Shown: in pieces, positions 1-32,042 of the stretch
How positions within the stretch are numbered: position 1 is the stretch's first letter
Layout of the letters: every line of letters begins with the position of its first letter
IMG/VR virus record: IMGVR_UViG_3300044260_000039
Coordinates: 1-32,042 of that record
Direction: 5' to 3' (one strand)
From: a virus
Taxonomy: Duplodnaviria > Caudoviricetes
Length of the DNA: 32,042 bases
The notes under the pieces: generated by a model
Told to the model about the DNA's origin: nothing
The model's input: the letters and a program-made list of their open reading frames with translations, nothing else
Databases searched by the model: none
Made by a program: the position numbers and the translations under genes

Positions 1-232
1 TTGCGGATCCCGCACCGGTGGACGTGCCGGCCGCTCCCGCGCCCGTAGACGCCGCGCCGGCCGCTCCTGTTGCGGATCCCGCACCGGTGGACGTGCCGGC
101 CGCTCCCGCGCCCGTAGACGCCGCGCCCGTCGCTCCCGTTGCGGATCCCGCACCGGTGGACGTGCCGGCCGCTCCCGCGCCCGTAGACGCCGCGCCGGCC
201 GCTCCCGTTGCGGATCCCGCACCGGTGGACGT
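1..232 (+). repeat. 69-bp in-frame tandem repeat (units at 1, 70, 139, partial at 208)
   Basis: Unit TTGCGGATCCCGCACCGGTGGACGTGCCGG... recurs every 69 nt; continues from 31847-32042. Confidence 0.95.
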
Positions 233-320
233 CAACGAGGCGGCTGCTCCGGCCCTGGTGGACGGCGCGCCCGTCGACGCCGCTCCGGCTCCCGCTGCAG
301 GCAGTGAGGTCGTCGCGTAA
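1..320 (+). CDS. 3' part of Pro/Ala/Val/Asp-rich repeat protein that begins at 31606 and wraps across the contig join
   Basis: Same frame as 31606..32042 across the 127-nt terminal overlap; 23-aa repeat VADPAPVDVPAAPAPVDAAPAAP; TAA overlaps the ATG of the major tail gene. Confidence 0.8.
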   Translation, partial: ADPAPVDVPAAPAPVDAAPAAPVADPAPVDVPAAPAPVDAAPVAPVADPAPVDVPAAPAPVDAAPAAPVADPAPVDVNEAAAPALVDGAPVDAAPAPAAGSEVVA

Positions 321-1348
321 TGGGGACAATGCTTGATGCCTCGATCGGAATCGGCGTCGAATCCACGTACGGCACCGCCGTAACGGTCGATCGGTTCTAT
401 GAGTTCACCGACGAGACAATCAAATGGAAACCGACGTTTGTGCAGGGCCAGGGCCTCCGGGTCGGCACGCGGCTGGCGCGCAACGATCGCCGGAAGCTCG
501 GCAAGCAGGAAGCCGGCGGCGATATCAACCTCGAGGCCGTCAGCAAGGGCCTCGGCCGGATCCTCGCGGCAGTGTTCGGATCCACGACGAGTACGCAGAT
601 CGCGGCCGGGCCCGGTTATCAGCAGGTGCACACCCTGGCGACGTCGGGCCCGATGCAGTCCTACACGATCCAGAAGGGCACGCCGCGGATCGGCGGCGCC
701 GGCACGGACGCGCTGACGTTCACCGGTGCTGTCTGCTCGGCGGTCACGCTCTCGTGCGCGGTCGGCGATATCGTGAAGATCAAATCGACCTGGTCGGCCC
801 GCGACGTCTCGCCGATCCCGGCCTACGCCGCACCGTCCTACCCGACGACGCCCGAGCTGTTTACGTTCGTCGACGGCGCGATCACGGTCGGCGGCACGGT
901 TACGATGCCTACCGCGACGACGCTCGCCTCTGGCGGAACGGTCGTCGCGAACATCACCGAGTGCGATCTGACGATCGATAACAAGATCGACGATGGCGGG
1001 TTCACGCTCGGCGCCGGCGGGAAGAAATACCGGGCGCCCGTCCTCGGGCTCGCCGAGGCCAAGGGCAAGCTGACGGCCGAGTACTCCGATACGGCGTTGC
1101 GTGACGCGTACCTGCAGCAGCAGGGCCTCGCCGTGGTGCTGACCTTCCAAAGCAGCGTAGCGATCACGGCCGGCGTGTTCCCGACGCTGCAGATCGTGCT
1201 CCCGATGGTCAAGCTCGAGGGCGACGTGCCGGTGTCCAACGGCGGAAAGCCGATCCTGCTGTCGATCGATTACACGGTGCTCGATCCGGCCGTGTCCGGG
1301 CAGTCTCCGATCTACGTCATCTACCGCACCTCGGATACGGCGCCCTAA
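320..1348 (+). CDS. major tail (tail tube) protein
   Basis: N-terminal GIGVESTYGTAV motif typical of actinophage tail tube proteins; 342 aa; upstream of chaperone and tape measure genes. Confidence 0.85.
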   Translation: MGTMLDASIGIGVESTYGTAVTVDRFYEFTDETIKWKPTFVQGQGLRVGTRLARNDRRKLGKQEAGGDINLEAVSKGLGRILAAVFGSTTSTQIAAGPGYQQVHTLATSGPMQSYTIQKGTPRIGGAGTDALTFTGAVCSAVTLSCAVGDIVKIKSTWSARDVSPIPAYAAPSYPTTPELFTFVDGAITVGGTVTMPTATTLASGGTVVANITECDLTIDNKIDDGGFTLGAGGKKYRAPVLGLAEAKGKLTAEYSDTALRDAYLQQQGLAVVLTFQSSVAITAGVFPTLQIVLPMVKLEGDVPVSNGGKPILLSIDYTVLDPAVSGQSPIYVIYRTSDTAP

Positions 1349-1351
1349 GCC

Positions 1352-1912
1352 ATGCCGGCGCAGGGCGGGGCGGCCGAGACGCAGATCGTGCTCGATCCCG
1401 AGAGCCTGCGCCACATCATGCACATGGCTAAGCAGGTCGAACCGGTCATGAAGCGGACGATCTATAAGGAGTTGCGGGCCGCCGGCGATGTAGCGGCGCA
1501 GGCGGCCCGCGACGCCGTAACGGGATCCCTGCCGGCGAAGGCCGATAACCGGTCGACGCTGCAGAAGGCGCTCCGGCGCAAGGGCCCGGCCGGCTCGACG
1601 AGTAACGGATCGTTGCGGGCCGCGATCGCCAAGGGCGTCCGCGTCGGGCTCGGGTCCGGGTCGGCGTCCAAGGGGATCCGGATCACCTCGAGCGATCGGT
1701 ATCTGCCGGACTCCAAGAAGGCAATGAACCGCGTTTACCGGCTCTCGGTGTTCCGACACCCGGTATTCGGCGGCGACAAATGGGTAAGCCAGCACGGAAA
1801 AGACTGGTTCTACACACCGATTAGAGAAAAGCGGCCCGAGTTCGAGAAGGCCGTAGCGGCCGCGCTCGACTCCGCGGCAACCACCCTAGAGAAAGCAACA
1901 GGCACCCTGTGA
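1352..1912 (+). CDS. HK97 gp10-like neck/tail completion protein
   Basis: Basic helical protein with GSLRAAI and FRHPVFG..W...WFY motifs; lies in the tail operon. Confidence 0.55.
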   Translation: MPAQGGAAETQIVLDPESLRHIMHMAKQVEPVMKRTIYKELRAAGDVAAQAARDAVTGSLPAKADNRSTLQKALRRKGPAGSTSNGSLRAAIAKGVRVGLGSGSASKGIRITSSDRYLPDSKKAMNRVYRLSVFRHPVFGGDKWVSQHGKDWFYTPIREKRPEFEKAVAAALDSAATTLEKATGTL

Positions 1913-2304
1913 AACTGAAAATTGACGGCAAGGAATACGACATTGAGGCAGCGATGGAACGGCCCACGCTGTTCCTGATCCGTGAAATGAAGATCCGCAC
2001 CGGCTACGGGATCAAGTCGCTCATGGACGCCGGAAAGCAGTTCAAGGGCAAGGCAACCGAGGAAATCCTCGACGATCCCGATCTGCTCGGCGCGTTTATC
2101 GCGATGATCTGGCTCGCCAGGCGCAGCGCGGGCGAACAACTCACGTTTGAACAGGCCGGCTCCTTTGATCTGGAATCGGCCGAGTTCGTCAACGACGCGC
2201 CCGAGCTCCCGGCCCCTGGCGATGATCTCCCAAAAGCTCCGGCGACGGATTCCGCACCGGCAGACGGCCGGCACGTGCAGCCCGTACCCGGATTGAGCAT
2301 GTAG
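1909..2304 (+). CDS. tail assembly chaperone (gpG, short form)
   Basis: Just before the tape measure gene; IWLARR..GE motif; slippery C CCA AAA at 2229-2235. Confidence 0.85.
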   Translation: MKLKIDGKEYDIEAAMERPTLFLIREMKIRTGYGIKSLMDAGKQFKGKATEEILDDPDLLGAFIAMIWLARRSAGEQLTFEQAGSFDLESAEFVNDAPELPAPGDDLPKAPATDSAPADGRHVQPVPGLSM

Positions 2305-2459
2305 ACGATATCGATATCTCGGTCTTTGAAAACATCGTTTTCATTTCCGAGCACTGGCCAGGAATCAACCCGGCCACGGTCTGGGGCATTACCTACGATT
2401 TCTGGCTGCTCTACCTCCACGCCGCCGAGCAGCGGCGCCAACAACTGAAAGAAGGCTAG
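1909..2459 (+). CDS. tail assembly chaperone (gpGT, -1 frameshift product)
   Basis: After CCCAAAA (2229-2235) the -1 frame is open to TAG 2457-2459 and encodes ...SEHWPGINPATVWGITYDFWLLYLHAAEQRRQQLKEG, ending 3 nt before the tape measure start. Confidence 0.85.
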
Positions 2460-2462
2460 GCC

Positions 2463-5306
2463 GTGGCTGCCTCGATGTTCTTTGACATTTTCGGACGCGA
2501 CAAGGGCGTCACGGCGATGTTCGACAAGGTCGCCGAGAAGGCGCACGGCCTCGGCCCGGTGTTCGAGGGCGCCGGGGCCCTGGTGGGCAAGCTCGCGCTG
2601 CCGCTCGCCGCGCTCGGCGTCGGCGTGGGGATGAAAAAATTCATCGATTCCTCGGTCGAATCGTTTGAAACCCTCGCCGGGTCCGTGTCCGGCCTGAAAC
2701 GGGTCATGGGCGGCACCACCGAATCAGTGTCGGGGATGCGCGGCGCGATGCAGCTCGCCGGCGTGAACGTCGACGACATTTCCGGGCTGATGACGAAATT
2801 CGCGAAAAACCTCGGCGGCGCCGACGCCTCGGCGGCAGCCTCGCAGAAAATGCTGCAGACGCTGGGGTTCAACTACCGCGACGCGCACGGCGCAATGCTC
2901 CCCATGACGGACATCCTGCCCAAGCTCGCAGACCGGTTTAAGTCCATGCCGGACGGCGTCGATAAAACGGCGCTCGCGATGAGTATTTTCGGCAAGCAGG
3001 GCGCCGCGATGCTCCCATTCTTGAATAAGGGCAGCGCGGGGATCGCCGATCTCGAGGCTCACGCTAAAAAAATGGGCCTCACCCTCGATGACGTCTCAAT
3101 TAAGATCATGGCCGCCGGCAAGGTATCCGCGCGGGATTTCTCTAGCAGCATCCAGGGCATGAAAGTCCAGCTAGGCCAGGATCTCGCGCCGGTCATCGAA
3201 TCAGTGGAGAACCTCTCGCGCGCCGCGCTCACGCCGCTGATCGCCGGCGCGACGAAACTCTTTGAAGCCGGCCGCGGCCCGGCAATGAAATTTGCCTCCG
3301 CGATCGAATCGACGTCCGAGCACCTGCACGAAACCCTCGGCAAGCTCGCCGAACCGGCCGTGAAACTCGCGAAGGACTTTCACGACGGATTCAGCCACGG
3401 CGTCGACGCGATCGGTTCCAACCAGACCGCGCTCGCGCACTGGGGCGCCGCGGCGTTCGGTATGTTCGCCGCGTCCAAGGAAACCGCTCACCAATTTTTC
3501 GAGGGCGTGAAGGCCGGTAACGCGTTCTCCGGCCCCTCGCTCGCCGGCACGTTCGGCGCGGCCGGAAATCAGGTACATCACGCTTTCACCGAGGCGGCCG
3601 GCGGCAGCCGGGCATTTTTCGCCGCGTTCAAGGCCGGCGGCGACGATATCACCTCGAGCGGATTCGCCGGGGTGCTCGAGGGGATGGGACTAAAGGCGCG
3701 GCACGGATTCGACGCCGCGCACGAGGGCGCCCGCGTGCTCTTTGACGCGATCCGCACCGGATCCAACACCGCTACCGGCGGCCTCGACGGCATGGCGGCC
3801 ACGGCCGGCAACTCGCTGCACAAGGCATTCGGCGACGCCCGCGCCGCTGCCGGGACGTTCTTCGACGGGCTGAAAACGGGGGCGAATGATTCCGGGCAGG
3901 GGGGGATCGTCGGGCTCGCCGGCTCGCTCGGCAACAGCCTGCATGGCCTGTTCGAGAAGATCGGGCCGATGCTCCCGCAGATCCTGCAGCTCGCGTCGTC
4001 ATTTTCTCCGCTCTCGCTGGTGTTCCACGCGCTCGAGCCGGTCCTGCCGCAGCTGGTGGGGATGCTCGGGCAGCTCGCGGCGACGCTCGCCGGCGCGCTC
4101 GGCCAGGCGCTCTCGACGATCATGCCGGCCCTGCAGGGCCTCGCCGCTGCCCTGGTCGGCGCGCTCGGCCAGGCGATCCAAACGATTCTGCCGACGCTAA
4201 TCTCGCTTCTGCCGGTCGTCGTGCAGGCATTTATGGGCCTGGTGCCGGTCGCAACGCAGATCATCGCCGCCGTGCTGCCGCTGGTCGCCCAGCTGCTCCC
4301 GCCACTGATCGGGCTCTTTACCAAACTCGTGCCGGTCGTCCTGCAGCTGGTCCAAACCGTGCTGCCGCCGATCGCGAAAATCGTCATGGTGATCATCGCC
4401 GCGATTGTTCCGCTGGTGCAGCTGATCGCCGCGCTGCTGATCCCGATCATCACCGCGCTAATGCCGGTGATCACGACGGTCTTTAACGCGATCGCGGGCA
4501 TCATCCTGGCGATCATGCCGATCATTCAAGGCGTGATTGAGGTCGTCCTCGGGCTGATCTCCGGGAACTGGTCGATGGTCTGGCAGGGCATCGTCGATAT
4601 CTTTACCGGGATCTGGCAGACGATCGTCGCGGTCGTCTCCGGCGTGCTCTCGGTGCTCGGTTCGGTGATCGGCGCCGGGCTGAATTTGATAGGCGGCCTG
4701 GTGGGGGGGATCCTCGGCGGGATCGGCTCATTTTTTGCCGACACATGGAACAACATTATCGGCGGTGTGTCCGGATTTATCGGGCAACTGCTCGGTTTTT
4801 TCTCCGGCCTGCCGGGGCAGATTATGGGGTTCCTCGCCGGCGCCGGCACGTGGCTCTATGACGCCGGAAAAAACATAATCGACGGGCTGATCAACGGCGT
4901 GAAGTCGATGATCGGCGCGATCGGTAACGCGATCCTCTCACTCGTGCCGGGCCCGATCGTCGGCGTGTTCAAAGACGCGCTAGGGATTCATTCGCCGTCG
5001 CTGGTGTTCCACGGATTCGGCGAAAACATCGGGCAGGGCCTGATCAACGGCGTCGGGGCGATGGTTCCGAAGATCGACGCGCGAATGTCGTCCCTGGTCA
5101 AGCCGCTCGACGTGCCGGGGATCGTCGCCGGCGCCGCCGGCGGCAGCGGATCCGCCGGCGCCGGGGCGCGGGTCAACACGGCCGGCCCTGCCCTGCACAT
5201 TGAAAACATTAACGTCAACGAGGCACAGCAGGGGGGGTGGCAGCACGTGGGAAACAGCATTCTTAACGCCGTCCAGGTCAAGGCGCCGCAGGTATTCGCG
5301 CTGTGA
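2463..5306 (+). CDS. tape measure protein
   Basis: 947 aa, Ala/Gly-rich; ALAMSIFGKQGAAMLPFL and LGIHSPSLVF..FGENIGQGLING motifs; amphipathic Trp/Phe repeats. Confidence 0.95.
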   Translation: MAASMFFDIFGRDKGVTAMFDKVAEKAHGLGPVFEGAGALVGKLALPLAALGVGVGMKKFIDSSVESFETLAGSVSGLKRVMGGTTESVSGMRGAMQLAGVNVDDISGLMTKFAKNLGGADASAAASQKMLQTLGFNYRDAHGAMLPMTDILPKLADRFKSMPDGVDKTALAMSIFGKQGAAMLPFLNKGSAGIADLEAHAKKMGLTLDDVSIKIMAAGKVSARDFSSSIQGMKVQLGQDLAPVIESVENLSRAALTPLIAGATKLFEAGRGPAMKFASAIESTSEHLHETLGKLAEPAVKLAKDFHDGFSHGVDAIGSNQTALAHWGAAAFGMFAASKETAHQFFEGVKAGNAFSGPSLAGTFGAAGNQVHHAFTEAAGGSRAFFAAFKAGGDDITSSGFAGVLEGMGLKARHGFDAAHEGARVLFDAIRTGSNTATGGLDGMAATAGNSLHKAFGDARAAAGTFFDGLKTGANDSGQGGIVGLAGSLGNSLHGLFEKIGPMLPQILQLASSFSPLSLVFHALEPVLPQLVGMLGQLAATLAGALGQALSTIMPALQGLAAALVGALGQAIQTILPTLISLLPVVVQAFMGLVPVATQIIAAVLPLVAQLLPPLIGLFTKLVPVVLQLVQTVLPPIAKIVMVIIAAIVPLVQLIAALLIPIITALMPVITTVFNAIAGIILAIMPIIQGVIEVVLGLISGNWSMVWQGIVDIFTGIWQTIVAVVSGVLSVLGSVIGAGLNLIGGLVGGILGGIGSFFADTWNNIIGGVSGFIGQLLGFFSGLPGQIMGFLAGAGTWLYDAGKNIIDGLINGVKSMIGAIGNAILSLVPGPIVGVFKDALGIHSPSLVFHGFGENIGQGLINGVGAMVPKIDARMSSLVKPLDVPGIVAGAAGGSGSAGAGARVNTAGPALHIENINVNEAQQGGWQHVGNSILNAVQVKAPQVFAL

Positions 5307-6823
5307 GCGCGGGTAACCTGATCACCGGGCCGGGGCAGCTGCAGTGGCGCAATCTGCTGCTCGGCCCCGGCACGGATTACGATCTGAAAGACCTCTCCGG
5401 CTGGGAAGATATGCCGCCGGTCGACGTCGGGTCGAAAACGAAGCCGCGCGGGCACGGCGCGGATCCGGGCCGGATGCTCGCCCAACCGCACACGTTCACG
5501 TCGGTATTCGATGTCAACCCGCAGGCCTCCGGCGGCACCGGCCCGGCGCGGGCGTTCATCCTGGCGCAGACCGGGCTGCCGGATGACACCCGGCAGGAGC
5601 CGATCGCGGTCTGTCTCGATCAGGGCGTGACCATGCTCCGGTTCGGGCAGCTCACGGCCCGGAAGATCCCGTTCGTCGTGAATTACGAAAACGTGATTGA
5701 GAATTGCGCGCTGCAGTGGGAATGCGCGGATCCGCGGCTGTATTCCTCGGCGCAGACGGTCATCTCGGCGGCGCTGCCGGTCGCCGCGCCGGCCTCGCAG
5801 GCCGTCCGAACGAACGCCACGCTTAACCCGCTGGCAATCACGCCGGGAACGGGATTCGGCGCCTATGCCGCCGGCACCGGCGAAGCCGGCACGACAACAT
5901 GGATAACGGGCGCCGGAGACGGGCCGATGCCGGAAATCACCACCTATGGGCGCTGGTCGGTCACTACGGCGAAAACCTCCGGCTCGACGGGCTGGAAATC
6001 GGAAGCCGCGGCGAACCGGGCGCCGGCCTCCGGCGTCGCCGGCGACGTATGGACGGGGTCGATCTGGCTCCGCTATACCGGCACCGGGACCGCGCATTTC
6101 GTCCCGCGGATATCGTTCTACACCTCCGGCGGCACGCAGCTTACACCGGTCGACGCGACACCGGTCGATCTGGTGTCCGGGCAGTGGACACGAATCACCG
6201 CATCGGCCGCGGCGCCCGGCACGTTCGCCTCGGTCGCGCTCTGGCCATACCAGACAAGCGGGTACGTGCTGCCGGCCGGCTCCACGCTCGACGCTACCGG
6301 CGAGCAAGTGGAGTTCGCAGCCCAGGCCGGCACGTTCGTCTCGGGAGCGACGCCGAACACGCCGAACCTGGTCCACGCATGGACGGGCGCGGCGAACGCG
6401 TCGGCGTCGACCGAAACGCTATCCTCGCCCGGCGTGTTCCCGCTGACCTACCCGGCACCTTACGCGACGATGGTCGCCGGCGGCGGCCCGCAGACAGCGG
6501 TAAACAACGGCAACGCGACGTCACCGCCGGTCTACACGATCGCCGGCGGCGCGTCGGGCGTGACCTCACCGGCGATCTCGATCACGGACGGCACCGGCAC
6601 CCGGCAAACGGTCTTTAACCTCACGCTCGCGGCCGGCGACGCGCTGGTGATCGACGTCCTGAACAGGACGGTCCTGCTCAACGGGGCGAACCGGTACGGA
6701 TTCAGTACCGGCACGCCGATTGAATCGCTCACCCTCGCGCCGGGATCCTCGACGCTTTCACTCAGTGGCACCGGCGACGGTTCGGTGCTGCTCACGGCCG
6801 CGTTCTACGACGCATACATCTAA
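5303..6823 (+). CDS. distal tail (Dit-like) minor tail protein with inserted beta-rich, carbohydrate-binding-like segment
   Basis: First gene after the tape measure; GWEDMP and WECADPRLYS in the N-terminal part, NNGNATSPP...LAPGS in the C-terminal part; ~200-aa Thr/Gly/Trp-rich insert between them. Confidence 0.75.
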   Translation: MSAGNLITGPGQLQWRNLLLGPGTDYDLKDLSGWEDMPPVDVGSKTKPRGHGADPGRMLAQPHTFTSVFDVNPQASGGTGPARAFILAQTGLPDDTRQEPIAVCLDQGVTMLRFGQLTARKIPFVVNYENVIENCALQWECADPRLYSSAQTVISAALPVAAPASQAVRTNATLNPLAITPGTGFGAYAAGTGEAGTTTWITGAGDGPMPEITTYGRWSVTTAKTSGSTGWKSEAAANRAPASGVAGDVWTGSIWLRYTGTGTAHFVPRISFYTSGGTQLTPVDATPVDLVSGQWTRITASAAAPGTFASVALWPYQTSGYVLPAGSTLDATGEQVEFAAQAGTFVSGATPNTPNLVHAWTGAANASASTETLSSPGVFPLTYPAPYATMVAGGGPQTAVNNGNATSPPVYTIAGGASGVTSPAISITDGTGTRQTVFNLTLAAGDALVIDVLNRTVLLNGANRYGFSTGTPIESLTLAPGSSTLSLSGTGDGSVLLTAAFYDAYI

Positions 6824-6832
6824 GGGGAACCA

Positions 6833-7750
6833 ATGACGATCATCGTCTCCGGCCGGCTGGTCGAAGCCGAGGCCGAGGCCAGGAATCAGACCGCTGTGAT
6901 CCTGCCATCGGACGGCACACAGCTCGGCGTGATCCAGGGCGTGCAGGGCGGGCTCACGCTCACGAAAACGTCGGGCATGGGCTGGCAGCTCGATATCGGC
7001 CGGTGTGTGATCGCCGCGGCGACGCCGGCCAACGGCCCGGTGGTCGCTACCGTCACCGTCGCCGAAACGGGCGTATTCGCGCCCGGCGACGCGACACGTA
7101 ACCGGATCGATATCGTCACGCTGCTGATCGACGAGACGGCCACCGTCGCGAACGGCAACCCGCGCGTCAAGACCAACGTGATCCAGGGCGCCTATCCGGT
7201 GTCCGGTTCGCCCGTCGCGCCCGCCGTGCCGGCCGGGCAAATCCCGCTGTGGTCCGAACAAGTCAACGCCGGGATCTCGGCCGGCTCCGGCGGCTGGGAT
7301 ACCTCCACGCTTAAGGATCTCCGCGGCGTGGCGCTCGGCAAAAGGGGCCGGATAGAGCTCACCGCATCCAACAGCATCCCCAACGCGAACACTCCGCTCT
7401 GGGGCGTCGGGCCGCTCACCGCAGACGCCGCGGCGACGAAAACCACGGACGGCGGCCTGGTCGCGGCCGGCACGGATACCGTCACGATCCGCGACGCCGG
7501 CGAATACTCGATCAATTGGTACGGCTCGCTCGCTAACCCGGTCACCGGCCGGTCGTTCCTCTCACTGGACAACACCGCCGGAACGAACAATTTCGGCCGC
7601 TCGAGTTTCACCACCGGCGAGAACACGACGAACGTCTCGTGTCCGTCCTACGTCGCCGCGGCCGGCGAAGTGATCAAGTTCAACGTCTACCAGACCTCCG
7701 GCGCATCGAACACGCTGACGTCGCGGATCCGTATCGCCAGGGTTCAATAA
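6833..7750 (+). CDS. minor tail protein
   Basis: NRIDIV...VIQG.P.SGSPVAPAVPAG.IPL motif common in actinophage minor tail proteins; beta-rich C-terminus. Confidence 0.75.
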   Translation: MTIIVSGRLVEAEAEARNQTAVILPSDGTQLGVIQGVQGGLTLTKTSGMGWQLDIGRCVIAAATPANGPVVATVTVAETGVFAPGDATRNRIDIVTLLIDETATVANGNPRVKTNVIQGAYPVSGSPVAPAVPAGQIPLWSEQVNAGISAGSGGWDTSTLKDLRGVALGKRGRIELTASNSIPNANTPLWGVGPLTADAAATKTTDGGLVAAGTDTVTIRDAGEYSINWYGSLANPVTGRSFLSLDNTAGTNNFGRSSFTTGENTTNVSCPSYVAAAGEVIKFNVYQTSGASNTLTSRIRIARVQ

Positions 7751-7751
7751 C

Positions 7752-8870
7752 ATGTGGTCGGTACTGTTCGCCACGGCCAGGGGCGACAAGACGATCGACC
7801 GGTTCGACTGCAATATCCAGCAGCTCTCGCGCTACATCGGCAAGGCCGGCGCGCTCACCGGGCAGATCGCGATCACAAACCCGGCGATCGGGGCCCGCTG
7901 CCAGGCGCTCGCGGGCCGGGCAGGGCAGCTCACGGCCTACGTCTATTACGGCGCCGAGCTGTGGTGGGGCGGGCTGGTGAACACGACGCCGCTGACCTCG
8001 GGGCGTAAGGGCGTATTCATGGACTTTGCCGCGGCGACGTTCGAGTCATACCTAGATCGGCGCGAGGTCCGGGCCGATAATTTCTGGTCCGGGATTGAGC
8101 AGGTCGAATATCTGCGCACCGCATGGAACACGGTGCAAAACACGGCAGACGGCAACCTCGGGATCTCGGTCCCTGCCGTCACCTCGACCGGCACGCCGCG
8201 GGACCTCACCGTTCTACGCTCCGAGGCGCGCACGTGGGGCTCGGTCGTGAAAGAAGTAAGCAACCGGGCCGGCGGGTACGAGTGGATCATCGACTTCTAC
8301 GACGACGGCCAAGGCAACCGCTACCGCACACTAAACGTCGGGTATCCACAGATCGGCCGGGCCCAATTTCAACAGGTCATCACGTACCCGGGAAAGATCG
8401 TCGAATACACGATCGACCGCGACGCGCTCGCCGGGGCAACGTCGTTTCAGTCCCAGGGCGATTCGGTCGCGCCGCCACCGGCGAACGGGTCGACCTCGCA
8501 GCAGCCGCTCATGTCCACGCTCGGGGCCTACGACGCGACGGATCTGCTCAATAACGGGCACCTCAGATTCGACGCGACGGTTAACCGGCAGGGCGTCAAG
8601 GACTTGGCGACGCTCAACGGGTACACCGGCCAGGATCTCGCCGTGCATGGCGGGGCGGTGCCGATCGTCGATATCTCGGTGATCCCCGGCGGGTTCAATC
8701 AGTCGATCCTCGGGACGGTCTTTCAAGCACAGATTGATGATTACGCGTTTCCGGCCGGCCCGAACGGGGCGCCCGGCTACATCGGCTGGCACCGCTGCAT
8801 CGGCTATGAAGTAAAGCCGTTCCAGCATGGCGCCGTCGACGAGATCCATCTGATCATCGAACCGCACTAG
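7752..8870 (+). CDS. minor tail protein (baseplate hub/Tal-like)
   Basis: LWWGG, FESYLDRR, GGYEW and VGYPQIGR motifs typical of actinophage hub proteins. Confidence 0.75.
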   Translation: MWSVLFATARGDKTIDRFDCNIQQLSRYIGKAGALTGQIAITNPAIGARCQALAGRAGQLTAYVYYGAELWWGGLVNTTPLTSGRKGVFMDFAAATFESYLDRREVRADNFWSGIEQVEYLRTAWNTVQNTADGNLGISVPAVTSTGTPRDLTVLRSEARTWGSVVKEVSNRAGGYEWIIDFYDDGQGNRYRTLNVGYPQIGRAQFQQVITYPGKIVEYTIDRDALAGATSFQSQGDSVAPPPANGSTSQQPLMSTLGAYDATDLLNNGHLRFDATVNRQGVKDLATLNGYTGQDLAVHGGAVPIVDISVIPGGFNQSILGTVFQAQIDDYAFPAGPNGAPGYIGWHRCIGYEVKPFQHGAVDEIHLIIEPH

Positions 8871-8878
8871 GGGGGGCT

Positions 8879-9406
8879 ATGCCGCTAAAACCGGATTTAG
8901 GCGACGTGATCGCGAAGATCGCCGAGGACGTGCGCCGGCTCCGGTCGCTGGTCGCCCAGGCCGTGAAGGTCGAAGTCGCGGCGTCGACGTCGACCGACGA
9001 GACGATCACGGTCGCGAAAAACGTCGATTCGGGCTGGCAGACGCTCACCTCGGGCCCGTCACTCACTGTCGTGACGGGCTCCGGAAAAATCGTTGTCACA
9101 GTCTCCGGGCGCGTAAAGATTCCCGCGTCGAATACAGGCGCGCTAGGCGTTATCTCCTATGAGATTAAAAACGCGGCAGGCGTGCAGGTAGTCGCGCCGG
9201 ATCTGTATCGGGGCGTCTATGTGGAGTTCAAGGGCGCCGGCGTCGGTGCCTCGGAACAAACAAGTTTTATGTACGTGCACGACGGGCTCGGCGCCGGCAC
9301 GTTCACGATCAATGCGCTCTACCGGTATTGGGACGGCGCCGGCGCGACGGCCGGCCCGTTCACGGCCGATTTCATCAACCGCACGCTAATTGCCAAGGGG
9401 TATTAG
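8879..9406 (+). CDS. minor tail protein
   Basis: N-terminal coiled coil, SGPSLTVVTGSGK motif, beta-rich; last gene of the tail module. Confidence 0.65.
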   Translation: MPLKPDLGDVIAKIAEDVRRLRSLVAQAVKVEVAASTSTDETITVAKNVDSGWQTLTSGPSLTVVTGSGKIVVTVSGRVKIPASNTGALGVISYEIKNAAGVQVVAPDLYRGVYVEFKGAGVGASEQTSFMYVHDGLGAGTFTINALYRYWDGAGATAGPFTADFINRTLIAKGY

Positions 9407-9434
9407 ATGCAGCACAACACCGGGGGCGGCGCTA

Positions 9435-9716
9435 GTGGATCTCTCATTTCTGGCGCCGCTCGGCGGTTTCCTCACCGTGCTAGGCGGGGGGATCGTGTGG
9501 ATGTTCAACCGGGCCGATAGGCGCCGCGAGGGCCAGGAGCGAAGCGCGATCGGGATCCTTAAAGCGCAGAATACGGCGCTGCTCCGGCAGCTCCGCGAAT
9601 CACAGCACGAGTCGAAATCGCGGCTCCGCGACGGGACGAAATGGCGCGAGCAGCTGATCAAGCATGGCCTGATTCCGGATCCCGCGGATTGGGCTGATAT
9701 GGAGGATCCAGAGTGA
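9435..9716 (+). CDS. single-TM membrane protein of the lysis cassette
   Basis: GTG at 9435 in the frame of ORF 9390..9716; N-terminal hydrophobic helix followed by coiled coil; GTGA overlap with next gene. Confidence 0.65.
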
Positions 9717-10363
9717 GCAACGAAGAAAACGCCGCGCAGCTCGAGCACGCCGAGACGGCCGCGGCCCGGTCCAGGCGATCCGATAAGCGCTGGAAAATCG
9801 GGCTCGCGCTGCTCGCGCTGTTGCTGGTGCTGCTCGGCGCGATCGTTGCGGCCCTGGCCATTGAGAACGGGCAGCTCGCCCAATCCAACGCGGCGGCCGC
9901 GACGTCCCAGGCGCAGCAGAAGCAGGATCTCGCGCAGCAGATCGCGGCCGCGTGCGGCGCCGGGCAGATCGTGAAAAACGGCGCCGGCGTCAACTTATGC
10001 GAACGCGCCGCGGCCGTCGCGGCCGAACCGATCCCGTCGCCGGGCCCTGGTCCTGCCGGCCCGGCCGGCCATGACGGCAAGGACGGGCAGCCCGGCGCCA
10101 CCGGGCCGGCCGGCCAGACGGGGCCCGCCGGTGCCGCCGGCAGCGCGGGCGCGGCCGGCCGTGACGGGGCAGATTCCACAGTTCCGGGCCCTGCCGGGCC
10201 TACCGGGGCGCCGGGCCGGGACGGGCAGCCGGGGCCGGCCGGGCCTGCCGGCAAGGACGGCGGCGAGCCGGCCAGGTTCACGTTTACCGACGTCACCGGC
10301 CGCACCTACACATGCACACCCAACCCGCCGGGATCCTCGAGCTACACGTGCCAGGCGGCCTAA
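9713..10363 (+). CDS. membrane-anchored collagen-like (Gly-X-Y) protein
   Basis: TM helix [21 protein letters not shown]; long [16 protein letters not shown] tract; paired Cys on both sides. Confidence 0.8.
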
Positions 10364-10389
10364 CCACACACAACGAAAGGCGGGCCGGT

Positions 10390-11169
10390 ATGGCTACGCA
10401 GCTGATCACACCTAACGCGGCCGTGCCGTGCCGGCCGGGCTACTGCCTCGAGTACGTCCGCGAGGCGTTCGGCCTGCCGATCCGGTACGGATCCGCGGCC
10501 GAGGCATGGGAAAAATCGGCCTCACAGCACCGGGACCGGAACATTCCGGCCGGTATGTGGGCGCCGGTGTATTTCTCGATCGACGTCGAACCGAACGGCC
10601 ATATCGCGCTGCAGGCGCCGGATGGGTCGATCTATTCATCCTCGGATCTGACAAGCACGCCGCACCATCACCCGGATATCGAGAATCTGATCGCCTATTA
10701 CGCCCGGTGGGGCAAGATGCAGCTGACCTACCTCGGGTGGACTGAGGACGTCGCCGGCTATCCCGTTATTTCCCTCGAGGGCGCCGGGCCCTCGGGGCTC
10801 TCACCGCAAAGCATCACCCAACTACAGGAGGCCGGAATTATGGCACAGCTTGATAATGATGATCGCGTGTTTGTTCAGACCGTGATTCATGCGGACACTG
10901 ACCGGGCAATTCTGGACAACCGGGCCCAGGTCGGCGCCGCGGCGAACGCGATTCTTAAGGCGATCGCGGCCTCGGCGTGGGATATCAAGACGTTCGAGCA
11001 GGCGGTCGACAACGGTAACGGCGATCGCGAGATCGACGATCAGCGGCAGAAGCTCACCGCGGCAGTCGACGAAATCAAGGCCGCTCTGCACTCCGAGATT
11101 CACGGCGCACCGCTGCCGGCACCCGTCGACGTCGCCACCACCATTACCACTACCGCAGGGGGCAAATAA
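10390..11169 (+). CDS. endolysin with N-terminal CHAP/NlpC-P60-like Cys-His peptidase domain
   Basis: GYCLEYVREAFG, SAAEAW, NGHIAL and YLGWTED motifs; GAAAGG RBS before ATG 10390; followed by holin. Confidence 0.8.
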   Translation: MATQLITPNAAVPCRPGYCLEYVREAFGLPIRYGSAAEAWEKSASQHRDRNIPAGMWAPVYFSIDVEPNGHIALQAPDGSIYSSSDLTSTPHHHPDIENLIAYYARWGKMQLTYLGWTEDVAGYPVISLEGAGPSGLSPQSITQLQEAGIMAQLDNDDRVFVQTVIHADTDRAILDNRAQVGAAANAILKAIAASAWDIKTFEQAVDNGNGDREIDDQRQKLTAAVDEIKAALHSEIHGAPLPAPVDVATTITTTAGGK

Positions 11170-11781
11170 ATGTTGTTCGTCCACATCGAACCGGCGCAGC
11201 TGCTGCAGCTGCTCGCATCGACAATTTTTCCGCTATTGATCGGGCTGATCACTACCCGCGACACGCACCCGGCCCGCCGGGCGATCCTGCTCGCGGCGCT
11301 CTCAGTCTCGACGTCGCTCGCCGCACAGCTGGCGGTCGCGCTGCAGTCGGGCAAGCCGTACGATCTGATCGCCGCGCTGCTCGCGGCCCTGGTGTCATTC
11401 CTGGTCGCGGTCGGTATGCACTTTGGGCTCTGGAATCCTACCGGCGCCGCTGCAGTTGTGCAGAGCCTCGGATCCTCCGCTGATCACCCGCTGCCGGCCG
11501 CTCTGCCGGCCTCACAGCCCGCAGCCGCTCCCGCGGCCCGCGTGACGCTCCCAACGGCCGCAGCAGCTCCCGCAGCGATCCCCGGCACCGTGTTACCGGC
11601 AGCACCGGCGCCGGCTGTGACAGTCGCCGCGGGCCCGGCAGTGCCGGAACTGTTCGCACCGGTCGACACACCTTACTTTCAGCCCGCAGCGATCCCCGGC
11701 ACGGTGCTGCCGGCTGCTGCAGCTGCTCCGGTGATTCACGATCCGGCCGAGACGTTCGTCGATCCGGCACGGCCGAGCTAA
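11170..11781 (+). CDS. holin with Pro/Ala-rich C-terminal tail
   Basis: Three hydrophobic helices, FPLLIGLIT and HFGLWNPTG motifs; duplicated PAAIPGTVLPAA; directly after endolysin. Confidence 0.75.
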   Translation: MLFVHIEPAQLLQLLASTIFPLLIGLITTRDTHPARRAILLAALSVSTSLAAQLAVALQSGKPYDLIAALLAALVSFLVAVGMHFGLWNPTGAAAVVQSLGSSADHPLPAALPASQPAAAPAARVTLPTAAAAPAAIPGTVLPAAPAPAVTVAAGPAVPELFAPVDTPYFQPAAIPGTVLPAAAAAPVIHDPAETFVDPARPS

Positions 11782-11807
11782 AACAGCCCGGCCCGCTACT
11801 CGCCGGC

Positions 11808-11836
11808 TGGCATCTATCGCGGCCGGCGCGTAGTGT
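11808..11836 (+). promoter_or_regulatory. putative SigA-type promoter with operator-like site
   Basis: TGGCAT-N17-TAGTGT; ATCGCG-GCCGG-CGCGTA (11816-11832) overlaps the -10 in the same register as at three other promoters. Confidence 0.45.
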
Positions 11837-11842
11837 TGCATC

Positions 11843-11953
11843 TCGAGATTACCGATGACCGGATACACGCCGGTTATTTGTGGCTTGCGGCGGTGTGAAA
11901 CGCTGCAGGCTGGCGGGCCCGGATCCTTATGGATCCGGGCCCGCTGTTTTTTT
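11843..11953 (+). ncRNA. putative ~110-nt small RNA (two hairpins plus terminator)
   Basis: Hairpins 11855-11877 and 11884-11909 with G-U pairs on + and complementary loops; bounded by promoter and T7 terminator. Confidence 0.45.
11911..11953 (+). terminator. intrinsic terminator
   Basis: GCGGGCCCGGATCC-TTAT-GGATCCGGGCCCGC 14-bp stem followed by TG and T7. Confidence 0.9.
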
Positions 11954-11954
11954 G

Positions 11955-12609
11955 CCCTGGTGAGACTCCCGCGCGCTGGTGAGACTTGAGCAATCTCGCT
12001 ACCGCATTTCGTTCTCTGGTTGTCCTCGAGCTGCCGCCGGCTGCTCTTGTCTCACCCTGCCGCCGGGCTGCCTGGCTCGGCTGCTCTAGCAGCCGTTTTC
12101 TTTTGTCTCGGCCCTTGTTTTTAGCTGACCACGGAGGGAGATGGGAGGGATGAGGGCAGGAGTCTGCCTGATCTGAAATCAGGAACAGACTCACTACTTG
12201 TAACCACGTCGGTCGACGGTCGGTTATCGGTTGGGCAGCACTGGGGCTGCTGATCTGCACGGGCTTATTACAAGTACCCGCAACGGCGGCATATGTCTTG
12301 ATCTCTGGCGGCCCGGCTAGGCATGGCTGTAACTGCTGGCGTCTCTTCGATTCCGGGGCTCGCGCTCTCCGGTGAAACAGTCTGGATCAAGACTCGACAA
12401 TAGAACCGGCTCTAACCCGGATCGGCTGCTCTCGCGGCCTGGTCTTTGGTGTTTATCCTGCCGTAGCGGGAAACGTGGCTCTGGACACTTACCACGGTCC
12501 TAGCATCCGTTGGAGCGGTTTGCTAGGCTTTCTGTATTCGCAAAGAATGATTTTCAAGATATCCCCCTGGTTGGAGCCGGGGGGATATCGCCGTTTTACG
12601 GGCGTGTTC
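11955..12609 (-). ncRNA. putative long structured non-coding RNA / RNA-based origin region (3' end uncertain)
   Basis: No credible ORF; dedicated leftward promoter at 12616-12645; many hairpins and 9-bp long-range inverted repeats. Confidence 0.5.
12078..12108 (+). terminator. intrinsic terminator-like hairpin inside the non-coding locus
   Basis: CGGCTGC-TCTA-GCAGCCG followed by TTTTCTTTTGT. Confidence 0.6.
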
Positions 12610-12615
12610 AAAAAG

Positions 12616-12645
12616 AATCTACACGCGAAACGCGTACATACGCAA
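12616..12645 (-). promoter_or_regulatory. leftward SigA-type promoter with 17-bp operator
   Basis: On - strand TTGCGT-N18-TAGATT, hexamers identical to promoter 13651-13680; operator TACACG-CGAAA-CGCGTA at 12620-12636. Confidence 0.75.
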
Positions 12646-12646
12646 A

Positions 12647-12681
12647 CAGCGGGCCGGCGTGTTGTCCACGCCGGCCCGCTG
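12647..12681 (-). terminator. terminator after the DUF4236-like gene
   Basis: Perfect 15-bp stem CAGCGGGCCGGCGTG/CACGCCGGCCCGCTG, followed by TTTG on -. Confidence 0.7.
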
Positions 12682-12697
12682 CCGTTGTTCCGGGGCC

Positions 12698-12904
12698 CTA
12701 CTCAAACAGATTCGGCCGCTTACGCCGGCCGCTGCTGCCGCTGCCGAGGCGCCAGGACAGCCCAGGAGCGAGCCGAACCGTCACCCGGCCGCGACTGTTC
12801 ACGGTCACCGGGCCCACACGCTTAGAAACGCTCACACCGCGCTTAGACACGTTCAACGCCGCGCCGTTGCCAAGCTGCACACGCTTACGAAAGATCCAGC
12901 CCAT
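12698..12904 (-). CDS. DUF4236-like small basic protein (68 aa)
   Basis: MGWIFRKRVQLGNGAALNVSKRGVSVS...GLSWR fits the DUF4236 pattern; AGGGAG RBS before ATG 12904. Confidence 0.75.
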   Translation of the reverse strand: MGWIFRKRVQLGNGAALNVSKRGVSVSKRVGPVTVNSRGRVTVRLAPGLSWRLGSGSSGRRKRPNLFE

Positions 12905-13102
12905 AATTTCCAGCTCCCTAAAAGTTGTCTGACGGACGCTCTGCCGCGAGATCGCGGGCAGTCTCGATACAGCTGTTCCATGCCTCGACGTCAATCACGC
13001 CTGATTCGTCGATCGTGTACTGCAGCGCGCCGAGGAAATACGGCCACGAGTCGCGCGTGACGCCGTTCTCAGACGCCCGCAGCGGCCCGCGCTCGCCGGC
13101 GC

Positions 13103-13606
13103 TCACTGCTCGGCCAGGCACGCGGGGCAGGTTGCCTGCCGGCGCATCGTCGTCATGCTGCCGCGGGCGCCGCATACGCCGGCGTAGGGCTGATTCCCGG
13201 CGTTCCCGACGTTCCCGGCAAGGTGAGTAATGCCGGCGGCCTCGCGCTCGGCCTCGCGCTCGGCTGAGAGCTTAGCGATTTCGGCGCTCTCGGCCTCGAG
13301 TACGGCCAGCACGGCGGCCGGATCCTCGGCGGCCGGATCCTCGGCTGCCGGCTCACCAGCGGCGGGCGCCTCGGCCTCGGCGGGCTCGTATTCCCACGCC
13401 GCGCCGTCCGCGGTCGCTACTCGGCGGCCTACGAGCTTGCAGTCGGCGGCCGCGATCCGGCGGTAGGCGCCGAATACTTTGCCGTTTTTCCAGCCGCTTA
13501 CGCCGATCGTTTCGCTGCCGCGGTCCGCGTCGTGCTGGAATCCGACGATATAGGTTTTGCCGGTCTTGTATTCGACTACATCATTGCGGCTGAAAGAGTG
13601 GGTCAT
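13103..13606 (-). CDS. hypothetical protein (beta-rich N-terminus, acidic linker, C-terminal H/C..CxxC zinc-binding-like motif)
   Basis: GAGG RBS before ATG 13606; own promoter at 13651-13680; THL...VCG...TCPAC. Confidence 0.7.
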   Translation of the reverse strand: MTHSFSRNDVVEYKTGKTYIVGFQHDADRGSETIGVSGWKNGKVFGAYRRIAAADCKLVGRRVATADGAAWEYEPAEAEAPAAGEPAAEDPAAEDPAAVLAVLEAESAEIAKLSAEREAEREAAGITHLAGNVGNAGNQPYAGVCGARGSMTTMRRQATCPACLAEQ

Positions 13607-13650
13607 TTTGGGGCCTCGGTTCGTCTCGCTGGATTGATCTAACAACACAC

Positions 13651-13690
13651 AATCTACGCGCCACGCGCGTATAAACGCAAGCAGCGAGTA
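13651..13690 (-). promoter_or_regulatory. leftward promoter with tandem operator sites
   Basis: TTGCGT-N18-TAGATT; perfect-armed TACGCG-CCACG-CGCGTA (13655-13671) and degenerate AACGCA-AGCAG-CGAGTA (13674-13690). Confidence 0.75.
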
Positions 13691-13713
13691 AAACGTGTCG
13701 CGTTGCGGGTACG

Positions 13714-13746
13714 AAAACGGCCGCCGGCGGGCTGCCGGCGGCCGTT
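13714..13746 (-). terminator. terminator downstream of the repressor gene
   Basis: AACGGCCGCCGGC-GGGCT-GCCGGCGGCCGTT stem running into TTTT on -. Confidence 0.7.
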
Positions 13747-13752
13747 GTAGTG

Positions 13753-14205
13753 CTAGGCGATCTGCTGCCGCGGGGATCCGGGCCAGAGCGAATGTTCGTA
13801 GCGGATCGGCGCCGGGTCCAGGTACTGCAGCTGGGGCGGCCCTGACGGCGCCGGCGGCAGCGTGCCACTGCCTGGCTGCTGCCGCTGCTGCTGCTGCTGC
13901 TGATCGGCGGTCTCTATGCGGGAGATAACGCCGGTGATCGTTGACTCGCCGCTCGCGTCCTCGAGGCCGAGCAGGTAAGTAATCCGGATCCCGGTCGCGG
14001 ATTCGAGCCGTTCGAGTTCGTCAAGCTCCCACGCGGCCGAGCCGGTGTAGCGGCGCGAAAACGAGCCTTGGGTCATGCCGATCGCCGCGGCTACTTCGGT
14101 TCCCTTCAATTGGAGTTCACCCATGCGGCCACGTAGGCGGCGGGCGACTGCTTGGGACAGGGTTTCAAGTTCGCCGTTATGGCCGGCTGCCGGTGGAGTC
14201 GTCAT
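13753..14205 (-). CDS. immunity repressor (XRE-family HTH, cI-like), 150 aa
   Basis: HTH LKGTEVAAAIGMTQGSFSRRYTG..WELDELERL; divergent from the cro-like gene; ATG 14205 lies 6 nt after a -10 element. Confidence 0.8.
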   Translation of the reverse strand: MTTPPAAGHNGELETLSQAVARRLRGRMGELQLKGTEVAAAIGMTQGSFSRRYTGSAAWELDELERLESATGIRITYLLGLEDASGESTITGVISRIETADQQQQQQRQQPGSGTLPPAPSGPPQLQYLDPAPIRYEHSLWPGSPRQQIA

Positions 14206-14211
14206 TTCCCG

Positions 14212-14240
14212 AGCGTATACACGCATTCCGCGTAAAACAA
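14212..14240 (-). promoter_or_regulatory. repressor promoter (leaderless) whose spacer is the operator
   Basis: TTGTTT-[TACGCGGAATGCGTGTA]-TACGCT-CGGGAA-ATG on -. Confidence 0.7.
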
Positions 14241-14399
14241 GCAGTGAGCTATAGCACCCGTACCTGTATGCAAGATGTGAGTATTACGCCGAGTAGAAAC
14301 CAAGTAATCGAGTACCTAGGCGGCCCCAAAACTGAGTACACGCGTAGCTATACCGTACGGTATAGAAAAAACGCGACACGCGGGAAACTACGCACATAA

Positions 14400-14429
14400 T
14401 TCGTTCCTCACTCGATTAGCGCGTATTGT
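14400..14429 (+). promoter_or_regulatory. early lytic (cro) promoter with operator
   Basis: TTCGTT-N18-TATTGT, 7 nt before ATG 14437; CACTCG-ATTAG-CGCGTA at 14409-14425. Confidence 0.6.
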
Positions 14430-14436
14430 CTCGGCT

Positions 14437-14673
14437 ATGAGAAAAACACCCGCTGCAGTAGCTCAGCGCGTAAAGGAAGAAGCAGCGCGGCAGCGGATCC
14501 CGCAGGCCGCGCTCGCCGAGAGGATCGGCGTCACGCAACAGAACGTCTCCCGCCGGCTCGCCGGCACGGCGCCGATCACCGTAGTAGAGGCCGAGCTGTT
14601 CGCCGACGCGCTCGGCGTCTCGATCGCCTGGCTGTTCGGCGAAACCGACACACCCGCGCCGGCGCCGGTCTAA
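14437..14673 (+). CDS. Cro-like XRE HTH regulator
   Basis: IPQAALAERIGVTQQNVSRRLAG..ITVVEAELFADALGVSIAWL; first rightward early gene. Confidence 0.85.
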   Translation: MRKTPAAVAQRVKEEAARQRIPQAALAERIGVTQQNVSRRLAGTAPITVVEAELFADALGVSIAWLFGETDTPAPAPV

Positions 14674-14710
14674 GACAAAAGAAAACCGCCCGGCACGCGC
14701 CGGGCGGTTT
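14673..14710. terminator. hairpin after cro, possibly bidirectional, with the better U-tract on -
   Basis: AAACCGCCCGGC-ACGC-GCCGGGCGGTTT; on - followed by TCTTTTGTCT. Confidence 0.65.
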
Positions 14711-14771
14711 CCATCGCCGGGCTCTGCAGGCCGGGCGAACACAACAAACAACAAACCAAAGGATATCAGCC

Positions 14772-15299
14772 ATGCCAGAATCTCAGCTCCCGCGCCGGGC
14801 CTATTTCGCCGCCGAGGACCACGCGCCGCTCGATCCGAACGCATCGCCGGCCAGGATCTCGCAGCAGCAGGTCGCGATCGCGGCCCGAAACACGCTGGCG
14901 CAAAACCTGATCTACAAGGCCGAGCAGATCGCCGCGGCCGTCAAGACGGCCCGCACGTTCGACACAACCGGGCAGATCCCGGCCGCGCTCCCGCACCTGG
15001 CGATCAGCGTCGCCGATCTGGTCAAGGCGCACGAGGCATTCGTCGACGACGTAGCAAGGTCACTTGAGAAGCACGCCCGCCGGGCCCGGATGGAACGCGG
15101 CCTCAACATCGCCGCAGCAGCCGAGACGGCACACCCGGCCGGCGCCGGCCGCGCACTCGATCAGCAGATCCTCACCGAATCGATCACCGCGATCTCGGCA
15201 GCCGCGCACGACGACGCAGCCTCGGCCCTGGCAGCCGTCGACGCCGCCGAGGAAACCGCCGGCGCGCCGTCCGCAGCCAAGCCGGGCCCGCGAGCATGA
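14772..15299 (+). CDS. hypothetical protein
   Basis: AAGGA RBS; ATGA overlap with next gene. Confidence 0.75.
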   Translation: MPESQLPRRAYFAAEDHAPLDPNASPARISQQQVAIAARNTLAQNLIYKAEQIAAAVKTARTFDTTGQIPAALPHLAISVADLVKAHEAFVDDVARSLEKHARRARMERGLNIAAAAETAHPAGAGRALDQQILTESITAISAAAHDDAASALAAVDAAEETAGAPSAAKPGPRA

Positions 15300-15748
15300 A
15301 AGACAAGACACGCGCCGAGGTATTCCTGCAGCCCAAGGGCAGCCGGCCGCTGCAGCGGACAGCAATCGTTTTCTACGCGAACCGCGCCGAGCTGAAAAAG
15401 CAGCTCGAGGCCTACGCCGCGACGGTCTGGATCAACACCCGCCGGATCGACGTAGACACCGACTCGCTCGAGATCCTGGTCGACGGCGTACCCGTCGCGA
15501 ACTACCGGCTCCACATCCCCGGCACACCCGCACACGCCGAACCGGCCCAAGTCGTCACAAAAACACGCCGGCCCACAACCCGCGCCCGGCACACCCTGGC
15601 ACAGATCGCCGTGATCATCGCCGGGCTGCTGCTCACACTCGCCGCCGGCCCACACCTCAACGGCGCCTATCTCGCCGGCGCCGCGCTCGCCGGATTCGGG
15701 ATCTACCGGCTCAGCCTCGCCGTGCAGCGTCGCGAGGCGGCACTGTGA
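15296..15748 (+). CDS. hypothetical membrane protein (two C-terminal TM helices)
   Basis: Start/stop overlaps on both sides; hydrophobic C-terminus. Confidence 0.7.
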   Translation: MKDKTRAEVFLQPKGSRPLQRTAIVFYANRAELKKQLEAYAATVWINTRRIDVDTDSLEILVDGVPVANYRLHIPGTPAHAEPAQVVTKTRRPTTRARHTLAQIAVIIAGLLLTLAAGPHLNGAYLAGAALAGFGIYRLSLAVQRREAAL

Positions 15749-16770
15749 CGGCCGCGAGGATCAAGGCGCTTGACCTGTTCGCGGGCACCGGCTGGGGCGT
15801 CGCGTGCCGGCGCCTCGGCATCAAGGAATCAGGCGTAGAAATCATGCCTGAAGCCGTGGCAACCCGCACGGCCAACGGCATGGAAACGATCTATCGCGAC
15901 GTGTGGGACGGTCTGCAGCTCACCGCCGAACAGCACCGCGAACAGTACGGCTCTTACGGGCTGCTGATCGCCTCCCCGCCGTGCCAGACATTCAGCCTGG
16001 CGGGCAAGGGCGCCGGCCGCGCCGCGCTCGATGAAGTCCTCGAGGCGATCGAATTGCACGCGTACAAAGACGCCGACGCGCTGCTGCAGTTCGGCGAAAA
16101 GCACGATCCGCGTACGGCGCTGGTGCTCACGCCGCTGGCTTACGTCTGGCGGGACCGGCCGCGGATCGTCGCGCTCGAGCAGGTGCCTACCGTCCTGCCG
16201 GTCTGGGAAGCGTGCGCCGAGGTCATGCGCGAATGGGGATACGAAGTCGAAACGGCCGTGCTCAACGCCGAACAGTACGGCGTGCCGCAGACACGCAAAC
16301 GGGCGATCCTGGTCGCACGCCGCGGCGGGCCCGTAGCACTCCCGACGCCGACACACTCCCGCTACTACTCCCGCACACCCGACAAGCTCGATCCCGGCGT
16401 AAAAAAATGGGTAAGCATGGCCGAAGCGCTCGGCTGGGGCGCTAAAGATCAGCCGTCGCACACGATCACCGGCGGCGTGCACGGCCCTACTGATCGATGG
16501 GCGTCCGGCGGGAATAGCGTCCGCAAAGCACTAGACGCGAAGATCGGCGGCCCGGCATGGATCGACAAGCCGGCATGGGCCGGCTCAACGGAACGGCTCG
16601 CCACCGAGGAAGCCGCGGCGCTGCAGTCCTCCCCGTCAGAACCGCCGTTCGTGTGGTGTGGGACGAAAACGAAGCAGTTTCTGCAGATCGGTAACGCGGT
16701 CCCGCCGTTGCTCGCCGAGCATATCCTCGCGGCCCTGGTCGGGATCCCGGTAAGCGGGGCGGCCCAATGA
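15745..16770 (+). CDS. DNA (cytosine-5)-methyltransferase, orphan
   Basis: Motifs DLFAGTG (I), SPPCQTFS (IV), LEQV (VI), PQTRKR (VIII), QIGNAV (X); GTG at 15745 overlaps the upstream stop. Confidence 0.92.
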   Translation: MTAARIKALDLFAGTGWGVACRRLGIKESGVEIMPEAVATRTANGMETIYRDVWDGLQLTAEQHREQYGSYGLLIASPPCQTFSLAGKGAGRAALDEVLEAIELHAYKDADALLQFGEKHDPRTALVLTPLAYVWRDRPRIVALEQVPTVLPVWEACAEVMREWGYEVETAVLNAEQYGVPQTRKRAILVARRGGPVALPTPTHSRYYSRTPDKLDPGVKKWVSMAEALGWGAKDQPSHTITGGVHGPTDRWASGGNSVRKALDAKIGGPAWIDKPAWAGSTERLATEEAAALQSSPSEPPFVWCGTKTKQFLQIGNAVPPLLAEHILAALVGIPVSGAAQ

Positions 16771-17177
16771 ACAGCGAACCGATCACCGAGCAGCAATGGC
16801 TCGGCAACGAACAGAGAACAGGAAAAGACCATATGACGGTTACGGAAATCCTGAACAGCCGCGGCAGCCTCGAAGCTGCCGCGGCCGTGACGGACGCGCT
16901 CGAGGGGGCGGTATTCGCCGAGGCGGACGCGCTCGCCGATATGAAACGGGCATTCCGGCCGTTCCGCTCGGCATTCTGGTCAACGGCCGAGAAAGAGTGG
17001 GAATACACGTACCCGCGCGCCGGGGTCCGGTTCCGCGCTGACGGCCGCGCGCAGCTCCGGATCTGGCTCGATCCCACGCTGCCGGATCCGGTGCAGGGCG
17101 GCGCGTGCGAAACGCTCGCCGAGGCGTGCAACCTCGGCGCGATGATCGTTCATTTTGCCCGGCAGGCCAGCGCGTGA
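16767..17177 (+). CDS. hypothetical protein
   Basis: ATGA overlap with the methyltransferase stop; alternative start near 16833. Confidence 0.6.
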   Translation: MNSEPITEQQWLGNEQRTGKDHMTVTEILNSRGSLEAAAAVTDALEGAVFAEADALADMKRAFRPFRSAFWSTAEKEWEYTYPRAGVRFRADGRAQLRIWLDPTLPDPVQGGACETLAEACNLGAMIVHFARQASA

Positions 17178-17392
17178 GCCGCCACGCAGCGGCCCGCCGG
17201 CCGCGCTCGGCCTGGCTCACGCTCTGGACACTCAAAACATGGGCGCACAAGGTACTCCGCGACACGTTCGCCGGCATCGCCCGCGATCTCGAATCACTGC
17301 TCGAAAGCGCATGGCGCGGCCCGGTGTTCCTCGCGACACTGCTCGCCGTCACGCTCGCCGTGCAGGCGCTCGCCGGCTGGGGCGCCCAGTGA
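17174..17392 (+). CDS. small membrane protein
   Basis: GTGA overlap; C-terminal TM helix VFLATLLAVTLAVQALA. Confidence 0.55.
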   Translation: MSRHAAARRPRSAWLTLWTLKTWAHKVLRDTFAGIARDLESLLESAWRGPVFLATLLAVTLAVQALAGWGAQ

Positions 17393-17571
17393 TGGGCCGG
17401 GATCCGTTCGGGGATATGGACGACGCCGAGGCGGCCCGGATCCTGCAGCAGCTCAGCAGCACGCCGGCCCGCACAGCGCAACTCGCGCACAAACCCGAAA
17501 AGCTCGCGATCTGCACACCTTGCGGCGGCGTGATAAACGAACAGACCGGCGAATGCCAGTGCTCAGACTGA
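17392..17571 (+). CDS. small Cys-rich protein
   Basis: TGATG overlap; CTPCGG...GECQCSD. Confidence 0.6.
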   Translation: MGRDPFGDMDDAEAARILQQLSSTPARTAQLAHKPEKLAICTPCGGVINEQTGECQCSD

Positions 17572-17589
17572 CTAGGAATTAGGGAAAAA

Positions 17590-17970
17590 ATGCCTCACAC
17601 AATCAACGCGGATGGATCCGCGACGTACTCGATCACCGTCGCCGGCCCGGTAGCGGTCACCGTCGACGACAACGGCAACACCTACCGGGCCGGCGGCGCT
17701 ACCTACGTCGGCTCACCGGACGCGCCGAGCGGCACGGACTGGCTGCAACAGCTCGCCGGGCATATCGCGATCTGTGACGAACGCGACGCACGCGCCGAGG
17801 CCACAAAGAACGCGGCCCGCGACGCGCTCGCCGCGGCACTCTACGCCGCCGACGTCGCCGCAGTGCCAGGCGCGGCGCCGTGGCCGGTACTCGCCGACAC
17901 AGACCGCGGCCCGTACCGGGTCAAGGCGGACAGCCTCGGATCCCTCGGCGTCTCGGCGGTGATCGCATGA
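17590..17970 (+). CDS. hypothetical protein
   Basis: AGGGA RBS; ATGA overlap with next gene. Confidence 0.7.
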   Translation: MPHTINADGSATYSITVAGPVAVTVDDNGNTYRAGGATYVGSPDAPSGTDWLQQLAGHIAICDERDARAEATKNAARDALAAALYAADVAAVPGAAPWPVLADTDRGPYRVKADSLGSLGVSAVIA

Positions 17971-18332
17971 CGAAAATCTCTAGCTCGCTGCCCAAAGAGT
18001 ATGAGGACGACGGCCTCGGCTCGATCAACAAAGAACTGATCGCGCACCCGCACGAGACGCACGTAGTGATCGCGATCATTGACTGCAAATCGATCACGCA
18101 CGACGTCGATAAGGGCTACGAGATCGCGACGGCCCGGATCCTGCAGATCGAACCGATGAAAGATCCGGCCGCCGACGAACGGGCCCGCGATCTGCTGCTC
18201 GCCGCCCAGGAACGCCGCACCGGCCGGCAGGCGCTCCCGCTGCCGCTGGTCGACGGCGAGAGCGGCGAAATCCTCCGCAACGGCTCCGGGTTTATGGGCA
18301 GCGTGACCGTGATCGGCGCCGGCAGCCAGTGA
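17967..18332 (+). CDS. hypothetical protein
   Basis: ATG at 17967; globular-looking sequence with ERRTGRQALPL. Confidence 0.75.
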   Translation: MTKISSSLPKEYEDDGLGSINKELIAHPHETHVVIAIIDCKSITHDVDKGYEIATARILQIEPMKDPAADERARDLLLAAQERRTGRQALPLPLVDGESGEILRNGSGFMGSVTVIGAGSQ

Positions 18333-18455
18333 CGCCGGATCCCGCAGCGGATCCAGAGGGCCGGGCCTTGGTGGCAGCGATCCACAAACGCAAACAGTCC
18401 GCACTCGCGGCAGCACAGACAGACAGCACGACAACGGAAGGAGCGAACGGACACT

Positions 18456-19676
18456 ATGCCGTGGCTCAGGATTGGCGATACCGCAGCGAATCACCCGATC
18501 GCGCTCGCGGTACTCGAGGATCCGGCCGCCGATGATCGGCTGCTCAATGAGGTTTTCGGGTTCGTCGCGCGGTGCGCTCTGCAATCCACAGCGCACCTAA
18601 CCGACTACCTGGTGAGCATGGGAACAGCGATTCAGATCGGCGGGCACTCGCGGGTCTGGACACTGCTCGACGCAGCAGTTGACGCCGGCTACTTTTCGCC
18701 GGCCGAGATGATCGTCGACGGGATCGCACGCAAGGCTTACAAGCTGCTCGACGATCCCGATTTCATCCACATGAGGACCAAGGAAGAAATCGAGTGGGAA
18801 CGGCAACGGAAAACCGATAACTCTAATCCGGCGCTGATCGTGCCGGTTAGGCTCCGCGACGGCGACGCGTGCCGTTATTGCGGTCTGGTCGTCGATTTCC
18901 GGCCGGGGCAGCGTAAGGGCCGTATCGCCGGAACTTACGATCACCGGCAGCCAGGGCATGAGGCAACGATCGAGACGTACGTCGTTTGCTGCAGGGCGTG
19001 CAACGCGTCCCGCGGCGACGACACAAACGCCGACGCCTCGCTGCCGCTGCTGCCGGCGCCGTCGCGGCCGTACTACAGCCCGCACACGATCGAATGGATC
19101 CGAACTAATGATTGGGCCAAGCGAAACGGCATCAAGCCGCCTCGCAAGGGCAAAGCGATCGCGCCGGGCGAACCGGCGCGTAAGAGTGGAGCAACGCCGG
19201 CCAACGGAAGCAGTACCGGGCCGGCGCCGGGGATCAACGGAAGCAGTGACCGGATCCCAACGGGCGAACCTCTGGCAAGTGGAGCAACGCCGGCCAACGG
19301 AAGCAGTACCGGGCCGGCGTCGGGGATCAACGGAAGCAGTGACCGGATCCCAACGGGCGAAACAAACCGCGCAGAAAATCACGAAAACGGGCCGGAAAAT
19401 CAAAACCACCTCGAAAAACACGTAAAAACGAACACAGAAAAAACGCCGTCCGAACCGGAAAAACCGCCTCTGAACAGGCAAAACACCGGATCTGGCAGAA
19501 ATCCGCAGATTCCGCAGAACGGCAGACTGCAAAATCTGGATTCGCCGGGTCGGGTCGGGTCGGGTCGGGTCGGGTCGGTACTGGCAGGGCCCGCGATCTC
19601 CACAGCCACCCACACACAACACACAACAGATCAGCCCGGCCGCTCACGGCCACGCACACGCAGGGGAAACCAATGA
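18456..19676 (+). CDS. putative replication initiator with central HNH-like zinc-finger domain
   Basis: N-terminal MPWLRIGD..HP as in actinophage initiator-like proteins; RDGDACRYCG..YDH..CRACNASR; internal iteron-like repeats; GAAGGAG RBS. Confidence 0.65.
   Translation: MPWLRIGDTAANHPIALAVLEDPAADDRLLNEVFGFVARCALQSTAHLTDYLVSMGTAIQIGGHSRVWTLLDAAVDAGYFSPAEMIVDGIARKAYKLLDDPDFIHMRTKEEIEWERQRKTDNSNPALIVPVRLRDGDACRYCGLVVDFRPGQRKGRIAGTYDHRQPGHEATIETYVVCCRACNASRGDDTNADASLPLLPAPSRPYYSPHTIEWIRTNDWAKRNGIKPPRKGKAIAPGEPARKSGATPANGSSTGPAPGINGSSDRIPTGEPLASGATPANGSSTGPASGINGSSDRIPTGETNRAENHENGPENQNHLEKHVKTNTEKTPSEPEKPPLNRQNTGSGRNPQIPQNGRLQNLDSPGRVGSGRVGSVLAGPAISTATHTQHTTDQPGRSRPRTRRGNQ
19185..19361 (+). 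repeat. two 84-bp direct repeats (93-bp period) containing 4x CAACGGAAGCAGT; candidate lytic origin iterons
   Basis: 13-mers at 19202, 19235, 19295 and 19328, followed by an A-tract-rich segment. Confidence 0.8.
19546..19575 (+). repeat. (CGGGT)6 microsatellite
   Basis: Read directly from the sequence. Confidence 0.95.
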
Positions 19677-19921
19677 ACACACCACAGCCTCAAACCACCT
19701 ACCGGGCACAATACGAAATCACCGATCAGGAACAGCCGATCTCGGCGCTCGCCGGTGAAGCTCGGCAGCGGATCACTGAGGATATTCTGCAGCTCGGTAT
19801 GGTCGCGGGCCCGATCGGCGAGCCGGTCCTGATCGACGTCGACGGTTCACCCTGGCTGCAGATTGAGGCTCCCGTTCGCAGTGCCGGGCAGCTGCTCGAA
19901 TCGGTCGGGATCCAGGCATGA
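19673..19921 (+). CDS. hypothetical protein
   Basis: ATGA overlaps at both ends. Confidence 0.7.
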   Translation: MNTPQPQTTYRAQYEITDQEQPISALAGEARQRITEDILQLGMVAGPIGEPVLIDVDGSPWLQIEAPVRSAGQLLESVGIQA

Positions 19922-20139
19922 CGCCGCGATGGTTCCGGCGCCGTCGCCGGCCCTGCCTGACTCCATCGCCCGGCCGCACGCGTTACGCGCCGTCGCCGGC
20001 CCTGGTCGATGCAGTCGCCGCAGCGATCGCCCAAACTGCCGGCATGAACTGGCATACGCCGCTCATGCTGCCGGCGTACCGGGCCGAGTTCCGCCGGCAG
20101 GCTGCCGCGGCGATCGACGCGTTCCGGGCATCATCATGA
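19918..20139 (+). CDS. hypothetical protein
   Basis: ATGA overlaps at both ends. Confidence 0.6.
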   Translation: MTPRWFRRRRRPCLTPSPGRTRYAPSPALVDAVAAAIAQTAGMNWHTPLMLPAYRAEFRRQAAAAIDAFRASS

Positions 20140-20480
20140 TCACGGCCGAACAGGCACGGCTCGCGGTCCTCAACTCATGGACGGAGAAGCAGCTGCAGGA
20201 TCACACGATCGGCGTAGCTCAGGCGCTCGGCTGGCTCGCCTACCACACGCACGATTCGCGCCGCTCCGAACCTGGCTATCCGGATCTGCATCTCGTGCAT
20301 CCCGTCCGCGGGCTCTCGCTGTTCCGCGAGCTGAAAACGCGCACCGGCCGGATCTCACCGGATCAGAAAAAGTGGGGCGCCGCGCTGCTCGCCGCCGGCC
20401 AGGATTTCGCGATCTGGCGGCCGGCGGATCTCTGGTCGGGCCTGATCCTCGAGCAGCTGCAGGGGGGCAAGAATGCTTGA
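20136..20480 (+). CDS. VRR-Nuc domain nuclease
   Basis: TEKQLQ..GW.AYHTHDSRRSEPGYPDL..FRELK..GRISPDQ..W..WRP. Confidence 0.85.
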   Translation: MITAEQARLAVLNSWTEKQLQDHTIGVAQALGWLAYHTHDSRRSEPGYPDLHLVHPVRGLSLFRELKTRTGRISPDQKKWGAALLAAGQDFAIWRPADLWSGLILEQLQGGKNA

Positions 20481-21327
20481 AATCCTCGAGCCGCAAACGC
20501 CGGCCGAGCAGCTGGCGGCCGCGCGTGCTGCCGAACGGCTCGCCGATCGCCGCGCCGCGGCAGTCCTGGCGGCCGAACGCCGGTACGTGCTGCCGGGCAC
20601 GATTTGGGGCCCGCGGCCGCTGCCGTACACGATCGCGAAAAAGTGGACGGCGTACGGCGTCGACGGCTGCCTCGGATCCCACGCCGGCCCGCTGGTGCCG
20701 GCGGCCGATCGGCACTCGTGGCTCTGCTGGGACTGCACAGAGCGGATCCGCCGGGATCTGCTCACGCTCGCCGGCTGCTGGGGATTCCTCGCGGATCTGC
20801 TGCAGCGCGGGCCCGGCCGGCAGTCCGAGGGCGGCGGCAGTTCCGACGTCGACGCCGCGGCGCCGCTCGATCTGGAAATCGCCGAGATCCGGCGCACCGT
20901 CGCGGCCTGGTGCTGGTCGCTGATTGAACACATGCTCGAGGATCGGCCGGCTATGTCGCCGCCGGAAGATACCGAAACGCCGGCGCTGCTCCGGTGGGCG
21001 GCCGCGTGGCATGTTCCCTACATCGCGACGCACCCGGATAGCTCATTTCCCGCGGCGATGATCGCCGAGATCGCCGATATGGTCGCGCGGGTCCGGGCTC
21101 GGCTGTTCCCTGACGGGATCCGCCGGCAAAAGCTGCCGGCCCGCTGCTCGCGGCCGATCGATCCCGTCGACGATCCGGGGCCGTGCGGCGGGCAGCTGTG
21201 GGCGCTGCTCCGCGACGGCACAGATCCGCGCGGATCCTCGATCACGTGCCAGGCAGACCCATCACACGAGATCCCACAGGCCGAATGGCTCGGGCTGCTC
21301 AAAACAAAGCAAAGGGGCAAGGCATGA
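20473..21327 (+). CDS. Cys-motif protein, possibly a late-transcription regulator
   Basis: LCWDC and C..CGG.L..ITC motifs; resembles the large conserved gene near the end of actinophage early regions. Confidence 0.55.
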   Translation: MLEILEPQTPAEQLAAARAAERLADRRAAAVLAAERRYVLPGTIWGPRPLPYTIAKKWTAYGVDGCLGSHAGPLVPAADRHSWLCWDCTERIRRDLLTLAGCWGFLADLLQRGPGRQSEGGGSSDVDAAAPLDLEIAEIRRTVAAWCWSLIEHMLEDRPAMSPPEDTETPALLRWAAAWHVPYIATHPDSSFPAAMIAEIADMVARVRARLFPDGIRRQKLPARCSRPIDPVDDPGPCGGQLWALLRDGTDPRGSSITCQADPSHEIPQAEWLGLLKTKQRGKA

Positions 21328-21641
21328 ACAACGACACAATGAAGCCGGCCGAGGCGTATCGGATCGTCGACGGGCTGATCGCCTCGGGTAAGGCGCCGGC
21401 CGCTATGACGGAAACAGAGCGCGAGGCAGTCCGGATCGTGTGGCAGCAGCTCGAGCAGCAATTCGCGCCGATCCGGGCCCAGCTCGCCGCGTTCACCGAG
21501 GCGCTGCAGGGCCCGGCCGAGGCAATGGCAGCATACGGCCGAGCAGTCTCCGAATCGCTCGCGCGCATGAATGACGCGCTGCCGGTGATCAGGCTGCAGC
21601 AGCCGGCGTTCATGCGGCCGGCCTGGCAGCGGCGCGCATGA
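21324..21641 (+). CDS. hypothetical protein
   Basis: ATGA overlap; helical. Confidence 0.65.
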   Translation: MNNDTMKPAEAYRIVDGLIASGKAPAAMTETEREAVRIVWQQLEQQFAPIRAQLAAFTEALQGPAEAMAAYGRAVSESLARMNDALPVIRLQQPAFMRPAWQRRA

Positions 21642-21787
21642 ACGGGGAGACAACGCCGGCAGAAGATCGCCCGGTCGAATGGTCGGTTTGGCCGCCTCCG
21701 CTGGCACCGCGGGCTATCCGCCGGCACTGCTCGCATATGGTCAAGGCCGGCTATTGCGCACTATGCGGCACGAAGGTTACAAAGTGA
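21638..21787 (+). CDS. 49-aa Cys/His protein (not in the ORF track)
   Basis: MNGETTPAEDRPVEWSVWPPPLAPRAIRRHCSHMVKAGYCALCGTKVTK; fills the gap exactly, with ATGA and GTGA overlaps. Confidence 0.6.
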   Translation: MNGETTPAEDRPVEWSVWPPPLAPRAIRRHCSHMVKAGYCALCGTKVTK

Positions 21788-22116
21788 ACCGCGGGATCCT
21801 GCCGGCCGCCGGCCTCGGCCTGGCGCTGCTGCTGACAGGTTGCGGGCAGCAGTGCAGCGCAGCCGGCCCGGCCGCGATCGATCGGGCAAGCGCGGTCTAT
21901 GCCGTGCCGGGGATCTCGGCGCCTCGGCCGCCGGCACCACGGCCCGCGCCGGCCTACCGGGCGCCGGCACCGCGGCCGGCGCCGGCCTACCGGGCACCCG
22001 CAGCGCCGGCGCCGATCATCATCAATCACTCGAGCGCGGATCTATCGCCGCTGCTGTGGTGGTCGATGCTCTCAAACAATGGCGCCGGCTCGGCCGAGTG
22101 CCGAAAGGACGGCTAG
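21784..22116 (+). CDS. putative lipoprotein, Pro-rich
   Basis: Signal peptide with lipobox LLLTG-C; RPAPAYRAPA repeated twice. Confidence 0.65.
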   Translation: MNRGILPAAGLGLALLLTGCGQQCSAAGPAAIDRASAVYAVPGISAPRPPAPRPAPAYRAPAPRPAPAYRAPAAPAPIIINHSSADLSPLLWWSMLSNNGAGSAECRKDG

Positions 22117-22118
22117 GC

Positions 22119-22256
22119 ATGGACGCTGACAACATGCATGTTTACGCGCACGAGTTCGATCCGATCGGCGGGTTCGTATGTGCCGAGTGCGGCACGCCTA
22201 CCGAATCCGAACCGTGCAAGACACATCAACCGGCCGCGTATGCGGCGATGAACTAA
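22119..22256 (+). CDS. small zinc-binding-like protein
   Basis: AAGGA RBS; CAECG..EPC..HQP. Confidence 0.55.
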   Translation: MDADNMHVYAHEFDPIGGFVCAECGTPTESEPCKTHQPAAYAAMN

Positions 22257-22266
22257 GGGGCAGACA

Positions 22267-22725
22267 ATGGGCGATATCGCGGATTTCCTCGCGGCCAGGA
22301 TCTATGACGACGAACAGCTCGCGCGCGAGATCCCCGCGCCGCAGCAGTGGCAGGCGCGGCAGTGGGGCATCGATCCCGCACCGGACGGCGGCGCGTACAT
22401 CGTCGACGCCGGCGACGGGCCGGCCTCGGATGATCTCGGCGAGTTTCGGGATCTACGGCACGCGTTGCACGCTGCACAATGGGATCCGGCCCGCGTGCTG
22501 CTCGAGTGCGAAGCGAAACGCGGGATCCTGCTCGACTACATGACGCGCCGCCGGCGCTACAACGCAGACACGCGCGACGGGACGACGCGCGGCACGCAGC
22601 TTATGCCGCGGCCGTCCGATCTGCCGTTGCGGTATCTCGCGCTGCCGTACCGGGATCACGCGGAATACTCCGAGGCGTGGGCGCCGCCGGCGGCCGGCAC
22701 GGTAGAGACTTGGGGCCGGCGATGA
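22267..22725 (+). CDS. DUF6221-like protein
   Basis: DFLAARI.DDE, DPARVLLECEAKR, LRYLALPYRDH..Y.EAW. Confidence 0.8.
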   Translation: MGDIADFLAARIYDDEQLAREIPAPQQWQARQWGIDPAPDGGAYIVDAGDGPASDDLGEFRDLRHALHAAQWDPARVLLECEAKRGILLDYMTRRRRYNADTRDGTTRGTQLMPRPSDLPLRYLALPYRDHAEYSEAWAPPAAGTVETWGRR

Positions 22726-22937
22726 TCGGCGAGATCCCGGTACGCCCGGTACTGGCACGCCTCGAGCCTGGCGATCAGATCGCGGCGATCGTGAAGGATC
22801 ACGACGGCAAGGTGATCGGCTATATCGCACGCTCCGACGTCGACGCGATACCGAGCGCGGCCAAGGTCCGCGAGTACCTGGTGAAGTTCGAGCAGCTGCA
22901 GCAGCGCATCGCCGAGACTGCCGAGGCGCCGGCGTGA
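22722..22937 (+). CDS. hypothetical protein
   Basis: ATGA and GTGA overlaps. Confidence 0.6.
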   Translation: MIGEIPVRPVLARLEPGDQIAAIVKDHDGKVIGYIARSDVDAIPSAAKVREYLVKFEQLQQRIAETAEAPA

Positions 22938-23158
22938 CGGCCGTTGTGCTGGTGGGCGGCCCGGCGGACGGCCGCACGTACGAAATGCGCGAGCCGCTGC
23001 TGCCGTTGCTCCGGATCCCGATAGAACCGCCGGCGCGGGCCGTATGGTGCAACGACGCCGAGCTGCCGGCCGCGATCGACTACGAGATCGCGACGTACCG
23101 GCTCGCTAAAGCTCCGGACTATCCGCATACCGGACGGCTGCAGTATGTCCACGGCTGA
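22934..23158 (+). CDS. hypothetical protein
   Basis: LVGGPADG motif common in small phage proteins. Confidence 0.65.
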   Translation: MTAVVLVGGPADGRTYEMREPLLPLLRIPIEPPARAVWCNDAELPAAIDYEIATYRLAKAPDYPHTGRLQYVHG

Positions 23159-23354
23159 TCAGTGGCTCGACGTCGCGGCGATCGCCAAGCTCACCGGCTG
23201 GTCGCGCGCGTACGTGAGTAAGCGCGCGAGTATCGACGCATGGGATCGGGCAGGTACTAAGCCGCAGAAATACAGCGCGCGAGACGTTACGCGCTCGGCG
23301 ACTACATCCCGCGACACGCGGGTTAGAACGCACCTATTGGATAAATATCGTTGA
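23145..23354 (+). CDS. small HTH DNA-binding protein
   Basis: WLDVAAIAKLTGWSRAYVSKRAS...Y..RDV; last early gene. Confidence 0.65.
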   Translation: MSTADQWLDVAAIAKLTGWSRAYVSKRASIDAWDRAGTKPQKYSARDVTRSATTSRDTRVRTHLLDKYR

Positions 23355-23456
23355 CATAGGTACAGTTACCAACTGACGGTCAAGAACTGTCGAAAGTGCA
23401 GGGGTGCACAGGGGCGCAAGCGGCGCCGGATCGTCCACAGGATCCGGCGCCGTTGC
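23351..23456 (+). promoter_or_regulatory. putative late promoter region with dyad and downstream hairpin
   Basis: TTGACA at 23351; dyad TTGAC..CAGTT-ACC-AACTG..GTCAA; stem 23416-23456. Confidence 0.45.
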
Positions 23457-23482
23457 TATGTCCGGGGATAGGCGGTGATCGT

Positions 23483-23785
23483 GTGGCTGCTCTCAGTGAT
23501 TGGGATCCGCGGCGCGGCCGCTCCGGTCGGGCATGGGAACGGATCAAGGCCGAGCTGTTCGTTCCCGGTGTCTGCTGCTGGATCTGCCGAGAGCCGATCG
23601 AGTTCGGGCTACGCCGGAACCACCCGCGCGGGCCGTCCGTCGATCACCGGATCAGCTTGGATATGGGCGGGCACCCAACGGCCCGCGAGAACCTGGCACC
23701 CGCACATTTCGGATGCAACGCGTCGAAAGGGTCGGGCCGGTCACGCAAGCAGGCGGCGGCCCGGCCGGCGTCGCGTCGATGGTGA
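23483..23785 (+). CDS. HNH endonuclease (terminase-associated)
   Basis: CWICREPI..SVDH..GGHP..ENLAPAHFGCNASKG; upstream of terminase genes. Confidence 0.9.
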   Translation: MAALSDWDPRRGRSGRAWERIKAELFVPGVCCWICREPIEFGLRRNHPRGPSVDHRISLDMGGHPTARENLAPAHFGCNASKGSGRSRKQAAARPASRRW

Positions 23786-23789
23786 CGGC

Positions 23790-23870
23790 GTGGGGCGCGT
23801 CCACATTTTTTTGAGATCGCCCAGGCGGTAGACCCCCCCCTCAAGACCGTTTTCTCTCTCTCCATAAATA
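23790..23870. other. probable cos (cohesive end) region
   Basis: Between HNH and terS; GGGG...T7...C8...TCTCTCTCTCC pattern typical around 3'-cos sites; exact cut site not determinable. Confidence 0.5.
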
Positions 23871-23932
23871 CGTGGAGTGGTGCTCTACAGCCGCGGAATC
23901 TAGCGGATTTTCGATCGATTGGAGATCTCAAA

Positions 23933-24118
23933 ATGGCTTACCCAACAACGTTTTATGAGGCGTTCAATCAGGAAGTCGACGCGCTCACTATTCCGGCCGA
24001 TCTGCCGGCGGTCGCGGTCGTCGGGATTATGACGCGCGCCGCCAAGCGGGCGCAACTGATCATCGATCGAGAGTTGGCACCGATCGGGCAACGCGGGAAC
24101 GTGACGGCGCGCAACTAG
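23933..24118 (+). CDS. hypothetical protein
   Basis: GGAG RBS; 61 aa. Confidence 0.55.
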   Translation: MAYPTTFYEAFNQEVDALTIPADLPAVAVVGIMTRAAKRAQLIIDRELAPIGQRGNVTARN

Positions 24119-24138
24119 CAGGATTGGAGGTCGCAAAA

Positions 24139-24612
24139 ATGGCCGAGCAGTGCAAAGCCAAGACGCACGGCGCGAGCGGCTACCGGGCCGGCGGCCGCTG
24201 CAGTGTTTGCCGTAAAGGACACTCCGAGGCCAACGCGAGATCCCGCGAGAACAAACGTCTCCGCGAGGCCGGGATCATTCCGCCGGCGGATCTGACCAAA
24301 CGGCCGCCGATCGAAACGTCGTCGGCGCCGGTGAACTGGGAATCGGAACCGGGCGCGCTCGAGCAGATCGTCGACGCCGAGCTAGACAAGCTCACCGGCG
24401 AGCCGGCCTGGAAAAATACGCTGTTCGCACTCGCACGCTACAACGCGCGGGTGCTCGATCAGATACCCGGCCTCGAGCGGTTCGATCTCGCCTCGGGCAT
24501 ACAGAGCCGGTTCCTTAACGTGCTTGACCGGCTCAACAAGGCCGGCGACTCTGCTGCAGGGCCCGGCATTGATTGGGACGCTGCAGCTCGCGAGCTCGCC
24601 GCTCCGGAGTGA
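24139..24612 (+). CDS. terminase small subunit (putative) with N-terminal zinc-finger-like motif
   Basis: GGAGG RBS; overlaps the terL start; HGASGYRAGGRCSVC. Confidence 0.65.
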   Translation: MAEQCKAKTHGASGYRAGGRCSVCRKGHSEANARSRENKRLREAGIIPPADLTKRPPIETSSAPVNWESEPGALEQIVDAELDKLTGEPAWKNTLFALARYNARVLDQIPGLERFDLASGIQSRFLNVLDRLNKAGDSAAGPGIDWDAAARELAAPE

Positions 24613-26066
24613 GCCGGCAGTTCGAGGCGATCCCGTACCGGGCGACGCCTCGAAACCCGCAGCGCGAAACGCTCGGCGGCCAGGTATCGAAGGTATTCGG
24701 CATGATCGACAAGCCGGCGATGCCCTGGCAGCGGCAGGCGCTCGACGTCGCGTGTGAGATCGACCCAGCTACCGGGCTCTATTGGTACAGGACGGTAATT
24801 ATCGTCGTGTTGCGGCAGGCCGGCAAAACCACAATGACGCGCGGGAAGCTCACGCACCGGGCCCTGTCTCAGCCGGGCGCGAAAATGCTCTACACAGCGC
24901 AGGACCGGAATAAGGCGCTCGAGCGGCTGAAAGAGTCGATCTACGAACCTCTCAGCAAGGCGCCGCACCCGATGATCTCGGGCAGTCTGAAAAAACCGCG
25001 CTGGTCCAACGGTTCCGAGTCTGTCGGCTGGCGCAACGGCTCACAGCTGAAAATCGACGCCGTCTCGAAAACGTCGGGCCACGGCGCGACGCTCGATGAA
25101 GTCCATATTGACGAGGCGTTCGCACACCGGGATAACCGGATCGAACAGAACGTGTCGCCGACGCTGATCACGGTCAAGGGCTCGCAGAAGTGGATCACGT
25201 CGGCGGCCGGCGAGTTTGAGTCGAATTTCCTCCGCTCAAAAGTCGTCATGGGCCGGGCCCTGGTGGAGTCCGAGCAGGACTCGCGAACGTGCTACATCGA
25301 ATATTCGGCCGATCCAGGCGCGGATCCGGACGATCCAGAAACGTACCTCTGTCACCCGGCGATCGGTTACACGATCGGGCTCGAGGACATTGTCGACGAG
25401 CGTACGAACATGGAAGCGGACGAGTTCGAGCGCGCCTATTTGGGCTGGTGGCCTAAAGCCAAGGTGCCGGATCCGGTCATTCCGCTGGCGTCCTGGTCGA
25501 CGAACCTCGCCGGCGCCGATGATCCCTCGCTCTGGCAGGGCCTGCCGCTGTGGACTGTCGACGTCTCGCCCGATCGCGAGTACGCCTCGATCGGGCTCGC
25601 GGCCGAGTCGATGGATCCGGGCGCCCGCTGTTTCCTCGAGGTCATCGAACGGCAGGACGGCACATCACATGTCGTCGATCGGCTGGTGCAGCTACGCCGC
25701 GAGAACGGCGGGAATCAGATCGCGCTCGACGGCTCCGGCGCCTCAGCCTCGCTGATCGATGATCTCGAATCGGAAGATCTCGAGGGCGGCCCGTTCGAGG
25801 TGCTGCAGATGAACGCGCGCGAGCGGGCCGCGGCGTGCGGCAAGTTTTACGACGACTCGCTGATCGGCCGGCTCCGGTTCCTCGACGATCCGCTACTCAC
25901 GGACGCGATGAAAGCCGCGGCCAAACTCAAATACGGCGACGCGTGGATCTTTTCTCGCGGAAAGTCACTGGCGGATATCTCGCCGCTCTATGCCGTCACG
26001 ATCGCCCGATGGGCGTTCGTCAAGCTCCGGCCGGCCGTCTATGACGTCGGCGACTCTATCGCCTAA
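24609..26066 (+). CDS. terL: terminase large subunit
   Basis: PWQ, Walker A VLRQAGKT, Walker B VHIDEA, nuclease VDVSPD and DISPL. Confidence 0.95.
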   Translation: MSRQFEAIPYRATPRNPQRETLGGQVSKVFGMIDKPAMPWQRQALDVACEIDPATGLYWYRTVIIVVLRQAGKTTMTRGKLTHRALSQPGAKMLYTAQDRNKALERLKESIYEPLSKAPHPMISGSLKKPRWSNGSESVGWRNGSQLKIDAVSKTSGHGATLDEVHIDEAFAHRDNRIEQNVSPTLITVKGSQKWITSAAGEFESNFLRSKVVMGRALVESEQDSRTCYIEYSADPGADPDDPETYLCHPAIGYTIGLEDIVDERTNMEADEFERAYLGWWPKAKVPDPVIPLASWSTNLAGADDPSLWQGLPLWTVDVSPDREYASIGLAAESMDPGARCFLEVIERQDGTSHVVDRLVQLRRENGGNQIALDGSGASASLIDDLESEDLEGGPFEVLQMNARERAAACGKFYDDSLIGRLRFLDDPLLTDAMKAAAKLKYGDAWIFSRGKSLADISPLYAVTIARWAFVKLRPAVYDVGDSIA

Positions 26067-26089
26067 CCACACTACGAAAGGGGCGACGC

Positions 26090-26299
26090 GTGCAGCTCTC
26101 ATTTTTAACGACGATCCTCGAGCTCGCCGGGATGCTCGCGATCGTTGCGGGCGTCGCGCTCGCGGTCGCGCTGCTGTTCATGCCGGCCGGGCTGCTGGTC
26201 GGCGGCTCCGGGCTGCTGTTCATGGCCTGGCTGATCGATTCCCGGCAGGAACGGGCCGCCAAGGCGGCCGCGGCCCGCCGGCAGGGCGGCACCGCGTGA
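26090..26299 (+). CDS. small two-TM membrane protein between terL and portal
   Basis: Hydrophobic sequence; position common in actinophages. Confidence 0.7.
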   Translation: MQLSFLTTILELAGMLAIVAGVALAVALLFMPAGLLVGGSGLLFMAWLIDSRQERAAKAAAARRQGGTA

Positions 26300-27495
26300 G
26301 CCTGCTCAGGGTTCAGCGGGACTCTACCGAATTGATCTGGCAGGGCCTGCCGATCCGCTCGCCGCGCCGTAACGGCGCGGTCGACGTGACGCCGGATAAG
26401 GCACGCACGCACTCCGCAGTGTGGGCGTCGATCCGGCTCCGGGCCGATCTGATTTCCTCGATGCCGGTCCAGTGCTACCGCAAGGTATCCGCGGACGGCC
26501 TCGAGGTCGCCGTGCCGACGCCGCCGGTCCTGACGATCCCGGCCTACCACGATGCCGGGCAGGCGCAGCCGATCGGGATCGCCGAATGGCTCTACATGAC
26601 ACAGAGCGATCTGGACTCGGTCGGTAACGCGTTCGGGCTCATCACCGCTAAGGACGGTCTCGGCCTGCCGGCGCAGATCCAGCCCGTCCAGGCGCAGGAC
26701 GTCACCGTAGCGATCCGTAAGGGCCTGCTCGATCACTACAAGATCGGAACGCAGGCCTACGCGCCCGATCAGATCTGGCATGAACGGCAGTATCCGATCT
26801 CCGGCTCGCCGGTCGGCCTCTCGCCGGTCGCCTATGCCGCGGCCTCGATCGGCGGGTATCTCTCGGCGCAGCAGTTCGCCTTGGACTGGTTCGGGAACGG
26901 CGCCGTACCGCAGGCGATCCTCAAAAACAGTAAGCGCACGCTCGACGCCGAGGAAGCCGGCCTGGTCAAGCGGCGTTTCAAGTCGTCCGTGAGTAACGGC
27001 GATGTGTTTGTGACGGGCATGGACTGGGATTACACGATGCTCGGGGCGAAGGCTACAGAGTCTCAGTTCCTCGAGGAAATGCGGTATTCGCTCTCCGATA
27101 TCGCCCGCTTTTTCGGGGTTCCGGCCGACACGATCGACGCGCCGCAGGAATCCGGGTCGATCACGTACGCGAATATCTCCCAACGGAATCTGCAGCTGCT
27201 GATTATGAACCTCGGCCCGGCGGTATCGCGGCGCGAGACGGCGTTGTCCAGGCTCACGGCCAACCCGCGCCGGGTCCGGCTCGATAGCGAATCGCTGTTG
27301 CGTATGGATCCACAAACACGGCAGCTTGTGCTCGCCTCCAAAGTCCAGAGCCGGCAGCTCACCGTCGACGAGGCGCGCGCCCAGGACAACGAACTGCCGC
27401 TGACGGCCGAGCAGATCGCGCAGACAAAGAACATTTTCGGGACCGTGCCGGCAAACGCCGCGCCCGGCGCAGTAGCTACAGCCGAGGGGGCATAA
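26296..27495 (+). CDS. portal protein (HK97 family)
   Basis: SAVWASIRL..ISSMP, GNAFG, GLSPV, SQFLE, IARFFGVP, TYAN, TVDEAR. Confidence 0.95.
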   Translation: MSLLRVQRDSTELIWQGLPIRSPRRNGAVDVTPDKARTHSAVWASIRLRADLISSMPVQCYRKVSADGLEVAVPTPPVLTIPAYHDAGQAQPIGIAEWLYMTQSDLDSVGNAFGLITAKDGLGLPAQIQPVQAQDVTVAIRKGLLDHYKIGTQAYAPDQIWHERQYPISGSPVGLSPVAYAAASIGGYLSAQQFALDWFGNGAVPQAILKNSKRTLDAEEAGLVKRRFKSSVSNGDVFVTGMDWDYTMLGAKATESQFLEEMRYSLSDIARFFGVPADTIDAPQESGSITYANISQRNLQLLIMNLGPAVSRRETALSRLTANPRRVRLDSESLLRMDPQTRQLVLASKVQSRQLTVDEARAQDNELPLTAEQIAQTKNIFGTVPANAAPGAVATAEGA

Positions 27496-28266
27496 GTGGA
27501 CTTGCAAACAATGATCGCCGCGGCGCAGGCGCGCGGCCAGGCAGTCAAGGCACCGGCGGATCGGCCGTCGCAACGCCGCAGCGGCGAGGCGCCCGGATCC
27601 GCGGCCCGCGTCTCGGTCCGGATCCAGGGGCTCGAGCTGAGGGCGCCGGCCGCCGGCGGCTCCGGGCTGCTGCAGTTCCGCGGCTACGCCTCAGTCACCG
27701 GCACCGGCTATGAAATGTATGACATGTTCGGCAGCTACACCGAAGAAGTAGAACCGGGCGCGTTCGGGTCATCCCTGGCGCGCGCGGATCTCGACGTTCC
27801 TCTCGTGCTGCAGCATCAGGATCTCCGCCGGATCGCGCGCACGACGAACGGCTCGCTCCGGCTCTCCGAGGACTCGAGCGGGCTGCTGGTGCAGGCCGAT
27901 CTCGACCCTGCCGATCAGGATGTGCAGTACATCGAACCGAAACTGCGCAGCGGCCTGATCGACGAGATGAGTTTCAAGTTCCGGATCAACGCCGGGATCT
28001 GGTCGCCGGACTGGCTGACCTACCGGATCCAGGACGTCGACCTCAACCGCGGCGACGTCGCGATCGTCGGCTACGGCGCCTCACCGCACACGGCCGGCTC
28101 GGGCCTGGTCATACCCGATGACGCCGGCGCACTCTCCGAACTCGCGAAACTCTCGCCCGCCGAGCAGCGCGCGGCCCTCGAGCACGTACGGCAACCCGCC
28201 GGCGGCGCCCGCTCACAGTTTGCGGATCTCATCACCGATGACGATCTGCAGTATCTCCAGCACTAA
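27496..28266 (+). CDS. HK97-family prohead protease
   Basis: FRGYASV..YEM, PGAF, H, LRLSED..GL, EMSFKF, DVAIV.Y. Confidence 0.9.
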   Translation: MDLQTMIAAAQARGQAVKAPADRPSQRRSGEAPGSAARVSVRIQGLELRAPAAGGSGLLQFRGYASVTGTGYEMYDMFGSYTEEVEPGAFGSSLARADLDVPLVLQHQDLRRIARTTNGSLRLSEDSSGLLVQADLDPADQDVQYIEPKLRSGLIDEMSFKFRINAGIWSPDWLTYRIQDVDLNRGDVAIVGYGASPHTAGSGLVIPDDAGALSELAKLSPAEQRAALEHVRQPAGGARSQFADLITDDDLQYLQH

Positions 28267-28408
28267 CGGCCGGGGATCAATCCCGAACATCGCGTGAAGT
28301 GATCCCTCGCGCCGCGCTCGCGGCCTGGCTTGGGGGATCTGGCCTGATCAAACGGGGCAGTCAAAAACACCACTCTGACGGCCGCACGGCCAGAATGGAG
28401 CGCCAAAA

Positions 28409-29860
28409 ATGGCACTCACGATCGACAAGCTGATCGCCAACAAGGACAAGGCGCGCGGCGCCAAGTTCGAGGAATACAACGATCTCACGGACGAGCTTAA
28501 GACGCTCCGCGCCGCCGAGTCCTACACTCCCGAGCAGCGGGCCCGCGTCGAAGAAATCAAGGTCCGCAAGGGCGCGATCTCCGGCGAACTCGACGCGATC
28601 GACGCCGAGATCGCCGATCTGAAGCGCGAGCTCGAGGACGACGACAAGCTCGAGCGTATGCAGGCCAAGGTCGAACGTTCCGACGCTGCCCTGCCGGCCG
28701 GCGATGACCGCGTGCGCGTCGGGCAGGAGCCGCGCACCTACACCCGCGAAACCGCGGCCTCGGGCCTGTCGTTCTTCCGCGACGCGTTCGGCCACGCACA
28801 GGGCGACATTGACGCCCGCGAACGTCTCGAGCGGCACGCCCGCGAGGTCAAGGTCGAAGGCGAAATGAGCGCGCGCGCCGTGGCCTCCGGCACATTCGGC
28901 GGCCTGATCGTCCCGCAGTACCTCATCGAAATGGCCGCCCTGAAACTCCGGGCCGGCCGTGGCGTCGCGAACATCGTAAGCCGGCACCAGCTGCCGGCCC
29001 AGGGCATGAACCTGGTCATCCCGCGCGGCACCACCGGGGCGAGCACCGACGTGCAGGCCTCGGAAAACTCCGGCGTCTCGGCTACCGATGAAGTCTGGCA
29101 GGATCTGACCGTGCCAGTCCGCACGATCGCCGGCCAGGCCGACGTATCCCGGCAGGCACTCGAGCGCGGCGACGGCGTCGACGAACTGATGTATCTCGAC
29201 CTCACTCGCTCTTACGCCGCGTCCCTCGGCTCGCAGCTGATCGGCGGATCCGGCGCGGCCGGCCAGGTCCTCGGCATCCTGAACACCGGCGGAATCGGCG
29301 CGGCTACCGCGTTCGGCGCCGCCGTCACCACAACCAACCTCAACAGCAAGATCGCCGGCGCCGAGGCGGCGATCTGGTCCGGCGGTATGGGCCTGGCGCC
29401 GGACGTGCTGGTCATGCATCCGCGCCGCTGGGGCTGGCTGATCGGCCAGGTCGACGCCAACGGCCGCCCGATCGTCGTCGCCAACACCAACGGCCCGCAG
29501 AACGCGTTCGGCGTCGGCGGATTCGGCGGCGACGCGCTCGCCGATGCTCCGGTGCAGTTTGTGGGCATCCACAGCTCGGGCGTGCCGGTCATGGTCGATC
29601 TGAACATCGGCACGGCAAACGGCACGTTGAACGAAGACGTCATTCTCGCGCTCGACTCCGACGAATTGCACCTCTGGGAAGACGGCGACGGAATGCCGAA
29701 GCAGCTCCGGTTCGAGCAGACTACCGGCGGTTCGCTCACGACGAAACTGGTCGTTTACAACTACGTCGCGTTCACCGCCGGCCGCTACCCGCAGGCCGTC
29801 GCCAAGGTCGGCGGTATCGACACCGTCGCCGGTAACGGCCTGATCGCTCCGGTGTTCTAA
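28409..29860 (+). CDS. major capsid protein (HK97 fold, N-terminal delta/scaffold coiled coil)
   Basis: Coiled-coil N-terminus; GGLIVPQY, GSG..GQVLGILN, VMHPRRW, DANGRP. Confidence 0.95.
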   Translation: MALTIDKLIANKDKARGAKFEEYNDLTDELKTLRAAESYTPEQRARVEEIKVRKGAISGELDAIDAEIADLKRELEDDDKLERMQAKVERSDAALPAGDDRVRVGQEPRTYTRETAASGLSFFRDAFGHAQGDIDARERLERHAREVKVEGEMSARAVASGTFGGLIVPQYLIEMAALKLRAGRGVANIVSRHQLPAQGMNLVIPRGTTGASTDVQASENSGVSATDEVWQDLTVPVRTIAGQADVSRQALERGDGVDELMYLDLTRSYAASLGSQLIGGSGAAGQVLGILNTGGIGAATAFGAAVTTTNLNSKIAGAEAAIWSGGMGLAPDVLVMHPRRWGWLIGQVDANGRPIVVANTNGPQNAFGVGGFGGDALADAPVQFVGIHSSGVPVMVDLNIGTANGTLNEDVILALDSDELHLWEDGDGMPKQLRFEQTTGGSLTTKLVVYNYVAFTAGRYPQAVAKVGGIDTVAGNGLIAPVF

Positions 29861-29875
29861 GCACCTGATCTGATC

Positions 29876-29917
29876 CAGCGCGGCGCCGGCAGCCCTCGAG
29901 GCGCCGGCGCCGCGCTG
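29876..29917 (+). terminator. strong hairpin after the capsid gene (terminator or mRNA stabiliser)
   Basis: 15-bp perfect stem CAGCGCGGCGCCGGC/GCCGGCGCCGCGCTG, no U-tract. Confidence 0.55.
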
Positions 29918-29954
29918 CTCCACACTCCACACACACCACAGGAAGGCCTCGATC

Positions 29955-30287
29955 ATGGCTGGCGAATACATCGACGATCTGAAACAGAACTACCGCGAAT
30001 TGCACGAGTCCACCGGCGAGCCGTACGCCTCGATCGCCCAGCGCGTCGAACTGTTCGGCGACAAGAATCTCGGCGCGTGGCTCCGCTCTCAGTCCGCGGC
30101 CGAGAACGCACCGGCCGGCACGGATCCGGCCACGGCCGCGCCGGTCGATCGACAGGCGCCCGGCAACGGCTCGCTGAAAGCCTCGGCCGACGCCGCTGCT
30201 GCTGCCGACGCCGCTGCTGCTGCCGAGGCTGCCGCTGCCGCTGAGGCTGCCGCTGCCGCCGATTCTGCCAAGTCCGCTAAGAAGTAG
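29955..30287 (+). CDS. hypothetical virion-module protein with (A5-E/D)n tail
   Basis: GGAAGG RBS; 18-bp degenerate repeats at about 30187-30263. Confidence 0.75.
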   Translation: MAGEYIDDLKQNYRELHESTGEPYASIAQRVELFGDKNLGAWLRSQSAAENAPAGTDPATAAPVDRQAPGNGSLKASADAAAAADAAAAAEAAAAAEAAAAADSAKSAKK

Positions 30288-30295
30288 GCCAGCCG

Positions 30296-31114
30296 GTGGG
30301 CACGGTAGACCTCGGCGCGGCGGTCGCGCTCGCGTGGGATACGGCGCCGGCCGGGTCTGCCGTGACGCTGAGTATCACGCAGCCGGACGGAACGCCGGCG
30401 GCCGCGCCGGCCGTGGCGGGCACGCCCGCCGTCGCCGGCACGCCGCCGAGTGTTTCGTTCGTTCCGGTCATGGCGGGCCGGCACCTGATCCGGTGGGCTG
30501 GCAGCTCGCCGGCGGGATCCTATACGGACGTGCTCGACGTGTGGCCGGCGGATCCGCGGTTTATTATCGCGCTCGACGACGCGAAAAACGCGTTGAACAT
30601 GAAGGGCGCGATCAACCCGGCCGACGTCGACGATCTCCGGCTCTATATCGCCGCGGCGACGCCGGTTATTGAGGATATCGTCGGGCCGGTCATCCCCGGC
30701 ACGTTCACGCAGACCGACGACGGCGGCGGGTGGGCGGTCCCGCTCTACAACAAGCCGACACGGATCCTGTCCGTCTCCGAGCTCGGCGCTCCGCTGGATC
30801 CTACCGGGTATTTCGCCGATTACGAGGCCGGGATCGTGTACGCCGGCCGGCAGCAGGCCACCCGCCGGTTTATGCCGGGCTATCAGTCCGTGGTGATCAC
30901 GTACACGGCCGGCGCGCAGCTGGTCGCGCCGAACGTGCGCCTCGCGACGCGTGAGCTGTTGCGGCACTGGTGGCAGATCGGCAAGCAGGCGACTAACTCG
31001 CGCTCGGCCGGCTGGGATCAAACCGCCGAGGTTTACACTCCCTCGGGGTTCGCCGTTCCGCGCCGCGTGATTGAGCTATGCGGCCGGCCGAACAAGCCGG
31101 GCGGGTTCGCGTGA
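30296..31114 (+). CDS. head-to-tail adaptor with N-terminal Ig-like extension
   Basis: LDDAKNALN..DDLRLYIAAAT..IE..GP, VVITYTAG, LAT.ELLRHWW. Confidence 0.85.
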   Translation: MGTVDLGAAVALAWDTAPAGSAVTLSITQPDGTPAAAPAVAGTPAVAGTPPSVSFVPVMAGRHLIRWAGSSPAGSYTDVLDVWPADPRFIIALDDAKNALNMKGAINPADVDDLRLYIAAATPVIEDIVGPVIPGTFTQTDDGGGWAVPLYNKPTRILSVSELGAPLDPTGYFADYEAGIVYAGRQQATRRFMPGYQSVVITYTAGAQLVAPNVRLATRELLRHWWQIGKQATNSRSAGWDQTAEVYTPSGFAVPRRVIELCGRPNKPGGFA

Positions 31115-31590
31115 GCGGCCCGATCCGCGGCACCGCGGCACCCGGTTACAAAAATGCGCTGTACGCCGCAGCTCAGCAGCTCTATGCCGGCTCTCCGGAT
31201 ACGGCGCAAGTGCTGGTGAGTTTCGGGCAGCCGGGCACGTTCGAGCCGGACGAGATTGTCAAGATCGGAATGATCACCACGGATCAGAGCCCGGCGACGA
31301 TCAGCACGAACCGGGCCCGCGAGGAAACTCTCACGCTCGAGGTAACTGTCAGTGTTCACCGCGGCGGCGGCCCGGATCAGGAGCAAGTCGCGTCCGATCG
31401 TGCCTATGCGCTGCTGCAGCTGCTAGCCGATTACGTCCACCACACCGACACAACGCTCGGCGGCGCCGTTCGTATGTGTTTTCTGACCTCCACAGAATCG
31501 GACGGGGCAACCGATCCCGATCTGATCGCGCAGGGCCGGATGATCGCGATCGTCGCGAAATTCACGGCAGCGGCACGGATCACCAACTAG
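31111..31590 (+). CDS. tail terminator/completion protein (putative)
   Basis: REE....V, RAY.LL, DTTLGGAV motifs; position in the head-tail module. Confidence 0.7.
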   Translation: MSGPIRGTAAPGYKNALYAAAQQLYAGSPDTAQVLVSFGQPGTFEPDEIVKIGMITTDQSPATISTNRAREETLTLEVTVSVHRGGGPDQEQVASDRAYALLQLLADYVHHTDTTLGGAVRMCFLTSTESDGATDPDLIAQGRMIAIVAKFTAAARITN

Positions 31591-31605
31591 AAAAGGGCTA
31601 AGTTC

Positions 31606-32042
31606 ATGCTTATTCTCAACATCAGTTCCCAGGGCGAGCTCGACGTTCCGCTGCTGGGAAAGATCGTCGGCATCAACGCCACGATCGAAGTCACCGAATC
31701 CCAGGCGCTCGCGCTGCTCGCACAGCACGGCGTATTCGCTCCGGCCGACGACGAGGCGCAGGAAGTCGCCGATCTCCACGCCCAGGCGCGTGACGCCGGC
31801 CTGCCGGCCCACGATCCGGCCAGCCCGCTGCCGGCTCCCGCTCCCGTTGCGGATCCCGCACCGGTGGACGTGCCGGCCGCTCCCGCGCCCGTAGACGCCG
31901 CGCCGGCCGCTCCTGTTGCGGATCCCGCACCGGTGGACGTGCCGGCCGCTCCCGCGCCCGTAGACGCCGCGCCGGCCGCTCCTGTTGCGGATCCCGCACC
32001 GGTGGACGTGCCGGCCGCTCCCGCGCCCGTAGACGCCGCGCC
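31606..32042 (+). CDS. 5' part of repeat-containing protein (MLILNISSQGELDVPLLGKIV...), continues at 1..320
   Basis: AAGGG RBS, ATG 31606, open to the end of the window, in frame with the 69-bp repeats. Confidence 0.8.
   Translation, partial: MLILNISSQGELDVPLLGKIVGINATIEVTESQALALLAQHGVFAPADDEAQEVADLHAQARDAGLPAHDPASPLPAPAPVADPAPVDVPAAPAPVDAAPAAPVADPAPVDVPAAPAPVDAAPAAPVADPAPVDVPAAPAPVDAA
31847..32042 (+). repeat. 69-bp tandem repeat; last 127 nt duplicate bases 1-127 (circular assembly overlap)
   Basis: Units start at 31847, 31916 and 31985; 31916-32042 equals 1-127. Confidence 0.95.

Follow-up and report, generated by a model that had tools for sequence, protein, structure and literature searches.

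A conserved non-coding element in the integration slot of an integrase-less tailed phage as a likely RNA-primed replication origin

In the plasmid ColE1, RNA I is encoded in cis opposite the 5′ end of RNA II, to which it is complementary.

The RNA origins of cluster A prophages lie in the same genomic slot as the locus analyzed here, are transcribed leftward and replicate without parABS, according to the available text of Wetzel et al. (2020; PMC7157519). For the plasmid pKPAL3 of Kocuria palustris, the available text of Toda and Itoh (2017; PMC5711781) reports a minimal fragment of 1.0 kb that replicates at about 20 copies with no ORF needed, derivatives that are unstable without their recombinase, and fragments lacking region II (2721-2854) that do not replicate, region II being reported as essential. 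In the same text, an untranslated region resembling chromosomal DNA is described, no RNA is proposed and a replication mode other than theta is suspected. A literature search, carried out mostly outside subscription journals, returned no report linking FO or FF phages or pKPAL3 to an RNA origin.

The window, i.e., the whole analyzed stretch of 32,042 nt, contains a conserved non-coding element that is likely an RNA-primed origin keeping the integrase-less prophage as a multicopy plasmid. The element is probably an RNA-based replicon that maintains a phage-plasmid free of parABS. Established are the homology of the element, its covarying structure, the lack of coding potential, the plasmid-like contexts and the integrase swap in cluster FO. 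The following features were annotated around the element (L013 and L014 are incomplete records of related phages):

11911-11946, plus strand: terminator-like hairpin ending the lysis operon; a second such hairpin lies at 12078-12095
12105-12610, minus strand (that of the predicted long RNA): conserved non-coding element, candidate RNA-based replication origin
12698-12904, minus strand: small gene, DUF4236 (Pfam, E 9e-10)
12918-13175, minus strand: small gene with no function assigned and an uncertain start, overlapping the gene 13103-13606
13103-13606, minus strand: 167-aa gene with no function assigned, C-terminal part kept in L013 and L014
13753-14226, minus strand: cI-like HTH repressor candidate (PHROG transcriptional repressor, E 8e-11)
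14348-14365, no strand: perfect 18-bp palindrome between the two divergent HTH genes, candidate operator
14437-14673, plus strand: cro-like HTH gene (Pfam HTH_3, E 1e-9)

The original prediction described a genome closing into a circle. This circle is based on ends that overlap by 127 nt within a tandem repeat of 69 nt, and the map is coherent because the overlap closes ORF 31606-320 in frame. The circular assembly itself is no sign of a plasmid state, since the completeness of the record is 69% (CheckV) and cohesive ends are described for the relative JanetJ (PMC11582879). The central part of the JanetJ cos sequence gave no match between the HNH and small terminase genes of the window, and neither a tRNA nor a tmRNA was found in the window. 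As expected of a phage-plasmid, the record has a complete virion gene set and a repressor pair with no integrase. In the one listed DNA run containing the full stretch, a metagenome available as contigs and possibly the source sample, one contig crosses the slot unbroken at flat depth; as contigs cannot reveal copy number or rare junctions, this was not counted as evidence. No RNA run containing the stretch was listed.

The predicted lack of a recombinase, ParA/ParB, Rep or protelomerase was borne out by all searches. Six-frame searches of the record detected no tyrosine recombinase (PF00589; positive in 14 of 14 control genomes), serine resolvase (PF00239; 12 of 14), ParA (PF13614; 14 of 14) or ParB (PF02195; 10 of 14). 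Integrase, Rep, partition and protelomerase families were likewise absent among 125 ORFs scanned with Pfam (every listed ORF of at least 100 aa, 114 in number, plus 11 shorter ones, out of 223 listed) and from a PHROGs scan of 50 likely genes. No parABS cassette adjoins the element in the window. As a point against a plasmid state, a 32-kb replicon would have no partition or dimer-resolution gene to support it.

The divergent HTH genes were found as predicted, and the palindrome at 14348-14365 is the candidate for their operator. The pair is intact in all six FO-like records, the cI-like repressor being 53-55% identical in JanetJ, Aoka and EvenBluerMoon. Instead of two small genes, the stretch from the element to the repressor contains three, all on the minus strand and with homologs in L013 or L014. 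Homologs of the DUF4236 gene adjoin the element in Aoka, EvenBluerMoon, L013 and L014, and ORF 12918-13175 has counterparts of 92% identity in L014 and 66% in L013; the gene 13103-13606 matched no family. The description of the locus as promoter-flanked rests on motifs read by eye; a consensus promoter scan of 11700-14800 gave a single promoter-like site at 14373-14400.

For the region 11782-12697, the original prediction of structured, ORF-poor DNA was confirmed, although the conserved part comprises only about 500 nt (12105-12610) and not 850-900 bp. No credible gene and no Pfam or PHROGs match could be found in this region; the core of the element has two to six stops in each frame, and no frame is open across the homologs. 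A 128-aa minus-strand ORF (11874-12260) was considered as a hidden protein and rejected, being broken across frames in JanetJ and partly matched in L013. The region folds better than shuffled sequences (z −3.0 for the minus and −4.3 for the plus strand), and the strand cues, G-U asymmetry and consensus energy (−28.8 minus, −31.1 plus), do not fix the strand by folding. In the window, none of the Rfam families reached the gathering score, 11700-12800 gave chance-level matches only, and seven homolog loci gave nothing but a tRNA. By blastn, the element is 79-83% identical to JanetJ, Aoka and EvenBluerMoon. A profile from 11 members outside the FO and FF phages matches 12128-12607 (E 9e-39), and one from seven Kocuria plasmid-type members only matches 12208-12607 (E 3e-18).

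Within the element and at its right edge, the following parts were distinguished:

12133-12160, plus strand: G-rich purine block at the left end, by analogy a putative RNA-DNA hybrid and priming site
12282-12424, minus strand: covarying structural core, with a 9-bp long-range helix closing a multibranch junction and a 4-bp hairpin with a conserved 7-nt loop
12499-12527, no strand: hairpin 1, loop GTTGGAGC at 12509-12516, putative target loop of the long RNA
12524-12529, plus strand: predicted −10 element TANNNT of a short plus-strand RNA
12536-12598, plus strand: predicted inhibitor RNA of about 65 nt, hairpin 2 followed by TTTT, both ends putative
12556-12561, minus strand: predicted −10 element of the long RNA, opposing the plus-strand promoter
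12558-12589, plus strand: hairpin 2, loop GTTGGAGC at 12570-12577
12601-12607, no strand: conserved GGCGTGT motif at the right edge, in 17 of 21 members of this loop type
12616-12645, minus strand: putative alternative upstream promoter-like site with a palindromic spacer, near-identical to 13651-13680

The element is a strongly covarying structured element. Changes on both sides were found in 26 of the 33 pairs of the core, and helix 2 is compensatory at all nine pairs; 92% of the core cells pair, compared with 69% after shuffling and 24-41% after sliding. The model CM R1, of which the core is a member, scores it with 145 bits as the sole strong match in the window. In every one of the 29 members examined, the best 28-mer at the left end contains 21-27 purines (a count made without a shuffled control) and lies at a distance of 242-371 nt from the end of the core.

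At the right end, the stem of hairpin 1 covaries and its loop is identical to that of hairpin 2. In 23 of 29 members, such twin loops consist of the same 8-mer, and they change in concert (GTTGGAGC, GTTGGCGC, ATTGGCGT); variants are GTAGCCG in all five FF-type members and ACGCCAAT in the member L080. An automated test found a shared loop of at least 7 nt in 16 of 29 members, which are related to each other, versus 1.3% of 232 shuffles, and missed the window itself. The motif TANNNT follows loop 1 after 5-8 nt in all 21 members sharing the loop type (12524-12529 was missed by the consensus scan), and on the minus strand it follows loop 2 after 6-9 nt in 17 of 20 two-loop members; it is missing in the other three and was not identified in FF-type members. 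Both −10 elements are without consensus −35 boxes and located within hairpin stems. The sites 12616-12645 and 13651-13680 are the only two of their kind in the window (palindromes at 12623 and 13655). Together with the predicted −10 elements that face each other between them, the repeated loops point to a kissing contact of a short inhibitor RNA with a long primer RNA.

In the proposed mechanism, host RNA polymerase would produce a leftward RNA of about 450-500 nt from a promoter at the right end, either with the −10 at 12561-12556 or from the site 12645-12616. This RNA would fold into the core, stay hybridized at the G-rich block (12133-12160) and prime synthesis by host enzymes. The facing promoter (−10 at 12524-12529) would yield a plus-strand RNA of about 65 nt bearing loop 2. 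As loops 1 and 2 are direct repeats, loop 2 of this RNA would be the complement of loop 1 in the long RNA. The predicted inhibitor RNA has a folding energy of −28 kcal/mol, and the predicted duplex of loop 2 (plus) with loop 1 (minus) one of −16.6 kcal/mol. Loop kissing would block primer folding and thereby set copy number and incompatibility, and the cI-like repressor would hold the lytic genes off. Since neither parABS nor a resolvase is present, inheritance would rest on copy number and lysogeny may be leaky.

With a long pre-primer RNA, a short counter-RNA, loop kissing, a multicopy state and neither Rep nor a partition system, the proposed replicon would resemble ColE1, from which it differs in the host phylum and in a predicted inhibitor that matches its target via a duplicated loop. 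A homology to ColE1, suspected by eye, was rejected, as no similarity in sequence or structure was detected (pairwise z 1.2; no Rfam RNAI match).

A functional link is given by pKPAL3, whose region I (2123-2710) is homologous to the element over its full length (136 bits, as a model member), with an identity to the window copy of only about 51% over 488 aligned nt. Both have the G-rich block, the covarying core, the twin loops, both −10 candidates and the GGCGTGTC edge, and neither has a Rep gene. They differ in that pKPAL3 has region II and an XerD-like stabilizing gene, both absent from the window, and that the window copy resides in a 32-kb tailed phage. Mapping of the published primers places the minimal fragment at 2040-3031 and, with primers matched by size, the 0.6-kb fragment at 2040-2642. 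Besides region II, the latter cut takes away hairpin 2, the GGCGTGTC motif and the minus-strand −10, a possible reason why region II was reported as essential. No homolog of region II occurs in any of the 14 element-bearing sequences tested (the window and 13 others). A blastn search of the window element against plasmids gave no match, and pKPAL3 was reached through an FF copy. The reading as an RNA-only replicon is in part supported, by a family member lying in a pKPAL3 fragment sufficient for replication; homology to ColE1 was not detected and that to cluster A is only suggestive.

In GTDB genomes, 26 pattern matches were obtained, of which 17 are true homologs, 15 of them on contigs below 15 kb; the other nine, and two of seven viral matches, were discarded as chance. 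One homolog is a self-closing 4.3-kb contig with a coverage of 1922 in its name. Among 116 flank ORFs, matches to relaxases, resolvases and Xer-like proteins and none to Rep were found, with most flanks partly covered (±3 kb, at most eight ORFs each) and the short draft contigs not proven plasmids. The element is common to integrase-less Arthrobacter FO phages, small plasmid-like contigs of Kocuria and Arthrobacter without a detected Rep, and pKPAL3. PLSDB gives no replicon type for pKPAL3 or pHiyo8-2.

As in cluster A, about 600 bp without an ORF occupy the integration slot of the window in the absence of RepA. The non-RepA origins of cluster A share with the element the genomic slot, a size of about 0.5-0.6 kb and independence from an ORF. 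By eye, the order and orientation of the parts also agree: a G-rich left end, an ATTACTC loop, a long helix, a 4-bp hairpin with a like 7-nt loop, a plus-strand −10 after a hairpin, a short hairpin unit and the GGCGTGTC edge; GGCGTGTCG is invariant at the corresponding right edge of eight cluster A origins. In contrast to the window, cluster A has parABS, the inner topology differs, and the direct repeat of two right-end loops was not seen there. Neither nhmmer nor CM searches matched cluster A and the element, pairwise scores exceeded all 40 shuffles for five of seven origins, and the profile-profile score (z about 3) was no higher than the null maximum. Homology to the cluster A RNA origins is only suggestive.

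The window, termed FO-like here, has the gene order, the repressor pair, an early gene bearing HNH and the element in common with JanetJ, Aoka and EvenBluerMoon. A swap of the locus against an integrase, which had been put forward as a check, occurs within cluster FO: Maja carries integrases in the slot and lacks the element, whereas no tyrosine integrase accompanies the element in JanetJ, Aoka and EvenBluerMoon. PF00589 was not found in any of the six element-bearing FO-like records (window, JanetJ, Aoka, EvenBluerMoon and the incomplete L013 and L014). Relatives with both locus and integrase, named in the original prediction as counterevidence, do exist at a greater distance. In the FF phages Nandita, Elesar, Zaheer, Popper, Ryan, Gusanita, L011 and L012, the element directly adjoins a tyrosine integrase of about 291 aa, and an Arthrobacter chromosome carries a full-length element with an FF-type integrase in a 2.7-kb island bounded by tRNA-Arg and a repeat of its 3′ half (a terminase query against this genome gave no match and was uninformative). 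The element therefore does not exclude integration.

These pairings with a working tRNA-Arg integrase favor a rather unlikely alternative, in which an RNA-primed origin captured from small plasmids is used transiently, for starting or boosting replication after infection or excision. The prophage would then not be kept stably as a plasmid, and FO-like phages would be integrating FF-like phages that have lost the integrase, with a lytic or pseudolysogenic life. The missing partition genes fit this as well, as does the upstream promoter-like site, which has the same palindromic form as a site in front of another gene, as if repressor-controlled. Aoka forms large clear plaques and is called lytic in the available text of its description (PMC10586098), the plaques of JanetJ are just slightly cloudy (PMC11582879), and published FO notes describe these phages as lytic or unlikely to lysogenize, with the element unannotated or under spurious ORFs; no FO lysogen was found in the FO-phage literature searched. 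However, the window copy is 60-62% identical to plasmid-type Arthrobacter copies (L034, L049) versus 50% to FF copies and has the plasmid-type twin-loop end, so it is no simple FF deletion derivative. The intact repressor pair and a separate candidate lytic initiator with internal repeats (18456-19676), shared with Maja, which bears integrases and lacks the element, also speak against transient use.

It is improbable that the element instead encodes a pair of regulatory RNAs, as an antisense-controlled leader or an immunity or addiction module, that pKPAL3 needs for something other than an origin. Its position upstream of the integrase in FF phages and the existence of degenerate chromosomal copies would suit such a role, and a UUGGCG-bearing loop is a known antisense-target motif according to the title of Asano et al. 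(1998). Against this, the downstream neighbor varies freely (none in the window, hypotheticals in FO, the integrase in FF, unrelated genes in plasmids), no conserved ORF lies inside the element and, in the available text on pKPAL3, an ORF-free 1-kb fragment replicates by itself. Least probable is a structure formed in single-stranded DNA, a hairpin origin read by a host protein or RNA polymerase with RNA as a short primer at most: covariation does not separate RNA from single-stranded DNA, both −10 elements lie within stems and the available pKPAL3 text suspects a non-theta mode, but no Rep or nickase was found that would generate single strands, a short terminated unit repeating the other loop is best explained by RNA-RNA contact, and the similarly laid-out cluster A origins are transcribed according to the available text on them.

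Returning to the RNA-primed plasmid origin, a wider reading is put forward tentatively: an undescribed protein-free RNA replicon family of Micrococcaceae, possibly of common ancestry with the cluster A origins, that would pass between small plasmids, tailed phages, an integrative island and a capsid-forming satellite. FO-like members would be multicopy plasmids lacking Rep, partition and resolvase genes, FF phages could choose either integration or plasmid life, and copy number would be controlled by an inhibitor RNA matching its target via a duplicated loop flanking face-to-face promoters rather than by a full cis overlap. The RNA-primed origin would explain the Rep-less replication of pKPAL3 and similar small actinobacterial plasmids, left open by their describers, and phages called lytic for want of an integrase would be temperate phage-plasmids, which bears on the prediction of lifestyles and on the choice of phages. 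Protein-based typing does not see such replicons. For RNA-based origins, those of the cluster A phages included, the analysis supplies a structure backed by covariation and a model of control that can be tested. An origin of about 0.6 kb whose loop specificity can be exchanged would also be of use in vectors for Arthrobacter and Kocuria.

The window is a siphophage record of 32 kb that is whole or nearly whole. A 127-nt overlap between its ends falls within a 69-nt tandem repeat, and one ORF is closed in frame once the ends are joined. A completeness of 69% was assigned by CheckV, and one related record has a length of 32,067 nt. As the assembly opens at the tandem repeat, the repeat count and the exact genome length are uncertain. 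The following genes were annotated:

Plus strand: terminase, portal, protease, capsid, tail, probable endolysin and holin genes (PHROGs/Pfam scans)
31606-32042 and 1-320: gene flanked by the head-tail and major tail genes, with the 69-nt (23-aa) tandem repeat, closed by joining the ends
13753-14673, both strands: divergent HTH gene pair (PHROGs/Pfam scans)
15745-16770: C5 cytosine methyltransferase among the early genes (Pfam), also in JanetJ and EvenBluerMoon
18456-19676: HNH-bearing protein with two 84-nt internal repeats (19185-19268, 19278-19361), the sole replication candidate in the window

The original prediction of a temperate phage without integrase, partition or Rep genes largely held: six-frame searches of the window for tyrosine recombinase, serine resolvase, ParA and ParB returned none, with positive results in the control genomes, and no Rep family was found by Pfam among the 125 window ORFs. 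The interval between holin and repressor (the slot) contains three small genes instead of the two first counted, and about 915 bp lacking any credible gene. For the 18456-19676 product, the lead to a replisome organiser is weak (0.87), and the copies in relatives are annotated as HNH endonuclease or hypothetical. Because the integrase-bearing phage Maja has this gene too, it is read as the probable lytic replication initiator.

The conserved part of the slot, here called the element, spans approximately 12105-12610. It matches the Arthrobacter cluster FO phages JanetJ, Aoka and EvenBluerMoon (79-83%, blastn), whose slot is free of integrase, and more weakly four Arthrobacter cluster FF phages. 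With the FF copy as query against plasmids, the Kocuria plasmid pKPAL3 and the Arthrobacter plasmid pHiyo8-2 were found. In GTDB genomes, 17 of 26 pattern hits proved to be true homologs; 15 of these lie on contigs below 15 kb, and nearly all come from Kocuria and Arthrobacter-group genomes. The core of the element (12282-12424) is present in all nine metagenome pattern hits (contigs of 1-15 kb), and a covariance-model search detected the element in 6 of 151 Micrococcaceae genomes. No Rfam family matches it. Among 116 ORFs from the partial flanks of element-bearing contigs, Pfam identified relaxases, resolvases, Xer-like recombinases, HNH and HEPN proteins and an antitoxin, and no Rep. In the pHiyo8-2 record (1-14696), the same genes and the element recur at a spacing of about 5.5 kb, so that this record is probably a multimer of a plasmid of that size. 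Two element copies lie about 5.8 kb apart on one 9,953-nt Kocuria contig.

A function is suggested by pKPAL3. In the accessible sections of Toda and Itoh (PMC5711781), this plasmid is reported to have no Rep gene; a 1.0-kb fragment free of ORFs, in which region I (2123-2626) and region II lie, was able to replicate with a copy number of about 20, and its stable maintenance required a XerD-like gene. Judged by sequence comparison, region I is a homolog of the window element; a profile built from only seven Kocuria plasmid-type copies finds window positions 12208-12607 at E 3e-18. The primers given in those sections map the working fragment to 2040-3031 and the 0.6-kb fragment, assigned by size, to 2040-2642. 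The cut at 2642 takes away the second hairpin of the element together with a minus-strand -10 and the GGCGTGTC motif. No homolog of region II was detected in any of 14 element-bearing sequences. In our interpretation, the requirement reported for region II stems from the loss of the right end of the element itself. Since a 306-aa 'integrase' of an FF phage locus (L004, 2411-3331) is 38% identical to the stabilizing XerD-like gene of pKPAL3 (L016, 3512-4429), it may be a dimer resolvase. A tyrosine recombinase of equal length (306 aa) occurs in Maja, where the element is absent.

The core is a real structure. In related sequences, with the structure drawn from the same alignment, both-side changes occur at 26 of 33 core pairs, 92% of the cells are pairing compared with 69% after shuffling and at most 41% with slid partners, and a 9-bp long-range helix is compensatory at all pairs. 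No reading frame is conserved across the element family. Folding does not discriminate between the plus and minus strands. Three points favor the minus strand for the long RNA: the predicted minus-strand -10s, the cut of pKPAL3 at 2642, and the leftward direction of the RNA in the mycobacteriophage cluster A origins.

A possible mode of control can be read from the right end. In 23 of 29 members, two hairpins separated by 57-64 nt have the same 8-nt loop, and a change of loop sequence affects both hairpins together:

GTTGGAGC: twin-loop 8-mer in the window and L014, an FO-like record
GTTGGCGC: twin-loop 8-mer in 20 members
ATTGGCGT: twin-loop 8-mer in L015, from a 9.9-kb circular Arthrobacter record
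GTAGCCG: repeated loop in place of the 8-mers in 5/5 FF-type copies
ACGCCAAT: repeated loop, the reverse complement, in L080

The right end of the pHiyo8-2 element is without this pattern. A plus-strand TANNNT follows loop 1 in all 21 members of the window's loop type, and a minus-strand TANNNT lies past loop 2 in 17 of 20. As a pure cis-antisense pair would need no twin loops, the identical loops point to a putative short plus-strand and a putative long minus-strand RNA, the first predicted to measure about 65 nt and to start near 12536, the second to start near 12549 or 12608. Loop 2 of the short RNA would pair with the complement of loop 1 on the long RNA, a duplex predicted at -16.6 kcal/mol. 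In ColE1, kissing of RNA loops stops the persistent RNA-DNA hybrid; by analogy, loop kissing would keep such a hybrid from forming at the G-rich block 12133-12160, which is conserved, and would thereby set the copy number. No RNA sequencing run was found to contain this stretch. The GGCGTGTC edge motif (window 12601-12607; also in cluster A origins) contains GACAC on the opposite strand, the binding motif of WhiA, an actinobacterial cell-division regulator; firing of the origin might in this way be coupled to the cell cycle of the host.

The proposed logic of the element is that of ColE1, but the element is not a member of that family, as similarity searches detected no resemblance. The cluster A RNA origins, which replicate without parABS at 0.8-16 copies according to the accessible part of Wetzel et al. 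(PMC7157519), occupy the same slot and are alike in size and in the order of motifs, these having been chosen by eye afterwards. In pairwise alignment, five of seven cluster A origins scored above all 40 local shuffles; a profile test gave z ~3 without exceeding the null maximum, and the element's covariance model matched none of these origins. Homology, as judged from these comparisons, is unproven. For the element itself, the predicted RNA-only replication module was largely borne out, and it is likely an RNA-based origin. This kind of system is already known, and an RNA replicon as such is not new. Relative to the literature searched, where no report was found of them, the new points are the element family, its structure and duplicated-loop control, the link from a tested plasmid replicon to phages published as lytic, and such a system without any partition or resolution gene.

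Whether the element keeps the window prophage as a plasmid is a separate question, on which the evidence cuts both ways. In favor, an exchange with integrases is seen within cluster FO: the slot of Maja holds tyrosine and serine integrases and no element, and the six element-bearing FO-like records lack PF00589 and keep the repressor pair. A 9.9-kb circular record of an Arthrobacter genome (L084, 1-9862; 77-nt end overlap) contains the element with HNH, terminase, portal, protease and capsid genes; with no tail match among the 13 ORFs scanned and no tyrosine or serine recombinase, its gene content looks like that of a capsid-forming satellite living as a plasmid.

Against the predicted plasmid prophage, locus and integrase do occur together in relatives. 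In the FF phages, which form lysogens according to the accessible parts of PMC12821334 and PMC12628072, the element adjoins a 291-aa integrase and tRNA-Arg. In an Arthrobacter chromosome (L082, 9273-12035; G005:C8, ~49273-52035), a 2.7-kb island is bounded by tRNA-Arg(TCT) on one side and by a repeated copy of the 3' half of this tRNA on the other. It comprises a small FF-like gene, the full-length element, an integrase of the FF type and a single ORF, and represents either a minimal replicon able to integrate or the remains of a prophage. Aoka forms clear plaques and is called lytic in the accessible part of PMC10586098; plaques of JanetJ are slightly cloudy, and lysogeny was judged unlikely (PMC11582879). 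The window copy resembles plasmid-type copies (60-62%) more closely than it does FF copies (50%), which speaks against descent from an FF ancestor by mere loss of the integrase. On balance, maintenance of the window prophage as a plasmid by the element is rather likely. On three larger contigs (L039, L078 and L079), the element is truncated at one end or has diverged there (profile coverage 45-517, 7-349 and 31-367 of 519), as expected for inactivated plasmid remnants.

Follow-up and report, generated by a model that had tools for sequence, protein, structure and literature searches.

In ColE1, hybrid formation involves an upstream RNA segment that repeats sequence near the origin, and the RNA-DNA hybrid is processed into a primer by RNase H and DNA polymerase I. 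Two actinobacterial systems are the closest to the locus described here. Cluster A mycobacteriophages carry ORF-free regions of ~600 bp that are transcribed opposite to parA; according to the available part of the report, these origins are needed for stable lysogeny but dispensable for lytic growth, they suffice as RNA origins for plasmid replication, and parABS is not required for this replication (Wetzel et al., 2020; PMC7157519). The second system is pKPAL3, a cryptic plasmid of Kocuria palustris whose replication needs no ORF. Its Region I (2123-2626) and Region II (2721-2854) are essential, its copy number is about 20, and ORF-free derivatives replicate in several Kocuria species; the accessible portion of the text makes no mention of ColE1 and proposes no RNA (Toda & Itoh, 2017; PMC5711781). 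ARRPOF, GEBRO and PAGEV are structured motifs, 220-350 nt long, that have been linked to the replication of plasmids; in the excerpt available, ARRPOF is reported to lie in a gene-free region that suffices for replication (Weinberg et al., 2017; PMC5737381).

RNA-primed origins are already known, and two members or likely relatives of the family presented below have been tested as DNA regions. In the open-access literature searched, neither the RNA family nor a link between pKPAL3 and phage origins is described; the structure, the antisense regulator, the repeat, the connection between the systems and the phage-plasmid nature predicted for FO phages are new with respect to it. We consider it probable that the conserved, structured two-RNA element of this locus is an RNA-primed, Rep-independent origin that maintains an integrase-less phage as a plasmid prophage. 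This reading draws on the conservation of the element, its covarying fold, the lack of a conserved ORF and the homology to the essential ORF-free region of pKPAL3.

Location and extent of the element

The window, that is, the whole stretch of 32,042 nucleotides that was analysed (IMG/VR record IMGVR_UViG_3300044260_000039), is a complete circular siphophage genome with a 127-nt terminal repeat. Among named phages, those of Arthrobacter are the closest to it. A PHROGs scan of 42 of its ORFs gave matches for head, tail and holin genes, for a repressor with a cro-like gene facing it, and for a methylase and a protein of HNH type, and a Pfam comparison covering 15 of the ORFs provided the DUF4236 assignment. 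Integrase, ParA, ParB and Rep had no match among the 42 ORFs, and no tRNA or tmRNA was found in the window. The element lies between the holin terminator and the leftward DUF4236 gene, with the following features around it.

11911-11953, plus strand: strong terminator 3' of the holin gene
12078-12105, plus strand: intrinsic terminator pointing into the element, a predicted insulator against read-through
12120-12609, minus strand: predicted structured primer-precursor RNA of ~490 nt, the conserved element (blastn, family profile, fold z -3.63)
12616-12645, minus strand: predicted promoter of the long RNA (-35 TTGCGT, 18 nt, -10 TAGATT; start near 12609)
12648-12682, minus strand: hairpin 3' of the DUF4236 gene, from its sequence a probable upstream terminator
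13756-14226, minus strand: repressor-like HTH gene (PHROGs transcriptional repressor, E 8e-11)
14437-14673: cro-like gene, divergent from the repressor-like HTH gene

An earlier note on this DNA had proposed that a dedicated promoter, TTGCGT-N18-TAGATT at 12645-12616 of the minus strand, fires into a large ORF-less RNA region at 11955-12645. The promoter is present in the sequence as described and is kept in JanetJ, Aoka, EvenBluerMoon and locus L009; a generic promoter scan did not detect it. The same -10-to-start geometry is found in the small circle L167. The hexamer pattern, which the note described as shared with the promoter of gene 13103-13606, recurs in the window only once, at 13680 (twin 13651-13680). 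The two leftward promoter stretches, 13651-13686 and 12616-12651, are 81% identical over 36 nt. The shared sequence contains a palindrome that lies between the -35 and the -10, and this could be an operator through which one regulator acts on both the origin RNA and gene 13103-13606.

The region proposed as an RNA is real but shorter than claimed, running from about 12609 to 12120 on the minus strand. With blastn, three FO phages align to it over ~530 nt at 79-83% identity, and FF phages have a short match (11 records of 50,697); the flanks of the element are unrelated among the FO phages. Conservation ends near 12120, and 11955-12075 is common only to L009 among the loci compared. The counterpart of the terminator hairpin at 12078-12105 is present in both FO and FF phages. 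As for coding potential, the 11874-12386 frame contains stops in all four closest relatives and is crossed by many 1-nt indels, in agreement with the claim that no credible gene follows the promoter, and a coding role for the element was rejected on account of these stops. The dense base-pairing noted earlier was also recovered: 11950-12610 folds better than its shuffles (z -4.65 on the minus strand, -4.07 on the plus strand), and so does 12110-12609 (z -3.63).

Several other observations concern the ends of the element and its surroundings. In most members, and likewise in the cluster A origins, a CACGCC motif (12600-12609 in the window; also in L248-L256) is found at the 5' end of the element, often as one arm of an inverted repeat; it appears to resemble the WhiA binding motif. 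On the other side, the block 11950-12075 is a second strongly folding stretch with a repeated GTCTCACC motif and its inverse, common only to L009; downstream of the origin, it could serve as a site of resolution or of lagging-strand priming. The DUF4236 gene contains three spaced copies of a CTTA-centred 19-mer (12815-12896). One sequencing run guessed to be RNA contained two short diverged contigs over the core, which are not evidence of expression. The available part of PMC10865867 contains nothing on the element.

A covarying core with a pseudoknot

Homologues were collected and aligned (alignment A2: 53 core sequences; 65 of 112 kept after near-duplicate removal), which gave the following core features.

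12406-12420, minus strand: Pa hairpin with a conserved GUYAGAG loop; compensatory change in 5/5 pairs
12295-12393, minus strand: core domain closed by Pb (12393-12385 with 12303-12295) and holding Pc and Pd
12363-12360, minus strand: loop of Pd, GNRA in 61/68 distinct rows
12282-12343, minus strand: pseudoknot, GACG 12343-12340 with CGUU 12285-12282
12259-12281, minus strand: Pe hairpin with a conserved UAAU loop motif; compensatory change in 7/7 pairs

The named structure had 83% of its cells paired in A2, and 32 of its 34 pairs showed two-sided changes. None of 500 shuffles reached this level of covariation, slid controls gave 32-38%, and a mutual-information scan run without a guide structure ranked helix pairs at the top and returned the same helices. 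Covariation among homologues, which the earlier note had suggested as a check, is strong in the core, with 32/34 pairs in 53 sequences. The four pairings named in that note are all in the sequence but only two of them are conserved. The GTCTTGATC/GATCAAGAC pairing, here Pb, covaries strongly (93.8% paired, 9/9 pairs covarying), and the hairpin at 12160-12192 is kept among homologues with varying arms; the TACTTGTAA/TTACAAGTA and TCCGGG/CCCGGA pairings, present in the window, are not kept in homologues. Likewise, the tetraloops cUACGg and cGAGAg do not hold as conserved features, because the loops vary among homologues though their hairpins persist. A pseudoknot had been suggested and one exists, but through a different pairing, that of 12343-12340 with 12285-12282. 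It is 99.5% paired, with compensatory change in 3/4 pairs, an invariance that is in part an effect of recruitment, since the search pattern behind many of the rows included one of the two strands of the pseudoknot; the compensatory variants come from BLAST-recruited rows (the window, JanetJ, Aoka, L009, L047 and L044). The pairing scores of Pc and Pf are lower (57-59%), partly because of misalignment.

The third base of the Pd loop tracks the first Pc pair, being A with G-C in 29/34 and G with A-U in 14/27, a correlation that fits the tetraloop-receptor rule and is confounded by kinship. Counts of G-U against A-C in the core (91 vs 157) picked no strand. The minus strand is favoured because of the promoter, the GNRA loops, the G-U pairs in the pseudoknot and Pe of the window, and the expressed strand of the cluster A origins. 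As for the G tract of the plus strand, a G-quadruplex was rejected because Aoka and FF phages do not retain four GGG runs.

Antisense signals over the 5' end

The 5' domain contains signals on the plus strand as well.

12558-12589, both strands: hairpin 1, loop CUCCAA in sense and UUGGAG in antisense, with compensatory changes
12536-12600, plus strand: predicted antisense control RNA of ~65 nt, deduced from a conserved -10 and a terminator
12524-12529, plus strand: antisense -10 element TAGGCT; TANNNT in the aligned columns of 58/63 members
12499-12527, minus strand: hairpin 2, with a second CUCCAA loop, overlapping the antisense promoter

The T and A at 12524-12525 rank with the best-conserved bases of the 5' domain, and hairpin 1 follows some 30-45 nt beyond the plus-strand TANNNT. 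In the window, hairpin 1 is fully paired only on the plus strand, where it is followed by a T run (12594-12597), and a T run comes after it on this strand in most members. Hairpin 1 and the T run are predicted to form the terminator of an antisense RNA, and the prediction of a ~65-nt transcript comes from the conserved plus-strand -10 followed by this hairpin. A tally of hairpin-1 pairs (46 A-C vs 21 G-U in 59 rows) is only indicative, because the finder chose the wrong hairpin in some rows. The proposal that both strands may be functional is supported as a working analogy by the conserved antisense promoter and terminator signals, transcription itself being only predicted. The circles L127 and L129, which come from the same genome (G125), have different loops (CGCCAA and TTGGCG), as compatible replicons should.

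A direct repeat at the 3' end

Downstream of the core, the element ends in three consecutive segments.

12203-12233, minus strand: run of CGAC repeats with the first direct-repeat copy (CGTGGT 12208-12203) at its end
12160-12192, minus strand: last hairpin, of varying length in the family
12118-12160, minus strand: segment with a C-rich tract, the second direct-repeat copy (CGTGGT 12133-12128) and an A5 run, predicted to be where the hybrid forms and the primer ends

The direct repeat occurs after the CGAC tract and again after the last hairpin and C-rich tract. Its sequence is CGTGGT, twice, in the window and GGCTGGTC, twice, in pKPAL3. The two copies covary: the mean shared run was 6.14 nt against 4.31 +/- 0.19 in permutations (0/5000), in a test on the 29 distinct classes represented by the 51 located members. 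The intervening hairpin had at least 7 of 8 bp in 32/55 rows located, with 21 different arm pairs. These data suggest that, as in hybrid formation in ColE1, the upstream copy in the RNA pairs with the template where the downstream copy lies; the repeat might also be accounted for by alternative folds of the RNA.

Homology to the essential region of pKPAL3

The plasmid pKPAL3, of 4,443 bp, was found with one family member as the query. A profile of 9 sequences from phages or viral contigs, built before the plasmid entered the analysis, matches it at 2501->2131 with an E value of 8e-33, inside Region I (2123-2626); a blastn search with the window as query gives no match to it. Region I is homologous to the window locus over the whole element. 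The hairpins, the pseudoknot, the CGAC and C-rich tracts and the direct repeat all recur in it, and the covarying structure, including the pseudoknot, is shared between the two. The primers used for the pKPAL3 vector map to about 2040-3031, which is the whole element plus upstream DNA. The predicted start of the RNA comes directly after Region II, whose requirement may for this reason reflect the promoter and hairpin 1. The plasmid differs from the phage in being a 4.4-kb replicon with an XerD-like stability gene, and it has no replicon type in PLSDB. By homology, the ORF-free autonomous replication shown for pKPAL3 may carry over to the element of the window.

Comparison with cluster A origins

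The cluster A origins are ORF-free central regions of about 600 bp with leftward transcription, and the position, predicted promoter and gene content of the window locus, in a phage with no integrase or Rep match, fit this description. On the expressed strand of Alma, RedRock and Gladiator, the Pa loop, Pb, a GAAGG-ACAG-CC strand with its CUGU partner and the AGUAAU hairpin follow one another in the same order as here; the generic form of the shared core strand is GAAGG-NNNN-CC with a complementary partner, ACAG/CUGU in cluster A. Phlei also has CGAC and C-rich tracts. The cluster A origins differ in lacking the Pd GNRA hairpin, in having an extra hairpin after Pa and in being linked to parABS, whereas none of the 42 ORFs of the window matches ParA or ParB. 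The origin of Ebony does not fit the shared motif order: in L252 (740-1380) only the first ~90 nt are common with the Alma origin and the core is different, and this origin possibly represents a second type of RNA origin.

A motif descriptor was written after seeing Alma, RedRock and Gladiator. It matches 40 of 65 family members (missing 25) as well as Alma and Gladiator, and RedRock once one limit is relaxed, and it was found at 0 places in 1.27 Mb of other loci and in 0/9000 random sequences. Unchanged, it matched 3/5 further cluster A origins not seen when it was written, which are not independent because they are relatives of Alma. By other methods the match to the family is weak and its scores are not significant. 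The top three matches of model R1 in cluster A origins comprise the Pa hairpin only, 15 nt, at E values of 0.05-0.2 (0.05-0.7 over all matches), and profile-to-sequence scores are weak, the best being E 0.004 (Phlei). No alignment of the family with the cluster A cores was obtained with MAFFT, so the correspondence rests on the descriptor and on a reading of the motifs. Homology of the family with the cluster A origins is likely from these sequence features, not proven.

Comparison with ColE1 and other large RNAs

The earlier note had offered a ColE1 RNA II-like primer precursor as one interpretation. It stands as a working analogy, owing to the homologue in the essential ORF-free region of pKPAL3 and to the conserved antisense promoter and terminator, but not as membership of the ColE1 family. 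ColE1 (NC_001371) gave no match by nhmmer, model or descriptor, and RNA I (RF00106) had no match in the window while the positive control was found on ColE1. On the proposed model the two systems are alike in being Rep-free and in having a primer precursor of similar length with an antisense RNA over its 5' end. Antisense promoter and terminator signals do lie over the 5' end of the predicted primer RNA, and no Rep was found in the window or in the scanned ORFs of most carrier circles (the exceptions being L213 and possibly L140). The 5' loops of ColE1 RNA II, CUACCAA (NC_001371), are close to the CUCCAA loops of the window. In contrast, the antisense RNA predicted here is ~65 nt long with one main hairpin, as opposed to ~108 nt and three hairpins in ColE1, the 3' tract is C-rich here and G-rich in ColE1, and there is no Rop here.

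The other interpretation offered was a large phage RNA comparable to ROOL or GOLLD. The size range and the presence in phages are alike, and a trans-acting role of this kind, or in immunity or defence, and not in replication, would agree with the size of the element, its complex fold with pseudoknot and GNRA loops, its dedicated promoter and its place in a repressor-side cassette. However, the Rfam check gave no match for the window or for the element in 20 loci, no tRNA accompanies the element in the window and its context is that of plasmid origins. It corresponds to an essential region of pKPAL3 and is nearly the sole conserved content of circles of 1.5-2.2 kb, which makes a trans-acting RNA highly improbable and leaves the ROOL/GOLLD proposal unsupported. 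ARRPOF, GEBRO and PAGEV belong to phyla different from those of the carriers of the element, and they too had no Rfam match to the window or the 20 loci.

Carriers of the RNA family

The RNA family is carried by Arthrobacter FO and FF phages, Micrococcaceae plasmids and circles of 1.5-2.2 kb without a recognisable replication gene. At least 17 places in 15 genomes were found among 401 genomes of the family of genome G001 (best 30 loci per search, plus the profile), and 12 of the 17 Micrococcaceae contigs with the element are of 12.5 kb or less, 5 of them being closed circles. A pattern scan of metagenomes yielded 106 loci, 56 matching the profile at E 0.01 or better, a figure that includes duplicates and four loci with the recruiting motif alone; L187 and L157, which have only this motif, were dropped before the antisense -10, hairpin-1, repeat and circle counts were made. 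Other searches were less productive. Blastn of the window against plasmids gave no match and that of one mini-circle against a plasmid collection only an unrelated 49-nt match; the Pa-loop pattern hit 0 viral contigs; a pattern scan of genome contigs gave 30 loci, 1 of them real; model R1 matched only the centre genome among 151 genomes of the order; and a class-wide pattern scan hit 33/401 genomes, about the level of the reversed control.

Seventeen metagenomic closed circles of 1.5-2.2 kb carry the element (L144, L146, L156, L162, L167, L168, L171, L172, L174, L179, L183, L192, L194, L200, L202, L206 and L212). In each of the 4 circles profiled, the element is the sole block common to 14-16 of the other 16, and the ORFs scanned from six circles had no Pfam match. 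Some of these circles encode one hydrophobic protein of ~125 aa, and a long stretch of strong purine skew occurs in L167. The ORFs scanned from 6 mini-circles and from L127, L129, L132 and L134 yielded no Rep family. In 96 of the 123 ORFs listed, which were compared with Pfam, Rep appeared only as Viral_Rep on L213, together with a weak HTH_36 match on L140, whose protein may be an initiator; other matches on carriers were to resolvases and relaxases.

The circovirus-type Rep of L213 has similar proteins on L125, L158 and L175, and the element is antiparallel to rep in 4/4 of these contigs. This arrangement keeps alive a lagging-strand-origin reading, in which the element is a priming site that needs another initiator, either as a rolling-circle single-strand origin or as a helper of lytic replication, the mini-circles being satellites of a Rep acting in trans. 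The antiparallel orientation is the one expected for RNA priming of a displaced strand, the HNH-type protein of the window (18456-19676) could act in lytic replication, and FO phages are described as lytic. Against this, ORF-free pKPAL3 derivatives replicate in several Kocuria species, the mini-circles share nothing detectable with the Rep plasmids outside the element, a single-strand origin needs neither a conserved double-strand promoter nor an antisense promoter-terminator pair, and cluster A origins are dispensable for lytic growth. A cognate Rep with its double-strand origin is absent from the window, pKPAL3 and the scanned mini-circles, and Rep is present on L213. Dependence on another initiator is on balance unlikely.

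Further carriers illustrate the range of contexts. The small replicons L125 and L213 also encode FtsK. The 9.8-kb circle L127 (G125:C14) combines the element with terminase, portal and capsid genes and has no tail, integrase or Rep match; it may be a capsid-forming satellite living as a plasmid. A 9.9-kb contig, L133 (G312:C19), has two similar copies of the element, at 856-1482 and 6684-7312, and is either a cointegrate or an assembly artefact. Copies also occur among host genes in L137, L138 and L141. That of L137 is 5'-truncated and adjoins an IS1380 transposase, and that of L138 (G268:C4, about 10213-10765) is altered and lies on a 515-kb contig, with malate synthase on one side and an ABC transporter operon on the other; another contig of this genome, 1.7 kb in length, carries the element as well.

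Lifestyle of the FO and FF phages

FO phages are probably lytic according to published descriptions (PMC10586098, in its available part; PMC11582879). Aoka forms clear plaques and is reported as lytic in the accessible text (PMC10586098), JanetJ forms slightly cloudy plaques with lysogeny called unlikely (PMC11582879), and PrairieDogTown is lytic according to the title of its paper (PMC13560649). The basis given, as far as the available texts go, is that neither a repressor nor an integrase was found (PMC10586098; PMC13560649; PMC11582879). In contrast to these descriptions, the leftward HTH protein of the window scores as a repressor. Maja, an FO phage with two integrases, has no model match to the element, which occupies the central genome position where Maja has its integrases. 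In FF phages the element stands beside one or two tyrosine recombinases and a tRNA. The FF 'integrase' adjoining it (L004 3493-4368 and equivalents) is a short Xer-like tyrosine recombinase of 291 aa with 26% identity to ORF4 of pKPAL3, and such recombinases could be multimer resolvases like pKPAL3 ORF4 or true integrases. The HNH-type gene of the window (18456-19676, 406 aa) contains a long direct repeat at 19073-19300 encoding a repeated GATPANGSSTGPA peptide; this repeat is a possible set of lytic origin iterons.

If the published lytic descriptions are taken at face value, the element could be a plasmid-derived origin carried as a passenger or a decaying remnant by a lytic phage with no use for it in lysogeny, and the truncated or altered copies among chromosomal genes (L137, L138) and the lack of partition genes in the window would agree with this. 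Decay is hard to reconcile with the state of the locus: in the window the promoter, the antisense -10, all helices, the pseudoknot (in its own compensatory variant) and both repeats are intact, identity among FO phages is 79-83% despite unrelated flanks, and the element sits at the central position of Maja's integrases. A passenger is accordingly judged very unlikely. The same lytic descriptions count against a plasmid prophage, as does the absence from the window of a partition system, which cluster A phages have; further points against it are the recombinases beside the element in FF phages, the copies among host genes, the circovirus-type Rep on four carriers and the weak cluster A profile scores.

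A proposed model of RNA-primed initiation

For the preferred reading, a Rep-independent origin, the following sequence of events is proposed. Host RNA polymerase would transcribe about 490 nt leftward from ~12609, and the transcript would fold into the pseudoknotted core. The upstream repeat copy would pair with the template at the downstream copy while the intervening hairpin loops out, and this pairing would nucleate a lasting RNA-DNA hybrid over the C-rich tract; among the data, it is only the co-varying direct repeat that points to such a persistent hybrid. Processing of the hybrid to a primer by RNase H and DNA polymerase I is suggested by the ColE1 analogy only. The ~65-nt antisense RNA (12536 to ~12600) would bind hairpin 1 and in this way set copy number and incompatibility.

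Implications for actinobacterial phages and plasmids

The replication of pKPAL3 without ORFs and the RNA-dependent origins of mycobacteriophages have both been published, unconnected and with the mechanism left open. A broader proposition, for and against which we see the case as evenly poised, is that a single unrecognised family of pseudoknotted primer RNAs with an antisense RNA constitutes an actinobacterial counterpart of ColE1, uniting cluster A origins, pKPAL3, FO and FF phages, the 9.8-kb capsid circle and the gene-less plasmids of 1.5-2.2 kb, and that the 'lytic' FO phages are phage-plasmids without integrase, Rep or partition. To these systems the element adds a structure backed by covariation, a predicted antisense regulator and a predicted hybrid-nucleating repeat. 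If the origin reading holds, phages now annotated as lytic would have a temperate lifestyle that has gone unnoticed, and the element would account for gene-less mini-plasmids that are overlooked by Rep-based typing. Vectors for Arthrobacter and Kocuria could also be built on such origins of ~600 bp, whose compatibility groups are potentially separable.
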